Positions 1 through 64,000 of a stretch of 64,000 nucleotides of DNA are shown in pieces (position 1 is the first letter of the stretch; the number at the start of each line of letters is the position of its first letter). The notes beneath the pieces are model-generated. The model made no database searches and had not been told where the DNA came from. It was given only the letters and a program-made list of their open reading frames with translations. The stretch is taken from positions 20,096 through 84,095 of the forward strand of contig CALXXY010000003.1 in assembly GCA_944392815.1 (NCBI GenBank). The letters run 5' to 3'. Source of the stretch: an uncultured Alphaproteobacteria bacterium. Its GTDB lineage: Bacteria > Pseudomonadota > Alphaproteobacteria > Rs-D84. Both the position numbers and the translations under genes were made by a program.

Positions 1-918
1 GCGGTGTTAACCAAACGCCCGCACACACCACGCGCGATAAATGTCGCCACACCAACGACTGACAATAAAAAAGTTCGCGGCATGGGCGAAAATGATGCAT
101 ATGACAAAGTGCTGTTGGCGCGTAATGAAAACCGCCCGCATTTTCTGGATTACATTAACGGCATAGTTGATGATTGGACATATTTGGCCGGCGACCGCCT
201 GTTTGGCGAAGACCCCGCCATGTGTGGCGGTATTGGTTATTGGCGCGACATTCCGGCCGTCATAATCGGCCAGGAAAAGGGTCGCACAATTGAAACCCGC
301 CAATTTCATCGTTTCGGCATGCCCAACCCCGAGGGCTATCGCAAAGCCCAACGTCTGATGCGATTGGCTGAAAAATTCAAATTACCGTTGATATCGTTGT
401 TTGATACCGCGGGCGCATTCGCCGGCAGTGCCGCCGAAGAACGCGGTCAATCCCAGGCAATCGCCGAATCTATCGCAACGGGATTGTCCATAAAAACGCC
501 ATACGTCGCGGTTAATGTAGGCGAGGGCGGCAGTGGCGGTGCCATCGCCATCGGCACAGGCGACCGCGTATTAATGCTGGAAAACACGATTTATTCGGTG
601 ATTGCACCGGAATCCTGCGCCAGTATTTTATGGAAAGATAACAAATACAAGGCCACAGCCGCCGCCGCAATGAAATTGACTGCGCGCGACATGGCCGATT
701 TGAATGTTATCGATAAAATAGTGGACGAACCGTCCGGCGGCGCACACACAGATTGGCAAACAACCATGGAAATGTTGGCCACATCTGTGTCTGAACAAAT
801 CAGGGAATTACAGAAAATCCCAACCGACACATTGCCGGCACGCCGTGGCGAAAAATTTTTGGCCATGACGCGTGACGTGGAATTCTGTGCACCGGCACAT
901 GACGCCGACGATAAATAA
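1..918 (+). CDS. accA: Acetyl-CoA carboxylase carboxyltransferase alpha subunit, 5' end cut by the window edge
   Basis: Translation aligns with AccA from about residue 35 onward (GMPNPEGYRKAQRLMRLAEKF, VGEGGSGGA motifs). No upstream start within the window. Confidence 0.9.
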   Translation, partial: AVLTKRPHTPRAINVATPTTDNKKVRGMGENDAYDKVLLARNENRPHFLDYINGIVDDWTYLAGDRLFGEDPAMCGGIGYWRDIPAVIIGQEKGRTIETRQFHRFGMPNPEGYRKAQRLMRLAEKFKLPLISLFDTAGAFAGSAAEERGQSQAIAESIATGLSIKTPYVAVNVGEGGSGGAIAIGTGDRVLMLENTIYSVIAPESCASILWKDNKYKATAAAAMKLTARDMADLNVIDKIVDEPSGGAHTDWQTTMEMLATSVSEQIRELQKIPTDTLPARRGEKFLAMTRDVEFCAPAHDADDK

Positions 919-946
919 AAAACGGGGCAACGCCCCGTTTTTTTCT
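917..946 (+). terminator. Rho-independent terminator after accA
   Basis: GC stem ggggcaacgcccc followed by a T7 run. Confidence 0.7.
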
Positions 947-1019
947 GCGGTGTGCGAATAAAACAAATTTCGCCCTTGCATTTAATTTTTCATTTCTGTA
1001 TAATACCCCACGCAACCAC

Positions 1020-1109
1020 GCGGAGCGTTGGCAGAGTGGTAATGCAGCAGATTGCTAATCTGTGACCGTGTTTTAGCGGTCCATAGGTTCGAGTCCTATA
1101 CGCTCCGCC
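1020..1109 (+). tRNA. tRNA-Ser (anticodon GCU), type II with long variable arm
   Basis: Cloverleaf by eye: acceptor GCGGAGC/GCTCCGC; anticodon stem CAGA/TCTG with loop TTGCTAA giving GCU; long extra arm; T-loop GGTTCGAGTCC. Confidence 0.8.
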
Positions 1110-1249
1110 AGAAATTTTTTAAATGACTATTCGTATTATTAATTTTTACTGTTGTTGTCGATAAATTCGCCGTACTGCGAACATTTTTGTTTGCAATTAT
1201 TCACCCATTTCAATAACATTCTTTTATATTCAGCAAAGGAACACGCATA

Positions 1250-2677
1250 ATGACAATCAGATTATTTAACACCATGACCCGCAAAATCGAAGAATTCAAA
1301 CCATTAACCCCCGGCAAAATGGGATTTTATTCGTGCGGCCCGACTGTTTATCACTATGCGCACATCGGCAACCTGCGCACAATGATTCATAATGACATTT
1401 TAAAACGCATGTTTGTTGAAAACGGCTATGCCGTGCACCACGTCATGAACATCACAGACGTTGGCCATCTGACCAGCGACGACGCCGACAGTGGCGATGA
1501 CAAAATGGAACGTGGCGCGGCACGCGACCATAAATCCGTCTGGGAAATAGCAAAATTTTACACAGACGAATTTCTGCGCGATTTTGACGATTTGAACAAC
1601 ATTCGTCCAACCGACATGCCGCGCGCCACTGATTACATTGCTGAACAAATCGATTTGGTTAAAAAATTACAGGATTTGGGCTATACATACGAAATTCCGG
1701 GTGACGGCATTTATTACGACACCAGCAAATTCGCCGCATACGGTGCATTAACCGGCGGTTCAGTTGCGGGCAATCGCGCGGGTGCACGTGTTGAATATAA
1801 CAACGAAAAACACAACCCAACTGATTTCGCATTATGGAAATTTTCCCCAACCGACCAAAAACGTCAAATGGAATGGGACAGCCCCTGGGGCATCGGGTTC
1901 CCCGGCTGGCACGCAGAATGCAGCGCGATGAGCATGAAATTATTGGGCAACCATTTTGACATTCATACCGGCGGCGAAGATTTATCCCGCATTCATCACA
2001 CCAACGAAATCGCCCAAAGTGAACCTATTACCGGCGCCCCGTGGGTCAGTTATTGGGTGCATTTCAGTTTTCTGGTTGATAAATCCGGCGAAAAAATGAG
2101 TAAATCAAACGGCGAATTCCTGGGGCTGGACGTCATTCGCAAACGCGGATATGACACAATGGTATACCGCTATTTGATTTTGCTGGGGCACTATCAAACG
2201 CAACTGGCATTTTCATGGGACGCCATGGACGCGGCCGCGAACGGATATAAAAACATTGTTCGGCGCGTGGCTGAAATTCTGGCGGACACAGACCCGGGCG
2301 CACTGGTTGAATCCACATTCAACGAATGGCACGACCGCATTTTGAATCCCGTATCAGACAACATGAAAACAGCGGAATCATTGGTCCAGGTCCAAGAATT
2401 ACTGCGTGACAAATCAATAAACGCATCGACCAAAATCGCACTGTTTGAATTTATCGACCGCCTGTTGGGATTACAATTCATCGACCGCGCGAAAAAATTA
2501 AACGACACAGAATCCGAAACCGCCCCGGCGGAAATCATCGCAATGGCCGACGCCCGCGCCGCCGCCAAATCCGCACGTGATTGGGCACGCGCAGACGAAT
2601 TGCGTGCACAAATCGACGCGGCCGGCTGGACTGTGATTGACACCCGCGACGGCACAAAAATTGTGAAAAAAGTGTAA
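1250..2677 (+). CDS. cysS: Cysteinyl-tRNA synthetase
   Basis: HIGH-type motif HIGN near the N-terminus, KMSKS motif, and overall class I CysRS architecture. Confidence 0.95.
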   Translation: MTIRLFNTMTRKIEEFKPLTPGKMGFYSCGPTVYHYAHIGNLRTMIHNDILKRMFVENGYAVHHVMNITDVGHLTSDDADSGDDKMERGAARDHKSVWEIAKFYTDEFLRDFDDLNNIRPTDMPRATDYIAEQIDLVKKLQDLGYTYEIPGDGIYYDTSKFAAYGALTGGSVAGNRAGARVEYNNEKHNPTDFALWKFSPTDQKRQMEWDSPWGIGFPGWHAECSAMSMKLLGNHFDIHTGGEDLSRIHHTNEIAQSEPITGAPWVSYWVHFSFLVDKSGEKMSKSNGEFLGLDVIRKRGYDTMVYRYLILLGHYQTQLAFSWDAMDAAANGYKNIVRRVAEILADTDPGALVESTFNEWHDRILNPVSDNMKTAESLVQVQELLRDKSINASTKIALFEFIDRLLGLQFIDRAKKLNDTESETAPAEIIAMADARAAAKSARDWARADELRAQIDAAGWTVIDTRDGTKIVKKV

Positions 2678-2800
2678 ATTTTCACAATTTTGCCAATTTA
2701 CGCCAAAAAATTCATTTTATGGCGTAATTTTGTGCAAAAAGGGCTTGAATTCAGGGGCATTTTGGTATATATTACCCCCAGCAAACAAGAGGAACGTTCT

Positions 2801-3331
2801 ATGAATTACCCATATATGCCAAAATCCACCGCGTTGTGGTTGATTGAAAACACGTCATTGACGTTTGAACAAATCGCTGATTTCTGCGGCCTGCATGAAC
2901 TGGAGGTTAAAAGTATCGCTGATGCCGAAACGACCAAGGTCCAGGGATTGAATCCGATTTTAAACGGTCAATTAACACGCGAAGACATCGAACGTTGCGA
3001 ATCCGATCCGTCGGCACGCCTGCAACTGCGCCAGGAAATTATCAACGCGCAACAGGCCCAAAACAAACGTGGTGTTGGCTATACACCAAAATTGCACCGT
3101 CAAAATCGTTTGGGTGGCATATTATGGATTTTGAAAAACTATCCTGAATTATCAGACGGCCAGGTCGCACGCCTGATGCGCAGCACAAATCCGACTGTGG
3201 CGTCTGTACGCAACAAAACACACAAATCGTATTCCATTATTCAAATTCAAAGTCCGATTGTGTTGGGGCTGGTGTCCGAATCCGCGCTGCATGACGCGGT
3301 TGCCAAGGCCAGAAAACAATCCAACAAATAA
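2801..3331 (+). CDS. Conserved alphaproteobacterial protein, DUF1013-like
   Basis: Probable start at the ATG with AGAGGAA RBS, giving MNYPYMPKSTALWLIENTSLTFEQIADFCGLHELEVK. The N-terminal motif resembles the DUF1013 family. The longer ORF from 2690 is probably a non-coding extension. Confidence 0.55.
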   Translation: MNYPYMPKSTALWLIENTSLTFEQIADFCGLHELEVKSIADAETTKVQGLNPILNGQLTREDIERCESDPSARLQLRQEIINAQQAQNKRGVGYTPKLHRQNRLGGILWILKNYPELSDGQVARLMRSTNPTVASVRNKTHKSYSIIQIQSPIVLGLVSESALHDAVAKARKQSNK

Positions 3332-3367
3332 TAAACACATTTGACACAGGCGAAGAAGGGCGCGTTC

Positions 3368-5455
3368 ATGGCAAAAAAATTGGACCAAGCAACCAAATTA
3401 CTGATTGATTCATTACCGGAAAATCTGCAAAAATTGGCCACAACCGCGGTCGAGATTGGCTATTTATCCAAAATGGATTTTGATGCCGCCACCGAAGCGG
3501 ACGAAGTCCCATCGGACGAACAGGACGAAGTTCTGGATTTTTTTCAACAGGATTTAGGCCTGGAAATTTTGGAAACAGATAATTTTGCCCAAAATATTAA
3601 CAAATACTATGACGACGATTCCGACGAACAGCAATTGGACAAAACCCGCAATCTGTTAAATGCGGACGCCGAACAGGTCGACGTCAACGATGACGATTAC
3701 GAACACTATGCCAAACAATTGGAACGCAGCCAAACGGGCAATCTGGTTCTGGGGGTCCAGGATTCAGTTCAATCATATTTGAAACAAATCGGCACAGTGC
3801 AATTATTAACCGCCGCAGGCGAGGTTGCCATCGCCCAACGTATCGAGGCCGCGTCCCGCCTGATGGTATACGGTCTGTGCGAAAGCCCGATGACTATCCA
3901 GGCCATGTTGGATTGGTATCAACAATTATTAAATGACGACATTCGTCTGCGCTATATCGTAAATTTGGAAGTAATGTATTCCAGCGACGCGGAACAAAAA
4001 TCTTTGGCCGCGATTTCTGAAACATTAAAATCCAAGGGCGTCGAACACGTCGACGAATTGGACGATGACGACCTGGACGATCTGGAAGAATCCACCATGT
4101 CCGACGATGACGACGACGAAGAAGATGACGACGATGAAGAAGATGGTATCAAAAAAGAAGATACCCCGCGTGGTACATCTGGCGTTCCAATCCCAGTAAT
4201 GGAAGAAGCGTTAATGCCGATGATGATGGAATTATTCGGCAAAATTAAGCGAATATTCAACAACATGCAAAAATTACAGGCCAAACGTCTGGAAAATCTG
4301 GAAACATCGTCAAAACCAGACGACGCACTGGAAAAGAAATATAACAAAATGCGCCTGGAATTGTTTGAACACGTCAGCAAAATCCGCCTGAACGACGATC
4401 GTATCGCTGAAATTTTGGAACAATTAACCAAACGCGACCAGTTGTTAATGGGGCTCGAGGGTAAATTACTGCGCCTGGCCATGGCCAACAAAATCAAGCG
4501 CGAAGATTTCCTGGCCGAATACACCGGCAACGAAATCAATCGCAATTGGGTCAAAAAATTAATGCGCAGCAAAAACCCAACCTGGGCAAATTTTGCAAAA
4601 AAACATGAAAAAGATATTCTGAAAATCCAACAGGATATCACCGCCATTGCAATCGAAACAGGCCAGCCAACCGCCGAATATAAAAAGGTCGTCGAATTGG
4701 TTCGTCGTGGCCAGGCCGAAGCCGCCCGTGCAAAACGCGAAATGATCGAGGCCAACCTGCGTCTGGTTATCAAATTCGCAAAAAAATCCAGCAACCGCGG
4801 ATTGGGACTGGACTTTTCCGATTTGGTCCAGGACGGCAATATTGGTCTGATGAAGGCCGTTGATAAATTCGATTATCGTCTGGGCAATAAATTTTCAACA
4901 TACGCCACCAACTGGATTCAACAGGGCATTTCCCGCAGCATAGCGGACCAGGCCCGCACAATCCGCATTCCTGTGCATATGATTGATAATATCCACAAAA
5001 TCCAGCGCGCCACACGCCAATTCATGCACAAATATGGCCGCCAGCCCACACCCGAAGAATTATCAAAAATCATCTATCTGCCGGTGGACAAAATCCACAA
5101 AGCATTAAAAGTTAACCTGAAACCAATATCACTCGAGGCCCCCGTCGGAACCGAGGACGACAGCAGCCGCATTGAAATCATCGCGGACGAAACGGCCAAA
5201 AATCCGTTTGTGTCGGCCGCCCAGAAAAACCTGCGCAAAATCGTCACGCAGATTCTGTCGGAACTGGACCCCAAGGAAGAAACTGTTCTGCGTCAGCGTT
5301 TCGGTATGAGCACCAACAAAACCAGCACCCTGGAAGAGGTTGGCGAATACATCGGCGTCACCCGTGAACGCATTCGCCAAATTGAACAAAAGGCGTTGCA
5401 GAAACTGAAACACCCGACACGCGCACGCAAACTGCGCAGCTTTCTGGAAGATTAA
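3368..5455 (+). CDS. rpoD: RNA polymerase sigma-70 factor RpoD with acidic D/E-rich insertion
   Basis: Regions 2-4 are conserved (DLVQDGNIGLMKAVDKFDYRLGNKFSTYATNWIQQ; region 4 HTH at the C-terminus). ATG at 3368 has an AAGAAGGG RBS. Confidence 0.95.
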   Translation: MAKKLDQATKLLIDSLPENLQKLATTAVEIGYLSKMDFDAATEADEVPSDEQDEVLDFFQQDLGLEILETDNFAQNINKYYDDDSDEQQLDKTRNLLNADAEQVDVNDDDYEHYAKQLERSQTGNLVLGVQDSVQSYLKQIGTVQLLTAAGEVAIAQRIEAASRLMVYGLCESPMTIQAMLDWYQQLLNDDIRLRYIVNLEVMYSSDAEQKSLAAISETLKSKGVEHVDELDDDDLDDLEESTMSDDDDDEEDDDDEEDGIKKEDTPRGTSGVPIPVMEEALMPMMMELFGKIKRIFNNMQKLQAKRLENLETSSKPDDALEKKYNKMRLELFEHVSKIRLNDDRIAEILEQLTKRDQLLMGLEGKLLRLAMANKIKREDFLAEYTGNEINRNWVKKLMRSKNPTWANFAKKHEKDILKIQQDITAIAIETGQPTAEYKKVVELVRRGQAEAARAKREMIEANLRLVIKFAKKSSNRGLGLDFSDLVQDGNIGLMKAVDKFDYRLGNKFSTYATNWIQQGISRSIADQARTIRIPVHMIDNIHKIQRATRQFMHKYGRQPTPEELSKIIYLPVDKIHKALKVNLKPISLEAPVGTEDDSSRIEIIADETAKNPFVSAAQKNLRKIVTQILSELDPKEETVLRQRFGMSTNKTSTLEEVGEYIGVTRERIRQIEQKALQKLKHPTRARKLRSFLED

Positions 5456-5463
5456 CAACCACA

Positions 5464-5494
5464 AATCCCGCCACCTTTGCGGGATTTTATTTTA
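5464..5494 (+). terminator. Rho-independent terminator after rpoD
   Basis: Stem atcccgcc/ggcgggat followed by a T run. Confidence 0.7.
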
Positions 5495-5510
5495 ACCAAA
5501 TGGACACAAA

Positions 5511-6206
5511 ATGAACAATGGACATATGATAGCAATCGAAGGCACCGACAAAGCAGGCAAACACACCCAGGTTATGAAAATTCTGGAATATCTGCGCGCG
5601 CATGGCATCGCGGCCGAAACACTGGATTTTCCGCAATACAATGCGTTTTTTGGCCGCATGGTGCGTGATTATCTGAACGGCAAATTCGGCGCCACGCGTG
5701 ATTTACCGGCCGAATACACTATGTTGCCATACGCCCTGGACCGGTTGCAGCACCAGCCCAAAATCGCCACATGGTTGCGCGACGGCAAATGGGTAATTTT
5801 GGACAGATACACATACAGCAATTCTTTTTCTGTTGCGAAATACCCACGCGAACAATGGCCAGACAAAATAAAATTTATGGAAGATTTAGAATTCAACCAA
5901 CTGGGCATAATCAAACCCGATTACAATATATATTTATACCTGGATCCGCGCATATCATACAACATGCGCCACACAGGATTAAAACAATATCAAAACGGCC
6001 GCCCAGACATTCACGAAAGCGATTTTAAATTGCTGTACGATGTATCAAACGTATACAAACAAATCGCGACATCAAACCCAACAACATGGACAGTTGTGGA
6101 CGAAATGCGTCCCGACGGCACCCGCATGGGCATTGACGAAGTATTTTCGCACCTGACCCCGGTGATTGATAAATTAATCACCACCCACAACACAAAAATA
6201 CGTTGA
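5511..6206 (+). CDS. Thymidylate kinase-like P-loop nucleotide kinase (divergent)
   Basis: P-loop IAIEGTDKAGKHTQ and a DRY motif (ILDRYTYS) typical of the dTMP kinase family. Otherwise divergent. Confidence 0.55.
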   Translation: MNNGHMIAIEGTDKAGKHTQVMKILEYLRAHGIAAETLDFPQYNAFFGRMVRDYLNGKFGATRDLPAEYTMLPYALDRLQHQPKIATWLRDGKWVILDRYTYSNSFSVAKYPREQWPDKIKFMEDLEFNQLGIIKPDYNIYLYLDPRISYNMRHTGLKQYQNGRPDIHESDFKLLYDVSNVYKQIATSNPTTWTVVDEMRPDGTRMGIDEVFSHLTPVIDKLITTHNTKIR

Positions 6207-6210
6207 TTAT

Positions 6211-6236
6211 AAAAACGCCCCGATGGGGCGTTTTTG
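6211..6236. terminator. Bidirectional terminator between convergent genes
   Basis: aaaaacgccccgatggggcgttttt is a perfect hairpin with A/T runs on both sides. Confidence 0.75.
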
Positions 6237-6237
6237 A

Positions 6238-8178
6238 TTACACATGTCCCTTTAATGCGATGTAAATTTGCCCCAAATCTGTTTTGGCCAACGTCCCGGC
6301 CAATTTATCTGTACCATCGGCCGCACGCGCCGCATTCAGCACTTTATCAAAACTGCGCACAAATTGCGTTGCCTGTGACCGGAACACCGAATCAGATTTC
6401 AACATTTCGCGCACCTGCTTTTTATCCGCCGCAGACATTATTTTCGCAAACCATTTGGAAAATATTGTTTTATCCCCCGCATGATATTTTTTCCACACCA
6501 CGTCCGGAATTTCCACGCCCGCCGCCCGGGTTAAATCCAACGTCTGCTCATGCAGTTTTTCCAACATTTTATCACTTTGTTTCAGAAAATCGGACGCACT
6601 GACCCGCCCATATGTCGCGGCCGACGGCGTGGCACTTATCGCGTCCATCGGCGCAGTGGCGCGTGCAACCATCATTTGTTTATTCAACGTCTGCATGGTA
6701 TTAACGGCCTTGGTATAATCAGACATCAAATCAATCATTTGTTGACGTGAAGTGCCGGCCAAATCCTCCAGTTTCACGGCAGATTCAGCAATAGTTTCAG
6801 TGGATTCCGTCACCGTCTGTTTCATCAGCGCAATTTTTTCATTCAGATTTTCAACAATTTTCTGCAAATTATCGCCAGTATTCACAGAATCACGCGCCAA
6901 ATCGGGCAGGGCCGAATAATATTTTTCAATCAATTCAGACAGCGGCTGCAATTGCGCCGTGGTTTCGGCCGACATTTTTATCAAATTTTCCGACTGTCCC
7001 GACAACTGTGTATGCGCCGTATTCATTTCCATCAATGTTTCGCGCACCCCGGTTGCCATTGCGCGCACAGATTCCGAAAACGCGCCCGCCGCGGTTTTTG
7101 TATTTTCCAGCGTGGAATTCGCCACCCCAGACACAGTTTTCAATTCGCCAACAATATCATTTGTGAAACCGGTAATATCTTTGTTGAAATGATTGCACAG
7201 TTCGGTCAATTCCTTGGACACATTACGCACAGACGATTCCGTCGTGGTGGCGGACGCCATCAGGCCCTCGACCGCGTCAGTCAATTTGCGCACCTGGGAT
7301 TCGATGGACGTTTCGGACAAACGCACCTGGCCGGCGACAACATTCGCGGTATTTGTTAAATTATTCACCTGGCTGGTCAATTGTTTTTTTGCCTGTTTCC
7401 CAAACGTATCCAATTTGTTCAGATGCCCGTCCAGGGCTTTGTTATTATTTTCCATAATTTCGGCATAATCAGCCGCCGCAGTTTTCACATTTTCAAACCC
7501 CGCCGCGGTATTTTGTGTTAACTCGCCCAATTTTTGCTGCATGGCATCATATTCAGCATTTAAATTTTTCATCTGTTCGGTATTGGATTCGAATTCAGAT
7601 TTCAAATTATCAGACAATTCCGCACCCGACGAAATCCAGTTATCTATATTCGATTGAATTTGTGCAACGTGCGTTGCAACATCTTGATTTGTCATATCAA
7701 TTTGCGACAATAATTCATTGACTGTGGCGCGGAATTTTTCAGTTGACAATTCCACATCATGCCACCCATTTGAATCCACAACACCACGTAAATCTGACAC
7801 AGTATTTTCCAACCGCTGGGACATAACCGCTATTTTTTTTGTCGCATCATCAGTCGACGCAACCAGCAGACCATTTTGTGTATCCAAATCATTTTTTAAT
7901 TCAGTGGCGGCCGCAATTTGCGCCCCCAGCGCGTCACGAATTTTTTGGAAATTCGATTCCATTTTAATCATTTCATCAGCCAGGATATTATTCAACACCC
8001 GCACAGCGTCCTGAACCCGGGCACGTTCCGGTTGGGTCATAATTTTTAACAGTGAATTCATAACCTTTTGTGATTTTCGCGACACAAAAAACAACACAAC
8101 CAGCGCGCACAGCAACAATCCGCCCAAAATTGCGCCACCAATCAAATACATTTGCACAAATTCCATCAATCCCCCCAT
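6238..8178 (-). CDS. Membrane-anchored long coiled-coil protein (unknown function)
   Basis: N-terminal TM helix (LIGGAILGGLLLCALVVLFFV) followed by about 550 aa of heptad-like Q/E/L/T-rich sequence. No catalytic motif recognised. Confidence 0.5.
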   Translation of the reverse strand: MGGLMEFVQMYLIGGAILGGLLLCALVVLFFVSRKSQKVMNSLLKIMTQPERARVQDAVRVLNNILADEMIKMESNFQKIRDALGAQIAAATELKNDLDTQNGLLVASTDDATKKIAVMSQRLENTVSDLRGVVDSNGWHDVELSTEKFRATVNELLSQIDMTNQDVATHVAQIQSNIDNWISSGAELSDNLKSEFESNTEQMKNLNAEYDAMQQKLGELTQNTAAGFENVKTAAADYAEIMENNNKALDGHLNKLDTFGKQAKKQLTSQVNNLTNTANVVAGQVRLSETSIESQVRKLTDAVEGLMASATTTESSVRNVSKELTELCNHFNKDITGFTNDIVGELKTVSGVANSTLENTKTAAGAFSESVRAMATGVRETLMEMNTAHTQLSGQSENLIKMSAETTAQLQPLSELIEKYYSALPDLARDSVNTGDNLQKIVENLNEKIALMKQTVTESTETIAESAVKLEDLAGTSRQQMIDLMSDYTKAVNTMQTLNKQMMVARATAPMDAISATPSAATYGRVSASDFLKQSDKMLEKLHEQTLDLTRAAGVEIPDVVWKKYHAGDKTIFSKWFAKIMSAADKKQVREMLKSDSVFRSQATQFVRSFDKVLNAARAADGTDKLAGTLAKTDLGQIYIALKGHV

Positions 8179-8307
8179 TGGTTAACTTTGACAATTATCA
8201 CACACAGCGCCCCAAATCACAATCATAAAACGCCGCGCCAAACCATATATATACCTTGCAGTTCTATGAAATATATACTAGAATCCCAAAAATAAAGCAA
8301 GGGCATA

Positions 8308-10962
8308 ATGGCTAAAAAATTCACACTTTCACCGGCCCAGGATACCGCCGCAAATCCCGCGGAAAACGTATGGGTCCAGGCAAACGCCGGCACAGGAAAA
8401 ACCAGCGTTCTGGTTCAACGACTGTTGCGTATTTTGTTTCGCACCGACCAAATTGATGATTGTGGCATATTATGCCTGACGTATACCAAGGCCGCGGCCG
8501 GCGAAATGCGCAACCGTATTTTGCGCGAATTACAAAATTGGGCCATGGCGTCCGACGATGAATTAATTGAATTATTGGACAACGTGTCCGAACGCAAACC
8601 CGCGACACTGGACGACATCGCCCACGCCCGCATGGTGTTTTTTAAATACATCGATGACCCAGAATTGTTAAAAATCAAAACAATCCACGGTTTTTGCGAA
8701 GAAATCCTGCGCCAATTTCCTATCGAGGCCGGCATATCCCCATCATGGACATTGGTATCAGACGACACACAACGCGTACTATTACAGGACGCATTTTCAC
8801 ACCTGGTCAATTCCACGAATAACGCAACTGTGTCGGACGCATTTTCATATTTGGTGGAACGAATTGATGAAAATCGCATCGGTGATTTAATGACATTGTT
8901 GGGCGAACATTATCGTACATTTTTTCAGATAAACGATATTATTAATTATCGCAAATATTTCATTGATACGATTACAGAATTTTTAAAATTAAACGACCCG
9001 ATTCAGACCGAAATTTCACCCGAAAAACTGCAAAAGATCATCGATTTGGCCACAATCGATATAAATGCATCAAAAAAGCCGGCACAATACTTGATAGACA
9101 TTGTTAATATTACAAAACAATACATTAACAAAACGGCAGATTTTGAAAAATATAAATCTGCGTATTTAACGCAAAGCGGTACACCCATCAAGAATGTTTC
9201 GCGCAAAGATTATCTGACGACCGAACAACAACGCGTATATGACGTAAATCAGTACAATTTATCAAAACAAATCTTTGACGACACAATGGCTATATTCGAA
9301 TTGTCGGCCGAATTTGCAAAAATTTACGGCAAATTAAAATCCGAACGCAATCTGTTGGACTTCGACGATTTGATTTTATACACAAAAAAATTGTTTTCAT
9401 CACCGGACACCATGGGTTGGGTTTTGTCGCAATTAAATGTGCACCTGGCGCACATTCTGGTGGACGAAGCCCAAGACACCAGCCCACTGCAATGGGATAT
9501 TTTACGCATGTTGTCGGGCGATTTCTTTACAGACGGCGACACAAAAAACAACCACCATTCATTATTCGTCGTCGGTGACACAAAACAATCAATATATGGA
9601 TTCCAGGGCGCGGATCCGCGCGCATTCGCCGCCAGTCGCGACGAAATTTCGAACCAAATTCAACAAAATATGCGTACACTGCAAAATATTCCATTGGTGC
9701 AAAGTTTTCGTTCTATGCCGCAAATTTTGTACGCTGTTGACGCATTTTTTAACAACCCAGACGTTCGCGAGCAAACGGGATTTATAAACAATTCGCACAA
9801 ATGGGCAAAAACGGATCCGAACGCATTTGTGGAATTACACAAACTGGTCGATGCGAACACAACGGACACAAACATAAACGAATACCTGGGACAAATCGCG
9901 GACAAAATCCAATCGGTTATAACCGATGACAAATTCAGCCCAAACGACATCATGGTGCTGGTACAAAATCGTGAACCAATGACGCCATTGCTTGTTCGCG
10001 AATTAAAACGTCGAAATATCCCCGTCGCAGGCAGCGACCGCATTATTTTGCCAAAATTTCCGGCTATTCGCGACCTGTTAAACCTGACACGTTTTTGTAT
10101 TAACCCCGACGACGATTTCAGTTTATGTTGTACTTTAAAAAGTCCAATTTTCAGATTGTCCGAACGTGATATTTTTAATATTTGCAAAATTAAAAATGAC
10201 GAAAATAATACGCGCAAAAACGCATGCAGCGATTACAAACCAACCACTGTTTTTGATGTTTTGTTAAACACCCACCCGGACATTCATGCCCAATTGTCAA
10301 AAATGATAAATTGGTCAGCAACAGTGGCCCCATATTCATTTTACACGAACGTATTGGACACAAACAATATTCGCAGCAGCATGATTGCAGCGCTGGGGAA
10401 CCAGATTGTTGACCCATTGGAAGAATTCCTGACCATATGCCTGGCATATGAACGCACACAATGCGGGACACTGCGGCACTTTTTAAAATGGTTCATCACC
10501 GGCGGCAGCACCATCAAACGCGATATGGACACGGCCCCCGGCGTACGCATAGTGACAGTCCACAGCAGCAAGGGCCTAGAGGCCCCCGTAATATTCCTAA
10601 TCGACACAGTACGCACACCTAAACAGGAACATGTTTTTCCAATAGCCCCGGAAATGCAGTCCGCCACATTACGCGCCCGTGGCGCAAATTTACCATCACC
10701 ATGGCTATGGTCACCACGAGCAAACAATTCCACCGCCCGCGATCGCGCAGTCGCGTCCACATCAAAAACAAAAATCGCCGAATACTATCGGTTATTGTAC
10801 GTCGCCATGACGCGCGCGATAAAACGATTGTACATATATGGATTTGCACCAAAAACCAAACCTGCCGCAGAATTGTCATGGCACACCCAACTGTGGCGCG
10901 TATTGTCCACAAACGAAAAATCAACCGTCACCGACGAAATCATCAGGATAAACGATGTCTGA
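8308..10962 (+). CDS. addA: Double-strand break repair helicase AddA, helicase portion (UvrD/Rep superfamily 1)
   Basis: Walker A ANAGTGKTSVLVQR near the N-terminus, ILCLTYTKAAAGEM, motif II VDEAQDTSPLQW, and C-terminal helicase motifs (VTVHSSKGLEAPVIFL, LLYVAMTRA). Confidence 0.85.
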   Translation: MAKKFTLSPAQDTAANPAENVWVQANAGTGKTSVLVQRLLRILFRTDQIDDCGILCLTYTKAAAGEMRNRILRELQNWAMASDDELIELLDNVSERKPATLDDIAHARMVFFKYIDDPELLKIKTIHGFCEEILRQFPIEAGISPSWTLVSDDTQRVLLQDAFSHLVNSTNNATVSDAFSYLVERIDENRIGDLMTLLGEHYRTFFQINDIINYRKYFIDTITEFLKLNDPIQTEISPEKLQKIIDLATIDINASKKPAQYLIDIVNITKQYINKTADFEKYKSAYLTQSGTPIKNVSRKDYLTTEQQRVYDVNQYNLSKQIFDDTMAIFELSAEFAKIYGKLKSERNLLDFDDLILYTKKLFSSPDTMGWVLSQLNVHLAHILVDEAQDTSPLQWDILRMLSGDFFTDGDTKNNHHSLFVVGDTKQSIYGFQGADPRAFAASRDEISNQIQQNMRTLQNIPLVQSFRSMPQILYAVDAFFNNPDVREQTGFINNSHKWAKTDPNAFVELHKLVDANTTDTNINEYLGQIADKIQSVITDDKFSPNDIMVLVQNREPMTPLLVRELKRRNIPVAGSDRIILPKFPAIRDLLNLTRFCINPDDDFSLCCTLKSPIFRLSERDIFNICKIKNDENNTRKNACSDYKPTTVFDVLLNTHPDIHAQLSKMINWSATVAPYSFYTNVLDTNNIRSSMIAALGNQIVDPLEEFLTICLAYERTQCGTLRHFLKWFITGGSTIKRDMDTAPGVRIVTVHSSKGLEAPVIFLIDTVRTPKQEHVFPIAPEMQSATLRARGANLPSPWLWSPRANNSTARDRAVASTSKTKIAEYYRLLYVAMTRAIKRLYIYGFAPKTKPAAELSWHTQLWRVLSTNEKSTVTDEIIRINDV

Positions 10963-11404
10963 CACAAAACTGCGCGATATCATATCGCAAATGAAACACA
11001 CAAAAATCGCAACCGACACAGGTAAAAAAATGCACACGAAAATGCAGGGCATCATCATTTCCGACACCGCCCCACACGGCGACGCTGAAATACGCGCAAA
11101 AATCGCACAACGCCCTGAATTGACGCATTTTTTTGCGACAAATTCTAAAACTGAGGTTCCCATCGCAGGTCACATAAACGGCAAATTCATCAGTCGCCGC
11201 ATCGACAGATTAATCATCGACGACACAAACAAAACAATAGACATTCTGGATTACAAAACAGACACGAACAAGACCGCATTTATTGATAAATACACCGCAC
11301 AAATCAACGAATACGCCACGTTATTGCGCGACATATATCCGAATTACACAATTCGCGGCTATATTTTATGGCTGCATGATTTTGAATTGACCAAAATCAT
11401 ATAA
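10955..11404 (+). CDS. addA: AddA C-terminal PD-(D/E)XK nuclease domain, encoded as a separate ORF overlapping the helicase ORF by 8 nt
   Basis: RecB-family nuclease signature GHINGKFISRRIDRLIIDD ... ILDYKTD (D..D/EYK). Begins ATGTCTGA, overlapping the upstream stop TGA, in a different frame. Confidence 0.65.
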   Translation: MSDTKLRDIISQMKHTKIATDTGKKMHTKMQGIIISDTAPHGDAEIRAKIAQRPELTHFFATNSKTEVPIAGHINGKFISRRIDRLIIDDTNKTIDILDYKTDTNKTAFIDKYTAQINEYATLLRDIYPNYTIRGYILWLHDFELTKII

Positions 11405-11409
11405 AAACC

Positions 11410-13098
11410 TTGAAAAACATCACACAGTACGACTATAATTCAGGCATGTTAACACGGCTGTATATATCTAATATAGTTTTAATAGAAAAACTGAACCTGG
11501 AATTCGGTGCGGGATTAAACATTTTGACCGGCGAAACAGGGGCGGGCAAAAGTATTCTGTTGGACGCCCTGGCACTGGCGCTGGGCGCGCGTTCCGACAC
11601 GGGCCTGGTGCGTCACGGTTGCGACAGCGCAAATGTAATCGCAGAATTCGACACCATTCCCACCACACTGAAAAATATATTGGACGAAAACGGCATTGAA
11701 TTTGACGACGCATTAATATTGCGCCGTACATTGACATCAGACGGCAAATCACGCGCATGGGTAAACGATATTCCTGTATCGATAAAAACGCTGAAACAAA
11801 TCGGTGACGAATTGGTGGAAATTCACGGTCAATTTGCAAACCATACACTGCTGAACCCGACAACGCACCGCAATTCATTGGATATATTCGGGACAAAAAA
11901 CAACCCTGAATACAACGCGTTATTGGAAACAGTTCGCGCAAATTATAACGAATATCACACCGCGCAAAATAAATTGACCGAACTGCAACAAATGTTGGAA
12001 AAATCGGCCACAGAACGTGAATTTTTGGAACACAATGTCCGCGAATTGGAATCTTTGAACGTTCAACCGGGCGAAGAAAACGAATTGGCCACCAAACGCG
12101 CCACCATGATGAACGCGGAAAAAGACGCGGCAATTTTATCCGACGCCATTGCGGCATTAAACCCACACGGACAATCGCTGTCCGAACACATTTTTGCAGC
12201 CGCGAACACATTATTGCATATAAAAACAGACCCAAATCCATACGCTGAACAAATCGACAATTTATACGGCGTGGCCAACGCATTATCTGAAATAGAAGAA
12301 AAATTGGCACCCAACGAAATAGACACAGCCGACCTGGATTCAATCGAAGAACGTCTGTTTGCCATTCGTGCCGCCGCCCGCAAATATCGCGTTTCGGCCG
12401 ACGAACTGCCGCAAACACTGACAAAAATGGCCGCGGAATTAAACACGATTGAAAATTCAGACGCAGAATTAAAAAAATTAACTTCCTGCGTCACCCAGAA
12501 AAAAACCGAATTTGATAAATCGGCCACAAAATTAACCGTCGCCCGCACAGCGGCCGCCGAACAATTGCGCGCACAAATATTGGCCGAATTGCCGGATTTA
12601 AAACTGGGCACCGCGGATTTCATGGTGGAAATCACGCCATGCGCGCCATCTGCAAACGGGATTGATAATATCACGTTTATGATAAAAACGAACCCGGGCA
12701 TGCCATTTGCGCCATTGCACCGTGCGGCGTCTGGTGGCGAATTGGCACGCCTAATGTTGGCATTGCGCGTGGTGCTGGCGGATACAAACACTGCGCACAC
12801 ATTCATATTCGACGAAATCGACACAGGCATCAGCGGCGCCACGGCGTCCGCCGTGGGCAACCGGTTAAATCGCCTGGCTGCCACGTCCCAGGCGTTGGTA
12901 ATCACCCATTCGGCCCAGGTTGCCGGCTATGCCGACAAACATTTCAAAATTGCGAAATCTGTGGAAAATGATGTCACAAAAACAACAGTGACCGAAATCA
13001 TCGGTGACGCGCGCATAAATGAAATCGCCCGCATAATCAGTGGCGCCGAAATCACCCCAGAATCACTGGCCACCGCAAAAACATTGATAAAAAATTAA
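11410..13098 (+). CDS. recN: DNA repair protein RecN
   Basis: N-terminal Walker A LTGETGAGKSILLDAL, long coiled-coil middle, C-terminal signature/Walker B (FIFDEIDTGISG). The true start may be the internal MLTRLYISN around 11446. Confidence 0.9.
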   Translation: MKNITQYDYNSGMLTRLYISNIVLIEKLNLEFGAGLNILTGETGAGKSILLDALALALGARSDTGLVRHGCDSANVIAEFDTIPTTLKNILDENGIEFDDALILRRTLTSDGKSRAWVNDIPVSIKTLKQIGDELVEIHGQFANHTLLNPTTHRNSLDIFGTKNNPEYNALLETVRANYNEYHTAQNKLTELQQMLEKSATEREFLEHNVRELESLNVQPGEENELATKRATMMNAEKDAAILSDAIAALNPHGQSLSEHIFAAANTLLHIKTDPNPYAEQIDNLYGVANALSEIEEKLAPNEIDTADLDSIEERLFAIRAAARKYRVSADELPQTLTKMAAELNTIENSDAELKKLTSCVTQKKTEFDKSATKLTVARTAAAEQLRAQILAELPDLKLGTADFMVEITPCAPSANGIDNITFMIKTNPGMPFAPLHRAASGGELARLMLALRVVLADTNTAHTFIFDEIDTGISGATASAVGNRLNRLAATSQALVITHSAQVAGYADKHFKIAKSVENDVTKTTVTEIIGDARINEIARIISGAEITPESLATAKTLIKN

Positions 13099-14330
13099 AC
13101 TTTCACAACGCCATCGGCGAATTCAATCGACGCAGGACGTGCACCGTCCGCCCGACTGATTATTTGATTTTTTTCATCACGCACAATTGCATATCCGCGC
13201 GATAAAACGCTTTTATAACTTAACGAATTCAACATTTGCCCTAAATGATTCAATCCCTGGGTCATGACCATCATTTTATTTTGCAATATGTTCGGAAACG
13301 CAGCCACGGCGTCCATACGCCCACGCGCAGCAACAATTTTCCCGTTAATTATCACATTCAAAGTACGCGAAATATCGTCCAAACGCTGTTGCTGTTCCAT
13401 CACCAATTGTTTTGGATTTTTTACAACAATGGATTCCACGCGCGCCCGGGCATTGGTCAAACGCGTAGTAAAATTATTCGACAACCTGTGCCACAAATTA
13501 TCCAATTCCTGAATCAACGACAACTTGGTCGGCACAACCATTTCGGCCGCCCCAGTCGGCGTCGGCGCGCGCACATCGGCCGCATAGTCAATCAGCATCC
13601 AATCCGGTTCGTGTCCGACACCGGAAATCAACGGAATTTCACTGGCCGCAGCGGCACGAACAACAATCTCTTCGGAAAAAGGCAACAAATCTTCCAACGC
13701 ACCGCCACCACGTGCAACAATAATCACATCAACATTTTTTGCACGATTAAAATATTCGATACCGGCGGCAACCTCGGCCGCGGCAGTTGTGCCCTGAACA
13801 GTCGCAGGATACAACACAACCGTCACCGGAAAACGTTCACGCAATCTGTTTTGAATATCCTGAAACGCGGCACCGGTCGGACTTGTCACCACGCCAATTC
13901 GCTGAGGCAGTCGGGGCAGCGGCTTTTTACGTGCCTGGTCAAACAGTCCCTCGGCGGCCAGTTTACGTTTGCGTTCCTCCAACATTTTCAGGATTGCGCC
14001 CACACCCGCCATTTCTATTTCAGACACAATAATTTGATAATTGCTGCGCGCGGGATACGTTGTAAAACGCCCGGTAATAATAACCTCCAACCCGTCTTCT
14101 AATTTAAACGGAACGGGCGTACCGCGCCAAATAATCACAGATATGGCCGCCCCAGCATCCTTTATCGTCATATACATATGCCCGGACGTGGCGCGCGTAA
14201 TCTGCGACAATTCACCACGCACACGAATGCGCGGGAACGCCGTTTCCACGACGTTTTTCAATAACGCAGACGCATCAGTCACGCTAAACACTGTATCCGG
14301 CTGGACAAAAGGTTGTGGTTTTTCCAACAT
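13095..14330 (-). CDS. xseA: Exodeoxyribonuclease VII large subunit
   Basis: N-terminal OB fold (VRGELSQITRATSGHMYMTIKD) and an XseA-type catalytic core. Overlaps recN convergently by 4 nt. Confidence 0.9.
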   Translation of the reverse strand: MLEKPQPFVQPDTVFSVTDASALLKNVVETAFPRIRVRGELSQITRATSGHMYMTIKDAGAAISVIIWRGTPVPFKLEDGLEVIITGRFTTYPARSNYQIIVSEIEMAGVGAILKMLEERKRKLAAEGLFDQARKKPLPRLPQRIGVVTSPTGAAFQDIQNRLRERFPVTVVLYPATVQGTTAAAEVAAGIEYFNRAKNVDVIIVARGGGALEDLLPFSEEIVVRAAAASEIPLISGVGHEPDWMLIDYAADVRAPTPTGAAEMVVPTKLSLIQELDNLWHRLSNNFTTRLTNARARVESIVVKNPKQLVMEQQQRLDDISRTLNVIINGKIVAARGRMDAVAAFPNILQNKMMVMTQGLNHLGQMLNSLSYKSVLSRGYAIVRDEKNQIISRADGARPASIEFADGVVKV

Positions 14331-14332
14331 AA

Positions 14333-14824
14333 TTAACGCCTATCAAGTTCTTTTTTAATTTCCGCAATAAATTTTTCTTTATTGGGTGTTTTCATATCAC
14401 CCATACGGCGATTAATCGGCGTTCCCAATTCATACGGCACGCGCAGCGGCGCAAACTGATCCCCGGTGGTATCAAACGGAATATCCAATTCACGATTGTG
14501 CAAAAACACCACAGGCGCATGTTCCCACGCCCCCAACTTTATCGCAGACGGTTGCCACACGGTATCCCCACCATACAAATTATAAATGCAAATCGTGGAC
14601 AGGGCACAAAAACCCTTGGGATACGGGACGAACCCCATAAACGGCATATTGCCAACATATTTTTTGCGAAACGCTGCGTCTTTGAATTTATTGCGCAACA
14701 CGTACGAAATATCATACAATGTATATTCAGCGTCGAATTTATCCAGCATTACGCTGTCAATTCGCTGTGCTGTTTCCAAAACTTTGCGGGTTGCCGCATC
14801 ATATTTTTCCAAATAATCATTCAT
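14333..14824 (-). CDS. Hypothetical protein with a GFC...W.H...N motif; paralog of the next gene
   Basis: Intact ORF. Shares GFCxxS, VW, WxHxxxL.N, DQF and PY(E/D) blocks with the ORF at 14864-15412. Confidence 0.5.
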   Translation of the reverse strand: MNDYLEKYDAATRKVLETAQRIDSVMLDKFDAEYTLYDISYVLRNKFKDAAFRKKYVGNMPFMGFVPYPKGFCALSTICIYNLYGGDTVWQPSAIKLGAWEHAPVVFLHNRELDIPFDTTGDQFAPLRVPYELGTPINRRMGDMKTPNKEKFIAEIKKELDRR

Positions 14825-14863
14825 AATGCGTTAATTATAGCACATCTGGCATTAAAAACAAGT

Positions 14864-15412
14864 TTATCTGCTGCCGCGTCCCAACGCCCGCAACGAATTA
14901 ACAAAAACCACATAGCCCAAATCAATACCCAACCGTCGCGCAAAAGTATACGCACGTTTAAATTCGAAATCGCTGCTGTTATAATCGCCCACTTTGTCAT
15001 ACGGAATTTTTAAATATTCCCCATCATCACCCACAAATTGGTCAAAGGTCAAATCCAGTGGTTCGCCCGTAAATTTATTTTCCAACCACACATGATCCCA
15101 CTTGTCCCCGACTATCAGTTTTAATCGCCAAACTTCGTCCCCATCTGGCATACGAAATAAATGATTCCACGTATAACTGGCAATACCACAAAAACCAGCA
15201 GAATACGCCCCATGCGCAACACGGGCCTGTTCATATTTTTGTTGTAAAACCCGCCTGCGCAAACGCGTGTCACAAAACGCCCTGCGGAAATCGCGCACCA
15301 TACACGACATATCATATTTCGGATTAAAATCGGACGGCAAATTTAACCATTGTGATTGTACCTGGTGCACCAATGATTCAGTGGCCTCATTATACCGCAT
15401 CATATCAACCAT
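14864..15412 (-). CDS. Hypothetical protein; paralog of the 14333-14824 product (Cys/His motif)
   Basis: Aligns block by block with the neighbouring ORF (GFCGIAS, WDHVWLEN, FDQF, IPYD). Confidence 0.5.
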   Translation of the reverse strand: MVDMMRYNEATESLVHQVQSQWLNLPSDFNPKYDMSCMVRDFRRAFCDTRLRRRVLQQKYEQARVAHGAYSAGFCGIASYTWNHLFRMPDGDEVWRLKLIVGDKWDHVWLENKFTGEPLDLTFDQFVGDDGEYLKIPYDKVGDYNSSDFEFKRAYTFARRLGIDLGYVVFVNSLRALGRGSR

Positions 15413-15413
15413 A

Positions 15414-16544
15414 TTATAACTCCGTCAACGGCCAACGGGGGCGGGGCGCCACAGGCGACGTGACAACGCGTCCCAACCTGTAATTTTCCAACCCGGCCCA
15501 CGCAATCATGGCACCATTATCCGTGCACAAATTCATCGGTGGCGCAGCAAACACCACACCATGCGCCGCCGCCAAACGTTCCATCGCACTGCGCACAGCA
15601 CTGTTTTTCGCAACACCGCCCGCCACCACCAAAGTTTTTGGCGCGGCCGCAATCACCCGCGAATCAGCATACGCGTTTTCCAACCGATTAATAATGCAAT
15701 CAACCACAGCCGCCTGGAACGACGCACAAAAATCGTTTATATATTCATCACTGTACGGCGGTGTTTGCCGCGACAAAAACGTACGCGCAGCCGTTTTAAT
15801 TCCACTGAACGAAAAATCACACCCAGGCCGGTCGCACAACGGACGCGGGAAATGAAACGCACGCGGATTCCCGGCCGCAGCACGTTTATCAACAACCGGC
15901 CCACCGGGATACCCCAATCCCAACATTTTTGCAACTTTATCAAATGCCTCGCCAGCACTGTCGTCCAGCGTTTGACCAATCATTTCATACTGGCCAACAC
16001 CGCGCACCAATAAAATCTGGCAATGCCCGCCCGACGCCAGCATCAACAAATACGGAAAATCAACATTGGTCGCGCCGTCCGCACCATTTGCCGCCGCTGC
16101 ATGTAAACGCGGAACCAGGGCGTGACCCTCCAGATGATTAACGGCAACCAACGGTTTGCCTGTTGATTGCGCAATACCTGTTGCGGCCAACCAACCAACC
16201 AACACGCCACCTATTAACCCAGGCCCGGCCGTCGCAGCAACAACATCGATATCATCAATCGATTTGCCAGCCGCGTCCAAAGTTCTGTGAATAACGTCAT
16301 CAATCGCCAAAATATGCGCACGCGCCGCCAATTCAGGCACCACCCCGCCATACTTTTGGTGTTCAGGAATTTGCGAATAAATAATATGTGCCAAAATATT
16401 ACGGTCAGAATCCACCACAGCCGCCGACGTTTCATCACACGATGATTCTATGCCCAAACACAATGTCGCGCGTGGCGTGGCACCATCATGCTCGTCACCA
16501 TGCAAAGTGCCCATATCCATCTGAATAATTTTATCCGTATTCAT
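15414..16544 (-). CDS. tsaD: tRNA N6-adenosine threonylcarbamoyltransferase (Kae1/Gcp family)
   Basis: LGIESSCDETSAAVV N-terminal motif and HxxGH metal-binding region (AVNHLEGHAL). Confidence 0.9.
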   Translation of the reverse strand: MNTDKIIQMDMGTLHGDEHDGATPRATLCLGIESSCDETSAAVVDSDRNILAHIIYSQIPEHQKYGGVVPELAARAHILAIDDVIHRTLDAAGKSIDDIDVVAATAGPGLIGGVLVGWLAATGIAQSTGKPLVAVNHLEGHALVPRLHAAAANGADGATNVDFPYLLMLASGGHCQILLVRGVGQYEMIGQTLDDSAGEAFDKVAKMLGLGYPGGPVVDKRAAAGNPRAFHFPRPLCDRPGCDFSFSGIKTAARTFLSRQTPPYSDEYINDFCASFQAAVVDCIINRLENAYADSRVIAAAPKTLVVAGGVAKNSAVRSAMERLAAAHGVVFAAPPMNLCTDNGAMIAWAGLENYRLGRVVTSPVAPRPRWPLTEL

Positions 16545-17227
16545 TTTACTTCCACCAACATAATTCCCAAATTATTTTTATTTTCTGCGCGCGCACGGGC
16601 ATATTGATAAAAATCCACGTCCATCACACGCCCATATTGCGACGACGCATGCCGCAATACACCGCCCGGCAATAAAAATCCCATATGCCGCACGGCTAAA
16701 TCAGTACCTATTTTACCACTTTTTTCAAATTGTCCAGAAATAAATAACACTATCATGGGTTTTGTCACATTTATCCCAGCCACTTGTTCATACGGGATAT
16801 AATTCAAATCAACCGCCACAGGCGCAAAATCTGAATCAATTCCATGCACGGCACGCAACCAACTTTGTTTATCAATCACCACATGACGCACAGACACATC
16901 ACCATATTGTTCTGTCACATCAGTCACCAAATCTGCATTGTTTGCCAACCAATCAGTTTCAATAAAATGATTACGATTTACAAAATCAACAACGCCGCCT
17001 TTGTACCTGATTTTATTTAATTTTTGTACATCACCGCCCGCCAACGACGTTTCCACAAACGTCACACAATCAAACGCATCATCGCGAACAAGTGGATCAG
17101 AATCAGGCGCAACACCTTCGCCCAATGGATCGGCCACATATGCCGCCCCCAAATATTCACGCCCAGGGTCATCAATGTCGCACACCGCGCACCCAACCAA
17201 CGCGAATAAAAACATCAGCCATTTCAT
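16541..17227 (-). CDS. Secreted DUF1460-like (amidase-like) protein
   Basis: Signal peptide MKWLMFLFALVGCAVC. FDCVTFVETSLA resembles the DUF1460 catalytic Cys block. 4-nt overlap with tsaD. Confidence 0.4.
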   Translation of the reverse strand: MKWLMFLFALVGCAVCDIDDPGREYLGAAYVADPLGEGVAPDSDPLVRDDAFDCVTFVETSLAGGDVQKLNKIRYKGGVVDFVNRNHFIETDWLANNADLVTDVTEQYGDVSVRHVVIDKQSWLRAVHGIDSDFAPVAVDLNYIPYEQVAGINVTKPMIVLFISGQFEKSGKIGTDLAVRHMGFLLPGGVLRHASSQYGRVMDVDFYQYARARAENKNNLGIMLVEVK

Positions 17228-17229
17228 GA

Positions 17230-17535
17230 TTAATTATTTTGATTCACCAAAATCCCAGTATTGCACAACGACACAGCGTCCCGCACAGCCATCTCGCCAC
17301 TTCCCGGCAGGGTTGCAACCTTGTCCACACATTGAACCAATAATTCCAAATTATCTGTACTGGCAATAATAATCTGGGCGGCGGTTGTGCGTCGCGCCAC
17401 ATCAGCGGCACGCCATTGCCGCAAATTTCCATTTTCCAAATCACTGGATTTCATGGCAAAGAAAAACACCACAACCACAAAAATCAAAACAGCAATTCCG
17501 ATAACAATTTTTAAAATTTTTTTAAACGAATTCAT
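17230..17535 (-). CDS. Small single-pass membrane protein (unknown)
   Basis: Likely start MNSFKKILKIVIGIAVLIFVVVVFFFA. One TM helix. Confidence 0.35.
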   Translation of the reverse strand: MNSFKKILKIVIGIAVLIFVVVVFFFAMKSSDLENGNLRQWRAADVARRTTAAQIIIASTDNLELLVQCVDKVATLPGSGEMAVRDAVSLCNTGILVNQNN

Positions 17536-17553
17536 ATGCGCCACCACAATCTG

Positions 17554-17907
17554 CTATTCACAACGGACCAACCACAAATCATAATCCGCATTTTGCACAG
17601 GATTATCACCGGGTTCATTCGCGCTGGTCCAACCGCTGTAAATTTTCCCCTCGTCCGATTTGTTAATTTCGATAAACATGTAAAAATCCTGGGCATCAAA
17701 AGGATCCGTTTGCTTGCACGAACGCACCACCATGTCCAATTTTTCAAACTGCGTCGGCACGCCAACGGGCAGGGCAACCGTCTGCACTTTACCGGCGGCC
17801 TTGTTCATAATGCGCACAACGGCGGTTTGTCTGTCAACATATGCGTCCGCCGGACGCGCCGCCCCAAACACAGCCAAAATCAAACCAAACAAAAATAATT
17901 TTTTCAT
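17554..17907 (-). CDS. Periplasmic DUF2155-like protein
   Basis: Start at MKKLFLFGLILAVFGAARPADA (signal peptide). Small conserved alphaproteobacterial periplasmic protein. Confidence 0.5.
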   Translation of the reverse strand: MKKLFLFGLILAVFGAARPADAYVDRQTAVVRIMNKAAGKVQTVALPVGVPTQFEKLDMVVRSCKQTDPFDAQDFYMFIEINKSDEGKIYSGWTSANEPGDNPVQNADYDLWLVRCE

Positions 17908-18020
17908 AACAAATATTTTACAGACACACGCCCCCAAAGTCAAATCGTTAATCGCCCAGCGCCCCAAAACAAAAATCCCGCACACAGCGGGATTTTTGTT
18001 TACAATAATTTCGCACAAAA

Positions 18021-18422
18021 TTATTTGTCTTCTGCTTTGGCCGCTTTTTCAGCAGACGCCGCGGACAAATCTTCGACAATACGTGCCTTTTTACCGGACA
18101 ATCCACGCAAAAAGAACAATTTTGCACGACGAACTTTACCTGTGCGAACCTTTTCAATTTTTTCAATCGCAGGGCTGTACAGCGGGAATTTACGTTCCAC
18201 ACCAACACCATACGATTCACGGCGCACTGTAAAGGACGCATTATTCCCGGCACCACCATCGCGCGCGATTACGACACCTTCGAAAACCTGGATACGGAAT
18301 TTATCGCCATCTTTGATTTTCACGTGTACTTTTACTGTATCACCGGCCTTGAAATCCGGGATTTTTTTATCGCCACGCAGTTTTTCAATTTGTGCCTGTT
18401 CAATTTTTTTAATAATGCTCAT
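18021..18422 (-). CDS. rplS: 50S ribosomal protein L19
   Basis: Typical L19 sequence ([19 protein letters not shown]...[10 protein letters not shown]). Confidence 0.95.
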
Positions 18423-19105
18423 TTTTCATTTTCCTTTATTAAATCCGGACGACGTGATTTTGTTATTTCGTCCGATTGTTGTTTCCGCCATCTTTCTATA
18501 TTGCCGTGATGGCCAGACAGCAGGACTTCTGGGACATTACGTCCACGCCATGCCGACGGGCGGGTATATAACGGCCATTCCAACCCCCCGATTTCAAAAC
18601 TTTCATTGCGTGTGGCCTCGGCGCCACCGCCCAGGACATTATCCATCACACGAACCACGCTGTCAATAAAAACTTGCGCGGCAATTTCGCCACCCGACAG
18701 TATATAATCGCCAATGGACAATTCCATTATGTTATACTCGTCTATGACCCGTTGATCAATGCCTTCGTATCGGCCACACAACAGGGTATAATTCGCATCA
18801 CGTACCGCGGCAAATTCGCGCACCATTTTTTGCGTCAATTGCGGTCCACGCGGCGAAAAGTATATGATTTTACCGCGATTTTTAATCGAATCAATTGCGT
18901 CACCCAAAACATCTGCACGCATAACCTGGCCAACGCCACCGCCGAATTGTTCGTCATCGACACTGCCATAGTTGTCATGTGCAAAATCGCGAATGTTTAT
19001 GGCATCATACGACCAAACCCCATTGGACAGCGCACGCCCAACAACCCCGCCACCCACAGTGCCGGGAAACATTTCCGGAAAAATGGTCAGTATATTGAAA
19101 TGCAT
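18419..19105 (-). CDS. trmD: tRNA (guanine37-N1)-methyltransferase
   Basis: [14 protein letters not shown]-terminus, SPOUT fold motifs (GGGAGMV-like, [13 protein letters not shown]). Confidence 0.9.
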
Positions 19106-19107
19106 GT

Positions 19108-19380
19108 TTAACGCTGTTTGCCCCCACAGTTTTTACACAAATAATCCGCCAACTTTATCACGATATCGGTCATATGTTCGTCGGGCAACGCCGCCGAACG
19201 AATAACCTTGATACGACCTGGAACCTCGCGCAATACAGAATGTTCCAATTCCAGCCCGTCCAGATATTTCAACACATGGCACGACGCCATATCAGCGTCA
19301 CATCTGTTGAAAACACTTTTACGCCCCATTGAATCAAAACGAAAGACAACCTGTATAGATTTTTTATTAATATTCGGCAT
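19108..19380 (-). CDS. Small hypothetical protein inserted between rimM and trmD
   Basis: Start MPNINKK preceded by AGGTGGA RBS. About 90 aa with no recognisable family. Confidence 0.4.
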   Translation of the reverse strand: MPNINKKSIQVVFRFDSMGRKSVFNRCDADMASCHVLKYLDGLELEHSVLREVPGRIKVIRSAALPDEHMTDIVIKLADYLCKNCGGKQR

Positions 19381-19414
19381 TAACTTTCCACCTTTGTATA
19401 TTGATATAACAAAA

Positions 19415-19708
19415 TTATTTTGATTTTTGCCACACACGTTTATAAACATGCACCAAACCGCCATCAAAATAAAATTTACCGTCCATAAACAAACGCTGAC
19501 CATTGCAATCCGGCAAATTACCATACTGATTTACAATATACGGACATTTTGCCCCAGACGGAATAATTCTGTATCCATCATCAGTGTATTTATAATTGGC
19601 AAATACAGGACACACATGCACACACGGACAACGCCCAGCACGAATAACCCCACGTGGCACATAAACACGGTCTTTGACATCTTCTAAGACAAATGGTTTT
19701 GGCATCAT
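19415..19708 (-). CDS. Small Cys-rich hypothetical protein (7 Cys)
   Basis: 97-aa ORF (RCPCVHVCPV ... KCPY ... DCNGQ) directly downstream of rimM. Confidence 0.4.
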   Translation of the reverse strand: MMPKPFVLEDVKDRVYVPRGVIRAGRCPCVHVCPVFANYKYTDDGYRIIPSGAKCPYIVNQYGNLPDCNGQRLFMDGKFYFDGGLVHVYKRVWQKSK

Positions 19709-19720
19709 ATTGTTTTCACC

Positions 19721-20185
19721 CTATAATTTTACAATTTTATTATCAAAATCCACATTTGCACCAACAAACGAAACAAAATCGCCGTTATCCAGTTCGATAA
19801 TATCGCCGGCCCCAAAATTTTGAAATCCGGCAATGCGCCCGATTTCCACACCATAGCGCAGCACACGCATACCAATTAAATCGGCCTGATAATATTCCCC
19901 AGCACCCGGCGCCGGCAAATCATCACGATTGATAAACAATTCAACACCACGCAACATTTCAGCCGCATTGCGGTCATTCACACCATCAATCCGGGCGATA
20001 ATAACAGACGACGACGGCACCACGCGCACGAAATGAAACGCCCCATCTGGAACATGCGTCCCATGCACCCGCAAATCTTTCATATCAACGGGTGTGGCGG
20101 TATATGTTTGGACACGAACCTCGCCCCGGACGCCCTGGGGTGCGACAATTTTCCCGACCAAGATTTGTTTACCGTTATCGTGCAT
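19721..20185 (-). CDS. rimM: 16S rRNA processing protein RimM
   Basis: KQILVGKIVAPQGVRGEVRVQ N-terminal RimM motif and C-terminal PRC barrel. Start set at MHDNGKQ. Confidence 0.8.
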   Translation of the reverse strand: MHDNGKQILVGKIVAPQGVRGEVRVQTYTATPVDMKDLRVHGTHVPDGAFHFVRVVPSSSVIIARIDGVNDRNAAEMLRGVELFINRDDLPAPGAGEYYQADLIGMRVLRYGVEIGRIAGFQNFGAGDIIELDNGDFVSFVGANVDFDNKIVKL

Positions 20186-20420
20186 TTTCTTGTTTTTTGT
20201 CCGCCAATTTTTTCCGCAGCAATTCAAAGAACGCAAACGGATTTTCATGTTTTTGATCCGCCAGATATCTGCAATACACCGGCATAGCAGGGCAATCGCC
20301 ATACTGATAAACGTAAATTTTACTGTTTTTATACGCAGATATTTTCAATTGACGTTGAAATTCAGCATTTTGTTGCGAATAAGTGCATTCAATATCTGGA
20401 TTAATTGGACATTTTGGCAT
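20175..20420 (-). CDS. Small Cys-containing hypothetical protein between rpsP and rimM
   Basis: 81-aa ORF (MPKCPINPDIECT ... YGDCPAMPVYC). Overlaps the rimM start by about 11 nt. Confidence 0.35.
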   Translation of the reverse strand: MPKCPINPDIECTYSQQNAEFQRQLKISAYKNSKIYVYQYGDCPAMPVYCRYLADQKHENPFAFFELLRKKLADKKQENAR

Positions 20421-20477
20421 TTATCAACCCCATACATTCGAAAACTATGCCCGGGAAATCCCGGGCATATTGCAAAA

Positions 20478-20945
20478 TTATTCGGCAACAGGTGCAGTTT
20501 CTTCTGCAGCAGGCGCTTCCTCGGCCGGGGCACTTTCTTCGGCTGGCGCTTCGGCGGCCGCCTTGGCAGCGGCCTCGGCTGCGGCTTGTTCTTCGGCTAT
20601 TTTGGCCAATTTTTCCTGTTTATCTTTGATTTTCATCAAAGTTTTTTCTGACTGTTGATTTTTCTTGGTCTGATTTGGCACCACACGTGCAGCCACCAAC
20701 CCAGCATTCGCCAGAAAACGATACACACGGTCAGATGGTTTTGCACCCTTGGCCAACCAATCTTTGATTTCATCAATTTTTAAAATAACGCGTTTTTCGC
20801 TGTCGCGCGGCAACATCGGGTCATATTTACCCACAGTCGCCAAAATATTGCCAGAATTACGCGCATTGCGTGAATCCGTGACAACAACATGATAATACGG
20901 GCGTTTTTTTGCACCGAAACGCGCCAATCTGATAACAGTTGCCAT
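20478..20945 (-). CDS. rpsP: 30S ribosomal protein S16 with Ala/Glu-rich C-terminal extension
   Basis: [31 protein letters not shown] core followed by an [21 protein letters not shown] tail. Confidence 0.9.
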   Translation of the reverse strand: [155 protein letters not shown]

Positions 20946-21198
20946 AATTTTGCTCCTTTTTTCATTAACTGTTTAACCCCATACAGAAAACCACACACCA
21001 AAGACGAACACTCGTCAGATGATGTACCAAGTGCATACCGCACACTGGGATAACTGTGATGGCAATCTTTGGGATTTGCGTTGGCTATTTTGTACTAAAA
21101 AACCGAAAAAGTCAAATATTTTATGTATTTTTATAATGCAAACAAAAATATTCTTTTGTATACTTACATTCGCGAAACAACAATCAAAAGGAGAAAAC

Positions 21199-21612
21199 AT
21201 GAAAAAATTATCCGCATTGGCATTGGCCACCATCGCATTGACCGCATGCGGCGACAACGCGCCAACACCGGCCGATTTCGCCACAATTGAAACAGAAATT
21301 CAAAATTCTGCCACCGCCGACACACCAATTTCCATTGTTGCCCTGGGCGCAAATGGCGACTATGTAATCGCTTTGCCGGCGAACGAAACAGTGACGGCCA
21401 TTGCCGCGAAAAAGAAATCCGTCGCATTCCTGTCCGTTGAAAATCCGGCGCAATACGTGACCGAGGGCAAATGTTTACTGAACATCATTCCACAAAACAC
21501 AATGATGGCAATGAACACCCCAGAAAACAAATGTAATTTCCGTTTGTTCTGTGGCACAGCCGACGACATCAACAACAACGAATTCTATGCAGTTGAACTG
21601 TGTTCGGAATAA
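21199..21612 (+). CDS. Small lipoprotein (unknown)
   Basis: AAAGGAGAAAAC RBS and lipobox LALATIALTAC. Confidence 0.5.
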   Translation: MKKLSALALATIALTACGDNAPTPADFATIETEIQNSATADTPISIVALGANGDYVIALPANETVTAIAAKKKSVAFLSVENPAQYVTEGKCLLNIIPQNTMMAMNTPENKCNFRLFCGTADDINNNEFYAVELCSE

Positions 21613-21626
21613 TAAAAACACAAAAA

Positions 21627-21657
21627 TAAAAAATCCCGCAAATGCGGGATTTTTTAT
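21627..21657. terminator. Bidirectional terminator (lipoprotein gene / gdh)
   Basis: aaaaaatcccgcaaatgcgggatttttt. Confidence 0.75.
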
Positions 21658-22910
21658 TAATACCAACCGCGCAATTTCATAGCGGCCGCCACACGTTTGA
21701 TTGAATGCATGTATGCGGCTTCGCGCATAGACACATTGTATTCTTCTTTGATTTTATAAATCGCATCAAACGCAGATTTCATCGCGGCGATTTCTTTTTG
21801 TTCCACTTCGGATTCAGGCCAATAATACCCATACCGGTTTTGCACCCATTCGAAATATGACACAGTCACACCGCCGGCGTTTGCCAAAATATCCGGAACA
21901 ACCGTCACACCGTTTTTCAGCAAAATTTCTTCGCCGTCCAGTGTTGTCGGGCCGTTGGCGCCTTCGACCACCAGTTTTGTTTTAATCAATGGCGCAGTAT
22001 CATCATTGATTGTATTTTCCATCGCACACGGCGACAACACATCAACGTCCAGCCCCCAGAATTCTTCGGCACTGATTTCTGTCGCACCTGGGAATCCCTG
22101 GATATTGCCTTTGTGTTGCGCCTTGTATTCCATTAACGCATCGATATCCAACCCGCCTTCGTTATACAGCGTCACATTCCATTCGGCAATCGCAACAATT
22201 TTTGCGCCCATATCATGCGCACATTTCGCGGTAAAACTGCCGACATTGCCAAATCCCTGAACAGCAATACGCGCACCACGAATGTCTTTGCCTTGCTTTT
22301 TCAACGCTTCGCCCATGATAATGGAAATCCCCAGGCCTGTTGCCTTGCCACGACCCAAAGATCCCGCTAATTCAACGGGTTTGCCTGTAAATGTACCAAA
22401 CGCAGATTCACCAGATAATTTGATATATTCGTCCGTCATCCACGCCATAATCTGGGCGTTGGTATTAACATCAGGGGCGGGCACATCGCGCTTTTCACCC
22501 AAAATAGGATAGATCGCATCAACATATCCACGACACAAACGTTCCAATTCACCGGCGGACAATTCTTTTGGATTAACGATAACGCCACCTTTGCCGCCGC
22601 CATACGGAATGCCGGTCACAGAACATTTAAATGTCATCCAAATGGACAGGGCAGCAACCTCGTCCCGGGTCACATTTTGATGGAATCGAATTCCACCCTT
22701 GGACGGGCCCACAGCGGTATTATGCTGGGCACGGAACCCAGTAAACACGCGCACAGAACCATCGTCCATTTTAACAGGAATCGACACTTCGACCATACGT
22801 TGCGGATATTTTAAAATTTCATAAACGTCCGCCGGCATGCCCAATTTTTCACACGCGACACGCACACGCTGCTGTGCAGCAATTAACGGATTTAAATTTT
22901 CATTTGCCAT
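21657..22910 (-). CDS. gdhA: Glutamate dehydrogenase (Glu/Leu/Phe/Val dehydrogenase family, about 417 aa)
   Basis: GPSKGGIRFH catalytic lysine motif and Rossmann GFGNVG. Confidence 0.9.
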   Translation of the reverse strand: MANENLNPLIAAQQRVRVACEKLGMPADVYEILKYPQRMVEVSIPVKMDDGSVRVFTGFRAQHNTAVGPSKGGIRFHQNVTRDEVAALSIWMTFKCSVTGIPYGGGKGGVIVNPKELSAGELERLCRGYVDAIYPILGEKRDVPAPDVNTNAQIMAWMTDEYIKLSGESAFGTFTGKPVELAGSLGRGKATGLGISIIMGEALKKQGKDIRGARIAVQGFGNVGSFTAKCAHDMGAKIVAIAEWNVTLYNEGGLDIDALMEYKAQHKGNIQGFPGATEISAEEFWGLDVDVLSPCAMENTINDDTAPLIKTKLVVEGANGPTTLDGEEILLKNGVTVVPDILANAGGVTVSYFEWVQNRYGYYWPESEVEQKEIAAMKSAFDAIYKIKEEYNVSMREAAYMHSIKRVAAAMKLRGWY

Positions 22911-22989
22911 AACTTTTCCCCTTTATTGGTTTGCATACAGCAATGAAAAATCCTAGAACCATAGTATAAAAAAATCAATCACAAAATCA

Positions 22990-24204
22990 TTACCGCCGGT
23001 TTACAGCACGCAAAATTGGATTCAGCATTACAACCAATACAAATGCCAACGCAAAAAACAAAATAATTGTTGGAACGATACCGAAACTATCCAGTATTGG
23101 CTTTAACAAAATCATTATTACGCCAGACACCCCACTTTTTATCATAGAACCAATTGAAATAACCGTGCCACGTTCATGCGATTCCGTGCGTTCATGAATA
23201 AAACCATTAAACACTAATTTTACCAACGCCTGGACGGCCGGCACAATCGCCATAATCACACACAACACATAAACAATTGGCATATTACCCGCGGCCCAAA
23301 TTGCGCCCAACGCTGCCCCAAAACCAGCAAAAATCCATATTACTGACAACCACAGGGTTTTATTATTGCCCAACCGTTCAATTGATTTATACGCAAATTT
23401 ATAACACAACATGCGCGCCACATTGTTTATCCCCAGAATCACACCAAACAACGCCACCGGCACCAACGCCGCAACCATAACGGGCTGCATCAACCACAGC
23501 ACAATTGTAGCAAATGTCCCATACAATGCCGAATACAGCATCAGTTTTGGCAACTCTGGGTGCCGGGCCGTCATACTAACAATTTTCAAACAATCCCGCA
23601 GCGGGCTGGATTCTGGGGCAACCTTGCGTTTTACTTCTGTTATTTCTGGGATAAAGAACAGTATTAAAAACATAATCAATGCCGCCATAGCATTTACCGC
23701 CAAAACTAAATTTTGACTGATTGCGAATAACGCGCCACCAATCAAAGTTCCAACCATTGTCCCAGCTGTGCCAATCGTATTAACTGAACCATTTTCGCGC
23801 AAATACGTCTTTTCTGCACCATCGCGTTTCAGCAAATCATATATGTATGCTTCTTTGGTTCCGCTGAACAGCGCAGTTGCCACCCCCAATCCGGACTCGC
23901 ACAACAGCACCGCCCAAAAACCAGTTCCAAACAATAATATTGAAAAAGACAAAAACGTCGCAAGCGCGCCCAAAATCAATATTTTCCGCCGCGAAAAAAC
24001 ATCTGCCAAATACCCACTGGGGATTTCAAACAAAAACGCGACAATGCGAAATATTCCCTGAATCATAAAAAAATCGCCCAATCCGACCCCTTTGTTTTGA
24101 TAAATCAAAACGATAACAGGCAATATTGGAACAAACAGATGGAAAAATTCGGCAACCTTCAAAATCCATAACGCGGTTTTCGTTTCCCGCGACAACATAG
24201 ACAT
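22990..24204 (-). CDS. MFS-type transporter
   Basis: 12 predicted TM helices and an MFS-like loop motif (DVFSRRKILILG). Confidence 0.75.
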   Translation of the reverse strand: MSMLSRETKTALWILKVAEFFHLFVPILPVIVLIYQNKGVGLGDFFMIQGIFRIVAFLFEIPSGYLADVFSRRKILILGALATFLSFSILLFGTGFWAVLLCESGLGVATALFSGTKEAYIYDLLKRDGAEKTYLRENGSVNTIGTAGTMVGTLIGGALFAISQNLVLAVNAMAALIMFLILFFIPEITEVKRKVAPESSPLRDCLKIVSMTARHPELPKLMLYSALYGTFATIVLWLMQPVMVAALVPVALFGVILGINNVARMLCYKFAYKSIERLGNNKTLWLSVIWIFAGFGAALGAIWAAGNMPIVYVLCVIMAIVPAVQALVKLVFNGFIHERTESHERGTVISIGSMIKSGVSGVIMILLKPILDSFGIVPTIILFFALAFVLVVMLNPILRAVNRR

Positions 24205-24225
24205 TTTGTGGTCTTTTTATTTTTA

Positions 24226-24410
24226 TTGGTGCGCGACGCGAGGATACCCGACTCACACCAACCCAAACGTATTTCTGGTGCGGGCGAAGGGAATCCGAAC
24301 GATTAAGCACCCGACGCGCGCCGTTATTAGGCGCAAGTCGTTGGTGCGCGACGCGAGGATACCCGACTCACATCAGCCCAAATAAATCTCTGGTGCGGGC
24401 GAAGGGAATC
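24226..24410. repeat. Imperfect tandem duplication (about 115-bp period) carrying a 20-nt copy of the tRNA-Gly 3' end
   Basis: ttggtgcgcgacgcgaggatacccgactcaca (32/32 identical) ... tggtgcgggcgaagggaatc (20/20) occurs at 24226-24295 and again at 24341-24410. The second copy runs into the real tRNA. Confidence 0.8.
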
Positions 24411-24464
24411 GAACCCTCGTCTTCAGCTTGGGAAGCTGACGTGCTACCATTATACCACGCCCGC
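24391..24464 (-). tRNA. tRNA-Gly (anticodon CCC)
   Basis: Reverse complement GCGGGCGTGGTATAATGGTAGCACGTCAGCTTCCCAAGCTGAAGACGAGGGTTCGATTCCCTTCGCCCGCACCA, 74 nt with a clean cloverleaf. Confidence 0.85.
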
Positions 24465-24514
24465 GCACTGCGTGATTCTATACCACGCACAAAAAAATGT
24501 CCAGTTTTTATTTT

Positions 24515-25153
24515 TTATCTGCTTTGCGAATATACATTTATTGGACGCCTGTCCCAACTCGCATTTTCTTTGACAACACGTGCAGGGTTCCCAGCAATAA
24601 CACAATTTGGTTTGTCAAATGTTCCGCTTACCACCGCACCAGTGCCAATAATGCACCCATCTGCAATTTTTGTATTTTTGCATATTGTGGCACCATAACC
24701 AACCCAGACATGATTTCCAATTGTCACATATTTGCCAAAATTTGTCACATTACCCTGCATATCTGTAATCGTATGCGTATCACTGGCCCAAATAATAATT
24801 TTTTCTGAAAACTGACAATCTTCGCCTATGGATATATTGACATTATCTTCGCGCACACGAATATCAGCAGAAACAAACGTAGTTCCAGCCCCAACAGATA
24901 AAGAACAATTATTGCAATCGCCAGCCCCAAACCCCAGGTGTACCGCCAATCCCCCACCCACAGAATCGATACGTACACGGTTATTATCACCATAAATGCT
25001 CAATTTTGGTACAGAATGTTTCCCAACCACAACATCGTTGCCAACACCATGAATTCCGCGATAATTTTTAATACTATAACTGATAATCTTTATGCCGAAC
25101 ACATATATATGAACACGTCCAGAATCACTAATCGTCTTTTTTATAATGCGCAT
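24515..25153 (-). CDS. Hexapeptide-repeat (left-handed beta-helix) acetyltransferase
   Basis: Repeated [LIV]G.N..[IV] hexapeptides (IGNHVWVGYGATICKNTKIADGCIIGTGAVV). Confidence 0.75.
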   Translation of the reverse strand: MRIIKKTISDSGRVHIYVFGIKIISYSIKNYRGIHGVGNDVVVGKHSVPKLSIYGDNNRVRIDSVGGGLAVHLGFGAGDCNNCSLSVGAGTTFVSADIRVREDNVNISIGEDCQFSEKIIIWASDTHTITDMQGNVTNFGKYVTIGNHVWVGYGATICKNTKIADGCIIGTGAVVSGTFDKPNCVIAGNPARVVKENASWDRRPINVYSQSR

Positions 25154-25165
25154 ATCCCCCCCCCA

Positions 25166-25381
25166 TTATCGTTGCTTTGCATTTAATTCGCGCTGTAATT
25201 TTTCAAATTGTGCAGGTGCGGCCCGCAACAGTTTTCTGTTTGGATTGCTGCGCGCCATAGATTTACGCAATGCCGCCAATTTTCCCAAAATCGTAAACGC
25301 CCCGCATGATTTCGCACAATTTTCCGCCGATGAAATCATCGCCAACAATTGATTCCAATCTAATTCGCGTTTTGCGTCCAT
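25166..25381 (-). CDS. Small hypothetical protein
   Basis: 71-aa ORF between the acetyltransferase and the LysM protein. Coding status uncertain. Confidence 0.25.
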   Translation of the reverse strand: MDAKRELDWNQLLAMISSAENCAKSCGAFTILGKLAALRKSMARSNPNRKLLRAAPAQFEKLQRELNAKQR

Positions 25382-26535
25382 TATTTTCCTGTACCACCAG
25401 TTGGAATTTGTAAATTTTGATTTGGGAAAATCAAATTTGGATTTTCGATATTATTACGTTCGGCGATTATACTGAACAACACGCCACGACGCAGGAAATT
25501 GCGCGCAATAATCCACAAACAATCACCACGACGCACAGTATAATACGTATCGTCATCACCGGTCATTTCCGGCATAGTAAATTTATGATTTACTTCGGCA
25601 ATAGTGCGCCCATCGCCATCATGCAAACGCACAGTCAATTTATATTCCTGGCCAGATTTTAAATCGCCAACGTCCGCACCCAATCCAAAATGTTTGTAAT
25701 CAGAAACGCGTGCAAACCCCAGATATTTATCGTCCAACGACAACGACACACGCAACCGTGGCAATGAATCACCCGTCACCACAATACGCCCAGTATCCAG
25801 ATAGTCAATTTTGGACACAACCAAATCGCCATCAACCAACATAGTTGGTGCCTGCAACAAAGTGCTGCCATCATCTGTCATCAATAACGATACAGAATTT
25901 TGATATCCACGTTCAGAAATATACACAAACACATTTTCATCAGATTTCACATTTCCACGAATGCCAATCAATGAAATTGTATAGTTTCCTGCCTCAAACG
26001 CACGGGCGGGCGAATACACAAACTCGCCATTTTTGTCTGTGCGTTCTGTTGCAACAATTTCGCCATTTATAACAATGGAAACACTGTCATCTGCGACCCA
26101 ACGTCCCGCGACAACAACTGTACCCTGGGGTTCAATACGCACAATATCAAACGTCGGCACGCTGACCTGTTCAAACGTTTCGGCCACAATACGTGTTGTT
26201 GGTTCTGCGACCGGTGGCACAACGACGACAGTATCACTTGGGCGATGAAAAAACGCCACCCATACCGCCACCAACACAACAAACACAGCACACAGAATAG
26301 GGAACCAATACGCAGCCACCCCACCACGACGCGTTTCTTTTTTCTGACCCGTCGGATTTTTATCTGCATCATGTGTCGGATTTGGACGGGCAAAAATATT
26401 CAGCGTTTTCAAAAAACGCCGCGCAAAAGTACGTCTGTTTTCCATCCAATCATTTTGCTGCGCAATTGCACTGTCAATCAAATCGTCCGTTGAACGTTTT
26501 GTTTTTCCCATACTAGATTTATTGCTGGCGACCAT
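25381..26535 (-). CDS. Membrane-anchored protein with C-terminal LysM domain
   Basis: TM helix (WFPILCAVFVVLVAVWVAFF). C-terminal YTVRRGDCLWIIARNFL...NIENPNLIFPNQNLQIP matches the LysM consensus. Confidence 0.7.
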   Translation of the reverse strand: MVASNKSSMGKTKRSTDDLIDSAIAQQNDWMENRRTFARRFLKTLNIFARPNPTHDADKNPTGQKKETRRGGVAAYWFPILCAVFVVLVAVWVAFFHRPSDTVVVVPPVAEPTTRIVAETFEQVSVPTFDIVRIEPQGTVVVAGRWVADDSVSIVINGEIVATERTDKNGEFVYSPARAFEAGNYTISLIGIRGNVKSDENVFVYISERGYQNSVSLLMTDDGSTLLQAPTMLVDGDLVVSKIDYLDTGRIVVTGDSLPRLRVSLSLDDKYLGFARVSDYKHFGLGADVGDLKSGQEYKLTVRLHDGDGRTIAEVNHKFTMPEMTGDDDTYYTVRRGDCLWIIARNFLRRGVLFSIIAERNNIENPNLIFPNQNLQIPTGGTGK

Positions 26536-26649
26536 ACTGAAATCTCCTGATAAATTATTAAATTTAATCTTTGGACAAATTATTGCAAATATAATTTCTT
26601 TGTCAACTTATTTATGATATAATAGGGTGTTAATAAAACGGGGAAATTC

Positions 26650-27729
26650 ATGAAAAGAATAGGCATCATGACAACCGGCGGCGATTGTTCCGGTTTGAAT
26701 ACAGTAATCCAGCGTTTATACCGTGGCGCAACATTGCGTGGTTGGCGCACCATCGGAATTCTGGACGGCACAGACGGCCTGTGCACAACGCCACCAATGG
26801 TTCTGGAATTTGACAACGACACTTTACCGATTGAATCGGCACGCCTGGCGGGCAGTTTTCTGCACAACGGTCGCGCGGGCGCATTAAATTTTGAAACCGC
26901 GGCCGAAACGGGAAAATTGTCACAATTTAATAAACAATTACGCAAATCATTAACAGATTTAAAACTGGACGCGTTAATTTTAATCGGCGGCAATGGCAGT
27001 TTATCACTCGCATGGCGCAATCGCGACATATATTCAGATCTGCAACTGATATGCATTCCAAAAACAATTGATATGGATATCCCGCTGACCGATAAAACAA
27101 TCGGATTCAACACTGCGGTTCAACAATTAACATCTTTCTGTGATCAATTAATGTTAACCGCCCGCAGTCATCACCGCTGGTTTGTGGTGCAAACAATGGG
27201 GCGCGACTGCGGCCAGTTGGCTTTAAATGCAGGCATTGCAATCGGCGCAACCGCGATATTAATTCCAGAAATAAAATTCGACGTAAATTCATTAATCGAA
27301 CACATAAAAAATTTCCCACGCGATTATGGAATAATCCTTGTATCCGAAGGCATATCCCTGCGGGGACATTCTGGCCGCCCGGCGGATATGATATCCCGCA
27401 AATTAACCGCGGCAAAAATATGCAATCGCACCGCATACCCCGAACACACCCAGCGTGTTGGCGACACCACCGCAGCGGACAGAATCCTGGCCGCCCGCAT
27501 GGCGGATTGTGCACTGCGTGCAATTGAAAATAATGAAACATATGTAATGACGGCGATCAAGGATTGCAAATGCGAAACGGTCAGTTTGGCGGACTTTTTC
27601 GCGGCGGGCGACGTGACGGCCGACCCCAATATTCCAGATTTACAAACGTCCGACGCATATGTATCACCGGACGACCCATTACTGGACATCGCAACCAGCA
27701 TGGGCATATACCTGGGCGAAATAAAATAA
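26650..27729 (+). CDS. pfk: 6-phosphofructokinase family protein
   Basis: IGIMTTGGDCSGLN N-terminal motif, LILIGGNGS, and MGR...G active-site region. Confidence 0.85.
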   Translation: MKRIGIMTTGGDCSGLNTVIQRLYRGATLRGWRTIGILDGTDGLCTTPPMVLEFDNDTLPIESARLAGSFLHNGRAGALNFETAAETGKLSQFNKQLRKSLTDLKLDALILIGGNGSLSLAWRNRDIYSDLQLICIPKTIDMDIPLTDKTIGFNTAVQQLTSFCDQLMLTARSHHRWFVVQTMGRDCGQLALNAGIAIGATAILIPEIKFDVNSLIEHIKNFPRDYGIILVSEGISLRGHSGRPADMISRKLTAAKICNRTAYPEHTQRVGDTTAADRILAARMADCALRAIENNETYVMTAIKDCKCETVSLADFFAAGDVTADPNIPDLQTSDAYVSPDDPLLDIATSMGIYLGEIK

Positions 27730-27755
27730 TCCCACACCACGTGGGATTTTTATAT
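27728..27755 (+). terminator. Terminator after pfk
   Basis: cccacaccacgtgggattttta. Confidence 0.7.
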
Positions 27756-27846
27756 TTCTTGTTTTTATTGAAGTCAATGGGGACATTGTTTTCGGGACCT
27801 AGAAAATCCTGTAAGTATACACCCTGGAAGAAAACAAACACTGCTA

Positions 27847-28032
27847 TTGTCGTATGATTATATTACTATCGCACAGGATGCCTGTTCAGATGGCTATATA
27901 TCCGCCGGTACAGCCACCAGTTGCCTGGCACCCAATCCGGGCGGTTCGTGCATAATGTACGCCCCGGTGGGCGTATCGTATACAGACGCCACCGGCACAT
28001 ATGAATTCGAACAACCCTGCGCCATGGAATAA
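27847..28032 (+). CDS. Small Cys/Gly/Thr-rich hypothetical protein (61 aa); homolog of the 47922-48272 product
   Basis: C-terminal TGTYEFEQPC matches SGTFVYDQDC in the second ORF, with third-codon-position differences. Weak RBS. Confidence 0.4.
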   Translation: MSYDYITIAQDACSDGYISAGTATSCLAPNPGGSCIMYAPVGVSYTDATGTYEFEQPCAME

Positions 28033-28042
28033 AATACAAACC

Positions 28043-28303
28043 GTCGCGTTCTAAAATGCCCACCGCCACCGGGTCCCGCGCAAACATAGTTTGCGTGGGT
28101 GGTTCCAGGGCGGGGGGGGGGGTGACGGTCGTCAGACCGTCGGGGGGTGGAGCACAATGACCACCCCATCGCAGAACAAAGTTCCCCTCTACGGAGGGGT
28201 GGCACGTAGTGCCGGGGTGGTATCCCGCGCCATTGGCGCGGACAACATCTACACTCTACACTCTAAACTCTATTATTCCCGCGCCGATGGCGCGGGAATA
28301 ATA
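28043..28303 (+). repeat. Repeat element copy A: 114-nt structured G-rich core plus hairpin module(s)
   Basis: About 97% identity with 48328-48441 over the core (28055-28167). Followed by several small hairpins and one 14-bp-stem hairpin (tattattcccgcgcc gatg gcgcgggaataata) that abuts the tolA stop codon. Confidence 0.85.
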
Positions 28304-29083
28304 CTACATAACCTTGCCCTGGGTGGGGTAAAACGTCAATTGGATTTTTTCCCATTTTTCAAATTCATTGGTGGGCAACATTTTAAATGGCTGACAAACA
28401 TTTATCGCACTGCGAATAGTATCCAACACATACGCAAACGCAGGATCCGTTTCTGCACGCGCGGCTGATTCAAACCACACGTCACGCACGGTACCATTCC
28501 GCCGCATCGTCAAATGTGCCACTGCACGAATATCGCCAATGTCATCGCGCGTTGTGTCAATTGTCCAACACCGCGTCATCGCCACACGCAACGCGTCAAC
28601 CACAGATACCGTCAATGTTCTGTCTAATGACACAACCTCGCGATTAACACGGATAACCGTTTTTTTCTTTTTCGGTTTTTCAACCGTTTCGTCGGATTTA
28701 ACAGTATTCACCACGGGTTCCGGTATTTCGGGCGCATCCGGCGCACTGTCCACCAAACTGGGCGCAACAATTGGTTCGGGCTCGCTATCTGCGGGCTGCG
28801 CCTCGGGCTCAGGCGCCTTGACCGGTGCGGGCGGGGTGGGGGTGGCGGCATCGCTGTCATCGTCCATTTCCGCATCAGCATTCACATTATGCAAAATTGT
28901 TTCATCGCCACTGACCCGCACAGAGCCCAAATCAATTTCCAAAATTTCAATCCTGTCCGGGGCAACCAATCCGGCGCGTTCAACCACCACGGCAAACGAC
29001 GTCAGCATTATCGCCAACAATGCCAAATGTCCGCACACAGACATCAAAAAATTTTCCGATGAAAATCTGTCGCCAAATTTCAT
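28304..29083 (-). CDS. tolA: TolA-like protein (TM anchor, Pro/Glu/Ala-rich linker, TonB/TolA-type C-terminal domain)
   Basis: Sits after tolQ-tolR. N-terminal TM helix, PEPEAQPADSEPEP linker, and basic KPKKKK segment. Confidence 0.6.
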   Translation of the reverse strand: MKFGDRFSSENFLMSVCGHLALLAIMLTSFAVVVERAGLVAPDRIEILEIDLGSVRVSGDETILHNVNADAEMDDDSDAATPTPPAPVKAPEPEAQPADSEPEPIVAPSLVDSAPDAPEIPEPVVNTVKSDETVEKPKKKKTVIRVNREVVSLDRTLTVSVVDALRVAMTRCWTIDTTRDDIGDIRAVAHLTMRRNGTVRDVWFESAARAETDPAFAYVLDTIRSAINVCQPFKMLPTNEFEKWEKIQLTFYPTQGKVM

Positions 29084-29095
29084 GTTTTATATCAA

Positions 29096-29509
29096 TTATT
29101 CCGCATCTATTTCTGTGCGCAGTCCAACACGTTGAAAACCCGCATCCTTTAATTTCCCCATAACAGCCATCACCGCGCCATAATCAGCCGCCGCGTCGCC
29201 ATTTATCATTATGGTCAAATCAGGATTTTCCCCGCGCATCGCAACCACACGTTTAACAACATCGTCACGCGTCAATTCAGTCGTTCCCACATAATAACGC
29301 CCGGCCGCATCAACGCTGATTTGAATGGCGTGATCATTACCGGTCAAAGCAGAATTTCCCGCCCGTGGCAAATTTAAATCTATCCCTGTGGTCAACATAG
29401 GTGTTGTCACCATAAACACCGCCAACAACACCGTCATAATATCAATCATCGGCGTCAGCGAAATATTGACATCAGTATTTCTGTATCTTCTGCGTGTCAT
29501 GGGGTACAC
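29096..29509 (-). CDS. tolR: TolR/ExbD family protein
   Basis: INLTPMIDIMTVLLAVFMV TM helix and an ExbD fold. Confidence 0.8.
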   Translation of the reverse strand: MYPMTRRRYRNTDVNISLTPMIDIMTVLLAVFMVTTPMLTTGIDLNLPRAGNSALTGNDHAIQISVDAAGRYYVGTTELTRDDVVKRVVAMRGENPDLTIMINGDAAADYGAVMAVMGKLKDAGFQRVGLRTEIDAE

Positions 29510-30013
29510 CTATTTATGTTTAAAACTTTTGGCCTTTAATTCTTTGACATGTTCGGTCAAAACATCATACAGGTCATCTGATTTTTTACTGAAATATTGA
29601 TACGCAATCGCCGCAGGCACCGCCGCAATCAACCCCAACGCGGTCGTCCCCAGCGCAGTCGCCAACCCCGGTGCAATAACACCAATTGACACAGATTGAT
29701 TTACACCAATCGACGCAAACGAATCCATCACGCCCCAAATCGTACCGAACAAACCGATAAAAGGCGCGACATACGACACCATGGATAAAAACCACAAATT
29801 TTTATCAAACGGCCGAATTAATTTATCCGCGATAATGGATAAATTATCATTGGCCCTGACCTGGACAGGGTGCTTTTTCTGTCCGTGCCACATACGAATT
29901 TTTTCAATAATCACAGCCCATGAAATAACACTGCCCAACACCAAAACGATTGATATAAACAGCGTCATCAAATCGCCTGTAAATAACGTAGTCAAAGAAA
30001 AAGTATTCGTCAT
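29510..30013 (-). CDS. tolQ: TolQ/ExbB family proton channel
   Basis: Three TM helices and a MotA/TolQ/ExbB signature (APFIGLFGTIWGVM). Confidence 0.85.
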   Translation of the reverse strand: MTNTFSLTTLFTGDLMTLFISIVLVLGSVISWAVIIEKIRMWHGQKKHPVQVRANDNLSIIADKLIRPFDKNLWFLSMVSYVAPFIGLFGTIWGVMDSFASIGVNQSVSIGVIAPGLATALGTTALGLIAAVPAAIAYQYFSKKSDDLYDVLTEHVKELKAKSFKHK

Positions 30014-30035
30014 TATTTATTCCCCCATATTAAAA

Positions 30036-30413
30036 TTATTCCCGAAACGGCGCGGCCACACTTTCTGGAATCCGCTTTGGTTGCATATCGGCCCCTATAT
30101 ACGCCGCTGTCCCAGACAGTATAGCACAAATTTCACCATCTTTCACGAATTTTTGTTCAACCGACATAGACGCCGCGCCAAATTTAGTCACAGTTGTTTC
30201 AACAACAAACTCGTCGCCCAAAAACAACGGCCGCACATAACGAATGCTTAAATCGCGGATAACAAACCCCACATCGCCATCTGGGAATTTTATACCACGT
30301 AAAATATTCATACGTGCGCGTTCTGCGATTTCGATATATCGTCCATGATACGCGATACCACCCGCATCAGTATCTGCATACGCAATCGCAAAAGGAAAAG
30401 TATACGTTTTCAT
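30036..30413 (-). CDS. ybgC: Tol-Pal associated acyl-CoA thioesterase (4HBT fold)
   Basis: YADTDAGGIAYHGRYIEIAERAR hot-dog thioesterase motif. Position is upstream of tolQ. Confidence 0.75.
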   Translation of the reverse strand: MKTYTFPFAIAYADTDAGGIAYHGRYIEIAERARMNILRGIKFPDGDVGFVIRDLSIRYVRPLFLGDEFVVETTVTKFGAASMSVEQKFVKDGEICAILSGTAAYIGADMQPKRIPESVAAPFRE

Positions 30414-30446
30414 TTTTTATTTCCCCACAATTAAAAAAACATGAAA

Positions 30447-31445
30447 TTATTTGACCAAACCCAAATGTGCATAGCCCGCATCAGTCACTACGCGTCCACG
30501 CGGTGTACGCTGGATAAATCCCAATTGCATTAAATATGGTTCGATAACGTCCTCGATAGTATCGGCGGGCTCGGACAATGCCGCCGCCAGATTTTCAATC
30601 CCAACCGGTCCACCGGCATAGTGCCGCACAATCGCATTCATGTATTCACGGTCCATTTCGTCCAAACCACTGGCGTCAATATGCAATTGCACCAACGTTG
30701 TATTAATCGTATCGGCGGAAATCACATCACGCCCCAGGGCGGTGGCGAAATCACGTGCACGCTTTAATAATCTATTGGCAATACGTGGCGTGCCACGCGC
30801 ACTGCGTGCCAGCATATTGGCGCCATCTGCATCAATTGGCGTTCCCAAAATATTCGCACTGCGCATGATAATTTTTGCCAAATCATCGGGCGAATAAAAC
30901 GACAAACGTAAATCTATGCCAAATCGGTCGCGCAACGGATTAGATAATAACCCAGTCCGCGTGGTTGCCCCCACCAACGTAAACGGGGGCAGGTCAATCC
31001 GCACACTTTTGGCAGACGGCCCTTCGCCCAGCATGATATCCAGTTTAAAATCTTCCATCGCGGAATACAAAACTTCTTCGATTGCAGTTGGCAAACGGTG
31101 AATTTCATCGATAAACAACACGTCCATCGGTTCCAGCGACGTCAGTATCGCCGCCAAATCACCCTGTTTGGTTAACATAGGCGCGGCAGTCGCCCTGAAA
31201 TTGGTTCCCAATTCATTCGCGACAATATGCGCCAACGTTGTTTTTCCCAACCCCGGCGGCCCATACAGCAAAACATGATCCATGGCCTCGCCCCGGGATT
31301 TCGCGCCCGAAATGAACACAGACAAATTCTGTTTCAACGCATCATGCCCGATAAAATCAGACAACGTACGTGGCCGAATTGTTGCAGCCATATCGTCCGG
31401 GATATTTGGATCCAAAAAACGTTCAGTATTATTTTGCATATCCAT
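30447..31445 (-). CDS. ruvB: Holliday junction branch migration helicase RuvB
   Basis: Walker [12 protein letters not shown], Walker [10 protein letters not shown], and the RuvB-type sensor region. Confidence 0.95.
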
Positions 31446-31452
31446 TTATTAA

Positions 31453-32199
31453 TTATAACAATTTGTCATCTGCATTTTCACGCCCGACATACGCCTTTAA
31501 ATCATTATACATCTGGCGCAGGTCAGCAGGTTGCGCATAATGTTCATCTGCATTTTTAACCCGAATAGTTTCCAAATCAATTTGCGCCTGTTTTTTCAAA
31601 ACCTGGGTCAGATGCGTTGCAAACGCTTTTGCTTCATCAGATTCATTTGCGCCCTGCAACAACAACCCACGATTTGGACGTGGCGATAAAAATGCAAAAT
31701 CGGCAATCGTCGGATCAGGCGACACCAACGCAAACCCAGAAACCTCGGGCCGGCGCATCATCGCCTGCAACACGTACCACGCCCCCAATTGATTCCCAGC
31801 CAACCATATACGATCGCTGTCTTCATTTTTATTTTGAATCCAATCAATTACCGTCGCGATATCCAGCATATTTTCAGCCGTGGTTCCGATTGCGCCCTCG
31901 GAATTATTCACACCCCGATAATTAAAACGAACAACAGAAAACCCGATGTCCATAAACGCACGAAACATCGCATACGACACGCGGTCATTCATATGACACT
32001 TTTGCCGCGGATTCCCAGCCAGCACCACCGCCAACGGGGCGGCCGGCGTATCAGATTTATGATACACCGCGTGTAATTTGCCGGCTTCGCCTGAAATCAT
32101 TAAATCAACCATAATTACGCCTTTCTTGGAATTTATATTCTGATAATACTTATAGAACAATCCAAACACAATTTTCAACAGAAATTTTTGCTTTGACAC
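31453..32199 (-). CDS. Alpha/beta-hydrolase fold protein
   Basis: Nucleophile elbow-like AGNQLGAW and overall length. Start probably at the internal MVDLMISGE. Confidence 0.55.
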   Translation of the reverse strand: MSKQKFLLKIVFGLFYKYYQNINSKKGVIMVDLMISGEAGKLHAVYHKSDTPAAPLAVVLAGNPRQKCHMNDRVSYAMFRAFMDIGFSVVRFNYRGVNNSEGAIGTTAENMLDIATVIDWIQNKNEDSDRIWLAGNQLGAWYVLQAMMRRPEVSGFALVSPDPTIADFAFLSPRPNRGLLLQGANESDEAKAFATHLTQVLKKQAQIDLETIRVKNADEHYAQPADLRQMYNDLKAYVGRENADDKLL

Positions 32200-32249
32200 A
32201 ATGCCTGCGAATGTTTTAAGATTTATCAGAGAGAAAAAAGGCGTTGACT

Positions 32250-33173
32250 ATGGCAAGATTTATTTTAACAACGGTTTTTGCCGGACTGGTTGCGTTTTCG
32301 GCGTACGCCGCAACCCAGGATATTGTTTACGATAATTTCCAAACAATATATACGGAAACACCTGTTCAATCGTATTACGCGTATCCAGACGATCCGAATT
32401 TTATTCCGGAAACTGAATTCATGAACCGCGCCGACAGTTTGGATTACGATTTGAATATAGAGGCCGCCCGCCAAAGCGAATCCATGGCACACCCGGGTGT
32501 TATGTTTGCCGATCGTCCGATGGTTATATGCCGCAATTTTGGTTGTACACGCCTGAACGACCGCATAACGCGCACATTTTTATTCAACAGTTTGGCAAAT
32601 ATGTTCATGATGAACACGCATTCGCGCCTGTATATATGCGAGGCCGACCCGTTTTCACGTGACTGCCTGCAATCCGGCATTTCATTCCCAGTTCGCAGTG
32701 GTATTGCCAACGCATTGGTCAAAATACCCAAGGCCACAATTTCCCAGGTCAACATTTCAACCGGCCTGTCACGCGCCACGGTCAGCATGACATACGAATT
32801 TCTGGTCAACGGCATTGCCCGCACATGCGAACCAACCATTATGGACATCGTAATCCCCGTCAATTCCCAGGCCACATTATCCAATCGCGAATTCGCATGC
32901 AATATGACCAGTGACGGATTAAGCAACGTATCACTGCTGGTAAATATCGATTACATAGATTTGGATTACGGCATTTTGGGCGGTTATTATTCATTGGGCA
33001 TGCAGGGTCCAACCACGGGCGGCGGCACAGGTTATGCACTGTTCAAAACAGAATTCACCACTGGCGGCATGCAATTCCGCGCAGCCGTCACAGGCGAAGA
33101 AGACATTGCCGGCACAAATTCTGCCATGACTATCCAGCCCGGCGAATATGCAGTGGAACCATTGAAAAAATAA
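32250..33173 (+). CDS. Secreted hypothetical protein
   Basis: Signal peptide MARFILTTVFAGLVAFSAYA. No recognisable domain. Confidence 0.45.
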   Translation: MARFILTTVFAGLVAFSAYAATQDIVYDNFQTIYTETPVQSYYAYPDDPNFIPETEFMNRADSLDYDLNIEAARQSESMAHPGVMFADRPMVICRNFGCTRLNDRITRTFLFNSLANMFMMNTHSRLYICEADPFSRDCLQSGISFPVRSGIANALVKIPKATISQVNISTGLSRATVSMTYEFLVNGIARTCEPTIMDIVIPVNSQATLSNREFACNMTSDGLSNVSLLVNIDYIDLDYGILGGYYSLGMQGPTTGGGTGYALFKTEFTTGGMQFRAAVTGEEDIAGTNSAMTIQPGEYAVEPLKK

Positions 33174-33198
33174 ATTTGTGTTCCATATTAGTTCTGTA

Positions 33199-33867
33199 AT
33201 GAATAAAACAGTTTTAATTATTGACGACGATGATATGTTGCGCAAAACGCTGGCCAGTGGTTTGCGCGACAATTCTTTTGACGTATTAACCGCCAACAGC
33301 GCGGAAACAGGCGCAGAAATTTTGTCACGTGTATCCGTGGACGCCATTATATTGGACAGAATGCTGGGCGGTACAGACGGATTGACCATGTTGCACGAAA
33401 TGCGCGCACGCGGCGTCACAATTCCTGTTATAATGCTGACGGCCATGGGCGGGGCGGAAAATACAATCGACGGCCTGGCGGGCGGGGCAAATGACTATCT
33501 GGCAAAACCGTTTCAATTGCGCGAATTGGTGCTGCGACTGAACAATATTATTCGCGCCACCCCAACGGGCACAGCCACCAAATTACCAGACGGCCTGGTA
33601 TTTACAGACGACGAGTTTTTTATCACAGACGCACATAATCCGGGCACCGCGCCACGAATATTGCCATTATCGGGCGAAGAAAAAAAATTATTGCGTAATT
33701 TAATCACGCCCATCGGAAATGTGGTACCCGCGTCACCAATGGTTGCAAAACGCTTGCGCAGCAAATTAAATGTAGTATTATCTGATACAGATATCGTCAC
33801 AATCCGCGGCCGTGGGTATAAATTAATACACATGGCGACGGGCAAAAACAACGGTGAACAGGAATGA
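33199..33867 (+). CDS. OmpR-family two-component response regulator
   Basis: Receiver domain (LIIDDDDMLRK ... DAIILDRMLGGTDG ... LTAMG ... KPF) and a winged-helix C-terminus (TIRGRGYKL). Confidence 0.85.
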   Translation: MNKTVLIIDDDDMLRKTLASGLRDNSFDVLTANSAETGAEILSRVSVDAIILDRMLGGTDGLTMLHEMRARGVTIPVIMLTAMGGAENTIDGLAGGANDYLAKPFQLRELVLRLNNIIRATPTGTATKLPDGLVFTDDEFFITDAHNPGTAPRILPLSGEEKKLLRNLITPIGNVVPASPMVAKRLRSKLNVVLSDTDIVTIRGRGYKLIHMATGKNNGEQE

Positions 33868-35144
33868 GATTAATACCACGCAGCTTTTTATGGCGCACCA
33901 TTTTGATGATTTTAATACCCCTGATTATCGCCCAGGTTATCATTGCCAACGTATTTTTCGGCAATCACTGGACGCGCGTGCATGCAACATTGGCACGCAG
34001 TTTGGCGGTCGATATCGTCACAATGATGAATTTTATGGACGACGGCAACGCTGACGCCGCCCGCACCATGGCACGTGATACGGGGATAAACGTTTCAATT
34101 AATACAAAATTAAATCGCCCCAGTCATAACGACAACACCTCGCGCGAGGCAGGCCTGTTGGCCAGCGAACTGTCCACACGCCTGAAACGCCCGGCACAAA
34201 TTTATATTGATAAAGCCAAACGTTTGGTATTCATTGACGTACCAACAAACGATGGAAAAATCGCCACGTTTGGAACATCGCTGTACCGGATATATTCCAC
34301 CAGTACCGAAGTATTTATAATCTGGCTGATTGGGTCGATATTAATTGTATCAATATTAATAACGCCATTTATTATCATGCACACGCGGTCTATCCGCCGC
34401 ATAGCGCGCGCCGCCGGCCGTTTTGGTCGTGGATTGGACGCGCCTGGTTTCCAACCAACTGGTTCCAAAGAAATCCGCGAGGCCGCCGCCGCAATGATTA
34501 CAATGAAAGAACGTCTGAACAGATACAATCGCACCCGCAGCGACATGTTAAACGCGGTCAGCCACGATTTAAAAACCCCGCTGGCACGCATGCGCCTGGC
34601 GGTGGAAACAGATTCGGCATCAAAAGAAAATCTGTTGCAGGACATTGACCGCATGACCGAAATGGTTAACGGATATCTGGCGTTTGCGCGCGGCGAAATG
34701 CCGGAAATCGAACAAACAACGGAATTGCCGGCTATGTTGCTGCGCACTGCGCGCGACGCGGCCCCGGATAAAAATATTCAAACGGATTTCCCGGACGAAC
34801 CGGCACAATTCTATGCACGCCCAATGGCACTGGCACGCGCATTCAGCAACATTATTGAAAACGCGGCCAGATATGCAAAAAAAACGATTCGCATCACAGA
34901 ACACGATTCCGCGGATCAAATAGAAATTATTATCGAAGATGACGGTCCCGGTATCCCAGACGACAAAAAACGTGACGCTTTGCGCCCATTTGTGCGCCTG
35001 GACGAATCGCGCAGTGATAAAACTGGCGGCACAGGGTTGGGGCTGTCTATTGCCCAAACAGCCATTGAAAATCATGGCGGGCAAATGTTTTTGGAAAACA
35101 GCGATTTGGGCGGTCTGCGCGTGCGCGTTGTATTACCAATATAA
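33864..35144 (+). CDS. Sensor histidine kinase (2 TM, HisKA + HATPase_c)
   Basis: H-box SHDLKTPLARMRL; N, G1 and G2 boxes (DDGPGIPDD, GGTGLGLSI). Overlaps the regulator gene by 4 nt. Confidence 0.85.
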   Translation: MRLIPRSFLWRTILMILIPLIIAQVIIANVFFGNHWTRVHATLARSLAVDIVTMMNFMDDGNADAARTMARDTGINVSINTKLNRPSHNDNTSREAGLLASELSTRLKRPAQIYIDKAKRLVFIDVPTNDGKIATFGTSLYRIYSTSTEVFIIWLIGSILIVSILITPFIIMHTRSIRRIARAAGRFGRGLDAPGFQPTGSKEIREAAAAMITMKERLNRYNRTRSDMLNAVSHDLKTPLARMRLAVETDSASKENLLQDIDRMTEMVNGYLAFARGEMPEIEQTTELPAMLLRTARDAAPDKNIQTDFPDEPAQFYARPMALARAFSNIIENAARYAKKTIRITEHDSADQIEIIIEDDGPGIPDDKKRDALRPFVRLDESRSDKTGGTGLGLSIAQTAIENHGGQMFLENSDLGGLRVRVVLPI

Positions 35145-35163
35145 AATCATACGGATATAAAAA

Positions 35164-36873
35164 ATGAACTTGTATAAATACGTATCAGAATCAATAAACG
35201 ATAAATTGGGATTCCCCGCCAATTTGGAAACGCCACGCAATCGTGACTTTGGCGATTTTGCAACGAATGCCGCGATGGTCATGGCGAAAACTGCGGGCAA
35301 AAATCCGCGGGAATTGGCAAATGAAATTTTGCCAAAACTGCGTGAATTGGATTTTGTGGCGGACGTATCGGTCGCCGGCCCCGGGTTCATTAACATTAAA
35401 CTGCGTGACGATTTCATATGGCGCGCCGCAGCCGAACCACACAATATACAAACTGACAAGCCATTAGTAATTGATATGGATTATGGGTCATATAACGTTG
35501 CAAAATCATTACATATTGGTCATTTGCGCACATCCATTGTTGGCGACACACTAAACAGAATTGCAAAATACATTGGCCATAAAACAATATCTTATAATCA
35601 CATGGGCGATTGGGGGCGTTCAATGGGATTGGTCATTGCGTGGATAAAGCGTAATCACCCCGATTGGCCATTCTTTCAGCCCAATTTTGACCCAGACGCA
35701 GATTACAGTAAATACGCCATGTCCGCCGAAGAACTTGACACATATTATCCAGCCGCCGCTGCATTGGCCAAATCTGATGATGCATTTATGGAAGATGCGC
35801 GTCAAATTACCGCGGAATTACAACGCGGTCATCCTGGATATAACACATTGTATAATGTATTTTTACCCATAGCGACCAATTCCATGATGGAAACAGTAAA
35901 AAAATTAAATATCATGCCATTTGACCGAAATCTTGGCGAACGCAATGCGGCCAAATATATTGAACCGGTTGAAAAAATGCTGCGTGAAAAAAATTTATTG
36001 GTCAAATCGGACGGGGCTGAGGTAATTATTGTCAAAAAAGACACTGATACCGCCCCAATGCCGCCAATGATGTTTTATAACTCGCGCGGGGCTGTGCCAT
36101 ATGACGCCACAGATATTATGGCATTGTACTATCGTAAAATAACTGATAACCCGAACAAGATTATATATCTGACTGATGTGCGCCAAAAATTACATTTTGA
36201 ACAACTGTTTCGTGTTGCAGAATTAACAGGTTTGTTCCCAGCCGCCGATTTAGAACATATTGGCTATGGCACAATTAACGGCGCAGATGGGAAACCATTT
36301 AAAACCCGCGATGGCAATGCGGCTGGATTAAACGACATAATCGAAATGATAACCAATGCTGTCCAAAAACGTGTAAGTGACAGCGGAAAAAAACTGCCGC
36401 CCGAAACTGTGGACGAAATTGCACTGGCGGCATTAAAATTTAATGATTTGATGCACGATTTACGTTCTGACTATGTTTTCGAACCGGAATCGGTCACCAG
36501 TTTCGAGGGTCGTACCGGCCCATATATTCTGTACACGGCGGTGCGTCTGAACAGCGTTTTAAAACGGGCAGGGGAATTCCCAGCCGCACCGGCCACAGAT
36601 TTAACAACCGATGAACGTAATTTGTTAATCGAAACGCTGGATTTTGAACGCACGGTACAAAGCGCATTTGACAATCGCGCGACCGACATGATTGCAAATT
36701 ACGCGTACGATTTATGTCAATTGGCGAACGCATTTTACCACAATTGCCCAATTTTACGCGACGACGTGGACGCACGCACCCGCGCACGCCGCCTGGGGAT
36801 TACAAAAATTGCACGCGACACATTGGCCACCGCAATAGATTTGATGGGATTAAAAATCCCGAATGAAATGTAA
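35164..36873 (+). CDS. argS: Arginyl-tRNA synthetase
   Basis: HIGH motif (HIGHLRTSIVGD) and class I ArgRS domain order. Confidence 0.95.
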   Translation: MNLYKYVSESINDKLGFPANLETPRNRDFGDFATNAAMVMAKTAGKNPRELANEILPKLRELDFVADVSVAGPGFINIKLRDDFIWRAAAEPHNIQTDKPLVIDMDYGSYNVAKSLHIGHLRTSIVGDTLNRIAKYIGHKTISYNHMGDWGRSMGLVIAWIKRNHPDWPFFQPNFDPDADYSKYAMSAEELDTYYPAAAALAKSDDAFMEDARQITAELQRGHPGYNTLYNVFLPIATNSMMETVKKLNIMPFDRNLGERNAAKYIEPVEKMLREKNLLVKSDGAEVIIVKKDTDTAPMPPMMFYNSRGAVPYDATDIMALYYRKITDNPNKIIYLTDVRQKLHFEQLFRVAELTGLFPAADLEHIGYGTINGADGKPFKTRDGNAAGLNDIIEMITNAVQKRVSDSGKKLPPETVDEIALAALKFNDLMHDLRSDYVFEPESVTSFEGRTGPYILYTAVRLNSVLKRAGEFPAAPATDLTTDERNLLIETLDFERTVQSAFDNRATDMIANYAYDLCQLANAFYHNCPILRDDVDARTRARRLGITKIARDTLATAIDLMGLKIPNEM

Positions 36874-36964
36874 ATGTGAAAAACAACTATTGCATAATAT
36901 TGTAATTTCAGGTATAATTGCACAGACAAGATCGTAACAAGTCAATTGCCACAGGGGGGACGGA

Positions 36965-37189
36965 ATGTCGCATTGGGTAAAAACAATTGTTGCCACATTC
37001 GCTATTTTTCAACTGACGCCATTATTTGCGGCAGAAACGCAGCAAATTGCATCGGTTTCATATGTTAACAAAATAACAGATGAATTGGATACCAAGGTTG
37101 ATATGGGATCAGCCCAAACAATATCCGGGGAAAAAACTTTTTCAGCCAGTCCGTTGGTTCCAACTCCACCATTACCACAGGATTTATAG
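36965..37189 (+). CDS. Small secreted hypothetical protein
   Basis: Signal-like N-terminus MSHWVKTIVATFAIFQLTPLFAA. Stop abuts the next gene start. Confidence 0.35.
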   Translation: MSHWVKTIVATFAIFQLTPLFAAETQQIASVSYVNKITDELDTKVDMGSAQTISGEKTFSASPLVPTPPLPQDL

Positions 37190-38994
37190 TGTTCAAAAAA
37201 ATCTGTGCCGCCATACTTGCAATATTTTTAATACTGCCAAATGTTGCAATCTCGGCGGAAATGGTAAATGTTGAATACGTTCACAATATCCTGCGTTGGC
37301 GCTGGGGAATTGATTTACCATATAATACAAACCTGACAAATCCTCATGTCGCTGCAAATATGAAATATTTGTTAACGGTTGTTGATATTGCAAACAAGCG
37401 ACTGAATGGTAAACAAACAACAGATTATGGCAACAGCGACTACGCCACACTGGCGGCGGCGGACACAGTTGCCACGAACACAGCGATTGACACATTGGTT
37501 CGTGGGCCTGGATTTTATTTGACGACCACTCCAGATACGACGAATTTTTCAATTACTATTACCGCCGCTGGAACTTTTGCAATTGATTGGGGTGACGGGG
37601 AACGCGAATCCATTGTCGATAAACCAGTTGCCGCAACAACATACTCTCACACATTTAAAACCCCGCAATCACACACAATTCGCATAACTGGCACCGCCAC
37701 AGATTACAGCGATGCCAACAACGTCAAAACATTATCTTTTAATAACAACACTGCTATTGCCAGAATTAATGGCAACCTGGGTTCTATATTTCCAACACTA
37801 TCGGACGGGACAAATCCGCGTTTTACCGAATTGTTTAACGACGCGACCAATTTGACGGGCGAAATTCCATCAGATTTATTCGACGGCATTACCGGTGCAG
37901 CAACGACATATATGTTCGGCAGCTTGTTTCGCAATTGCTCGAAATTAACGGGCGAAATTCCCGCCGATTTGTTTGCGGGCATCACAGGCCCATTGGCCCA
38001 AGGTACATTCGAAGCATCTTTTTATAGTTGCAGTGGACTGTCCGGCAGTATTCCTGGCGAATTATTTTCACGCATAACCAGCGACACACATGAAGTTTTA
38101 TTTAATCAAACCTTTCGCGGTTGCACTGGATTATCTGGTTCAATTCCCGGTGATTTATTCCAGGGTATCCGTGGCACGCCACGACGTGCAATGTTTTTTG
38201 CCGCATTCCGTAACTGCAGCAACATAACGGGTTCAATCCCAGGCGAATTATTTGCCGGCATCCAGGGCGCGCCAGCAACTTCTGTATTTGCCGAAACATT
38301 TGCATACACGGGACTAACTGGTTCTATTCCCGGCGAACTGTTCTCGGGCATCCAGGGAGCACCAGCCCATCAATTATTCAGCTATACATTTGCTGGTAAT
38401 CGCAGATTAACCGGTCAAATTCCAGGTGAATTATTTGCAGGCCTCCAGGGTGCACCAGCCCCATATGTATTCTCGAATACTTTTGTTCAATGCAGCGGCC
38501 TTGATAATCATATCCCAGCCGACCTGTTTGCGGGCATTCGTGGACAACCAGCCGAAGGAATGTTTGAGAGAACATTCAATGATGCCGGTGTAAGTTCAAT
38601 ACCCGATGGCTTGTTTGCTGACATCCAGGGTGAACCCGCGAACTTTATGTTTGAATCAACTTTTAACTGGAACCCAAGGTTAAACACAATTCCAGATGGT
38701 TTATTTGCTGGAATTTCTGGATCTCCGGCAACAAACATGTTTAGCAATACGTTTAATTATACGAGTATAACAAATATCCCAGACAATTTGTTCGGCACAT
38801 TCACAGATAACCCAGCGAATGGTATGTTTACCAGCACATTCGCCAATTGTCAAAACCTGACGGGACCATCTGCCAAAAATGGCGACGGCCGCTATCTGTA
38901 CGAGGTATTCACAAACATCACATCTGATATGAACACATACGCAAATTCACCAAATTTGTCGGATTACGACCAAATTCCAAACAACTGGAAATAA
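37189..38994 (+). CDS. Secreted protein with about 13 tandem 31-aa LRR-like repeats (C.SxLTGxIPxxLFxGIxGxPA)
   Basis: Signal peptide MFKKICAAILAIFLILPNVAISA. Repeats are evident at both protein and DNA level (they produce spurious minus-strand ORFs). Confidence 0.6.
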   Translation: MFKKICAAILAIFLILPNVAISAEMVNVEYVHNILRWRWGIDLPYNTNLTNPHVAANMKYLLTVVDIANKRLNGKQTTDYGNSDYATLAAADTVATNTAIDTLVRGPGFYLTTTPDTTNFSITITAAGTFAIDWGDGERESIVDKPVAATTYSHTFKTPQSHTIRITGTATDYSDANNVKTLSFNNNTAIARINGNLGSIFPTLSDGTNPRFTELFNDATNLTGEIPSDLFDGITGAATTYMFGSLFRNCSKLTGEIPADLFAGITGPLAQGTFEASFYSCSGLSGSIPGELFSRITSDTHEVLFNQTFRGCTGLSGSIPGDLFQGIRGTPRRAMFFAAFRNCSNITGSIPGELFAGIQGAPATSVFAETFAYTGLTGSIPGELFSGIQGAPAHQLFSYTFAGNRRLTGQIPGELFAGLQGAPAPYVFSNTFVQCSGLDNHIPADLFAGIRGQPAEGMFERTFNDAGVSSIPDGLFADIQGEPANFMFESTFNWNPRLNTIPDGLFAGISGSPATNMFSNTFNYTSITNIPDNLFGTFTDNPANGMFTSTFANCQNLTGPSAKNGDGRYLYEVFTNITSDMNTYANSPNLSDYDQIPNNWK

Positions 38995-39088
38995 TTACGG
39001 TATAATTATACCACACACATTTTACTTGACTTTTCTGGTGGGTTGGGGCATAATAGCCCCGCTAAATTCAATAAAAAGGTAAAAAACT

Positions 39089-39562
39089 ATGGCAGCAACA
39101 AAATCGTTAAAACGTTGTGAATTGGACGCCAAATGGTATCTGATTGACGCAACCGATTGCACGCTGGGGCGTTTGGCGGCATACACCGCGAACATTCTGC
39201 GTGGTAAAACCAAGCCGACATGGACACCCAACATGGATTGTGGCGATCATGTTATCATTATCAATGCGGACAAAGTTGCCCTGTCTGGGAAAAAGGCCGA
39301 AAAAACAAAATTCTTTTGGCATTCCCTGTGGACCGGCAGCACCAAGGAACGCACCCTGGGCCAGATGCGCAGCGAAAAACCAGAAAAATTGGTATACAAC
39401 GCTGTAAAGCGCATGATGGGCCGTCGCACAGCCGTTGCATTGGCGAACAAACGTTTGACCAAACTGCACGTATATGCTGGTGCGGAACACAAACATGCCG
39501 CGCAAAACCCAATTGTTATCAATTTTGCCGAATTGAATCGTAAAAATAAAAGGGGCGAATAA
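39089..39562 (+). CDS. rplM: 50S ribosomal protein L13
   Basis: Typical L13 sequence (WYLIDA...LGRLA...ILRGK). Confidence 0.95.
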
Positions 39563-40062
39563 TGACAGAAGCAAAAAAAACTGCGACCAAGGCAGCAACA
39601 AAAACTACCAAGAAAGCCGCCCCGGTCAAAGCGACAGCCGCCGCAAAAAAAACAGCCGTGGCCGACGTTAAATTAACAAACGCGACATACGCCACCGGCA
39701 AACGCAAGGATTCTGTCGCACGTGTATACCTGATTCCGGGCAAGGGTCAGATTATCGTCAACAACATTCCGATGACAGAATATTTCCGTCGTCCTGTGTT
39801 GCAAATGATTATCGCCCAGCCATTCGGCATCACAAAACGCGAAACGGCATACGACGTACACGCCATTGTTATGGGTGGCGGTCTGTCGGGCCAGGCGGGC
39901 GCCGTTAAACACGGTATTTCCAAAGCATTGGAAAAAATCGAACCAGATTTGCGTAAAACACTGAAATCCGCAGGTTTCCTGACCCGCGACAGCCGTGTTG
40001 TTGAACGTAAACACTTTGGTCGTCACAAAGCGCGTCGTTCCACACAGTTCAGCAAACGTTAA
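39562..40062 (+). CDS. rpsI: 30S ribosomal protein S9 with Lys/Ala-rich N-terminal extension
   Basis: C-terminal RRSTQFSKR and [10 protein letters not shown] core. Confidence 0.9.
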
Positions 40063-40079
40063 TCTGTGTATTTATACAA

Positions 40080-40107
40080 AATCCGCCGTTTGGCGGATTT
40101 TTTTGTT
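40080..40107 (+). terminator. Terminator after rpsI
   Basis: aatccgccgtttggcggatttttttg. Confidence 0.7.
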
Positions 40108-40186
40108 ATATTAAAAAAGTGTATTGCGTTTATAAAAAAACTGTGTATAATCATTCGGCAATTCATTATTTAATGGGGAAAATACT

Positions 40187-41482
40187 ATGTTCAAGAAAGA
40201 AAAAATCAAAGATTTACACTATTCTGTAAATGGCGTCATCACCGCAGATGAACTGCAAAACGCGGCCGACGAAATTTTAACCGAATACGGGAAAAAGGCA
40301 AAAATGCCGGGATTCCGTCCGGGTCACATTCCATTATCCATTTTACGCCAAAAATACAATGCCTCTGCCATGTCCGAGGCCATCGACAAATTAATGAACC
40401 GTGATTTAAACGAATACGTCGCAGACAAAAAAATCCGTTTGGCGGGTTCACCACGTGCCGATTTGGCAAAATGGGAAATGGGCCAGGACGCAGAATACAC
40501 ATTGGAATTCGACATTCTGCCGACTTTGCCGGCGATTGATTTGGAAAAATTCACAGTGACGAAAAAAACGACCACCCTGGACGAGGCCGAAGTTGAAAAA
40601 TCACTGGAAAATATCCGCAAATCCCGCAGCATCGCAGAAAAACAACCGGACGATTATGTCGCGCAAAACGGTGACACAGCCGTCATCGATTTTCGTGGGT
40701 TCATCGACAACGAAGAATTCGCCGGTGGCGCCGCAGAAAAGCATCACCTGGTGTTGGGTTCTGGCGCATTTATCCCTGGATTCGAAGATCAGGTTATCGG
40801 CCACAAATCCGGCGATGAATTTGATGTAAATGTCAAATTCCCGTCCGATTATCACGCAGAAAACCTGGCCGGCAAAGACGCACGTTTCGCGGTCAAGGTT
40901 CACGAAGTTCGCAAACACCAATTGCCTGAATTAAATGACGAATTGGCAAAATCCGTTGGCCATGAATCTGTGGACAAATTGCGCGAACACATTCGCACCA
41001 TTTTAACCGAACAATATGACGAGGCCGCCAAACGCGACATGCGCAACGAATTGTTGGACATTTTGGCCGACAAAGTAAAACTGGATTTACCAGAAAACTT
41101 GGTTGACCAGGAATACAACATGGCTAAACAGGAATACGAACGCGCGGCCAAAAACGGCAGCACCGAAAAATGGGACGAAAAACAGGAACGCCGTGACGCC
41201 GAACGCCGTGTGAAATTGGGGCTGATTTTGGCGGAATGGGGCACCCAGAACAAAGTAGAGGTCACCCGTGACGATTTGCAACAGGCCGTCTGGGCCGAAG
41301 CCGCCCGTTATCCTGATCCGAAACAGGTATTTGAATTTTACAACAAAAATCAAAACGCTTTGGCAATGCTGCGCGGCATGATTTTTGAACGCAAGGCATT
41401 GGACGCAATGTTAACCCATGTCAAGACCAAGGAAAAATCCGTGAAACCATCGGAATTGTTCCAACAGTCCGACGTTCGTTAA
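40187..41482 (+). CDS. tig: Trigger factor
   Basis: N-terminal ribosome-binding domain (GFRPGHIP) and central FKBP-type PPIase (DFRGFIDNEEFAGG ... IPGFEDQVIG). Confidence 0.9.
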   Translation: MFKKEKIKDLHYSVNGVITADELQNAADEILTEYGKKAKMPGFRPGHIPLSILRQKYNASAMSEAIDKLMNRDLNEYVADKKIRLAGSPRADLAKWEMGQDAEYTLEFDILPTLPAIDLEKFTVTKKTTTLDEAEVEKSLENIRKSRSIAEKQPDDYVAQNGDTAVIDFRGFIDNEEFAGGAAEKHHLVLGSGAFIPGFEDQVIGHKSGDEFDVNVKFPSDYHAENLAGKDARFAVKVHEVRKHQLPELNDELAKSVGHESVDKLREHIRTILTEQYDEAAKRDMRNELLDILADKVKLDLPENLVDQEYNMAKQEYERAAKNGSTEKWDEKQERRDAERRVKLGLILAEWGTQNKVEVTRDDLQQAVWAEAARYPDPKQVFEFYNKNQNALAMLRGMIFERKALDAMLTHVKTKEKSVKPSELFQQSDVR

Positions 41483-41490
41483 TTAACCGT

Positions 41491-41520
41491 AAAAACGCGT
41501 GCTGTTGCGCGCGTTTTTTA
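41491..41520 (+). terminator. Terminator after tig
   Basis: aaaaacgcgtgctgttgcgcgcgttttttaa. Confidence 0.7.
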
Positions 41521-41539
41521 ATACCACAGGACGATTTAC

Positions 41540-42496
41540 ATGAAAGCATATTTGGATATTTTGGACAACATCATGACCAACGGCCATGATTTACGCATGA
41601 ACAGAACAGGCATTCCAGATATTGGACTGTCTGCGGGCGCAGTATTTGAACACGACATGTCAACAGGGTTCCCATTGGTGACAACCAAAAAAATGGGATT
41701 AAAAAACATCGCCACCGAATTGGAATTTTTCCTGCGCGGAATCACCGACAAAAAATGGTTGCAGGACAGAAAATGCCACATCTGGGACGAATGGGCAAAC
41801 CCGGTCAAGGTCGAGCAAACATACAACATCGCCACCAGTCACCACCCAGAATTATCCGACACAGAACGCACACAACTGCGTAATTCTATTATGGACATGG
41901 AACGCGATTTGGGGCCAATTTACGGATTCCAGTGGCGTCATTTTGGCGGCGAATACCAATGGAACGCAAACCGCATAAACGCAAATCCTATGGACAATTT
42001 TGACCCGAAAAACCCAGGCATAGACCAGGTACAAAATGCCATCGACAAATTGAAAAATAATCCAAATGACCGCAGAATTTTGGTCAGCGCATGGAATCCT
42101 GTTGCCATTCCGCAAATGGCACTGCCGCCATGCCACGTCATGCACCAACTGGTCGTGCGCGATGGAAAATTATCCCTGATATGGACCCAGCGTTCATGCG
42201 ATATGTTCCTGGGGGTGCCGTATAACATCGCCAGTTATGCGTTGTTGTTATTGCTGTACGCCAAAGAATCGGGGCTGACCCCTGGCACGTTAAAGGGCGA
42301 ATTACACGACGCGCACATATACAAAAATCATATTCCCCAGGTTCGTGAACAATTAAAGCGCACCCCATACCCGTTGCCGACGGTTGAAATTCCAAATGAA
42401 AATTGGCGCGGAATGTTGAATTGGTCGGCAAACGGCGGATTCACGTTAAAAGATTACATTTGTCACGAAAAATTACGTGGCGACGTTGCGCGATAA
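41540..42496 (+). CDS. thyA: Thymidylate synthase (long form with insertion)
   Basis: GPIYGFQWRHFG, catalytic PPCH, DMFLGVPYNIASYALL. Confidence 0.9.
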   Translation: MKAYLDILDNIMTNGHDLRMNRTGIPDIGLSAGAVFEHDMSTGFPLVTTKKMGLKNIATELEFFLRGITDKKWLQDRKCHIWDEWANPVKVEQTYNIATSHHPELSDTERTQLRNSIMDMERDLGPIYGFQWRHFGGEYQWNANRINANPMDNFDPKNPGIDQVQNAIDKLKNNPNDRRILVSAWNPVAIPQMALPPCHVMHQLVVRDGKLSLIWTQRSCDMFLGVPYNIASYALLLLLYAKESGLTPGTLKGELHDAHIYKNHIPQVREQLKRTPYPLPTVEIPNENWRGMLNWSANGGFTLKDYICHEKLRGDVAR

Positions 42497-42571
42497 AAAA
42501 CATTGACATATGTCCCCACAGTGCTATAAAAATATGCGGTAAAAATTTTATTAACACTGGGGGTGACATAT

Positions 42572-43057
42572 ATGGAAACCAAATTAATGCCTATATTCGC
42601 ATTGCGTGCCATGTTGCTGCAACAGGTCAGCCCACAATGTTTTGCGCGCAATCACGATTTAATCACACGCACATCTCTGGCGGCCCAGGACTATGTTCGT
42701 TCGGGTAAATTTTACGAATACGATCGTCGCACAGGCCACGCATTCAAACAATTACCGGGCTATATTGCCGTACATAAACGTTATAACATACCATATAATC
42801 CAACGTCGTCCCAATTGGGGCTGTCCACTGTTAACCCAGGCCTGGTTATGGATTTGGCATGGGCATTGAATTCAGACATGTTGGCAAACATAGTTGACCA
42901 CAACGGCAACATAATTGCCCCCGACCGCCTGTTTTCATCAGAAGTCCTGCGTGTATATCACAATTCAAACGCATATGGCGTGCCAATTGACGCATTCAAC
43001 GCGATTCAGCGTCCCCAACGCACCGCCATGTTGTCGAAATTGCAACGCACAAAATAA
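42572..43057 (+). CDS. Hypothetical protein
   Basis: ORF with a terminator immediately downstream. No family recognised. Confidence 0.35.
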   Translation: METKLMPIFALRAMLLQQVSPQCFARNHDLITRTSLAAQDYVRSGKFYEYDRRTGHAFKQLPGYIAVHKRYNIPYNPTSSQLGLSTVNPGLVMDLAWALNSDMLANIVDHNGNIIAPDRLFSSEVLRVYHNSNAYGVPIDAFNAIQRPQRTAMLSKLQRTK

Positions 43058-43087
43058 AAAAATCCGGCCCCGCCGGATTTTTTTATT
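43058..43087 (+). terminator. Rho-independent terminator
   Basis: aaaaaaatccggccccgccggatttttttatt. Confidence 0.75.
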
Positions 43088-43144
43088 CACCTGTTGAAAA
43101 ATTCACCAAAACACGATACAGTACTCTCGCAAGGGGGCAAACAC

Positions 43145-43603
43145 ATGAAAAAATTTTTATTTGTATGCCTGGCGGCGGTGGTATTGACCGCATGCGGGGC
43201 AAATTTAAACAACGACAGATACGAAACATCTGGCACGGGTCACGTTAACACCGTGTCCCAGGGCGTAATCATAAACGCCCGCCCGGTCACCATCGCCACC
43301 GAAAATGGCGAAGTGGGACAACTGGCCGGTGGCATAGTCGGCGGCGTTGCCGGCAGTATGGTCAGCGACAACACCCTGGCACAAACAATCGGCGCGGTTG
43401 GCGGGGCTGTTTTGGGCGGATACCTGGGCGGCAAAGCGCAACAGGGTCTGTCCACCCAGGGCGGCATGGAATACATAGTCAAACTGGATTCCGGCAAATC
43501 CATCACATTAACCCAGGGTGACGACGAAATATTTTCGGTCGGTCAACATGTATACGTTTTGGACGCGGACTATGACGAACGCGCCCGCATAATTGCACAG
43601 TAA
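43145..43603 (+). CDS. Outer-membrane lipoprotein, glycine-zipper (SlyB/Pcp, 17-kDa antigen-like) family
   Basis: Lipobox LAAVVLTAC. Gly-zipper GGIVGGVAGSMVSD ... GAVGGAVLGGYLGG. Confidence 0.6.
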   Translation: MKKFLFVCLAAVVLTACGANLNNDRYETSGTGHVNTVSQGVIINARPVTIATENGEVGQLAGGIVGGVAGSMVSDNTLAQTIGAVGGAVLGGYLGGKAQQGLSTQGGMEYIVKLDSGKSITLTQGDDEIFSVGQHVYVLDADYDERARIIAQ

Positions 43604-43631
43604 AAAATGGTGCCACGGCACCATTTTTTAT
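43603..43631 (+). terminator. Rho-independent terminator
   Basis: aaaaaatggtgccacggcaccatttttta. Confidence 0.75.
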
Positions 43632-43758
43632 AATTGCTTGCTTTTTCTAAATTTTTCATCTATAATGGCCGCAGTTTCGCGGGTGGGCGCGGAACTGGTC
43701 CGATTAACCCCACAAGTCCTCGCATTTTTTCTATAACACATGCGACGGCCAACTTTGT

Positions 43759-45459
43759 ATGAACTTTTTTATGAAAGATTTATCCAAAGATTTATTTAAT
43801 CCATTATCCGGCGAAGATTTCGTCCAAATGTTTGATAAAAACTATGGTTCCCAGGAGACTTTGCAGGGTTATGCAACCAAGGGCACAGTCAAAGACATTC
43901 GCGGTGATTTCGCGATGGTTGACGTTGGCCTGAAATCCGAGGGCCGCGTTCCATTAAAAGAATTCGGCGCATCTGTACCATCTGTGGGCGACATCATTGA
44001 CGTTTTTGTTGAACGCTATGAATCGCGCGAGGGGACTGCCGTTCTGTCCTATACCAAGGCCCGTGCAGAAAAAGCATGGAAAGAATTGGAAAAAACAGTC
44101 GCCGAAGGTATCGATCCCGAGGGCACAATCATCGACGTTGTTCGTGGCGGCTATACCGTCGACATCAACGGCGTATTTGCATTTATGCCATCGTCCCAGG
44201 TTGATCACAAACCTGTACGCGATCCGAAATCTTTGATTGGATTAAAAGATAAATTCCGCGTATTGAAAATGGACGCGCTGCGCACGAACGCGATTGTTTC
44301 CCGCCGCGCTATCCAGGCCGACACGATTGCCGCCGCCCAACGCGAAGCGATGAAAAACATTTCATTGGGCGCCGTTATCGAAGGCACAGTCAAAAACATC
44401 ACCGACTATGGTGTGTTTGTTGATTTGGGCGGAATTGATGGTTTATTGCACGTCACAGATTTGTCGTGGAAACGTGTTAATCACCCACGCGAATTGGTGC
44501 ACGTCGGCCAGAAAATCAAAGTCAAAGTTATCCAATTCGATCCTGAATCCCATCGTATTTCGTTGGGTGCCAAACAATTGGAAGAAGACCCATGGGAAAA
44601 TGCGTCCCGTGCATTTAATGTCGGCGACACAGTTTCCGGCAAAGTGTCATCTTTGACTGATTATGGTGCATTCATTGATCTGGGCAATAATATCGAAGGC
44701 CTGGTTCATATGTCCGAGTTATCATGGACAAACAAAAACATTCACCCCAGCAAAGTTTTGCAAGTGGGCCAGGAAATCAATGTTGTTGTTTTGGGCATTG
44801 ACCAGGAAAAACGCCGTATTTCGTTGGGTTATAAACAACTGCAACCAAATCCATGGAAACAGTTTGCAGAAACACACAACGTTGGCGACGTTGTCACCGG
44901 TCCGATTAAAAACACAACTGAATTCGGTTTGTTTGTGGCGTTAACGCCTGAATTGGACGGTATGGTTCACATTTCCGATTTGTCGTGGAACAAACTGGAC
45001 GAAGAAGAATTGAAAAAATTCGTCCGTGGCCAGGAAGTGACCGCGAAAATCTTGGACATCAACCCAGAAAAAGAACGTATCACATTGGGTATCAAACAGT
45101 TGACGGAAAGCGCAGAAAACAACAGTGCTTCGTTGAAAAAGGGCGCCGTTGTTTCCGGTACTGTATCGGAAATCACACCAGACGAATTGATTTTGGCATT
45201 GCCGAATGATATCCGCGGTGTTATTCGCCGCACAGACCTGTCGCGCGAAAAATCCGAACAGGATACCAATAAATTCAAGGTTGGTGACACAGTCGAGGCA
45301 TCAGTCGTATCCGTCGACAACAATGTTGTCAAACTGTCTATCCGCGCATTACAAGTGACGCTGGAAAAACAGGCGGTCAAAGAATACGCTAACCAGGCCG
45401 ACAGCGGTTCTGTGCTGGGCGATATTCTGGGTGCAGCGATTGAAAACAGCAAAAAATAA
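43759..45459 (+). CDS. rpsA: 30S ribosomal protein S1 (six S1 domains)
   Basis: Repeated S1 domain pattern (G.V.G.V..I...G.FV.L...GL.H.S). Confidence 0.95.
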   Translation: MNFFMKDLSKDLFNPLSGEDFVQMFDKNYGSQETLQGYATKGTVKDIRGDFAMVDVGLKSEGRVPLKEFGASVPSVGDIIDVFVERYESREGTAVLSYTKARAEKAWKELEKTVAEGIDPEGTIIDVVRGGYTVDINGVFAFMPSSQVDHKPVRDPKSLIGLKDKFRVLKMDALRTNAIVSRRAIQADTIAAAQREAMKNISLGAVIEGTVKNITDYGVFVDLGGIDGLLHVTDLSWKRVNHPRELVHVGQKIKVKVIQFDPESHRISLGAKQLEEDPWENASRAFNVGDTVSGKVSSLTDYGAFIDLGNNIEGLVHMSELSWTNKNIHPSKVLQVGQEINVVVLGIDQEKRRISLGYKQLQPNPWKQFAETHNVGDVVTGPIKNTTEFGLFVALTPELDGMVHISDLSWNKLDEEELKKFVRGQEVTAKILDINPEKERITLGIKQLTESAENNSASLKKGAVVSGTVSEITPDELILALPNDIRGVIRRTDLSREKSEQDTNKFKVGDTVEASVVSVDNNVVKLSIRALQVTLEKQAVKEYANQADSGSVLGDILGAAIENSKK

Positions 45460-45536
45460 TCTGAGATATTTTTTCAGATTATTAAAACGGAATCCGGCAC
45501 TTGCCGGGTTCTGTTTTTTATGGTATAATCCCCAAC

Positions 45537-46091
45537 ATGAAACAGATGATTATCCTGATGGGCGGTCAGGGCGTAGGCAAGGGCACATTTGCACGCATGC
45601 TGCGCGAACGCCACAATTATGCATACATAGAAACGGGCAAAATGCTGCGCGACGCGGCGGCAACCGACAAAACAATCGGCGACATTATGGCACGCGGTGA
45701 ACTGTTGCCATTTGAAATGCTGGCAAAACTGGTTGCGGATAATATCCCCACCGACACAGACGTGTTAATGGACGGTTTTCCCCGCACATTGCCCCAGGCC
45801 CAATGGTTGGTTGAAAACTATGCCGATAAATTTGACGTCCGCGTGATATACCTGAATGTCCCCGAAGAAATCATGATTGCGCGCATTCAAAAACGCATAC
45901 GCGAGGGGGGCGGTCGTGCCGACGACGCTGACGCAGCCGCCGTGCGCAAACGTCTGGACATTTTTCAGTCGGAAACAATGCCGGCAATTGATTGGCTGCG
46001 CACAGTTCCCAACATATGTTTCGCAGATGTTGATGTATCGGGCGCGGTTGATGATAATTTCAAAAACATATTAACTGCATTGGAAAAATAA
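45537..46091 (+). CDS. adk: Adenylate kinase-family nucleoside monophosphate kinase (short form)
   Basis: P-loop GGQGVGKGT and the LMDGFPRT motif. Start at MKQMIILMGG. Confidence 0.65.
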   Translation: MKQMIILMGGQGVGKGTFARMLRERHNYAYIETGKMLRDAAATDKTIGDIMARGELLPFEMLAKLVADNIPTDTDVLMDGFPRTLPQAQWLVENYADKFDVRVIYLNVPEEIMIARIQKRIREGGGRADDADAAAVRKRLDIFQSETMPAIDWLRTVPNICFADVDVSGAVDDNFKNILTALEK

Positions 46092-46118
46092 AAAAATCGC
46101 CATTTGGCGATTTTTTTA
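46090..46118. terminator. Bidirectional terminator (adk-like / corA)
   Basis: aaaaaaatcgccatttggcgattttttta. Confidence 0.75.
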
Positions 46119-47001
46119 TACCACGCGCTGGCGTATAACACTGAACAGCGCAAATCCAATTAACAATATCATAATTAAAACAAATATCACCATGGACGTT
46201 TGTTCACTGTCTGCAAATGGCAAAGCCATATTCATGCCGTAATATCCAACTATCACGGTCGGCACCACCAAAATAATATTCCACATAGTCAGCCGATTAA
46301 TATACATATTTGAATCCATGTTAATAACGCTTTCGAACGTTTCTTTGATGGATTTCAACATTTTGCTGTACGACGTGACAACTTCTATACCCTGGGATAA
46401 TTCGATACGTGCGTCTTCGGTTAATTCGCGCGCTTCTTCTGTTTTAACGAATCCGCGAACCTTTTCCAATTTATCCAACACAGCAACATTTCCCTTCAGC
46501 CCGGCCATATACAGGGTATAACTGTTTTCAACCTCTAACAGTGCCATCAGTTCGTTTTTACGCACCCGTTCCTGCAAAACCCGTTTGGACGCCAACACGC
46601 GCTTGTTTAATTCCTTTAAAAACCGCAGGTACGATTCGGCGATATAGTAAATAATGTTCAAAACAAATTCTTCGCGCGACGTTTTTTCGTCCCGTTTGAT
46701 TCTGTCCAGCAAATCACAACGCTTGCGACACACAGTAATAACACGATTTGCCGAATAAATTATAGACAGCGGTTCAGTATGCCACAACGTATCAGTTTCG
46801 CGATTTATAATTGGGAAACGCACGATGATAACCTTGTAATCATCTTCGACTTCGAATCGTGGCTGTTCATCAGGATCCAAAATATCTGAAATAGTATCCT
46901 GGTCAATTTTATATTCACTTTGCAGACGTTCAAAATCTTCGTGATCGGGATTTCCAACATTCACCCATGAAAAACTTTTTAATTTTTCAGTCACAAACAT
47001 T
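46116..47001 (-). CDS. corA: Magnesium/cobalt transporter CorA
   Basis: YGMNM signature in the penultimate TM and two C-terminal TM helices. Start probably at MFVTEKLK. Confidence 0.85.
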
Positions 47002-47122
47002 GCGCACCCCCAACGAATAAAAAAATTCAACTCGCCACACTACGTTAAAACTTCGTGTGGCACTCCTTTGCGTTAAACGTTCCGCTTCGGCTTGCCACCC
47101 GAAGCGTCACGGACGCAAAGGG

Positions 47123-47142
47123 TGGTCGGGGCGACAGGAATC
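47123..47142. repeat. 20-nt duplicate of the tRNA-Pro 3' end (tggtcggggcgacaggaatc), about 200 bp downstream of the gene
   Basis: Identical to 47320-47339. Homology stops exactly where the T-loop sequence begins. Confidence 0.8.
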
Positions 47143-47319
47143 CCTCGCACGGTGCCTGGGCACCGGCTGCGGGGCATTCGTGACGATTTGGCCACACTAC
47201 GTTTGCCAAATCTACTCATTGTCGAACCACGGCATGCATTGCATGCAACGCCGATTTCGTTATACCCACAAACATGAATAAAAATAACATCTCTCTGCGA
47301 TTGATATTATTTTTATTCA

Positions 47320-47396
47320 TGGTCGGGGCGACAGGAATCGAACCTGCGACCCCTTGCACCCCATGCAAGTACTCTACCAGGCTGAGCTACGCCCCG
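47320..47396 (-). tRNA. tRNA-Pro (anticodon GGG)
   Basis: Reverse complement CGGGGCGTAGCTCAGCCTGGTAGAGTACTTGCATGGGGTGCAAGGGGTCGCAGGTTCGATTCCTGTCGCCCCGACCA, 77 nt. Confidence 0.85.
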
Positions 47397-47517
47397 ACGT
47401 ACGCATATTTATACAATTCCCACGCAGTAAAAGCAAGTATATTTTATGCTTGCACGAATCGGAAAAAAGTTATTAGTATTCGGCATATCAATATTAATAA
47501 CACCAGGGAGTAAATCC

Positions 47518-47895
47518 GTGATAGCAGGTATTGGAATTGATTTGGTCGAATGCGACAGATTTCTGGATTGGTCTGCATTCAAAAAACAGCGTATATTTAC
47601 AAAAAAAGAATTGGAATATGCCGACAATGACAATGCCAATTCTGAAAAACATCTGGCAAATTTCTGGGCCGCGCGCGAGGCATGCTTAAAAGCACTCGGC
47701 ACAGGTTTCGGTGACGACATCGGATTTTCAGACGTATCGGTCACCCACAACGACGCGGGTCGGCCAGAATTATTAATAACCGGCGGGGCCAAGGCCGCGT
47801 TAAAGGAATTAGCCGGCCCCAACGCGTCAGTATTTTTGTCCATCACTGACCAGGAGGATTATTCCGCCGCGATGGTTGTAATTGAACGCCAATAA
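47518..47895 (+). CDS. acpS: Holo-ACP synthase (4'-phosphopantetheinyl transferase)
   Basis: GTG start VIAGIGIDLVE. AcpS motifs (GIDL, W..KEA..KA.G). Confidence 0.8.
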   Translation: MIAGIGIDLVECDRFLDWSAFKKQRIFTKKELEYADNDNANSEKHLANFWAAREACLKALGTGFGDDIGFSDVSVTHNDAGRPELLITGGAKAALKELAGPNASVFLSITDQEDYSAAMVVIERQ

Positions 47896-47923
47896 AAAAT
47901 CCGCCACCCGGCGGATTTTTATT
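47895..47923 (+). terminator. Terminator after acpS
   Basis: aaaaaatccgccacccggcggattttta. Confidence 0.75.
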
Positions 47924-48272
47924 ATGGCTGATATCTGCAATCCTGATCATATACAAACGTGCCACTGGGTTCAATAAACGGGTCATTGGATTGCGCATAG
48001 CAGGCGGCAATGCCGTTTATGCCCGTTCTGGAATGAACCACAACAAATGGATTCCCAACAATCACAGGCACAGTCCCCGGAATTTCGAATCCGATCTCGC
48101 CATTAACCCCGGCACCCAGGCAACAACTGATTGTCGTGCCTTCGTGCCCAACCCTCACACTATATCCGGCATATCCGGACGTGTTGGGTATTGCGGCAAC
48201 AGTTTCTGTAAAGTTTCCATTTGTACCGCATTTATATATTGTGCCACACGGTTCGGGGAATGGGATCGCCAC
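47922..48272 (-). CDS. Small Cys/Gly/Thr-rich hypothetical protein (116 aa, GTG start); homolog of the 27847-28032 product
   Basis: C-terminal SGTFVYDQDCRYQP vs TGTYEFEQPCAME in the other ORF. Cys spacing is conserved. Confidence 0.4.
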   Translation of the reverse strand: MAIPFPEPCGTIYKCGTNGNFTETVAAIPNTSGYAGYSVRVGHEGTTISCCLGAGVNGEIGFEIPGTVPVIVGNPFVVVHSRTGINGIAACYAQSNDPFIEPSGTFVYDQDCRYQP

Positions 48273-48287
48273 CGCCCCATGTGATAT

Positions 48288-48706
48288 GTCGCGTTGGGGC
48301 AGTGGTATACGAACGGTGAAATATCAGAATGCCCACCGCCGACCGGGCCCCGCGCAAACATAGTTTGCGTGGGTGGTTCCAGGGCGGGGGGGGGGGTGAC
48401 GGTCGTCAGACCGTCGGGGGGTGGGGCACAATGACCACCCCGTCGCGCAAAGCGTGGCGATCCAGTAAATAAAAAAGTACTGCGGGCGAACGCCCGCAGA
48501 CATATTGCACTGGATTGCCACAGTCGTACGCCAACGTTTTCAACGTTGATCGTACTCCTTCGCAATGACAGGAGCAGAGTGGACATTATCTACACTCTAT
48601 ACTCTACACTCTTCACTCTATTATTCCCGCACCAGCGGGAATAATATAACTCTCCACTCTATTATTGTCACGCTGTGCGTGACAATAATATCACTCTGCG
48701 CGGGAA
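48288..48706 (+). repeat. Repeat element copy B: 114-nt structured core plus longer array of hairpin modules
   Basis: Core at 48328-48441. Hairpins include ctgcgggcg aa cgcccgcag, tattattcccgc acca gcgggaataata and tattattgtcacgc tgtg cgtgacaataata, with ACTCT-type short repeats between. Ends at the stop codon of the 788-aa gene. Confidence 0.85.
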
Positions 48707-48708
48707 AT

Positions 48709-51075
48709 TTATATCAATGGCGGGAAACAATCGCCCCCTGATTGTGGGCAACAATTAAATCCCATGTCGCCCATATCTGTATAAATCTCGCCTGGGCAAC
48801 AGCCATTCACATCGGGCGCACTGCCGTCTGGACACGCCGGCAAATTTGATGGAACTTCTTCCTGCCACACAACGGACGTCACCGATTGCGGCACGTATTC
48901 ATCATTGGTCGCAACTGCGCCACCGCCAACATTCGTGGTCGCACCCGCCGTCACCACAGACGGCCCAGTCGTATCCACAGCCACCATATTTTCATTACGC
49001 AACGTTTCCGTATCGTAATTCGAATCGGCAACGAACATATTTTCATTCTGTGATACGTTGTACGCGGGCTTGCTGGCCAAAATATCCTCTTCGGATTCCA
49101 CAACAACTGATTCGGGTTCGCTGACCGGCACAGGCGGTGTCACATTCACCGATTCGATAACAACATCAGCGTCCTGGACAGGTTGCGGTTCCAACACAAC
49201 CGTTTCCGGTTCGGGCTGCGCCACAGGTTCCGGTTCACTGACCGGCACAGGCACAGGTTCTGGTTCGGGCTGTGCCACAGGTTCCGGCTCGTCTACAACG
49301 GGCGCCGGCACTTCGACAACAGCGGGCTCGACCACCGGGGCGGGCGTTTCAATTTCAGGTATAAACGGACTGTCGGCCGCATCACCGCTTTCATCAGTCG
49401 CGACATCAGCCACCTGGGCTGTTGGCACCGTTGTGGTTAAATCGGGCACCTGGTCATTGGTATTACGCTGATACAGCCACAATGTAAATATCGACAACCC
49501 GATCAATAATATCAACAACAGATAATACACAAACGTCGGCTTGCGCGGGGCAGGATTTGTCGGCGCAGCGGTCCCCGTTATTGGCGACACAGGGCGGGGT
49601 GCATTCGCACCGGCGGGTGCATTTACCGCCGGTGACACCGGTCGCGCCGCGGCACTGGCCGCTGGGGCGGGTGTCGGCATCGGATTTTGCATTCCCGCAT
49701 TATTCCCGGGCGCCGCCACACTATCGTCCGCAACCGGCGGCACCGGGGCGGGACGTACAGGTTGTGCGGGTTGAACTGGCTGTACAGGTTCAGTCGTATT
49801 CGCCCCCATTAATTCAGAATCCAATTGAACATTTGAATCCACATCATTCGGCTGGGGAATATCAACCGACGTAATCGTATCCAACACAGGCGCAGATTGT
49901 GGCACAGTGGGCGCAACATCGTCGTTCGTCACAGGCGTCACATTTATTGGTGCACTATCCCCAACCGGGGCGGGCGCCGCCGCGGGTTCAGATTGCGTTG
50001 GTGGCGTAAACGACAACGGTTTTTCATCAATCACACTGTCATACAAATCATCAGTCGACTGACCAGAATTTTCCACAGGACTGGACACACCGAATTCAAT
50101 CGGTTTAAACGCGATATCTTCGTCCATTATATCTGGATTTTTGTCGAACAAAGGTTGTACTTCGTCATTTTTCATTGTTTCGTCGGCCATATTTTCCGCC
50201 TTTGGTTCTGCTGTATTAAATTCAATTTCTTTGTCATATGTTATATCAGCGACGTCATTGTCATCATCAACATCGTCCACGTCATCATCATACGAAATAT
50301 TATACGACGTCACCACAGGTGCGTCCACAGATTCCGCCGGCATAACAACATTTTTCGCCGGCGCCACATTTGCGACCATGGTCGCGTCACTGGTTGCGGG
50401 GCGGGCCAAAATCTCGCGCGCGGCGGCGGCATCTTCATCAGCCACTATCAAACGCCGTTGTGCATTGGATAAACGTTTTTTCGCGCGACGCAATTTTTCA
50501 TTTGTCGCATCAATTTGTGCATCTGTCCGTAAAATTTTCGACGCAGATTGTTTTGTCGGCTCGCGCCCAACTTTCTTTTTTTGCTGTGATAACTGTGCCC
50601 GCAAAGAACGCAATTTGACCTGTAATTCATCGATAGTTTCACGCGCACGGGTAATGGTTTCGCGCGCCCGGTCAGCATTCGATTCCGCCATAGCCAACCG
50701 TTCAGCCGCAGCGCGCCGGACTGAATCCTCGCGAAAATGGGTTAATGCAACCAGCGCATCGGACAAATCAGCCCCATTTTCATACGCACGAATTAAATCG
50801 TCGTATTCCGACAGCCCGCTGTATTCAATATCCAACTTTTGATATTTATTATTTTTCTTTGGCCGCACAGTTTCCAAATCAACCCCATAATCATTGGCCA
50901 AAATATCGTCCCATTTGCGATCACCCACGGGATTAATCACCAACAACGCGTTAGGTTTGCGATTATCAACGGTATTATCCAACACGAACACCAATTTACC
51001 GTCCGCGTCATAATACGCCCGCAGCGCATTTCCGCCGATATTATATTCCCTGAATGTTAAAACAGAATTATCCAT
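48709..51075 (-). CDS. Large Pro/Glu/Val-rich membrane protein (unknown function)
   Basis: 788 aa: N-terminal globular and coiled-coil region, acidic stretch, one TM helix (FVYYLLLILLIGLSIFTLWLY), PEPV-type repeats, and a C-terminal Cys cluster (NGCCPGEIY...FNCCPQSGGDC). Confidence 0.5.
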   Translation of the reverse strand: MDNSVLTFREYNIGGNALRAYYDADGKLVFVLDNTVDNRKPNALLVINPVGDRKWDDILANDYGVDLETVRPKKNNKYQKLDIEYSGLSEYDDLIRAYENGADLSDALVALTHFREDSVRRAAAERLAMAESNADRARETITRARETIDELQVKLRSLRAQLSQQKKKVGREPTKQSASKILRTDAQIDATNEKLRRAKKRLSNAQRRLIVADEDAAAAREILARPATSDATMVANVAPAKNVVMPAESVDAPVVTSYNISYDDDVDDVDDDNDVADITYDKEIEFNTAEPKAENMADETMKNDEVQPLFDKNPDIMDEDIAFKPIEFGVSSPVENSGQSTDDLYDSVIDEKPLSFTPPTQSEPAAAPAPVGDSAPINVTPVTNDDVAPTVPQSAPVLDTITSVDIPQPNDVDSNVQLDSELMGANTTEPVQPVQPAQPVRPAPVPPVADDSVAAPGNNAGMQNPMPTPAPAASAAARPVSPAVNAPAGANAPRPVSPITGTAAPTNPAPRKPTFVYYLLLILLIGLSIFTLWLYQRNTNDQVPDLTTTVPTAQVADVATDESGDAADSPFIPEIETPAPVVEPAVVEVPAPVVDEPEPVAQPEPEPVPVPVSEPEPVAQPEPETVVLEPQPVQDADVVIESVNVTPPVPVSEPESVVVESEEDILASKPAYNVSQNENMFVADSNYDTETLRNENMVAVDTTGPSVVTAGATTNVGGGAVATNDEYVPQSVTSVVWQEEVPSNLPACPDGSAPDVNGCCPGEIYTDMGDMGFNCCPQSGGDCFPPLI

Positions 51076-51105
51076 TTTTCCCTCTCGCTTTGCGTGCGCC
51101 CAATT

Positions 51106-51657
51106 CTATTTTTTCTTTGGCGGTGTAAATTGATATGCCTGCTTGCAGTGCTCATAACAATACGGTTTGCCAACAAACACAGGTGCGCCACAGAAATGGA
51201 ACCCCTCGGAATCAGGGTCACCAATTGGCCACCGGCATTGATTTGGTTTCAAATTCGCCAATTCCAACGCATGCTGTACAATACGCTGATGCATGGCCAA
51301 ATTTTTATTCAAAGATTTCCCACCACGTGCGGTCGTCGTGGTCGTGGTTGCCTTTTTTGCGCCACCAGCCACAGTTTTCCCGCCGCGGGTCGCTGTACGT
51401 GTCGCAGTGGCACGCCTGGCCGTGGTGGTTGATTTTTTCACAGTCACCTTGGGCGCAGTTTTTTTTGCGGGTTCCTTTTTCTTGGCCGTGGCACCGGCAA
51501 CCCCGCCGGCCTTGGAATTCCAGCCCAGTCGATTTAATTTGCCAACAACGGCGTTTTTACTCATGCCCAAACGTTTGCCGATTTCGGCGGTGGACAAACC
51601 CTTGCCCGTCAGGGCTTTTAATTTTTTCAGTGTGGCGTTATCCCAACCTTTACTCAT
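51106..51657 (-). CDS. gcrA: Cell-cycle transcriptional regulator GcrA
   Basis: N-terminal W..[ED]....L..L...G.S...I...LG domain. C-terminal CRWPIGDP ... FCGA ... YC..H motif characteristic of GcrA. Confidence 0.8.
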   Translation of the reverse strand: MSKGWDNATLKKLKALTGKGLSTAEIGKRLGMSKNAVVGKLNRLGWNSKAGGVAGATAKKKEPAKKTAPKVTVKKSTTTARRATATRTATRGGKTVAGGAKKATTTTTTARGGKSLNKNLAMHQRIVQHALELANLKPNQCRWPIGDPDSEGFHFCGAPVFVGKPYCYEHCKQAYQFTPPKKK

Positions 51658-51730
51658 TTTAAAAAATCCTTGTTATACATATCGGTATAATTGTAGCATA
51701 GTTTCGAATCGAAAGGCAAGGGGGAAAAAT

Positions 51731-52189
51731 ATGTTTTATTATATCTTTTTTATTATTTTGTTGGCGGGTGCCGCCGCATGTGCATGGGGTATTTCGCGCG
51801 CAGATTTCCGTCGGCGTATTATCCCGGACGCATACCTGTTTCCACTGTTGCTGATTGGATTGGTCGTCACCCAGTTTTTCCCATGGCCCGTCACCCCATC
51901 AGACGGCGCAATTGCGGCCGTGGCCGGATATACATTAACATCATTAATCGGATTAATATTTGAAAAATTCCAACCCAGCCAAACACCCCCCATCGGCATG
52001 GGCGATATAAAATTGATTTCAGTGGCCGGCATTTGGCTGGGGTCAGTTGGATTGGCGGGCGCATTGGCATTGGCGTGCATATCGGGCATGATTTGGGGCG
52101 CAACAAAAAAACAAAAATACATTCCATTTGGACCGTTTCTGATAATCGGTGGAATTTTATCTTTAATTACAATAACGTTTTTGATATAA
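51731..52189 (+). CDS. Type IV prepilin peptidase family protein (A24, short CpaA-like)
   Basis: Two catalytic Asp motifs (RRIIPD and GMGDIKL), 4-5 TM helices. The longer annotated ORF from 51293 is antisense to gcrA and rejected. Confidence 0.65.
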   Translation: MFYYIFFIILLAGAAACAWGISRADFRRRIIPDAYLFPLLLIGLVVTQFFPWPVTPSDGAIAAVAGYTLTSLIGLIFEKFQPSQTPPIGMGDIKLISVAGIWLGSVGLAGALALACISGMIWGATKKQKYIPFGPFLIIGGILSLITITFLI

Positions 52190-52215
52190 TATAAAAATAA
52201 ACGGGAACCCGAGAG

Positions 52216-53097
52216 ATGAAATCATACACTATATCAGCACTGTCAGCATTTTTGTTGCTGTTGACCACACCGGCCATGGCGACAACTTTTCCAACGCCCA
52301 CAACGCCATTTTCGCAATACGGTCAAATTCAAAATGTGCAAAATTATTCGTCCAATCCATTTTGGGACCCCAGTTCACCGTATAATCAACGCATGCCTGT
52401 GCCGGTATACGTGACGGGCACAGACGTTGACACAGCCGATTGTACCACGGTGGTTGGCGCACTGGTTGCATCATTTTGCGCAACACGTAATAATTGCGTG
52501 GGAATGGATGTAAACGACGCCCGCCCAACAATCACTGTCCAATTGGCCAGTTTGCCCAACCACAACTATGTGACGCCGTGCGCGGGCTATATCGACAGCG
52601 AATTTGATAAATACGTATCACAAAACGCGGTTGCCGCCCCAACGGGGAAAACAGTGGCATTTCCAACCGCAACCACGGCAAACCCGACGGTAAATCAGCA
52701 AAACTATCAATTTACAAATCCATATGATCCAAAACCCGCCGATTGGCAAATTGACATGATGGAACGCAAAAACGAATTGCAGAATTTGCAATCGGCAAAT
52801 ACAGCGGGTACATCGCAATTGGCACGCGCCAGTTTCCCAACCACCGCGGCCGATTTATCGTTTACCGAACGCATTCAAAATGATGCGGCTGGATACGCCC
52901 CATACGCCGGCAAATCTGCATACGAACCATTAAACATAGAAAGCGAGGAAAAATATCGCCAACGCACGAACGCATATTGCAATTCCAAAATGGCGACATT
53001 ACGCACAATCGACGCAGATTTACAAACCATATCAGATTGCAGAACGTCCGGCACACCATTCAACGATTGTGTTAAAAAATTACAGGGGATATATTAA
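52216..53097 (+). CDS. Secreted hypothetical protein
   Basis: Signal peptide MKSYTISALSAFLLLLTTPAMA. Thr/Pro/Asn-rich with several Cys. Confidence 0.45.
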   Translation: MKSYTISALSAFLLLLTTPAMATTFPTPTTPFSQYGQIQNVQNYSSNPFWDPSSPYNQRMPVPVYVTGTDVDTADCTTVVGALVASFCATRNNCVGMDVNDARPTITVQLASLPNHNYVTPCAGYIDSEFDKYVSQNAVAAPTGKTVAFPTATTANPTVNQQNYQFTNPYDPKPADWQIDMMERKNELQNLQSANTAGTSQLARASFPTTAADLSFTERIQNDAAGYAPYAGKSAYEPLNIESEEKYRQRTNAYCNSKMATLRTIDADLQTISDCRTSGTPFNDCVKKLQGIY

Positions 53098-53100
53098 AAC

Positions 53101-54267
53101 ATGTTTTTACGACCAATCGTATTTTCTGTATTGTGCACATTCATCGGCATACACGGTGCGAATGCCCTGATGTGGAATGATCCGAATGTAAACCTTGTCC
53201 AAAGCGTATCTGATCACCGTTATCGTGACGCCAACACGGGTCGATATGTAAGTACCGCCGGAATGCCAGCGGTACCGCCAGTGGTCGGCAGCCCAACTGG
53301 TACTGGTACAGGCACCGGAACCGGTACTGGTACAGGAACTGGAACAGGTACGGGAACCGGTACTGGTACAGGCGCTGGAACAGGTACGGGAACTGGAACC
53401 GGTACTGGTACAGGCGCTGGGGCTGGTGGCGGTGGCACCGCCGGCAGAATTCGCACCAATTGGTCAAATATGTCACGTGGCGCACGTATCGGCACTGGGA
53501 TTGGTATCGTCGCTGGTACAGCGGGTGTTGTGACATCTGGCCTGGGGAACCAGGAACACGGTGCCGGCAACGTGGTTGGTGGCGCATTAAGTGGTGCCGC
53601 AGCGGGCGCCTCTGTTGGCAGTTTAATCGCCCCAGGTCTGGGTACTGCTATCGGTGCAGGTGTTGGCGCATTGGCCGGTGCATTGTACCCTGCGGCAAAG
53701 GTATTTTCCGAAACAGATTGCCTGCGCGATCCTGTCACCGGGGCATACACATGTTGCAATACCGCATTTAACAAAGGCGACCGCGTCGTTCCAATTGGCG
53801 GATTCATGTTCTGTGGCGCCGAAGATGGCTCGCAAAACACACCGTTCCAGGTACGTCAATGTCTGCAGGGCAAACCAAAGGACGAATCAACCTGGACCGA
53901 CCAGGGTAAAAAATGGTACGAAGGCGGCATGTGGGTTGATGATTTTTGGGCACCTGAATGCACGGTCAGATTTTGCAACACCGCCCCAACCCAGGGCATA
54001 GAAAATTATATTATACCGGTCCAGGACACAACAAATTTCTGTTGGGATTGGAAATGTATTGATGGATACGAACGTTCCGGGGACACATGTGTCATCGCGG
54101 GCGGTGGCGGCAACGGAACGACGGGTGGCGCACCGGTCACACCATATACAAATCCGACAAACCCGACCGCCGATCAATACGATGAATTAATCAAACGACT
54201 GCAATTGCAACGCCAATTAATATTGCAGGAATGCGGTTATATGGTGAACACACAAAACCAAAATTAA
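53101..54267 (+). CDS. Secreted protein with (Thr-Gly)n dipeptide repeat, glycine-zipper segment and Cys-rich C-terminal domain
   Basis: Signal peptide. About 22 TG/AG dipeptides encoded by an imperfect GGTACN 6-bp tandem repeat (53299-53435). Confidence 0.45.
   Translation: MFLRPIVFSVLCTFIGIHGANALMWNDPNVNLVQSVSDHRYRDANTGRYVSTAGMPAVPPVVGSPTGTGTGTGTGTGTGTGTGTGTGTGTGAGTGTGTGTGTGTGAGAGGGGTAGRIRTNWSNMSRGARIGTGIGIVAGTAGVVTSGLGNQEHGAGNVVGGALSGAAAGASVGSLIAPGLGTAIGAGVGALAGALYPAAKVFSETDCLRDPVTGAYTCCNTAFNKGDRVVPIGGFMFCGAEDGSQNTPFQVRQCLQGKPKDESTWTDQGKKWYEGGMWVDDFWAPECTVRFCNTAPTQGIENYIIPVQDTTNFCWDWKCIDGYERSGDTCVIAGGGGNGTTGGAPVTPYTNPTNPTADQYDELIKRLQLQRQLILQECGYMVNTQNQN
53299..53435 (+). repeat. Imperfect hexanucleotide tandem repeat (GGTACN, about 22 units) inside a CDS
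   Basis: ggtactggtacaggcaccggaaccggtactggtacaggaactggaacaggtacg... read directly from the sequence. Confidence 0.85.
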
Positions 54268-56036
54268 TGCGGCGGATATTTATATCTTGGCTGATTGCAC
54301 TTTGCGCCACAAATGTGGCGCTTTGTGCGAATGTGACACAAACAACCGCACCAATATCACTGGTCGGGGGTGGGGCGGGTGACATAACCGTCCCGACAAC
54401 GTCGCCAGATTTTGTCCCAATTTCTGATATAAACCAAATCACACCGAACGATACAGAATGCGCCACTGCCGTATTTGCGGACGCGCTGGCCAACAATTCT
54501 GCGGCTGTATCGGAAACGGACGAAGATATTGTCATACGTCAATGGATTTATCAAACTTTTGCAAATCCTGACGTTCTGCGCGCGGTTATGAAATGTCCCG
54601 AATTCGCAAACGCTGCCGATGACGAAACGATTACACTGCAACCAATAAAATACGTTTTTCCGGGCGGGCGCGAAATAGTCATCAATTACGAAACCCAACC
54701 AAAAATTTTGGCCCAACGAATAACATTGGGCGAAAAAAATGAATTGGCTGATTTGAATCCGAATCCGCGTATTGACCCGACCGACGGCACGGTTTGGACA
54801 AACACAGATCCTGCATGGTATGCAATCATGGTTGTTGAATCGGGCACGCTGGATGAATTCGTGGGTCCTGGGAAAAATAAGACGGTATCCATGCGATATA
54901 TTAATGACAACATAGACAGGTTATTTCCACATGGCAACCAGTGCACCAGCAAATCCGCACTGGCCGGGGACAGAAGAATGATAAACGTTGCCACCCGCGA
55001 AACAGTTGGCATTGATAACGATACAAATGATTACTATGTGGCGGGCGACGTAAGTTTGCAATGGATATCTTATCTGGAAATCGGTCTGGACGTGGCAATA
55101 ACAGTTTTAACGATGGGCGGCGGCACAGTTATTTTGGGCGCAACAAAATCCGCCCGCGCGTCCCGTGCATTGCACGGATTAACAAACACAATCAAAACAT
55201 TGCGCACGACAGATTCCGTACGCGATTACGTGCGCATATCGCAACAATATACGCGCGTGGCCGAACAATTGCGCAACATTGACCGCGTCGCCGACGCCGC
55301 GCAATACGAACGCCTCGCCGCCCAGGCCGATGATTTGGCGCGCACTATGCGCACACTGGAACAAACAGACGACAACGTTCGGCAATATCGCAATGCCACA
55401 AACGCATTCACATCACTGAATCAATACCGCCGCACTTTGCGCAGTTTACGCACCCCACAACGTGGCAATATCATCGCACGCGCATGGCGCGCAATCCGCG
55501 CGGCAAACACAGGCGGGAAAACCATTCGCAACGCGGAAAAAATCGCCCGCAGCAGCACACTGTCCGGCCAAATTCGCGATTGGTTGTTTCAATCAACATT
55601 AACAAATGCCGGGGCATTGGCGCGCCTGGAACGCACGGGCGGATACATATACGGCGCATTGCGTTTTTTCGGTGGCATGTATGATTGGACGGAAACCAGC
55701 ACCGGCGAATTCACCAGTGGCATTGATTTCAAACCATTGACACTGCTGTCGGCCGACGATTTACAGGGCCAGGAAAATGTCATAAATCACGGCATGTGGC
55801 TGATGTGGGCGGGCAATGCATATTCCGCCGCAGACGATGACGCCGCATATCTGCAGGCCATGGATTTTGCCAACAAATTCCATTTCAACCTGGACAAAAT
55901 TCAAACGGAACAAAACAATCACGCGTGCAATGTGGATATTTTCGTCGTGCGTCCAATAATCCATAACCCCGGCACAGATAACGCAGAATTATATTACCTG
56001 ATAATGAATGACACCCCGTGGACAACGCGCGAATAA
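54267..56036 (+). CDS. Large secreted hypothetical protein
   Basis: Start at MRRIFISWLIALCATNVALCA (signal peptide). C-terminal half rich in R/A/T heptad-like repeats. No known domain. Confidence 0.45.
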   Translation: MRRIFISWLIALCATNVALCANVTQTTAPISLVGGGAGDITVPTTSPDFVPISDINQITPNDTECATAVFADALANNSAAVSETDEDIVIRQWIYQTFANPDVLRAVMKCPEFANAADDETITLQPIKYVFPGGREIVINYETQPKILAQRITLGEKNELADLNPNPRIDPTDGTVWTNTDPAWYAIMVVESGTLDEFVGPGKNKTVSMRYINDNIDRLFPHGNQCTSKSALAGDRRMINVATRETVGIDNDTNDYYVAGDVSLQWISYLEIGLDVAITVLTMGGGTVILGATKSARASRALHGLTNTIKTLRTTDSVRDYVRISQQYTRVAEQLRNIDRVADAAQYERLAAQADDLARTMRTLEQTDDNVRQYRNATNAFTSLNQYRRTLRSLRTPQRGNIIARAWRAIRAANTGGKTIRNAEKIARSSTLSGQIRDWLFQSTLTNAGALARLERTGGYIYGALRFFGGMYDWTETSTGEFTSGIDFKPLTLLSADDLQGQENVINHGMWLMWAGNAYSAADDDAAYLQAMDFANKFHFNLDKIQTEQNNHACNVDIFVVRPIIHNPGTDNAELYYLIMNDTPWTTRE

Positions 56037-56088
56037 TTCCCATTGTATTTTTTATCACAACCACATATAATAACTATACAGGGGGTGC

Positions 56089-56415
56089 ATGAATATGATT
56101 AAAAAAATATTTATGGCATTGTGTATAACCGCAATATCCGTCACCGGCGCAAACGCGTATCAATTATTATCGTCCAAAGAAATGGGAAAAAACGACGCCA
56201 AAAATCAAACTGTCGTTGTAAAATGCACAACCGACACAGGCAAAGTTTCTGCCCAAACATGCACATTGCGCAGATATGCAAAATGCAGCGGCACTGGCAC
56301 AAAAAAAACATGCAACGGCTGGCAACCATGGCAGGATTTACGCACCCCGGGCAAAAAATATTCTGATTGGCGCAGTGCTGCGTCCGCATGCTGTCGTGCC
56401 AAAGGATTACGATAG
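56089..56415 (+). CDS. Small secreted Cys-rich protein (8 Cys)
   Basis: Signal peptide MIKKIFMALCITAISVTGANA. Terminator immediately downstream. Confidence 0.4.
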   Translation: MNMIKKIFMALCITAISVTGANAYQLLSSKEMGKNDAKNQTVVVKCTTDTGKVSAQTCTLRRYAKCSGTGTKKTCNGWQPWQDLRTPGKKYSDWRSAASACCRAKGLR

Positions 56416-56427
56416 ATAATACCATAA

Positions 56428-56458
56428 AACAAAAATCCGCCACCTGGCGGATTTTTTA
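56428..56458. terminator. Rho-independent terminator
   Basis: aaaaatccgccacctggcggattttttatt. Confidence 0.75.
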
Positions 56459-56461
56459 TTC

Positions 56462-56538
56462 TGGTGGATGAGATTGGACTCGAACCAACGACCCCCACGA
56501 TGTGAACGTGATGCTCTAACCAACTGAGCTACTCATCC
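56462..56538 (-). tRNA. tRNA-Val (anticodon CAC)
   Basis: Reverse complement GGATGAGTAGCTCAGTTGGTTAGAGCATCACGTTCACATCGTGGGGGTCGTTGGTTCGAGTCCAATCTCATCCACCA, 77 nt. Confidence 0.8.
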
Positions 56539-56679
56539 AAAACACATATTTTCAATTGCGGACTGTATTCTATCACCACCCTAAAATCAGCGCAAGCAAA
56601 AAATTTATACAAAAACTTGATTTTTGTCATTATTTTTCTATCATGAATTCAGAATATTCAAACCAAAGGGGTTCAGTGT

Positions 56680-57570
56680 ATGAAAGGCATAATTTTAGCG
56701 GGCGGCAGTGGCACACGCCTGTACCCATTGACCAAAACCACATCTAAACAGTTATTGCCGGTATACGACAAACCGATGATTTATTATCCGATGTCAACGC
56801 TGATGCAATTTGACATACGCGATGTTCTGATTATTTCCACGCCCCAGGACACGCCAAACATCGAACGTCTGTTCGAAAATGGCAGCACATTGGGCATGCA
56901 CATTCAATACGCAATCCAGGAAAAACCCCAGGGCATCGCCCAGGCATTCACCATCGGTGAACAGTTTATTAATAACCAGGACGTATGCCTGATTTTGGGC
57001 GACAATATATTCCACATGGGCGGACAATTGCCATGGTTCCGTAAAAAAGTCGCAAAAAACCAGGGCAAGCGCGCAACAATTTTTGCATACCATGTATCCG
57101 ACCCAGAAAGATTTGGCGTCGTTGAATTTGATGATAAATTAAACGCTGTATCAATCGAAGAAAAACCCAAAAATCCGAAATCAAATTTCGCATCAGTGGG
57201 GCTGTATTTTTACCCCAGCGACGTCGTGGACAAAGCCAAATCTTTGACCCCATCGGCGCGTGGCGAATACGAAATTACCGATTTGAACAACATGTATTTA
57301 TCAGAACACAGAATGTCCGTTGTACCAATGCTGCGCGGGAACGCATGGTTGGACGCAGGCACCCCAAAAAGTTTGTTGGATTCCAGCAACTTTGTTCAAA
57401 TTATCGAAGAACGCCAGGGCCTGAAAATCGCCTGTATCGAAGAAATCGCATACAGACGCGGGTTCATTAACAAAAACCAATTAAAAGATATCATCAATAA
57501 ATTAAAAGACAGTGACTATAAAAAATATTTAATGAAAGTATCAATGGAAACAAAACACAAATTGTATTAA
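56680..57570 (+). CDS. rmlA: Glucose-1-phosphate thymidylyltransferase
   Basis: MKGIILAGGSGTRLYPLT N-terminus and RmlA core. Confidence 0.9.
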   Translation: MKGIILAGGSGTRLYPLTKTTSKQLLPVYDKPMIYYPMSTLMQFDIRDVLIISTPQDTPNIERLFENGSTLGMHIQYAIQEKPQGIAQAFTIGEQFINNQDVCLILGDNIFHMGGQLPWFRKKVAKNQGKRATIFAYHVSDPERFGVVEFDDKLNAVSIEEKPKNPKSNFASVGLYFYPSDVVDKAKSLTPSARGEYEITDLNNMYLSEHRMSVVPMLRGNAWLDAGTPKSLLDSSNFVQIIEERQGLKIACIEEIAYRRGFINKNQLKDIINKLKDSDYKKYLMKVSMETKHKLY

Positions 57571-57571
57571 A

Positions 57572-57605
57572 AACAGGGGCGAAATATTTCGCCCCTGTTT
57601 TTTTA
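57572..57605. terminator. Rho-independent terminator
   Basis: aaaaacaggggcgaaatatttcgcccctgttttttt. Confidence 0.75.
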
Positions 57606-57613
57606 TAACCGTT

Positions 57614-57700
57614 TGGTGGGGATAGTGGGACTCGAACCCACACGGTCGCAATGACCAAAGGATTTTAAGTCCTCAGCGTCTACCATTCCGCCATATCCCC
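57614..57700 (-). tRNA. tRNA-Leu (anticodon UAA), type II
   Basis: Reverse complement GGGGATATGGCGGAATGGTAGACGCTGAGGACTTAAAATCCTT...GGTTCGAGTCCCACTATCCCCACCA with a long variable arm. Confidence 0.8.
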
Positions 57701-57728
57701 CATTGCAATTTGAATCGATAAAAAATTT

Positions 57729-57804
57729 TGGTGGAGCTGATGGGACTCAAACCCACGACCTCTACGATGCGAACGTAGCGCTCTATCAACTGAGCTACAA
57801 CCCC
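57729..57804 (-). tRNA. tRNA-Ala (anticodon CGC)
   Basis: G3:U70 pair in the acceptor stem and anticodon loop TTCGCAT. Confidence 0.8.
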
Positions 57805-57811
57805 AGAACTT

Positions 57812-57898
57812 TGGTGCGGATAAGAGGACTTGAACCTCCAAGGCATTGCTGCCACTAGTACCTGAAACTAGCGCGTCTACCAATTCCGCCATATCCGC
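57812..57898 (-). tRNA. tRNA-Leu (anticodon CAG), type II
   Basis: Reverse complement GCGGATATGGCGGAATTGGTAGACGCGCTAGTTTCAGGTACTAGT...GGTTCAAGTCCTCTTATCCGCACCA. Confidence 0.8.
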
Positions 57899-58024
57899 AA
57901 TTGCCCCATTATCTTATATTAACTTTACCAATTTTGCAACAGAAAAATCAAATAAACCAAACACATTAAAAAACATAAAAACACTTGCCCTGAAAATCGC
58001 AATTTTGCTAACATTTAATTCAGA

Positions 58025-60742
58025 ATGAGAAGGATTCTGTATTTTATCACTACTTTTGCCCTGTGCATTGGCATTGCCAACGCGGCTGTGCGTGATGAAA
58101 ATGCAACGAATCGCAATACGAATAATGCCAATCAAACAGTTTCGCGCACGGCGTCCACACGCGCCGTCGCTGGGCGCAGTGCAACTGTGCGCACGGCCAC
58201 GCCAACTGTATCGCGCACAGCATCACAAAATAACGCCACGCGAACCACCGCCGCGCGCCCATCGTCATCGTCAAATCGCCCAAATGCCACGCGCACGTCG
58301 GTGGCCCGCACGGGCAACAACACGACCCGCGCGGCAACTGCGCGCGCCGCAGCGCCGGTTGTATCACGCGCCGCCACAAACACCAGTGCAATGTCCGAAA
58401 CACGCACCGGCGCAGAATACGAGCAATGCAAAAGTGCATATTTTACATGCATGGATCAATTTTGCGAATTAAAAAACGACGACTATCGTCGCTGTTCTTG
58501 CAGTAATCGCGTGTTTGATTTAACCGAAATCCGCGACACCATGCAGGACGCCAGCGACCAATTAACCGTATTCAATGAAAATCTGAACGTTGTCGGCATG
58601 ACCGCGGCCCAGGCAACCGCCATGAAAACCGCGACCGAGGGCGAAAATGCCCTGACGTCGGACACATCTGCGTCAAAACAATTATTACAGGCCATCATGA
58701 ATTCAATACGCGGTGGCGACACGTCTGTTGGTGGCAAATATTCCGATTTGAACAGCATAACATTATCGTTTGACACAGTAAACGCGTTTGGCACTGCGGA
58801 CGCGGGTCAAATCATCGCGTCATACAACGGCCAAAATCTGTACGACGCCGTATACCCCCAATGTCGCGAGGCCGTACGCGCCGACTGTACCGACGCACAA
58901 TTACAGCGCGCAATCACCGCATATTTAATGGCAATTGAACAGGACTGCAACAGTGTCGAAACAGCAATAGAAAACAAGCAAAAGGAAATAAAATCTGCTA
59001 TCCGCGAAAGCAGCGCTATGTTGGATTTGGCCCGCGTAGAAAATCGCCAGGCGCACAATTCCAGCGACATGGCAACATGCCTGACCAATGTTGAAAACGC
59101 CATTTTAAGCGAGGAAGTTTGTGGTTCCAATTACCACAAATGCCTGGACAATGGCGAATTTATCGATGTTTCCACAGGCGCCCCAATCGCAGGCGTGGAA
59201 AATTTTTACGAATTGGGAAATCTGCTGAAATTTGCAGACGGTGTTGACGCCGCCGATCAAAAATTATCGCAAATCACATACAACAGGACTTTCGTTAAAA
59301 ATTTTGAAAATCGCGTTAAAAAATTCGCGGAACCAGAATTGGACAAATGTACGGAAATTGCCGACGTTGTTTGGTCGGAATACCTGGACAAAGCCATGCT
59401 GGACATATACTATGCCCAACAATCCAAAGTATCCGAAATCAAACAGGGTTGCTTTGATTTTGTATCTGCCTGCTATATGAACAGCGAGGCCGCCATCACA
59501 GACGCCATGGCATCACTGACCGGCGACGACACGGTTATTTTACAACCGGACAGCGTCACATTAACAACAGAAATGTGCCGTGATTATATTAATTCGTGCA
59601 ACATGATGTTCTATGACCAAACTGGCGGCCAAAACATCGTGACGGACTATATCAACAACCGCCAGGAAACAGACACATTGACCGCATGTCGCGCAGTTGT
59701 AAAACAGTGCTTTGATAACTTTGGCGGATCCGGATATGAAAACTTCTATTATCCATACAGCGGCCTGTTCAAAACGGGCGAGGCCCTGGACTGGTTCACC
59801 CTGTATGAATATGACGAAAATGGCAACCCCAACACGGACAAACCGGTATCAAAATGCGCCCAGCAATTACAGGAAATCGCGTCATGCAATACCCCCGAAA
59901 TGATGGAGAACGCCTTTGGTGGATTCGACCGCATAATCGCCGGCCGCGGGACATTCGGCGACGAAACTGTATTCTATTTTGATAAAAACGGCCAATATAA
60001 TGGCGAACCACTCGAAGATCATGCCAACATAACATACAACCATAAAAAATATGGACTGCTGGACGATGTGGCAACAGAAAACATAACCCCGATAGATATC
60101 GCAACAAACCAGGCCAGCGGTAATAAAATCAATGCGCGCGTGCTGTCGCACCACGAACCACGCCCAACTGGGGTTGCCACCGAAATTTATAACCAGATTG
60201 TCGACACACTGGCCACCCAGTGCACCAACCTGCAGGGCCGTTTTGTTGAACTGCAATTCATCAAACAAGGTTTGTACCAGGAATCCAATCTGTGCCTGTC
60301 CAACTTTGAAGGTTCAATTGAATACGGTGGTAGTGGTGGTAATGGGGCCGGAACAGCCGAAACCCCGAACCTGGTCTATTTGTACGGCATTGGCCAAGGC
60401 GAAGATATGTGCCCGCGGCAATATAATCTGGACGTGGATACCCAATCATGGGGCGCGTGCCTGTGCTGGGAAAATGGCGGTCGACGCAGCAAATGGGGCA
60501 AAAGCCCGAAATGCATCGCCGGTGTTCCGACCAGCACTGCAATGAACGATGCGAAATGCACGTCGTCCACCGTCCCCACATCAACCAGCGCCACCGCGCC
60601 AGAAAACTGGTGCACACTGGATTTAAACTCGTCCCGCCAGGTATGCCCATATGATTCTACCGAAGAAGAGGGCATGTGCAAAACACCTGAAACATCTGCT
60701 GGGGAACTGCTGCTGCATAATCTGCCCGACGCGGTCATATAA
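58025..60742 (+). CDS. Large secreted Cys-rich protein (905 aa) with low-complexity N-terminal region
   Basis: Signal peptide MRRILYFITTFALCIGIANA. About 100 aa of (S/T/A)R-rich low complexity, then a Cys-rich globular region with many N-x-S/T sites. Confidence 0.5.
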   Translation: MRRILYFITTFALCIGIANAAVRDENATNRNTNNANQTVSRTASTRAVAGRSATVRTATPTVSRTASQNNATRTTAARPSSSSNRPNATRTSVARTGNNTTRAATARAAAPVVSRAATNTSAMSETRTGAEYEQCKSAYFTCMDQFCELKNDDYRRCSCSNRVFDLTEIRDTMQDASDQLTVFNENLNVVGMTAAQATAMKTATEGENALTSDTSASKQLLQAIMNSIRGGDTSVGGKYSDLNSITLSFDTVNAFGTADAGQIIASYNGQNLYDAVYPQCREAVRADCTDAQLQRAITAYLMAIEQDCNSVETAIENKQKEIKSAIRESSAMLDLARVENRQAHNSSDMATCLTNVENAILSEEVCGSNYHKCLDNGEFIDVSTGAPIAGVENFYELGNLLKFADGVDAADQKLSQITYNRTFVKNFENRVKKFAEPELDKCTEIADVVWSEYLDKAMLDIYYAQQSKVSEIKQGCFDFVSACYMNSEAAITDAMASLTGDDTVILQPDSVTLTTEMCRDYINSCNMMFYDQTGGQNIVTDYINNRQETDTLTACRAVVKQCFDNFGGSGYENFYYPYSGLFKTGEALDWFTLYEYDENGNPNTDKPVSKCAQQLQEIASCNTPEMMENAFGGFDRIIAGRGTFGDETVFYFDKNGQYNGEPLEDHANITYNHKKYGLLDDVATENITPIDIATNQASGNKINARVLSHHEPRPTGVATEIYNQIVDTLATQCTNLQGRFVELQFIKQGLYQESNLCLSNFEGSIEYGGSGGNGAGTAETPNLVYLYGIGQGEDMCPRQYNLDVDTQSWGACLCWENGGRRSKWGKSPKCIAGVPTSTAMNDAKCTSSTVPTSTSATAPENWCTLDLNSSRQVCPYDSTEEEGMCKTPETSAGELLLHNLPDAVI

Positions 60743-60788
60743 CACGCCCGGCGGCCGCGCGCATGGGGCGGGGCACAACAAAATAAAA

Positions 60789-60820
60789 ATGCGTCACGAA
60801 TTTTCGTGACGCATTTTTTA
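60789..60820. terminator. Bidirectional terminator (905-aa gene / lpxB)
   Basis: aaaatgcgtcacgaattttcgtgacgcatttttt. Confidence 0.75.
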
Positions 60821-60836
60821 CGTTCATACACAAAAA

Positions 60837-62003
60837 CTATTTACCGCGCACAGCCGCCCGAACAGATTTCGCAATCAACGCCGCGGGCGCGCCATCAGGT
60901 CTGCGCCATAAATCATCGGCCGACGCCAACGCGTCCGTCATTTTATCGCGCACCGATGGTATTGTTAACTGTTGTACATCGTCCAAAACATTTTCTGTTG
61001 TCGCGGCGGGACCCAAAAATTCCGGATACACACCACGATTCAGCAAAATATTAACCAACGACACCCAATTAACGCGAATGACCTGGCGCACCAGCCACGT
61101 TGTTATCGGATTCATTTTATAAATAATAATCGCCGGCACATGCAACATCGCCAATTCGGCCGACACAGTACCACTGGCCGCAATCGCAATATACGTTTTT
61201 TCATACACATCATATCGCATATCCGCCGTCACCAATTCAGGTTTCACGTCCCAATGTTTAATTTGCTGACGAATGTATGCGTCCGTCGTTTCAACGGTTG
61301 GGATAACAAATTTATACCCAACATAGCCGTCCGCAACCAACTGATGCGCGACATCGCGAAAAATCGGGAACAGACGTTTGACCTCGGACATGCGGCTGCC
61401 GGGAATTAAAGTGATAATTTTTTCGTCCGTGTGCGATTTTCTTTTACGCCCCAGCAATCCATCTGCTATGGGGTGACCAACCGCAACTGTGTCCAACCCA
61501 TATTTAGTAAAATACGGTACCTCGAAATCAAAAAACGCGTATAATTTATCAAATGTCTGGGCATATTTTTTTGCGCGCCCAGCACGCCAGGCCCAAACCT
61601 GGGGCGCAACAACATGATGGAATTTCAACCCATCGGCAATCAGCGCACGCCCAGCTGGCATTTTACGCAATTTTTTTATCACGCTGCGCGCGAACCCGGG
61701 CGAATCAATCGTCAAAACTATATCGGGCCGCATTTCGACAATGGCGTCAACCGTCTGATTAATACGCCGCGTTAATGTACGCGCATGGGCCGCGACCTCT
61801 ATCACCCCCATAACGGATAAATCAGACATCGGGAACAGCGATTTCAATCCCGCCCCAATCATATTTTCACCACCAATACCAACGAACGCGGCATCGTCCA
61901 TTTCGCGCATAATACGCGCGCCCAAAACGTCACCAGACACTTCGCCGGCAATAATAAAAACTTTGATTTTTTTATTCTGCATTTTTAGAAGTACCAATTC
62001 CAC
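60837..62003 (-). CDS. lpxB: Lipid-A-disaccharide synthase
   Basis: N-terminal KVFIIAGEVSGDVLGARIM motif and GT-B fold length. Confidence 0.85.
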   Translation of the reverse strand: MELVLLKMQNKKIKVFIIAGEVSGDVLGARIMREMDDAAFVGIGGENMIGAGLKSLFPMSDLSVMGVIEVAAHARTLTRRINQTVDAIVEMRPDIVLTIDSPGFARSVIKKLRKMPAGRALIADGLKFHHVVAPQVWAWRAGRAKKYAQTFDKLYAFFDFEVPYFTKYGLDTVAVGHPIADGLLGRKRKSHTDEKIITLIPGSRMSEVKRLFPIFRDVAHQLVADGYVGYKFVIPTVETTDAYIRQQIKHWDVKPELVTADMRYDVYEKTYIAIAASGTVSAELAMLHVPAIIIYKMNPITTWLVRQVIRVNWVSLVNILLNRGVYPEFLGPAATTENVLDDVQQLTIPSVRDKMTDALASADDLWRRPDGAPAALIAKSVRAAVRGK

Positions 62004-62769
62004 GTTTCGAACGATTTTCTATGAAATCAATCGCGTCCATGGCGTATTTGTTGTTTTTTACATCTTTACGGACGCGGGCCAAACGTTCAGAAACAGTTCC
62101 ATCAGTACTGCGGAAAACAGCCGAATATACACTGTGGATTGCGTGCATATCTTCGTTTGTAAAACCATGACGCATTAATCCAACACGATTAATCGTGCGA
62201 TACACAGCACGCGGCGTCCCGTCATAAATGGCATACGGCAAAACATCGTTTCCAACGCCGGACATTCCGCCAATAAACGCATTACGCCCAATACGCGCGA
62301 ATTGCAACACCATAACGCCACCGGACAAAATCGCGTAATCTTCGACCTCTACGTGACCAGCAACCTGAACCAGATTGGACATAACAACACTGTTGCCAAT
62401 CTTGCAATCGTGCCCCACATGGGCATTCACCATAATTTGACAATCGTCACCGATAACGGTCCCGTCCGACGCAGGCGTCCCAGAATGAATGGTCACATAT
62501 TCGCGAATTTTGCACCGTTTACCGATACGCAACCCGGTCATAGCGGATTCGTCCTGCCATTTTAAATCCTGGCTCATCACGCCCAAAACGGCGAACGGAT
62601 AAACAATAGAATCATCGCCTATGGACGTTTTTCCATCAATAACGACATTTGATACCAATTCCACACGGTCACCCAAAACCACATTTGGGCCAACGATACA
62701 GAACGGTCCTATTTTGCAATCGGCGCCCAAAACGGCGCCATCATGAATAATTGCTGTTGGGTGTATCAT
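61972..62769 (-). CDS. lpxA: UDP-N-acetylglucosamine O-acyltransferase
   Basis: MIHPTAIIHDGAVLGADCKIGPFCIVGPNVVLGD hexapeptide-repeat N-terminus typical of LpxA. Overlaps lpxB by 32 nt. Confidence 0.9.
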   Translation of the reverse strand: MIHPTAIIHDGAVLGADCKIGPFCIVGPNVVLGDRVELVSNVVIDGKTSIGDDSIVYPFAVLGVMSQDLKWQDESAMTGLRIGKRCKIREYVTIHSGTPASDGTVIGDDCQIMVNAHVGHDCKIGNSVVMSNLVQVAGHVEVEDYAILSGGVMVLQFARIGRNAFIGGMSGVGNDVLPYAIYDGTPRAVYRTINRVGLMRHGFTNEDMHAIHSVYSAVFRSTDGTVSERLARVRKDVKNNKYAMDAIDFIENRSKRGIGTSKNAE

Positions 62770-62853
62770 AATATTCAGGCCTATATTTTTTTACTTTTCG
62801 CCTGGAATAATACATTATCCGCGCATAAATTGGTATTCAATAAATATAACGAA

Positions 62854-63861
62854 TTATAACAGGAATTTCATCTGGCCCCACGCATTGCCACGTGGCAAAG
62901 TTATCCAGTACAAAATCCCCAAACCGCTGACCGCGGGCATAACTGTGATTATCCCGAACAGCCCCAGCATTATCGCAAACATACGTTCACCAACATGTTC
63001 AGGCAACTTTTCCGCATGCCATATGGACATAGCAAACAATATGAAAAACACAAACGTCATGCCCAGGAAAATCACCACGGATTCAGTCAAAACAAACAAC
63101 GCCATACACAGCACTGCTATAAATCGTACCAGCCATTTTAATTTCACATACGCACTGTGCCGAATTGCACCATGTGGCCGCAGATTACGCAACGCAATCG
63201 TCGCCGCAACCGCCGCCGCCATTAAAATCAAAAACAACAAATGCACCGGCGTCAATGCCCCCAATTGACCAAACCGGAAAAATTCCGGCTGCATTAACAT
63301 GGCGACAGTCGTCACCCCCATAACCAGCGCAGTTCCCGCTATGGGTCGCATTTCGCACCGCGCCATACGCCCAACCAGTCCACCAAACAAAAACGCACCG
63401 ATTTGCAACAGTGGTCCCCACCACGCATGAATATCAGACAACCCAATCGCGGCCAAAATCATCACCCAACAAACAACAATTCCCCATTTTTGTCGGCCAC
63501 TGGCACCACGAAACTTTGGCAAATTAAACCCACGCGAATACGACCCGACAAACACAGACGCCACAAAAACTATGGCCGCGATTAAAAACGGCAACACAGT
63601 TGCATTATCACGCAACACGGCATAATTGCCGCCAAACAACACAACCCACGCCAACGTCAGAATCACCGCAGCCAGCGACGTGCGCGACATAATATTTTCT
63701 GAATTCCAGCCAATGCGCTGCAAAAACGCATGCCCACAAAAATACACCATCATAAACACAGGCACCGCCAAAATCGCCCACCACAAAAACGCAGGCGCCG
63801 CCAACGCGGCATTATTAAACGCGCTTATTGCACTTTGCACAATCATACTGCTTTCAAACAT
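62854..63861 (-). CDS. Polytopic inner-membrane protein (unknown), upstream of lpxA
   Basis: About 9 predicted TM helices. No catalytic motif recognised. Confidence 0.4.
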   Translation of the reverse strand: MFESSMIVQSAISAFNNAALAAPAFLWWAILAVPVFMMVYFCGHAFLQRIGWNSENIMSRTSLAAVILTLAWVVLFGGNYAVLRDNATVLPFLIAAIVFVASVFVGSYSRGFNLPKFRGASGRQKWGIVVCWVMILAAIGLSDIHAWWGPLLQIGAFLFGGLVGRMARCEMRPIAGTALVMGVTTVAMLMQPEFFRFGQLGALTPVHLLFLILMAAAVAATIALRNLRPHGAIRHSAYVKLKWLVRFIAVLCMALFVLTESVVIFLGMTFVFFILFAMSIWHAEKLPEHVGERMFAIMLGLFGIITVMPAVSGLGILYWITLPRGNAWGQMKFLL

Positions 63862-63900
63862 AAACTTGCCTTTTTACTTTGTTGGATTATTATACAGACA

Positions 63901-64000
63901 TGGCGCAAAAACAAGAAATTTTTACCCTGATGGGCGGTCGTGTCCGCATAAGTCGCGGTCGATACAACCCCACGTCCGACGCAGTTTGGCTGGCGGCATT
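63901..64000 (+). CDS. 5' fragment of a probable SAM-dependent methyltransferase (truncated by the window)
   Basis: MAQKQEIFTLMGGRVRISRGRYNPTSDAVWLAA resembles the N-terminus of the small-domain methyltransferase family. Confidence 0.25.

Follow-up and report, generated by a model that had tools for sequence, protein, structure and literature searches.

In a window of 64,000 nucleotides from an uncultured Alphaproteobacteria bacterium, two adjacent genes form a cassette of the reduced-genome Rs-D84 gut Alphaproteobacteria that, on balance, probably encodes a binding device associated with the cell envelope, in which the parts for assembly are conserved and the leucine-rich repeat (LRR) head varies. 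The first gene would supply a Sec-exported homologue of a tail-fibre unit, about 50 residues long and translationally coupled to the second gene, whose product would be a Sec-exported modular binding protein with a PKD-like spacer, an LRR solenoid of 12-13 turns and a cap. The small protein and the N-terminal domain (N-domain) of the large protein would build the complex and keep it attached to the cell envelope. The fast-evolving solenoid, its length varying between paralogues, would act as an outward ligand-binding head that attaches to the surface of a partner or host. We infer that the LRR protein passes the inner membrane, is exposed at the surface and binds a ligand there; the small and large proteins would also interact physically.

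The small ORF (74 aa, ATG start, 36965-37189, + strand) is also called as a gene in public assemblies, and the large ORF (601 aa, 37189-38994, +) follows it directly; an earlier sequence-only reading of this DNA had given the outer limits 36965-38994 exactly. The TAG/ATG overlap described there holds in that the end of the small ORF meets the start of the large one, but the large ORF starts with GTG and the overlap is TAGTG (37187-37191, +), the G of the small-ORF TAG being the first base of the GTG. The same GTG is used in public gene calls, and no in-frame ATG occurs before codon 25, a start at which would lose the signal peptide. This overlap is consistent with translational coupling of the two ORFs. 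Directly 5' of the small-ORF ATG, a G-rich stretch resembling a Shine-Dalgarno sequence was recognised by eye (GGGGGGACGG, 36954-36963, +), as was a candidate promoter of presumed function consisting of TTGCAT, a 17 nt spacer and TATAAT (36890-36918, +). The TATAAT is a perfect -10 hexamer (36913-36918), and because the -35 hexamer TTGCAT matches at only 3 of 6 positions the site is missing from the automatic promoter scan, which listed none 5' of the small ORF. The terminator scan listed none 3' of the large ORF.

The 74-aa ORF is a real, conserved partner gene that is tightly linked to the large ORF. A word-based database search with this ORF alone recovered only its own cluster; its relatives were recovered by tblastn and HMM scans of fetched loci, and by profile search. 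Of 75 family genes, 48 have a small-ORF relative immediately 5' of them, and of 52 small ORFs, 49 stand upstream of a family gene. In an unbiased sample, seven small genes obtained independently and with sequence available on their downstream side, a family gene came next every time. The intergenic gap is between -4 and +30 nt in 46 of the 48 pairs. It was also observed that small-protein subtypes co-vary with N-domain subtypes, tandem cassettes of one genome included. Clustering of the small-protein family gives 455 clusters at 90% identity and 170 representatives at 50%, with residues that are invariant across relatives. Inverted repeats sought as an explanation of the inverted cassette in two loci (L067, L085) amounted only to short, chance-level pairs.

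The family of the large protein is likewise large, and it is restricted to one lineage. Its homologues number more than 800, and not one has a name that indicates a function, the few named ones being annotated as 'hypothetical protein'; a contig search with the single protein gave no relatives, which were found with an alignment query. All named or located sources are metagenome-assembled genomes (MAGs) of uncultured Alphaproteobacteria from animal guts (Candidatus Enterousia, order Rs-D84, with genomes of about 1 Mb). One MAG contributes 13 family loci, the highest number per genome. The cassette is syntenic across species: in one syntenic orthologue (L032) the protein is 47% identical, against 65-93% for the genes flanking the cassette. 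Family alleles are mosaic, the repeat number of single-module homologues ranges from 7 to 22, and among the best 120 matches 49 place two or three sandwich-LRR-cap modules after one N-domain. Literature searches returned no description of the LRR protein family.

On inspection and hydropathy each ORF begins with what looks like a Sec signal peptide, as the sequence-only reading had suspected. Each has a basic start, a hydrophobic core and small residues ahead of a conserved mature start; the 12-residue Kyte-Doolittle means of the cores are 3.34 for the large ORF and 1.7 for the small ORF, and the signal peptides are retained across homologues of both. In the large ORF the peptide MFKKICAAILAIFLILPNVAIS (37189-37257, +) precedes AEM... 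at a putative cleavage site, and the mature start A(E/Q)xVNVxY(I/V)H is kept in all paired homologues. The small ORF has a signal peptide of about aa 1-23 and a mature protein of 51 aa. The presence of lpxB within the window implies an outer membrane.

Behind its signal peptide the large protein has a conserved three-helix N-domain, a PKD-like sandwich, the LRR part and a C-terminal cap, an arrangement present in 89 ORFs. The non-canonical LRR solenoid (37774-38826, +; a degenerate first unit and 11 units of 29-31 aa) reads at the protein level as 11 clear units anchored by IP..LF (aa 212-546), preceded by the degenerate unit (181-211) and followed by a capping pseudo-unit (547-577), about 13 units of 29-31 aa in total. 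Self-identity at an offset of 31 residues is 28%, compared with 10.8 +/- 0.8% in 2000 shuffles (z = 23), which bears out the roughly 13 tandem repeats of about 31 residues reported previously; the consensus given for them, MF..TF..C..LTG.IP..LF.GI.G.PA.. in our alignment, was also essentially right. The variable positions of each repeat fall between the conserved MF and TF dipeptides. Across the family (1521 units) the period is 31 in 536 units, 29 in 359 and 30 in 234. Conservation of the repeats at the DNA level had been overstated, as Tandem Repeats Finder detected no repeats on the DNA and the core segments share a mean nucleotide identity of 55% (maximum 80%). Third-codon positions at identical residues agree in only 37%, and the DNA similarity of the repeats is therefore only what protein conservation imposes.

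Structure modelling, which the sequence-only reading had proposed, predicts the LRR part with confidence as a curved solenoid that superposes on solved LRR structures, so that an LRR solenoid is established as the modelled fold of the repeats. The LRR-like assignment thus stands on the structural side but not on that of the profiles, since a search of the Pfam LRR models, also proposed there, left the window protein with no match: no Pfam family of any kind was found at E <= 1. Low Pfam scores, and nothing else, would favour treating the repeats as a compositional artefact or the small ORF as a chance or decayed reading frame. The probability of this is negligible, and it is already refuted by the strength of the periodicity and the confidently predicted solenoid, as well as by the numbers of large-protein relatives and small-protein clusters, the invariant residues and the fixed gene order.

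LRR superfamily members are built of tandem repeats of 20-30 residues, according to two papers (PMC2946307, PMC5976695), and a period of 29-31 residues is at or slightly above that upper limit of 30. Compared with the core motif LxxLxLxxNxL (L being L/I/V/F and N being N/T/S/C), the window repeats fit at positions 1, 6, 9 and 11, but position 4 is polar or variable and position 2 is an invariant Phe; in the 31-aa units one additional residue stands between positions 9 and 11. They follow the pattern [MLV]F..[TSLA]F..[CNT].(.)L, and with HMMER the family aligns with a designed 24-aa LRR only via a 5-residue gap per repeat. The repeat departs in part from the canonical core motif and is an LRR type of 29-31 residues that current Pfam models miss. 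It is newly added here together with an uncharacterised N-terminal domain.

Of the resemblance to plant-specific and BspA-type LRRs claimed earlier, the LTG.IP..LF part is all that the window repeats have in common with the plant type; neither the 24-residue plant repeat nor the BspA-type LRR_5 profile fits. LRR_5 (PF13306, threshold 27.7 bits) gave weak matches in 6 of 35 homologues, the best at 26.4 bits (P0057). BspA-type repeats, such as those of the Bacteroides ovatus protein BACOVA_04585 (PDB 4fs7), which we take to be a BspA/TpLRR-type (LRR_5) surface protein, have a period of about 23 residues, and that of the window is longer because of an extra G.PA..MF turn. The three-helix N-domain, the C-terminal cap and the small partner gene are features of the cassette that are absent from BspA. 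Plant LRR receptor ectodomains (BRL2, RGFR1, TDR, GSO1, PSKR1) are the closest solved structures to the LRR part, at an identity of only 16-20%. The plant-specific repeat is LxxLxLxxNxL(S/T)GxIPxxLGx, 24 residues with an Asn ladder, whereas the window repeats have 29-31 residues and Cys, Thr or Asn at the ladder position. Plant LRRs belong to membrane kinases, and the LRR protein has neither a transmembrane nor a signalling domain. With no eukaryotic homologue seen, the plant resemblance is therefore most readily explained by convergence among proteins of the LRR fold.

The same structural neighbours, together with the reduced genome and presumed partner dependence, could point to a eukaryote-like LRR effector, delivered by an intracellular bacterium to manipulate a eukaryotic host cell. 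We regard this as quite improbable: no listed homologue is attributed to a eukaryote and the named or located sources are all bacterial MAGs, a Pfam LRR match is absent, and Sec signal peptides on both proteins are a misfit for type III or type IV effectors. Nor are there secretion-system genes nearby, none being found among 40 neighbouring proteins with Pfam and NCBIfam save a prepilin peptidase 12 kb away. The sources of the homologues also tell against the eukaryote-like character that had been suggested. That the bacterium is intracellular, as had been supposed, is not supported by the literature, in which a partner-dependent lifestyle of Rs-D84 is inferred only; Candidatus Enterousia and its order are described as widespread gut bacteria without central metabolism, with genomes of 0.75-1.0 Mb that are without standard transporters (PMC12306168).

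Along the large protein, conservation peaks in the N-domain; the LRR part shows little of it. The N-domain (aa 24-105; 37258-37503, +) is built of three units with a beta-bridge and then a helix in each, and is a candidate anchoring or assembly module. A sequence search of the PDB with the N-domain gave no significant match, and neither did Foldseek against the PDB with a model of the N-domain and sandwich. A weak structure match to SLH domains (PDB 6bt4, 6cwc; 8% identity, not recovered by Foldseek) is a lead only, the N-domain being half the size of an SLH domain and without sequence similarity to it. The idea that the three units are fibre units was dropped for want of sequence support (hhalign of the N-domain with the tail-fibre unit, E 0.097), and hhalign of the small family with the N-domain was not significant (E 0.055 over 10 columns).

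In some diderm bacteria SLH-domain proteins are tethered to peptidoglycan or another periplasmic polymer. The large protein might similarly be a periplasmic envelope protein, tethered to such a polymer by an SLH-like N-domain and with its LRR acting inside the periplasm. This is unlikely in our view, as the SLH match is weak and unconfirmed, Pfam SLH (PF00395) does not match the window protein and no TRAE motif was found on reading the sequence. Up to 13 fast-diverging paralogues in one very small genome, variable repeat numbers and module duplications better fit an exposed, diversifying surface, as in the binding device favoured here, than a housekeeping function in the periplasm.

The sandwich (aa 109-195, including an IDWGDG motif; 37513-37773, +) is predicted to have seven strands with a pLDDT of about 90 or higher. 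Many matches to Pfam PKD and PKD_4 occur in homologues (in P0003, for example, PKD_4 scores 30.6 bits, the cut-off being 27), the window protein itself being below the PKD threshold, and Foldseek pairs the sandwich with the PKD domain 4xed at a probability of 0.85 but an E-value of 0.17. The C-terminal cap (FTSTFANCQNLTGPSAKNGDGRYLYE...SDYDQIPNNWK and the stop codon; 38827-38994, +) is kept across the family, being found in every one of the 89 full-length family ORFs that were scanned at fetched loci, and in multi-module homologues it recurs to close every module. Two annotations were set aside. Pfam LemA on 15 of 35 homologues is an artefact of summed matches to repeats of about 25 aa, with no single stretch passing, and an NCBIfam PamR match (E 0.0065) reached 15 bits against a cut-off of 300.

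The large protein and the Listeria internalins share the same design logic with opposite domain order. Internalins are a large paralogous attachment family with a signal peptide, a capped LRR, an Ig-like domain and a cell-wall anchoring module. Their repeats have 22 residues, their LPXTG or GW anchors serve a Gram-positive wall, and a small partner protein is absent.

On profile comparison, the mature small protein is a homologue of one stem or neck unit from the tail fibres and receptor-binding proteins of phages. It reads IASVSYV, a short helix and then AQTISGEKTFSASPLVPTPPLPQDL, and its C-terminal tail VPTPPLP is invariant. Aligned by hhalign, the small family and the tail-fibre unit match at 97.4% (E 1.1e-11) in 39 columns that cover the mature protein, which pairs end to end with the unit A[ST]T.FV...G.Q.I.G.KTF..SP.VPTP of the TP901-1 BppL type and of tandem BppL_N fibres. 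An exhaustive profile search with the small family found tail fibres at E 1e-9 to 1e-5, and these fibres are themselves Pfam BppL_N (E 1e-18 to 1e-29) and PHROG 'tail fiber protein'. Taken directly, BppL_N (PF18338) scored 13.5 bits against the window small ORF (E 0.055), below its threshold of 25.8 bits; the TP901-1 receptor-binding protein matched the small family weakly, and a PDB sequence search with the small-family profile gave no significant match. Two long matches to the small-ORF profile (P0346, P0365) were judged by inspection to be repeat-driven false positives, with tandem ...VVNISDPTNPTLAGSYNT... repeats that are presumably of the LVIVD type.

In the TP901-1 protein the matching segment comprises a trimeric helix bundle, a linker and the start of the beta-prism neck, and in phage receptor-binding proteins heads are swapped and stems conserved (PMC3893620). 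The conserved small protein and N-domain and the variable LRR part parallel that division. Unlike a phage fibre unit, the small protein is free-standing, about 50 aa long, provided with its own Sec signal peptide and encoded in a housekeeping region, and the LRR 'head' is on a separate chain from it. A bolder form of the binding-device proposal, which we hold to be possible though doubtful, is that a receptor-binding device of phages has been domesticated into a Sec-exported 'fibre' whose LRR heads can be exchanged, with which ultra-small, partner-dependent gut Alphaproteobacteria grasp the cells they inhabit. The small protein might then form a short trimeric stem like the stem or neck of a tail fibre, and the three-unit N-domain a single-chain, pseudo-threefold adaptor docking on it. 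Such a device, if real, would be the cellular equivalent of host recognition by phages, with module swapping as the source of its diversity. The small protein is an instance of one tail-fibre unit of phages that has become a secreted bacterial protein in its own right.

Homology to tail-fibre units, and mosaic alleles of the kind frequent among phage receptor-binding proteins, would also suit the remnant of a prophage, tailocin or contractile-injection system in which a tail-fibre stem and receptor-binding head still serve a virus-like particle. This is very improbable, given that Sec signal peptides on both proteins are at odds with cytoplasmic assembly and that the cassette is syntenic across species and present in many scattered copies per genome. 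It is flanked by argS and rplM, in a housekeeping region where no phage genes were found.

Plant peptide hormones bind LRR receptor kinases. By analogy, the two products might be a peptide and its receptor, the invariant VPTPPLP tail of the small protein binding along the LRR groove, yet a cognate ligand should co-vary with the groove, and here the tail is invariant and the LRR surface the most variable part. The small protein co-varies with the conserved N-domain instead, and the lack of a transmembrane or signalling domain in the LRR protein likewise makes a receptor role improbable.

The cassette defines what may be the main exported protein family of Enterousia and Rs-D84, with hundreds of members. 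Because this family evolves fast, is modular and mosaic and reaches 13 loci in one genome, it gives studies of attachment definite molecules to work on. Spurious antisense ORFs with repeated motifs also occur across the large gene (37193-38747, - strand); they had been called long, but in the ORF listing they measure only 79-119 aa. They mirror the sense-strand repeats, and it is the sense gene alone that makes their counterparts at other loci group together.

The gene pair encodes two products predicted to be secreted, each with its own signal peptide, and joins an LRR-fold head of variable length and sequence to a conserved N-terminal domain. In the ORF listing the small ORF (36965-37189, forward strand) encodes 74 aa and the co-oriented large ORF (37189-38994, forward strand) 601 aa, and the two share one base within the sequence TAGTG. 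A sequence-only reading of this DNA had described a TAG/ATG overlap here; the overlap of stop and start stands, but the start codon of the large ORF is GTG. The earliest in-frame ATG is codon 25, and a start there would lose a well-formed signal peptide; the same two frames are called in public gene annotations. Such an arrangement is consistent with translational coupling of the two genes. A perfect TATAAT with a weak -35 hexamer can be read 47 nt before the small ORF, although the automatic promoter scan did not list this site, and the terminator scan gave nothing downstream of the large ORF.

Housekeeping genes surround the cassette: argS precedes it, and rplM, rpsI and tig follow. Both in the window and in the syntenic orthologous locus L032 it is flanked by argS and rplM and read from the same strand as they are. 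It was also observed between these genes on the opposite strand, as an in-place inversion, in two further loci (L067, 5835-7470; L085, 3501-5408). No convincing flanking inverted repeats that might account for the inversion were found in the window.

Shifted by 31 residues, the large protein is 28% identical to itself, compared with 10.8 +/- 0.8% after shuffling (z = 23), which speaks against the compositional artefact considered as an alternative. About 13 units of 29-31 aa can be counted, as had been claimed from the sequence: 11 clear ones anchored on IP..LF, a degenerate first unit and a capping pseudo-unit. In 120 homologues, 1521 units were spaced by 31, 29 or 30 residues, with the consensus P..LF(A/G)GI.GAPA..MF..TF..CSGLTG.IP. 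The sequence-only reading had also taken the repeats to be conserved at the DNA level, which is an overstatement. No tandem array was found at the DNA level in the window, the unit cores are on average 55% identical in nucleotides, and synonymous positions agree in only 37%; judged from these comparisons, the repeats are old and maintained by selection on the protein, and recent duplication is not the explanation. Spurious minus-strand ORFs are indeed present, but they are not long (79-119 aa only). The proposed comparison of copy number between strains revealed no variation, the listed full-length members of the window's 90%-identity cluster all being 601 aa long.

A Pfam search with the large protein, which had been proposed for the LRR families, returned nothing at E <= 1, and no Pfam domains were found on the repeat part of its relatives. 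The nearest Pfam model is the BspA-type LRR_5, slightly sub-threshold in a few homologues. The family profile matches a designed 24-residue LRR (4psj, E 2.3e-5) in an alignment requiring a 5-residue gap per repeat, so the unit can be described as a typical ..LT.IP..LF.. LRR plus an extra G.PA.. insertion. The window core motif differs at position 4 from LxxLxLxxNxL, the LRR core definition given in PMC2946307. We conclude that the large protein forms an LRR-fold solenoid whose sequence type is undescribed and whose units reach or exceed the usual maximum length. The solenoid is preceded by the signal peptide, the N-domain (aa 24-105) and a beta-sandwich (aa 109-195) carrying an IDWGDG motif, and is followed by a cap with the conserved motif LTGPSA..DG.YLYE....SDY..IP..WK. 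The sandwich looks PKD-like. Homologues exceed the Pfam PKD_4 or PKD thresholds (the window copy being sub-threshold), and Foldseek matched a PKD domain with a probability of 0.85. The database annotation 'LemA' (PF04011) of six homologues (P0018, P0026-P0028, P0031 and P0050) was rejected as an artefact of summed 25-aa repeat matches with no single passing stretch. Another homologue, P0097 (1023 aa), has no N-domain; its sandwich-LRR modules are accompanied by Cys-rich Ephrin_rec_like domains.

The LRR gene has a conserved partner in the small ORF. Searched as a single sequence, the small ORF recovered only its own cluster. In tblastn and HMM scans of 80 fetched loci, 75 family genes had upstream sequence, and 48 of these were directly preceded by a relative, mostly at gaps of -4 to +30 nt; 49 of 52 small ORFs lay directly upstream of a family gene. 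A profile search with the small family gave 455 clusters, nearly all of 61-105 aa. In an unbiased check starting from six small proteins, each of the seven small genes whose downstream sequence was available had a full family gene 4-50 nt further on, some of these loci being tandem cassettes. The consensus after the signal peptide is [IL]AS[TV].YV..A..T[KR]VDTSA.A.QTMAG.YTVSG...VPTPPLP..[ED], with Y, V, Q, G and T-P-.-L-P invariant. Small-protein subtypes pair with N-domain subtypes, including two different cassettes in one genome. Nine loci (L042, L043, L044, L045, L046, L047, L048, L084 and L088) hold two cassettes in tandem, each with its own subtypes of both parts. In Mgla_MAG_35-bin_11, at least 11 of the 13 family loci (which include L004, L007, L009, L011, L014, L015, L017, L018, L025, L062 and L073) have no detectable upstream small ORF, two being not assessable, and L007 has one orphan small ORF; here the small protein may act in trans, or may have diverged past detection.

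When 1.84 billion representatives were searched exhaustively with the profile, 170 matches emerged, in three groups. The majority are small proteins. The second group comprises longer secreted proteins (for example P0287, P0342, P0363, P0374 and P0396; 178-398 aa) in which A[ST]..YV at the N-terminus and ...YTVSG...VPTP.LP..E at the C-terminus are retained on either side of a fibrous or coiled middle, which suggests stems of variable length. The third consists of tail fibres of phages in which 4-7 units of the form G.Q.I.G.KTF..SP.VPTP...D.S.K.A[ST]T.FV..AL stand in tandem, matching Pfam BppL_N (E 1e-18 to 1e-29) and the PHROG "tail fiber protein". The mature small protein of the window is collinear with one such unit, and profile-profile comparison of the small family with the fibre unit gave 97.4% (E 1.1e-11). 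These matches identify the partner as derived from a tail-fibre stem unit; a prophage remnant was considered as a rival reading of the gene pair. The unit also aligns weakly (E 0.02) to residues 25-51 of the TP901-1 receptor-binding protein, which run from the last part of the trimeric helix bundle through the linker into the beginning of the interlaced beta-prism neck; in phages such stems are conserved and heads exchangeable (PMC3893620). No kinship to the N-domain was detectable for either the small family or the fibre unit. When the small-ORF C-terminus (37166-37186) is joined to the mature N-terminus of the large protein (37258 on), PTP-PLPQDL + AEM-VNVEYV, nine residues separate PTP and ..YV, equal to one compared phage fibre unit (PTP-EFADNSDKV-ATTGFV); the agreement may be a trace of a single fibre gene that split in an ancestor, or a coincidence.

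Single-module family members have 7-22 repeats, and in 49 of the 120 top matches the sandwich-LRR-cap module is doubled or tripled behind one N-domain. At L032 the large protein is 47% and the small ORF 45% identical to the window, compared with 65-93% for the flanking argS, histidine kinase, tig and rplM. The N-domain is the best-conserved part, with 71-80% identity where the LRR part has 43-64%. The homologue P0002 (599 aa) and the window protein are 98-100% identical from aa 196 to 601, the LRR and cap, whereas identity is just 46-77% in aa 1-195, which hold the signal peptide, N-domain and sandwich, a contrast suggesting a mosaic allele produced by recombination at the sandwich/LRR border.

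More than 800 relatives of the large protein were found (E-values down to 0), the few named ones all being "hypothetical protein". The genome matches come from MAGs labelled Candidatus Enterousia or "Alphaproteobacteria bacterium", for the most part of animal-gut origin (apparently chicken, ruminants and others), with 13 family loci from one MAG and 5-6 from others. The order Rs-D84 includes Enterousia, with genomes of 0.75-1.0 Mb lacking the TCA cycle, respiration, flagella and standard transporters, for which a partner-dependent lifestyle was inferred (PMC12306168); that paper does not mention the LRR family. The family is expanded in this minimal-genome lineage. The presence of lpxB, gcrA and trcR in the window fits a diderm alphaproteobacterium.

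The conserved parts, the small protein and the N-domain, would most likely form an assembly that keeps the complex on the envelope, and the LRR solenoid would bind a ligand on the surface of a partner or host; a eukaryote-like effector was considered as a rival. In a peptide-receptor pair the small protein would occupy the LRR groove. The tail of the small protein does not vary whereas the groove does, and small-protein subtypes follow those of the N-domain; both points argue for placing it on the N-domain instead. The analysis turned up no route for export across the outer membrane, so that a periplasmic tether, with the LRR protein acting within the periplasm, remains a serious rival to surface binding. 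The sole hint of a route is a type IV prepilin peptidase (Peptidase_A24; 51293-52189, forward strand) 12 kb away, adjoined by three forward-strand ORFs (52216-53097, 53101-54267 and 54231-56036), none of which matched Pfam or NCBIfam significantly; the stretch 51293-56036 may be a pilus or type II secretion locus that escaped recognition, and so a candidate export route.

Neither the fold nor the general logic, an LRR binder that is secreted and belongs to a multigene family, is new. [quoted passage not shown] Other large ORFs without significant family match occur at 6238-8178 (reverse), 48709-51075 (reverse), 58025-60742 (forward), 62854-63861 (reverse) and 32244-33173 (forward). The 646-aa ORF among them is coiled-coil-like with a weak match to the Mycoplasma MG_279/MG_280 family, and one of 788 aa sits in the window's only GC-rich stretch (55%). 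The whole window has seven tRNA genes, and a tight cluster, Leu(taa)-Ala(cgc)-Leu(cag), lies at 57614-57898 on the reverse strand.

Follow-up and report, generated by a model that had tools for sequence, protein, structure and literature searches.

Fragments of tRNA 3' ends are routinely dismissed as integration scars. The classical footprint of integration, as given in a passage of PMC9897764 that cites Williams 2002, is a direct repeat of a tRNA 3' segment that begins within the T-loop. Integrative elements are documented to accrete in tandem at tRNA att sites and to occur in att-flanked forms that lack an integrase, the CIMEs (PMC5704250; PMC9897764). Here, a 20-nt repeat of the 3' end of a tRNA-Pro(GGG) gene was analysed, in which the 177 bp between the two copies were found to be a complete, hairpin-rich, non-coding module belonging to a family with a size of about 140-195 nt.

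In the window (the whole 64-kb stretch of DNA that was analysed), the 20-mer TGGTCGGGGCGACAGGAATC, read on the plus strand, occurs exactly twice, at 47123-47142 and 47320-47339. No third copy was found in the window even with up to 3 mismatches, and the chance expectation was 0 (100 shuffles). ARAGORN and Rfam both placed a tRNA-Pro(GGG) gene at 47320-47396 on the minus strand, so that the copy at 47320-47339 is the last 20 nt of the gene, running from G57 in the T-loop through CCA. The insert is thus bounded by a direct repeat of the tRNA 3' segment with a complete tRNA at one end (20/20 nt), and the identity stops at the T-loop, where gcgagg precedes the orphan copy and ggttc stands in tRNA-Pro. 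The duplication described by an earlier sequence-only reading is therefore real and not expected by chance. The same reading had called the interval non-coding, which was confirmed: only short unconserved ORFs lie in the 177 bp, no gene or pseudogene remnants were detected there, and length changes inside the hairpins in relatives fit a coding region poorly. Both palindromes that it had pointed out were also recovered, GCATGCAATGCATGC at 47233-47247 (within hp1) and GATTTGGC..GCCAAATC at 47185-47212 (hp2). The features of the locus are as follows, in the direction of the tRNA.

47320-47396, minus strand: tRNA-Pro(GGG), CCA encoded (ARAGORN; Rfam tRNA 59.7 bits)
47320-47339, minus strand: left 20-nt repeat, the functional tRNA-Pro 3' end from G57 to A76, an attL-like core (exact match to 47123-47142)
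47273-47321, minus strand: long A/T-rich palindrome CATGAATAAAAATAA(19 nt)TTATTTTTATTCATG, the left end of the module, overlapping the last 2 nt of CCA (inverted repeat I1)
47253-47269, minus strand: 5' block GTGGGTATAACGAAATC, partly complementary to the tail (RNAalifold pair; closing stem of the MFE structure)
47230-47252, minus strand: hairpin hp1, GGCGTTGCATGC AAT GCATGCCG (own-versus-cross p 2e-10)
47213-47228, minus strand: invariant T-loop-like motif GGTTCGACAATGAGTA (alignments; single match in the window)
47185-47212, minus strand: hairpin hp2, GATTTGGC..GCCAAATC (compensatory variants; own-versus-cross p 2e-13)
47167-47184, minus strand: conserved linker GTCACGAATGCCCCGCAG (nearly invariant block in the alignments)
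47148-47166, minus strand: hairpin hp3, CCGGTGCC CA GGCACCGTG, its sequence varying freely among members (own-versus-cross p 5e-14)
47143-47147, minus strand: conserved junction CGAGG, adjoining the tail in every member (alignments)
47123-47142, minus strand: right 20-nt repeat or tail, the orphan copy of the tRNA-Pro 3' end, an attR-like core (exact repeat; covariance-model match)
47034-47061, minus strand: hairpin GCCACAC..GTGTGGC with a T-run after it, downstream of the module and shortly before corA starts (ATG at 47000), with its 3' half in direct repeat D2

The module is thus ordered as a long post-CCA hairpin, the 5' block, three hairpins with invariant motifs (in the family GGTTCGAC.A.GAGTA, GAATGCCCC.CAG and CGAGG) and the 20-nt tail. 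In most relatives the post-CCA position is taken by a GC-topped, terminator-like hairpin flanked by an A-tract and a T-tract. Equivalent hairpins were present at all module-bearing loci and were absent, or replaced by unrelated sequence, at most of the module-less loci inspected, which indicates that the hairpin arrives with the element. Two module-less loci (L002 and L059) retain the hairpin and a short stub of the 5' block, and a third (L012) the hairpin alone. In the 5' block, GGGT pairs with GCCC of the tail and GAAATC loosely with GATTCC; RNAalifold pair 64:226, which joins block and tail, occurs as U-G, U-A and C-G, and other tRNAs have clearer acceptor-5' and T-stem-5' versions of the block.

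RNAalifold on MAFFT alignments gave few pairs because hairpin lengths vary. Covariation was tested by an own-versus-cross half-hairpin test in place of an automatic consensus structure, comparing the pairing of a hairpin's own halves with that of halves from other members. The covariance model (R1) was used purely as a sequence detector and matched 47123-47230 (94.4 bits), its sole match in the window. For hp1, hp2 and hp3, own halves paired far better than foreign halves, with the p values listed above. In hp2 the compensatory variants include GAC/GTC, GGC/GCC, GAT/ATC and CGG/CCG, and hp3 has 36 distinct sequences, every one of which forms a hairpin. The three helices are kept by compensatory substitutions, in the general manner of structured RNA or single-stranded DNA.

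The module was found at tRNA-Pro(GGG) in about 22-24 of 80 Candidatus Enterousia species; in the other species, about 56, this gene is not followed by the repeat and the flanks are not alignable. A search of gut metagenomes with the scaffold only returned 66 loci, and the scaffold was found behind 13 tRNA isoacceptors: Arg(acg/tct/cct), Gln(ctg/ttg), Lys(ctt/ttt), Pro(cgg/tgg/ggg), Ser(gga), Tyr(gta) and Val(cac). The tail was within 1 edit of the last 20 nt of the adjacent tRNA in 28 of 49 distinct cases; the mean edit distance was 3.2 to the adjacent tRNA and 7.3 to the other tRNAs. Different tails occur on scaffolds that are 89-95% identical, and scaffolds sharing the tRNA-Pro(GGG) locus are sometimes only 55-60% identical. 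The tail also tracks each Enterousia species' own tRNA-Pro variant (G/A67, GATT/GAAT). The 16 differences that 13 near-perfect tails show from their own tRNA are confined to positions 58-64, with not one at 65-76; L020 and L023 have the element-type GAAT in common, yet are unlike each other at host position 67. Pro, Arg and Met tRNAs also have a scaffold of a second type, with the junction GGGAATTAC. A conserved module that stands behind at least 13 kinds of tRNA and ends in a copy of the tRNA 3' end is a previously undescribed family of miniature tRNA-associated elements and not a one-off scar. The literature search returned generic papers on att fragments and CIMEs only, and nothing on the modules or on mobile elements of Enterousia. 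The 20-mer itself is not a dispersed repeat, the objection that the sequence-only reading had raised against its own proposal; the module body is dispersed, and the 20-mer is its locus-specific end.

Arrays are part of the family. One locus (L010) holds three cores in tandem, and elsewhere different scaffold types stand in tandem, second copies are truncated, or partial scaffolds form a 3 x 78-nt array. Copies away from an intact tRNA were also seen, some preceded merely by ..CTCCGCCA, along with arrangements in which a gene separates the tRNA from an orphan module, and some copies lie at sites sharing only the last 7-10 nt of the tRNA end. The right boundary of the duplication varies, at 0, 19, 31-32, about 105 or about 125 nt past CCA. 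The hosts are gut bacteria with reduced genomes, and no recombinase was seen near the modules.

Strain variation was assessed in conspecific metagenome contigs. A 157-bp deletion allele was found in 5 of 10, and the full module in the other 5 and in the window. The end points of the deletion are a 13-nt microhomology: AACGTAGTGTGGC, the 3' half of the downstream hairpin (47034-47046), recurs within hp2 at 47191-47203 (direct repeat D2). Conspecific strains also carry a 4-nt deletion and tandem duplications in which 10 nt or 38 nt of the tRNA 3' end are repeated. No precise excision allele was present among the 10 strains, and the 20-nt repeats had mediated no loss. The copy in the source species appears to be inactive and eroding by microhomology deletion.

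The sequence-only reading had seen the same footprint at tRNA-Gly, which is partly right. The repeat at tRNA-Gly(CCC) (24226-24300 against 24341-24414, 91% identity) takes in about 24 nt of the tRNA and the 50 nt that follow it, and the inserted unit is 115 bp with a different 45-nt body, distinct from the tRNA-Pro module. The motif of this body was absent from every locus fetched.

Enzymes, known families and possible parents were searched for. In the 64-kb window no recombinase-type ORF lies near tRNA-Pro or tRNA-Gly, and no integrase was found within 3 kb of any of the 66 metagenome copies. Clustering of the ORFs within 3 kb of these copies gave syntenic housekeeping clusters only and no common protein family. 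Pfam searches of insert-associated ORFs matched a GNAT acetyltransferase, an HNH endonuclease, a LysR regulator and, weakly, an HTH domain; three further insert-associated ORFs gave no Pfam match, and no recombinase was among the ORFs tested. Of the common mechanism that had been proposed for the two tRNA genes, action at tRNA 3' ends stands and the decay of an integrative island does not; the tyrosine integrase is presumed and was not found, given that no integrase lies near either tRNA or near the metagenome copies. Nothing but tRNA was matched when the window was searched with Rfam at gathering scores and when the module and a type-2 copy (L041) were scanned permissively, so a known RNA family was rejected; the tmRNA, Y-RNA-like and omega-RNA families of Rfam gave no match, the best non-tRNA matches being noise at E > 0.1. 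Phage or plasmid attP sites were dropped as a source: one match of a 17-mer to an IMG/VR viral contig is a chance one, inside an ORF and with no tRNA, the type-2 motif had no match, and blastn against phages and plasmids had none. A disrupted duplicate tRNA, with the scaffold in the T-loop of a second copy, was likewise rejected, as the 5' block scored 15.3 with the first 56 nt of the cognate tRNA and 15.2 with others (p 0.99). Scanning of the window copy for promoters and terminators gave no signal stronger than in shuffled sequences. By whole-module MFE the antisense strand came out ahead, and strand assignment by folding was abandoned because per-hairpin energies and shuffle z-scores (-2.0 on both strands) showed no asymmetry.

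Our preferred reading, to which we give an even chance of being correct, is that the interval 47123-47319 holds a single member of a family of integrative elements which are miniature, non-coding and non-autonomous and whose tail recombines with the 3' end of a tRNA gene. The circular unit would be about 190-215 bp and would read tail, post-CCA hairpin, 5' block and scaffold; the elements live in Candidatus Enterousia and related gut alphaproteobacteria, where they occupy tRNA gene 3' ends. Insertion would occur by recombination of the tail, as attP-like core, with the tRNA gene 3' end as attB, and the crossover would usually lie to the right of position about 64. Such a crossover would give an orphan copy with an element-type left edge and a host-type acceptor, and the tRNA would keep its own body. 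A putative enzyme would be supplied in trans, with the invariant motifs and the three compensatory hairpins as its recognition module, possibly read as a folded single strand by analogy with integron attC, CTX-type attP and REP/IS200-type ends. The element adjoins its matching tRNA on the downstream side, leaves the tRNA intact and brings a long hairpin right after CCA, and this anatomy fits recombination between an element-borne copy of a tRNA end and the tRNA gene. Different element types are stacked in tandem at one tRNA, in the way of integrative elements.

Against this reading, no recombinase was found in the window or within 3 kb of the metagenome copies, and no related attP in the phage, plasmid or IMG/VR collections. 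Compensatory hairpins are unusual in double-stranded att arms. Classical att recombination also fails to explain how elements are retargeted between tRNAs, because about 14 nt of the core must change and, in many members, the complementary 5' 'anti-tail' as well. The variable right boundary is better fitted by homologous crossover or array decay than by a fixed-site enzyme.

One alternative, that an integrase-bearing island or prophage in tRNA-Pro decayed to a 177-bp remnant between attL and attR, accords with the classical footprint, a direct repeat of the tRNA 3' segment from the T-loop (PMC9897764, citing Williams 2002), and with the assorted accessory genes in the variable tRNA-Pro-corA region of relatives. 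Yet the 177 bp can be aligned over their whole length with copies from more than 20 species and from behind 12 further isoacceptors, their size is tightly bounded (140-195 nt) without gene fragments, and conserved motifs with compensatory hairpins are not random debris; independent decay would not converge on one structure. The decayed island of the sequence-only reading has to be given up, as the interval is an intact conserved module, present in about 24 of 80 species and at 13 isoacceptors, with no pseudogene remnants. A plain att scar, largely refuted by the alignments, the metagenome copies and the own-versus-cross test, is thus very improbable. An origin without any dedicated mechanism, by local slippage of replication or by tandem duplication at a tRNA terminator rich in palindromes, could draw on the conspecific 10-nt and 38-nt duplications, the 4-nt deletion and the 13-nt microhomology deletion at the locus, and on a duplication that often runs into the post-CCA hairpin. 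But slippage cannot create a conserved scaffold of about 125 nt or set one scaffold behind 13 tRNAs, and the junction CGAGG|G57 is invariant, so that we regard it as extremely unlikely.

The main rival is possible, though we doubt it: that the module is instead a structured small RNA gene tied to its tRNA, acting as a tRNA-end mimic (decoy or substrate) or through its 3' 20 nt as a guide. The conserved core of three hairpins and invariant motifs would presumably bind a common partner, and the 5' block and tail would close into an acceptor/T-arm-like minihelix with an ACCA overhang. As a mimic it would serve some reader of tRNA 3' ends, be it an enzyme, a toxin or a reverse transcriptase; as a guide it would act in the TnpB/Cas12 manner with the T-loop TTC as adjacent motif, and the likeness of scaffolds across loci would reflect concerted evolution or the spread of a gene family. 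Known guide RNAs join a scaffold to a variable 3' segment of about 20 nt, which the module resembles. Such an RNA gene would also account for three hairpins kept by compensatory change, invariant single-stranded motifs, changes from G-U to A-U or G-C, read on the tRNA-sense strand, both in hp2 and in the 3' hairpin of type 2, a closing pair GGGY:RCCC with U-A, U-G and C-G types, and clear cognate acceptor-5' and T-stem-5' blocks at Lys, Arg, Val and Pro(cgg). Pairing of the 5' block is somewhat stronger with its own tail (-11.4 kcal/mol) than with foreign tails (-10.3 kcal/mol; p 0.02), the fold of the window copy has a z-score of -2.46, and terminator-like hairpins bracket most copies in tRNA orientation. 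Set against this, the window copy has no promoter-like or terminator-like site, folding energies and z-scores (-2.0 on both strands) lack strand asymmetry, only 31 of about 880 pairs are G-U, the ORFs within 3 kb of the metagenome copies include no linked effector gene, and Rfam, with its tmRNA, Y-RNA-like and omega-RNA families, gave no match. Dispensability is suggested by truncated copies, by tandem arrays and by the deletion alleles of some strains, and a guide identical to an intact, TTC-preceded neighbouring tRNA gene would target its own genome. A tentative and rather unlikely extension has the modules expressed as programmable tRNA-end RNAs, a core plus 3' 20 nt, in many cases paired with a complementary 5' strand, copying the acceptor/T-arm of one tRNA. 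These would guide an unlinked RNA-guided protein in reading the 3' ends of tRNA genes, for homing or for targeting att-bearing invaders, or else would be tRNA-minihelix mimics serving a tRNA 3'-end enzyme as primer, tag or decoy. In a related, DNA-level version, the 5' block and tail would fold to imitate a duplex tRNA end and form a retargetable attP read by structure.

Taken as integrative elements, the modules resemble CIMEs in their attL-like and attR-like copies of the tRNA 3' end, the absence of recombination and transfer genes, and their tandem arrangement at one tRNA (PMC5704250). Unlike CIMEs, which are kilobase-scale decay products of ICEs or IMEs, they are 140-195 nt long, uniform, structured and spread over many tRNAs; their compact architecture holds no gene remnants of a decayed ICE or IME, and no parental ICE or integrase was seen. 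With the T-loop/3'-end sites of tyrosine integrases (P4-like; Williams 2002) they share identity from T-loop to CCA, a restored tRNA and an orphan 3' fragment at the distal end; in contrast, they contain no integrase gene or pseudogene, their 'arms' are compensatory hairpins, and the core differs among near-identical elements. Integron attC sites, the folded attP of CTX (XerCD), REP/REPIN and IS200/IS605 ends are alike in being small (60-150 nt), in keeping hairpin architecture over sequence, in their short invariant motifs and in being acted on in trans, and the 5' block and tail of the module could mimic a duplex target. No IntI, RAYT or TnpA was found for the modules, however, and they consist of several hairpins rather than one long imperfect palindrome and target tRNA 3' ends. 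MITEs differ: the module ends (5' block and tail) change with the tRNA and are not conserved terminal inverted repeats, the duplication has no fixed length, its right limit lying anywhere from 0 to about 125 nt beyond CCA, and the tail has an element-type, not a host-type, left edge.

Among RNAs, TnpB omega RNA and Cas12 crRNA likewise have a structured scaffold and a variable segment of about 20 nt that equals a target beside a constant motif (here the T-loop TTC), and the delocalised crRNA of type V-K CAST homes to tRNA genes, with which the modules are likewise associated. The modules depart from these guide RNAs in having no effector gene within 3 kb, no Rfam match, a target intact immediately upstream and no strand bias that would prove an RNA. 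The tRNA-like domain of tmRNA, YrlA, viral tRNA-like 3' ends and the 3' tag of the Mauriceville retroplasmid share the T-loop-like motif GGUUCGA, a closing stem imitating the acceptor/T-arm and a 3' NCCA, whereas the module gave no covariance-model match to them, occurs in many copies and offers a mimic specific to each neighbouring tRNA.

The tRNA-Pro 'scar' is the variable end of a conserved, structured unit of 150-200 nt spread over many tRNA genes. For annotation, this bears on orphan tRNA ends, on assembly breaks at module loci and on false 'islands'. If the modules are mobile, they would be, to our knowledge, the smallest att-flanked integrative elements described, and they would pose the question of how one scaffold comes to carry a new tRNA's core. 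If the modules are RNAs, they would form a new class of tRNA-specific mimics or guides.

The last 20 nt of tRNA-Pro(GGG) had been described as duplicated downstream of the gene, and this was borne out: the 20-mer TGGTCGGGGCGACAGGAATC occurs in two exact copies in the window (47123-47142 and 47320-47339), with no third site at up to three mismatches and none expected from shuffled sequences. As the tRNA gene occupies 47320-47396 on the minus strand, the copy at 47320-47339 is its own 3' end, spanning G57 in the T-loop to the encoded CCA. The orphan copy lies 177 bp downstream of the gene in the same orientation, and the identity stops at the T-loop, with gcgagg before the orphan and ggttc in the tRNA. 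Both palindromes reported between the copies were also found. The order of the locus is:

rpsA
adenylate-kinase-like gene
corA, minus strand, ATG at 47000
47123-47142, orphan copy of the tRNA 3' end
177 bp between the copies
47320-47396, minus strand, tRNA-Pro(GGG)
acpS, plus strand

Comparative loci were collected by a CorA protein search, one per species; all 80 belong to Candidatus Enterousia or to unnamed gut alphaproteobacterial MAGs. Most have tRNA-Pro(GGG) upstream of corA, at highly variable spacing, and its own 3' end is copied 140-195 nt downstream in about 22-24 of the 80 species; one locus (L010) carries three cores in tandem. The sequences between tRNA-Pro and the 20-nt orphan copy (the tail) align end to end across the species that bear them. 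The 177 bp are a conserved module, not debris, with the following parts from the tRNA onwards:

1, long symmetric hairpin directly after CCA (A-tract, GC-rich stem, T-tract)
2, 5' block, GTGGGTATAACGG..
3, hairpin hp1
4, invariant motif, GGTTCGAC.A.GAGTA
5, hairpin hp2
6, conserved linker, ..CGAATGCCCCRCAG
7, hairpin hp3
8, junction, CGAGG
9, 20-nt tail

The tRNA-Pro(GGG)-corA interval in these 80 loci was also observed to be a hot spot of variation in gene content, ranging in length from 68 nt to 3.5 kb. It usually holds a small membrane protein of about 145 aa and, in some species, LysR/HTH pairs, an ABC-F-like protein, leucine-rich-repeat-like proteins and others; tRNA-Pro(GGG) is inverted in several species.

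In the module core (hp1-hp3, the invariant motifs and CGAGG; here the scaffold), the hairpin sequences vary by species and the pairing is kept. The 5' half of each hairpin was paired with its own 3' half and with the 3' halves of other members, giving duplex energies of -7.5 vs -4.3 kcal/mol for hp1, -11.5 vs -6.3 kcal/mol for hp2 and -10.3 vs -4.4 kcal/mol for hp3 (p from 2e-10 to 5e-14). The window copy of the module has a fold z of -2.46, and the scaffold is present in the 64 kb as a single copy only. The symmetric post-CCA hairpin is missing from most module-free tRNA-Pro loci in which the post-CCA sequence was read, and arrives together with the module. Duplications that extend beyond CCA into the hairpin (by 19-32 nt or more) are most simply read as what remains of a further tandem unit.

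Metagenomes were scanned with a pattern taken from the scaffold only (GGTTCGACNANGAGTA, gap, GAATGCCCC), which returned 66 loci from gut assemblies of human, chicken and ruminant; two of these (L109 and L143) look like chance matches and have an unrelated flank in common. One of the 66 carries a two-piece tmRNA gene, which is typical of alphaproteobacteria. The scaffold was found downstream of tRNA-Arg(acg, tct, cct), Gln(ctg, ttg), Lys(ctt, ttt), Pro(cgg, tgg, ggg), Ser(gga), Tyr(gta) and Val(cac), and the ~20 nt after CGAGG differ per tRNA and copy the 3' end of the adjoining one. The modules form a family with tRNA-specific tails: among 49 distinct tRNA/tail pairs, 34 lie within three edits (18 identical, 10 at one edit), at least one perfect tail occurs at ten isoacceptors, and the mean edit distance is 3.2 to the own tRNA vs 7.3 to tRNAs of other anticodons. 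A type-2 scaffold with the junction GGGAATTAC occurs at Pro(ggg), Arg(acg) and Met, besides a third type and variants of type 1. Across all tRNAs in the sequences analysed, the last 17 nt are repeated within 480 nt downstream in 51 of 159.

Scaffolds with different tails can be nearly identical (95% for L110 vs L121, 91% for L085 vs L121, and 89% for the Pro copies L005, L020 and L023 vs the Arg copy L083), whereas at the tRNA-Pro(GGG) locus of different species identity can be as low as 55-60%. The scaffold therefore either moves between tRNA loci or is homogenised across them, on a short time scale.

The tail is bipartite, with an edge of element type and an acceptor part of host type. In slightly deviating tails, all 16 differences from the own tRNA fall within positions 58-64, and positions 65-76 have none. 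Two almost identical modules (L020 and L023) have GAAT in the tail vs GATT in their tRNAs, and at position 67 each tail has the base of its respective host; Ser-type modules retain GAATACTTC where the tRNA has GAATCCCTTC. This pattern is what recombination between an element core and a tRNA gene would leave, with the crossover right of about position 64. In a second class of tails the acceptor part is swapped (..TACGGCGACCA, ..GCGGCCGACCA, ..AACGAAGACCA) or truncated. Hybrid tails recur at eight loci (L094, L073, L022, L035, L110, L146, L115 and L119), where the T-stem part is that of the adjoining tRNA and the acceptor part is ..TACGGCGACCA, ..AACGGTGACCA, ..GCGGCCGACCA or ..AACGAAGACCA; the variant TACGGCGACCA was seen with different scaffold types.

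Module copies accrete and decay. Like and unlike modules form tandem arrays (L010, L142, L118, L091), and second copies are cut off after about 65, 105 or 125 nt (L023, L044, L077). At L122, three 78-nt partial scaffolds (hp2 loop, hp3 and a CGAGCGA junction, without tails) stand in tandem about 300 nt upstream of the scaffold. An internal deletion leaves 21 nt and the tail at L072, and the module at L002 is reduced to the hairpin plus the initial 30 nt of the 5' block. Four modules (L082, L086, L144, L125) are preceded by only 7-10 nt resembling a tRNA end (..CTCCGCCA), and at L103 and L105 the order is tRNA, gene-bearing insert, orphan end, module. As a separate observation, tRNA-Lys(ttt) loci on five metagenome contigs (L091, L097, L122, L136, L140) keep a type-1 scaffold without tail; directly after it, encoded on the opposite strand, comes a 399-431-aa protein that has an HNH endonuclease domain (PF14279).

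Strains were compared using ten contigs from other samples with identical CorA. The full module was present in five, as in the window, and the other five lacked 157 bp bounded by the two copies of a 13-nt direct repeat, AACGTAGTGTGGC (47191-47203 and 47034-47046), one in the hp2 loop and one in the hairpin upstream of corA, on its 3' side. This deletion removes the scaffold's 3' half together with the tail and a further 77 nt; what lies downstream of the tail may itself be left over from an older module. Precise loss between the 20-nt repeats was found in none of the ten. Given imprecise deletions and no precise loss, the copy in this species looks inactive and eroding. Single strains (L148, L152, L156, L150) showed small rearrangements right at the tRNA-Pro 3' end/hairpin junction: a 10-nt tandem duplication of the tRNA 3' end (GCCCCGACCA), a 38-nt tandem duplication of tRNA-Pro positions ~39-76, a 4-nt deletion, and a CCA to CC change. 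These may reflect palindrome slippage, nicking there or assembly error.

The sequence-only reading had seen the same footprint at tRNA-Gly. The parallel is a loose one: a 3'-end duplication does occur there, in a different unit and with a longer repeat:

24226-24414, tRNA-Gly(CCC) 3' flank repeat

The repeat comprises ~24 nt of tRNA and 50 nt of downstream flank at 91% identity, in a 115-bp unit whose 45-nt body is unlike the tRNA-Pro module; the body had no relatives in any of the loci analysed, and the scaffold model did not match the unit. A conspecific contig (L167) has a single-copy allele, which makes the unit polymorphic, with precise gain or loss. Directly after the tRNA-Gly CCA, the first 20 nt are mosaic and hypervariable, both among strains (L158-L167) and from one copy to the other; three of the contigs (L164-L166) start inside the repeat region. 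An unrelated second dispersed repeat, a GC-rich block of ~120 nt, was noted at 28055-28172 and 48328-48446 (both intergenic, 97% identical), with a common block containing CTACACT heptamer repeats about 80-150 nt past each (28248-28303 and 48596-48646) and no Rfam match.

Rfam 15 at gathering thresholds and permissive scans of two module types returned tRNA only, and IMG/VR, phage and plasmid collections held no real match to the module. No recombinase-type ORF lies near tRNA-Pro or tRNA-Gly in the window, no protein family is common to the surroundings (up to 3 kb) of the metagenome copies, and no enzyme was linked to the modules. Among the insert-associated ORFs tested, Pfam identified a GNAT acetyltransferase, an HNH endonuclease, a LysR regulator and a weak HTH match, with no match for three others. 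The literature yielded a general account of tRNA fragments left behind by integrating elements (PMC9897764) and the definition of cis-mobilizable elements (CIMEs) as att-flanked and integrase-less (PMC5704250), and nothing further was found; no mention of such elements was found in the Enterousia literature.

The likeliest reading, held at about even confidence, is that the modules are miniature non-autonomous integrative elements. The tail would act as an attP-like core recombining with the tRNA 3' end, via a putative circular intermediate, and the elements would be mobilised in trans by an enzyme that may read the conserved hairpin scaffold as a folded single strand. Its weak points are the retargeting to new tRNAs and that no excision was seen. 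The earlier interpretation finds partial support. The plain scar of a decayed island is improbable and pure slippage highly so; the dispersal of a conserved scaffold contradicts both. A simple split of a second tRNA gene by an insertion was rejected, since the 5' block is no decayed copy of the 5' part of the cognate tRNA.

The main rival, a tRNA-linked structured RNA family of minihelix mimics or of guides with a 3' 20-nt specificity segment, is possible though rather unlikely. A functional RNA read on the tRNA-sense strand is suggested by the compensatory hairpins, the invariant unpaired motifs (including a T-loop-like GGUUCGA), the replacement of G-U by A-U or G-C pairs in hp2 and the type-2 3' hairpin, and a 5' block/tail closing helix that leaves ACCA free. 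In many members the 5' block opens with cognate acceptor-5' and T-stem-5' sequence (Lys GGGGCACAGGGA, Arg GCACCAGAAGG, Val GGCGG, Pro(cgg) ACAGG) and pairs modestly better with own than foreign tails (p 0.02); when folded, the ends would therefore mimic the neighbouring tRNA's acceptor/T-arm minihelix. However, both strands are equal in folding energy and shuffle z-score, G-U pairs are rare, consensus promoters and terminators are absent from the window copy, and truncations, tandems and deletions are the behaviour of dispensable DNA. Something more unusual than integrative DNA is a realistic possibility; on the preferred integrative reading, the feature would represent tRNA-associated integrative DNA in a new variant that is both compact and structured.

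Follow-up and report, generated by a model that had tools for sequence, protein, structure and literature searches.

The 64-kb stretch of DNA that was analysed, referred to as the window, carries two intergenic mosaics, locus A and locus B. Each begins with a core repeat of approximately 110 nt on the plus strand, copy A at 28055..28172 and copy B at 48328..48446, and the two copies are 97% identical. Copy A is G-rich, with a G11 tract and the internal hairpins CGCAAAC/GTTTGCG and GACGGTC/GACCGTC, and is followed on the same strand by three small GC hairpins, CCCCTC-TACG-GAGGGG (28184-28199), GGCAC-GTA-GTGCC (28201-28213) and CCGCGCC-ATT-GGCGCGG (28225-28241), the last of which, the lead-in hairpin, adjoins the G-free tract described below. 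At locus B, the place of the lead-in hairpin is taken by a tail block, a structured module of 144 nt (48447..48590, plus strand) that contains the hairpin CTGCGGGC-GAAC-GCCCGCAG (48480-48499) and, at its end, the inverted heptad CAGAGTG (48575-48581). The larger part of 48447-48590 forms a highly conserved module of its own, distinct from the clamp units. The three small hairpins of copy A and the tail-block hairpin of copy B had already been listed in an earlier, sequence-only reading of this DNA, and all were found again. Further downstream lie tandem heptads and AT-clamped hairpins, and the terminal unit has the layout (GC hairpin)-GGACANNATCT-(NNACTCT)3-4-(TATTATT-stem-loop-stem-AATAATA), with an optional second unit of 41 nt, consisting of a hairpin plus heptads. 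The units are located at the downstream edge of the mosaic, and are the distal part of a larger assembly of core, small hairpins, tail block and heptad/clamp unit, in agreement with the modular organisation proposed for the region. Beyond the mosaics lie the stop codons of two minus-strand genes, one of 259 aa at locus A (TAG, 28304-28306) and one of 788 aa at locus B (48709-48711). The last hairpin had been said to abut the stop codon at both loci, which is correct for hairpin A, ending 1 nt before it, but not for hairpin B2, which ends 19 nt before it. The 259-aa gene, which had been named tolA, is TolA-like only in its location after ExbB/ExbD-type genes, and its product gave no Pfam hit.

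Direct reading and a pattern search of the 64-kb window yielded exactly three ACTCT-ATTATT-(GC palindrome)-AATAAT units, all on the plus strand. Unit A (28272-28302) has the stem CCCGCGCC/GGCGCGGG and the loop GAT, unit B1 (48620-48645) the stem CCCGC/GCGGG and the loop ACCA, and unit B2 (48661-48689) the stem GTCACGC/GCGTGAC and the loop TGT. The palindromes remain perfect one base past the clamp (TATTATT...AATAATA), so that the perfect stems of A, B1 and B2 measure 15, 12 and 14 bp, respectively. Written in full, and with no strand assigned, the AT-clamped hairpins read T-ATTATT-CCCGCGCC-GAT-GGCGCGGG-AATAAT-A for A (28271..28303), T-ATTATT-CCCGC-ACCA-GCGGG-AATAAT-A for B1 (48619..48646), and T-ATTATT-GTCACGC-TGT-GCGTGAC-AATAAT-A for B2, which is listed together with a following heptad TCACTCT (48660..48697). 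With their heptads they form the modules (NNACTCT)n-TATTATT-GC stem-loop-AATAATA at 28251-28303, 48592-48646 and 48647-48690, as the sequence-only reading had claimed. The predicted folding energy is -25.3 kcal/mol for hairpin A (z-score -9.8 versus shuffles) and -35.9 kcal/mol for B1 plus B2 (z-score -11.4 versus shuffles). Short patterns alone barely exceed chance, with 3 observed versus 0.5-0.7 expected; the composite hairpin-module pattern is not a product of chance. Across all loci seen, only three types of stem interior occur, and the loops vary freely. The earlier description of a constant clamp with a variable stem interior is thus right only in part, since the interior is not free and takes one of three discrete forms, the freedom being in the loops.

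The heptads, NNACTCT, are arranged as three copies before A (28251-28271), four before B1 (48592-48619), two between B1 and B2 on the plus strand (TAACTCT CCACTCT, 48647-48660), and a single one 3' of B2 (TCACTCT, 48691-48697). Together with their lead-ins, the two main arrays consist of GGACAACATCT followed by ACACTCT ACACTCT AAACTCT at locus A (28240..28271, plus strand), and GGACATTATCT followed by ACACTCT ATACTCT ACACTCT TCACTCT at locus B (48581..48619, plus strand). Lead-in, heptads and left clamp make up a 36-nt G-free tract at locus A (28242-28277, 0 G, 11 C) and a 43-nt G-free tract at locus B (48583-48625, 0 G, 13 C). Both tracts are predicted to be unpaired in the plus-strand RNA, the predicted ensemble of which is dominated by the hairpins, and both resemble rut sites in being C-rich, G-poor and, by prediction, unstructured. 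The pentamer ACTCT is unchanged in every heptad of the 15 distinct arrays that were tabulated, as well as in the related sequence L150, while the two spacer bases vary and are never G. At least 12 differences between related arrays were counted from the sequences, and all of them fall in the two spacer positions, for which the chance expectation is (2/7)^12, or ~3e-7. With two to four NNACTCT repeats per array, the arrays also have the format of heptad operators, i.e. at least two contiguous 7-bp repeats with a conserved core.

The arrays are also unusual in their word content. CTH/DAG words are depleted 3- to 9-fold in the genome, with CTC/GAG at 0.11 and CTA/TAG at 0.16 of expectation, and the heptad arrays are the first (48581-48619) and fourth (28240-28271) densest clusters of these words in the window, the other top clusters being mostly tRNA genes. 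That avoided words are kept at such density in the arrays argues for purifying selection. AGAGT is very rare, with two plus-strand copies in 64 kb. Avoidance of ACTCT as a restriction-type signal was considered and rejected, since lower-order AG/CT depletion explains all of it (5 observed versus 6.6 expected under a Markov model).

Related sequences (L136-L150) were reached by a protein search in which the core, translated in all six frames, served as query and matched spurious open reading frames across cores. The modules were found to recur at at least six other loci in Ca. Enterousia-type Alphaproteobacteria (order Rs-D84), the module loci including those of the TolA-like, 788-aa, LemA, CarD and 146-aa genes, so that the earlier proviso that they might be unique to the two loci of the window no longer applies. 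Modules shared by different loci are 90-100% identical. Exact-protein look-ups with the 788-aa and 259-aa genes returned contigs that end within the repeats, 15-60 nt beyond the stop codons, and this breakage of contigs inside modules is itself evidence of repetition. Further core copies, with 82-97% identity, are present in L141-L150; in the related genomes cores occur in clusters of up to three and in both orientations, and those of L144 can be inverted relative to the modules. Hairpin arrays had been said to follow every core copy, but beyond the window this rule breaks down: the cores of L141 and L142 have no modules, and L145 964-895 is a module without a core. The small-hairpin types of copy A are also found in L003, L141-L144, L147 and L150, with stems altered on both arms. 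The tail block is 94-99% identical in L003, L141-L146, L148 and L149, and tail block plus module are 94% identical to those of E. excrementavium (L003), compared to 81% for the 788-aa gene and 75% for gcrA. A covariation analysis of the tail block using consensus folds revealed no compensatory pairs on either strand, the block being too conserved.

Databases were scanned with the composite pattern ACTCT-NN-ACTCT-ATTATT-N8-30-AATAAT. In 596 Gb of reference genomes this pattern had only five matches; four were stemless, and the fifth was a true orthologue, in Ca. Enterousia excrementavium (L003). In the JGI metagenomes it gave seven matches, all stemless chance occurrences, and a 20-nt core pattern gave none. 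IMG/VR contained no core, and a loose module pattern matched at least 120 stretches, without a module-like GC-rich stem in viral contigs among the matches checked; thus there is no sign of a phage origin in these. In summary, the modules were not found in unrelated genomes, JGI metagenomes or viral contigs. Rfam returned only tRNAs at the gathering threshold for the window and six related loci, a relaxed E-value adding implausible miRNA hairpins, and a protein search with translations of the module region returned nothing. The organisation had been called undescribed, and as far as searched this is still the case, with no match in Rfam and no description of such repeats in the Enterousia literature. 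It is well supported by these comparisons that the modules represent a lineage-specific, previously undescribed family of intergenic mosaics in reduced-genome Ca. Enterousia-type gut bacteria. Several known element types were considered for the units and dropped. The short length of the units and their lack of R/L boxes argue against integron attC sites, loops of only 3-4 nt against XerC/D dif-like sites, a variable spacing (14, 17 or 19 bp) against a dimeric protein binding to ATTATT/AATAAT, and the absence of both an RT gene and a variable repeat against a CRISPR-like array or an accessory hairpin of a retron or DGR. The idea of an anti-Shine-Dalgarno mimic was dropped as well.

The number of modules was suggested to vary between strains, and this turned out to be correct. 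The 41-nt unit, composed of hairpin B1 and the next two heptads, is present in the window but absent in L145 and L003 at the 788-aa-gene locus, and at the LemA locus L147 carries this unit, with the loop GTCA, while L150 lacks it, the flanking genes being 98.3% identical. Hairpin A is identical in the orthologous locus L143 4977-4945. The GTCACGC stem is the commonest type, and is found in L003 (loop CAT), L144, L145 (twice), L146 (twice), L147 (loop ACG) and L150 (loop GTG). The loops change (TGT/CAT/ACG/GTG and ACCA/GTCA) while stems and clamps stay. In L150, the clamp of the GTCACGC-type hairpin is GTTATT/AATAAC, and the outermost clamp pair goes from A-T via A.C to G-C, one compensatory change. 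Free loops and a compensated clamp pair indicate that base pairing is what is kept. All clamped-hairpin stems are perfect Watson-Crick palindromes without G.U pairs, which makes a DNA-level hairpin or cruciform equally compatible.

Larger rearrangements were also apparent. In L145, direct copies of the unit flank a pair of genes of 146 aa and 92 aa, and this pair is absent at the same locus in the window. Even strains with 98-99% identity carry mosaics that differ by large indels. Comparison of these sequences gives good support to the view that modules are gained, lost and inverted by recombination between repeats. The high conservation could instead reflect recent spread or gene conversion, in which case the units would be selfish or neutral repeats, MITE- or REP-like, that merely look conserved. 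Pneumococcal BOX, RUP and SPRITE repeats are thought to be largely parasitic (PMC3049150), and the identity of 90-100% across loci and species, above that of coding genes, the strain-dependent presence or absence, and the clustering in both orientations fit such an origin. However, the substitutions are strongly non-random and confined to spacers and loops, with the one clamp change compensated, the arrays retain the most avoided trinucleotides, CTC and CTA, against the genome bias, and neither terminal inverted repeats nor target-site duplications were seen. Moreover, Ca. Enterousia and other Rs-D84 bacteria have genomes of <1 Mb that are ~90% coding (PMC12306168), which leaves little room for junk. 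For these reasons we consider a selfish or neutral origin rather unlikely.

The sequence-only reading had interpreted the clamped hairpins as bidirectional intrinsic (Rho-independent) terminators, serving both the mosaic strand and the convergent genes. They are indeed found where transcription units end, and are perfect, GC-rich hairpins with energies from -12 to -25 kcal/mol and with the stems (12-15 bp) and loops (3-4 nt) of a terminator stem-loop, and A and B2 lie 1 nt and 19 nt from convergent stop codons. In addition, two related loci (L144 377-320 and L148 52-1) have the same lead-in and heptads, with a canonical bidirectional terminator, AATAAAAA-stem-TTTTATT, in the slot of the clamped hairpin. 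However, the U-rich tail is missing, since no 8-nt tail, on either strand, contains more than three U. The GC stem is followed by AAUAAU on both strands, and past the full stem the plus strand continues with AUAACUCU, AUCACUCU or ACUACAUA, and the minus strand with AGAGUNN. A consensus scan called the tail-block hairpin and others, but not the clamped hairpins. The canonical bidirectional terminators of this genome (for example 21625-21658 and 43053-43087) have much in common with the units, in that they are perfectly palindromic, have 11-16 bp in the stem and 3-5 nt in the loop, combine a GC core with AT-rich flanks and occupy the same kind of position, but the clamp flanks are swapped, ATTATT-stem-AATAAT versus AATAAAAA-stem-TTTTATT. 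Because of this reversed polarity, with the U-rich flank on the 5' side and the A-rich flank on the 3' side, neither strand has a U-tract after the stem. Twelve of the 16 perfect palindromes in the window with stems of at least 10 bp are classic A-tract-stem-T-tract terminators. The tail-block hairpin, followed on the minus strand by TACTTTTTTATTT, was recognised by the consensus scan (48499-48480) as a canonical intrinsic terminator for minus-strand transcripts, and its presence there suggests that these transcripts cross the modules. Judged by their sequence, the clamped hairpins are not intrinsic terminators, and the earlier interpretation fails on the lack of a U-tract 3' of the stem on either strand; that they would nevertheless act in this way seems to us quite improbable.

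The position of the units relative to genes offers another clue. In eight of the nine arrangements, the heptads read in the sense direction of the upstream gene, and at locus B of the window the adjacent upstream gene is on the opposite strand. On the 3' side of the units there is a convergent stop codon in four cases, and in three cases a putative sigma-70-like promoter of the next gene, 40-50 nt further on; these sites, TTGCAT-N17-TAATAT in L144/L145 and TTGCTT-N17-TACAAT in L147/L150, are conserved. We tentatively favour the interpretation, plausible though a little short of probable, that the terminal unit is an RNA-level element at the edge of a transcription unit that forms 3' ends and insulates. 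The RNA made from the heptad strand would be the active molecule, and its single-stranded heptad tract of 36-43 nt, G-free and ~30% C, would provide a landing pad for a factor, either Rho, in which case the tract would have a rut-like role, or a yet-unknown reader of ACUCU. The tract is bracketed by very stable stem-loops that, having no U-tracts, would not terminate alone. These hairpins would also cap convergent minus-strand mRNAs at their 3' ends; the mRNAs would meet a canonical terminator only further on, in the tail block. A stem-loop without a U-tract is located directly 5' of the rut-like tract at locus A (CCGCGCC-ATT-GGCGCGG), and likewise in L143, L144, L147, L148 and L150. In all this, we infer the transcribed strand and the 3' ends from the sequence.

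A known parallel is the Rho-dependent 3'-end module of E. coli, which likewise combines a stable stem-loop without U residues with a C-rich, G-poor, unstructured tract at the end of a transcription unit. The difference is that here the G-free tract, 36-43 nt long and with an exact pentamer, lies between two stem-loops, whereas in E. coli the rut site lies downstream of the protective stem-loop. The E. coli order, stem-loop and then rut, holds for the lead-in hairpin and the heptads but not for the clamp hairpin. Moreover, 36-43 nt is short for a rut site, which counts against the involvement of Rho, and Rho needs no invariant pentamer, so the constraint on ACTCT points to a sequence-specific reader. 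It is conceivable, although improbable, that the heptad arrays serve solely as a sequence-specific signal, with ACUCU (in RNA) or ACTCT (in DNA) at 7-nt intervals being read by a lineage-specific factor. The arrays and the polarity-swapped, non-terminating hairpins would then constitute a new factor-dependent module, more than a passive repeat of the BIME kind, with a role in termination, in the processing of RNA 3' ends, or in the shuffling, by recombination, of gene cassettes for secreted Cys-rich proteins. The purging of the words of this signal (CTC/GAG, CTA/TAG) from the rest of the genome can be cited in its favour.

Heptads can also be read as DNA. The ribbon-helix-helix protein omega of pSM19035 binds WATCACW heptads, and tandem arrays of 7 bp are a known DNA-binding format. 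The units might therefore be DNA-level elements in which the heptads form a binding array for a sequence-specific protein and the palindrome extrudes as a cruciform, functioning as an operator, a centromere-like site or a recombination site behind the rearrangements around the 146-aa/92-aa gene cassettes. This would be in line with the invariant pentamer and free spacers, the perfect palindromes throughout, the location of three units 40-90 nt upstream of promoter-like sites, the direct copies flanking the 146-aa/92-aa pair in L145, a pair that is missing from the window locus, and the large indels in mosaics of strains that are 98-99% identical. However, G-free spacers and a G-free lead-in would be expected for a single-stranded RNA and not for a duplex site, the orientation follows the upstream gene in eight of nine cases, and ordinary homologous recombination between repeats explains the rearrangements. 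Nor could a candidate binding protein be linked to the units: a Pfam scan of the neighbouring proteins of 146 aa, 92 aa, 250 aa and 116 aa gave no match, and a ribbon-helix-helix domain was absent among the scanned proteins. We regard a function at the DNA level as unlikely.

Finally, the RNA might act in trans, as a small RNA or a 3'-UTR-derived RNA whose ACUCU motifs seed on AGAGU or on the Shine-Dalgarno-like GGAGU. The conserved motif is predicted to be single-stranded and lies just 5' of a terminal hairpin, ACUCU can pair with GGAGU via one G.U pair, and the rarity of AGAGT (two plus-strand copies per 64 kb) would make targets specific. In a variant of this idea, the minus strand would be active, with TTGTCA-N18-TAGAGT or GTGACA-N17-TATATT as promoter and AGAGU repeats in the convergent 3' UTRs. 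The promoter-like matches on the minus strand score 10/12 and 9/12, and the canonical minus-strand terminator is situated 130-190 nt further on. Against this, a sigma-70 scan of the modules gave a match rate no higher than in shuffled sequence, only hairpins of the GTCACGC type contain the -35-like hexamer, and L147 and L150 have no tail-block terminator behind the heptads. In addition, the hairpins do not have the U-tail that is typical of Hfq-dependent small RNAs, and targets were not identified. Altogether, a small RNA encoded on either strand is very unlikely.

Returning to the interpretation as a 3'-end-forming and insulating element, its architecture can be compared with that of known repeat families, and the likeness to modular extragenic palindromes drawn by the sequence-only reading is apt. 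Stabilisation of upstream mRNA and assistance in factor-dependent termination are the roles usually ascribed to the enterobacterial BIME/REP elements. Like the units described here, these are dispersed palindromes in intergenic mosaics, combined with other short motifs, clustered, in either orientation and often at gene 3' ends. However, the window hairpins have no GTAG-type tetranucleotide at their foot, their stems are perfect while those of BIMEs are imperfect, and, in this comparison by architecture, the heptad array with an invariant pentamer and the AT clamp belong to the window units only; the two are not expected to be related in sequence. We know of no RAYT gene for this lineage. The BOX element of Streptococcus pneumoniae, boxA-(boxB)n-boxC, is also composite, with an internal module that varies in copy number, as do the one or two clamp hairpins at two of our loci, and with predicted stem-loops if transcribed (PMC3049150). 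The likeness is architectural, as it concerns a different phylum and unrelated sequences, and the repeated unit is the 41-nt hairpin with two heptads and not a boxB. SPRITE (PMC3049150), a dispersed terminator-like hairpin enriched near convergent gene 3' ends, is a further likeness. BOX has terminal inverted repeats and SPRITE a long U-rich tract, whereas the window units have neither, terminal inverted repeats being judged by eye. Within the Alphaproteobacteria, RIMEs are known from Rhizobiaceae with large genomes, and to our knowledge neither heptad arrays nor hairpins with an AT clamp have been reported in them. RIMEs and Sm-repeats (Osteras 1995, cited in PMC2573895) are alphaproteobacterial intergenic mosaics of palindromes as well, of unknown function and with conserved sequence and structure; the likeness to RIMEs is architectural only.

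The compact genomes of this lineage still keep noncoding mosaics of several hundred nt, which are better conserved between species than protein genes. These mosaics break short-read assemblies and are consequently missing from most metagenome-assembled genomes, and they mark rearrangement hot spots around a multi-copy pair of genes for secreted Cys-rich proteins. If the proposed mechanism is true, the units would provide a compact, sequence-defined model of non-intrinsic termination in an uncultured lineage. Otherwise, they are still a new family of mosaic repeats in bacteria, unusual in how constraint is distributed, with a pentamer that never varies, stems that are compensated, and spacers and loops that are free. 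The variable 41-nt unit can be used as a strain-typing marker, and in the heptads at 48647-48660 there is a spacer SNP, CC/AC, among the same-species samples L136-L140.

The three units of ACTCT repeats, ATTATT, GC palindrome, and AATAAT described in the sequence-only reading are all present, as seen by pattern search and by direct reading of 27800-28500 and 48100-48900. All lie on the plus strand: unit A (28272-28302) near the stop codon of the 259-aa gene (locus A), and units B1 (48620-48645) and B2 (48661-48689) near the 788-aa gene (locus B). NNACTCT heptads precede each of them, three before A (28251-28271), four before B1 (48592-48619), and two before B2 (48647-48660), with one further heptad after B2. 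The palindromes are perfect out to the clamp TATTATT...AATAATA, with stem lengths of 15, 12, and 14 bp in A, B1, and B2, respectively. RNA folding predicted -25.3 kcal/mol (z -9.8) for A and -35.9 kcal/mol (z -11.4) for B1 and B2 together, with the hairpins dominating the ensemble. The composite heptad/clamp pattern is effectively unique: four of its five matches in 596 Gb of reference genomes are stemless chance matches, all seven matches in JGI metagenomes are stemless, and the matches checked in viral contigs all lack a GC-rich stem of the module type. The sole true reference-genome match, L003, comes from Candidatus Enterousia excrementavium, an uncultured alphaproteobacterium, and is orthologous to the 788-aa-gene locus (gene identity 81%), which places the window in a related species of this Rs-D84 lineage.

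Look-ups by flanking genes returned short-read contigs ending 15-60 nt past stop codons, within repeats. Relatives were found with a protein query made by translating the upstream core in six frames, which hit 12 spurious ORFs called over cores and led to the related loci L136-L150. The contig ends of L006, L007, and L008, which belong to the same lineage, and those of L003 and L148, all from short-read metagenomes, likewise fall inside or a few nucleotides from repeat modules. Since contigs of this lineage end at the modules, its MAGs are likely fragmented at mosaic loci and under-represent them.

A module map, based on BLAST and direct reading of the related loci, revealed that the clamped hairpins are part of a larger mosaic with four reusable modules. 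These are a G-rich core of ~110 nt (28055-28172 and 48328-48446, the window copies being 97% identical), small GC hairpins with stems that change on both arms from copy to copy, a tail block of 144 nt (48447-48590, 94-99% identical in nine other copies), and a terminal unit consisting of a GC hairpin, GGACANNATCT, three to four NNACTCT heptads, and the clamped hairpin. The modules combine freely, and clusters hold one to three cores. The order of core followed by modules, as it had been described, is correct for the window without being obligatory, since L141 and L142 have cores without heptad units, L145 has a heptad unit without a core (964-895), and in L144 cores or tail blocks are inverted relative to the heptads. 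The core itself occurs in either orientation, with further copies in L141 (6053-6165 and 6397-6503), L142 (6445-6339), L144 (5075-5251 and 6891-6800), and L147 (three copies), and has no Rfam match. Its G runs (G11 in both window copies, G6-G8 elsewhere) suggest G-quadruplex potential and flank a central hairpin whose stem varies on both arms (GACGGTC/GACCGTC, GTCGTGC/GCACGAC, GTCGCGC/GCGCGAC, and GTCGCAC/GTGCGAC); the core also contains a conserved hairpin that, on the plus strand, includes a G.T pair. Some cores carry a segment of ~60 nt (ccatgtgatatgtcgcgttggggcagtggtatacgaacggtgaaatatcag) at their 5' end (window 48265-48340, L143 5545-5475, and L145 2495-2420); direct repeats of AATGCCCACCGCC on either side give it the appearance of an insertion accompanied by a duplication. 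The mosaics also contain a second tract with a 7-nt period, TTACTCG TTGCTTG TTACTCG TGACTCG TTATTCG (L141 6557-6600 and L003 4812-4790), which may be related to the ACTCT heptads.

The sequence-only reading was right in what it observed, and its interpretation finds support in part. Its proposal that the clamped hairpins are intrinsic terminators fails by sequence, as there is no U-tract on either strand and the terminator scan did not call them. In the window, 12 of the 16 perfect palindromes with a stem of at least 10 bp are terminators of the form AAAAA-stem-TTTTT, often AATAAAAA...TTTTATT, and the flank polarity of the clamped hairpins is the opposite. Behind the same lead-in and heptads, L144 (377-320) and L148 (52-1) have a canonical terminator, AATAAAAA-stem-TTTTATT, in place of the clamped hairpin; for the clamped hairpins themselves we regard intrinsic termination as improbable. 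What the scan did call is the tail-block hairpin on the minus strand (48499-48480; CTGCGGGC-GTTC-GCCCGCAG then TACTTTTTTA), so minus-strand mRNAs of the 788-aa gene probably traverse the modules and stop there. The position of the units points to a role at transcription-unit ends: in eight of nine arrangements, the heptads are read in the sense direction of the upstream gene, and downstream lies either the stop codon of a convergent gene or a conserved, promoter-like site of the next gene (TTGCAT-N17-TAATAT in L144 and L145, TTGCTT-N17-TACAAT in L147 and L150). An sRNA with CU-rich seeds and promoter or UTR roles on the minus strand are rival readings that we consider very improbable.

Fifteen distinct heptad arrays were tabulated, and one more was read in L150. 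ACTCT is invariant in all of them, and the spacer pairs are AC, AA, AT, CC, TC, and TA, never with G. By hand count, related arrays show at least 12 differences, all at spacer positions, for which the chance is (2/7)^12, or ~3e-7. The hairpins have only three stem types, CCCGCGCC, CCCGC, and GTCACGC, the last at five loci. Their loops are free, one type having TGT, CAT, ACG, or GTG and another ACCA or GTCA. Within the clamp, only the outermost pair varies: most copies have A-T there, L147 has A.C, and L150 has G-C, so that the change is compensated. This pattern of constraint in the terminal unit is unusually clean. Loops are hypervariable on fixed stems: two of three bases differ between ACG in L147 (1795-1779) and GTG in L150 (1719-1703), where flanking genes are 98.3% identical, and the tail-block terminator loop has at least seven forms, which suggests that mutation targets the loops or that gene conversion acts among the many copies. 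The presence of a 41-nt unit of one CCCGC hairpin and two heptads varies at two independent loci; near the 788-aa gene, it is found in the window and is absent from L145 and L003, and at the LemA locus, it is found in L147 and absent from L150. Compared with E. excrementavium, the window species shows 94% identity over the tail block and module, against 81% for the 788-aa gene and 75% for gcrA. Selfish repeats homogenised by gene conversion are one reading of such copies, albeit an unlikely one.

The composition of the window argues for selection on the arrays. The AG/CT dinucleotide is extremely and strand-symmetrically depleted (observed/expected 0.40), in coding (sense strand) and intergenic DNA alike, as are CTC/GAG (0.11), CTA/TAG (0.16), and AAG/CTT (0.31); CAG/CTG is near expectation in related loci (0.86-1.27). 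Leucine codons CTA, CTC, and CTT are used 11, 11, and 24 times, versus 465 for CTG. The depletion is common to Enterousia-type loci (L003 and L141-L148, 0.36-0.56), whereas unrelated control loci do not show it (0.9-1.25). Because such words are depleted, ACTCT is rare outside the modules, with 5 copies against 6.6 expected under a Markov model. Among the clusters of avoided words in the 64 kb, the heptad arrays rank first and fourth by density, and most of the other leading ones are tRNA genes; whatever the cause of the depletion, the arrays withstand it just like tRNA genes.

On the heptad-strand RNA, a G-free tract of 36-43 nt with ~30% C, predicted to be unpaired, would be bracketed by very stable stem-loops without U-tracts. 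At Rho-dependent 3' ends of E. coli, stable stem-loops without U-tracts shield the RNA from exonucleases, and rut sites (Rho-loading tracts) adjoin (PMC6061677). Based on this resemblance, we tentatively favour the terminal unit as a putative RNA-level 3'-end-forming and insulating unit, at somewhat less than an even chance; the clamped hairpins would also cap mRNAs of convergent genes. The tract is short for this, but the chief weak point is the invariant pentamer, which implies a sequence-specific reader for which no candidate was identified. A heptad-binding array with a cruciform, acting at the DNA level, is a rival that we judge quite unlikely; that the arrays are a dedicated factor-read signal is similarly doubtful.

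Closest to the mosaic in architecture are BIME/REP clusters, the pneumococcal BOX elements, which have a variable internal module, and SPRITEs, which are dispersed terminator-like hairpins (both PMC3049150), and the alphaproteobacterial RIMEs (PMC2573895). The likeness is architectural, and we do not assign the mosaic to any of these families. The mosaic differs from all four by its tandem heptad array with an invariant pentamer, its polarity-swapped AT clamp, and its perfect stems with free loops; of the features that define REPs, a GTAG foot and a RAYT (REP-associated transposase) gene, the foot is absent from the clamped hairpins. The modules are mosaic intergenic repeats confined to an uncultured lineage whose genomes are reduced, those of Rs-D84 being <1 Mb and ~90% coding (PMC12306168).

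At several loci, the mosaics adjoin a multi-copy gene pair of ~146 aa and 92-96 aa (MKRI...GGSCIMYAP...GTYEFEQPCAME), found in L145 (1770-1040, minus strand), L141 (5302-6030), L142 (7194-6468), L143 (6300-5562), L144 (6019-6752), and L150 (2503-2055), with remnants in the window at 27847-28032 (plus strand) and 47922-48272 (minus strand). Those products that were read directly are Cys-rich with a hydrophobic, signal-peptide-like N-terminus and match no Pfam family. At locus A, all that the window retains of the pair is a 3' part of the 92-aa gene whereas L143 has both genes intact, with flanking genes 98.6% identical; at locus B, the window carries an inverted, diverged member of the family. 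In L145 (2060-1772, minus strand) and L144 (5770-6018, plus strand), a structured leader of ~230 nt comes after the conserved promoter-like TTGCAT-N17-TAATAT and ends in a terminator-like hairpin (accaccaagttttttggtggtttt) directly before the 146-aa gene; the leader resembles an attenuator or riboswitch and has no Rfam match. In L141 (6830-8150) and L142 (6020-4640, minus strand), the tail block is separated from mscL by ~1.3 kb of noncoding DNA, strongly A/C-rich on one strand, including tandem repeats of ~60-70 nt (ttatattacgtacagtttttatgagcccc...). Elsewhere in the window, a 70-nt direct repeat with 91% identity (24226-24295 and 24341-24410) takes in the 3' part of tRNA-Gly(CCC) (24391-24464, minus strand), and may be the scar of an integrating element.
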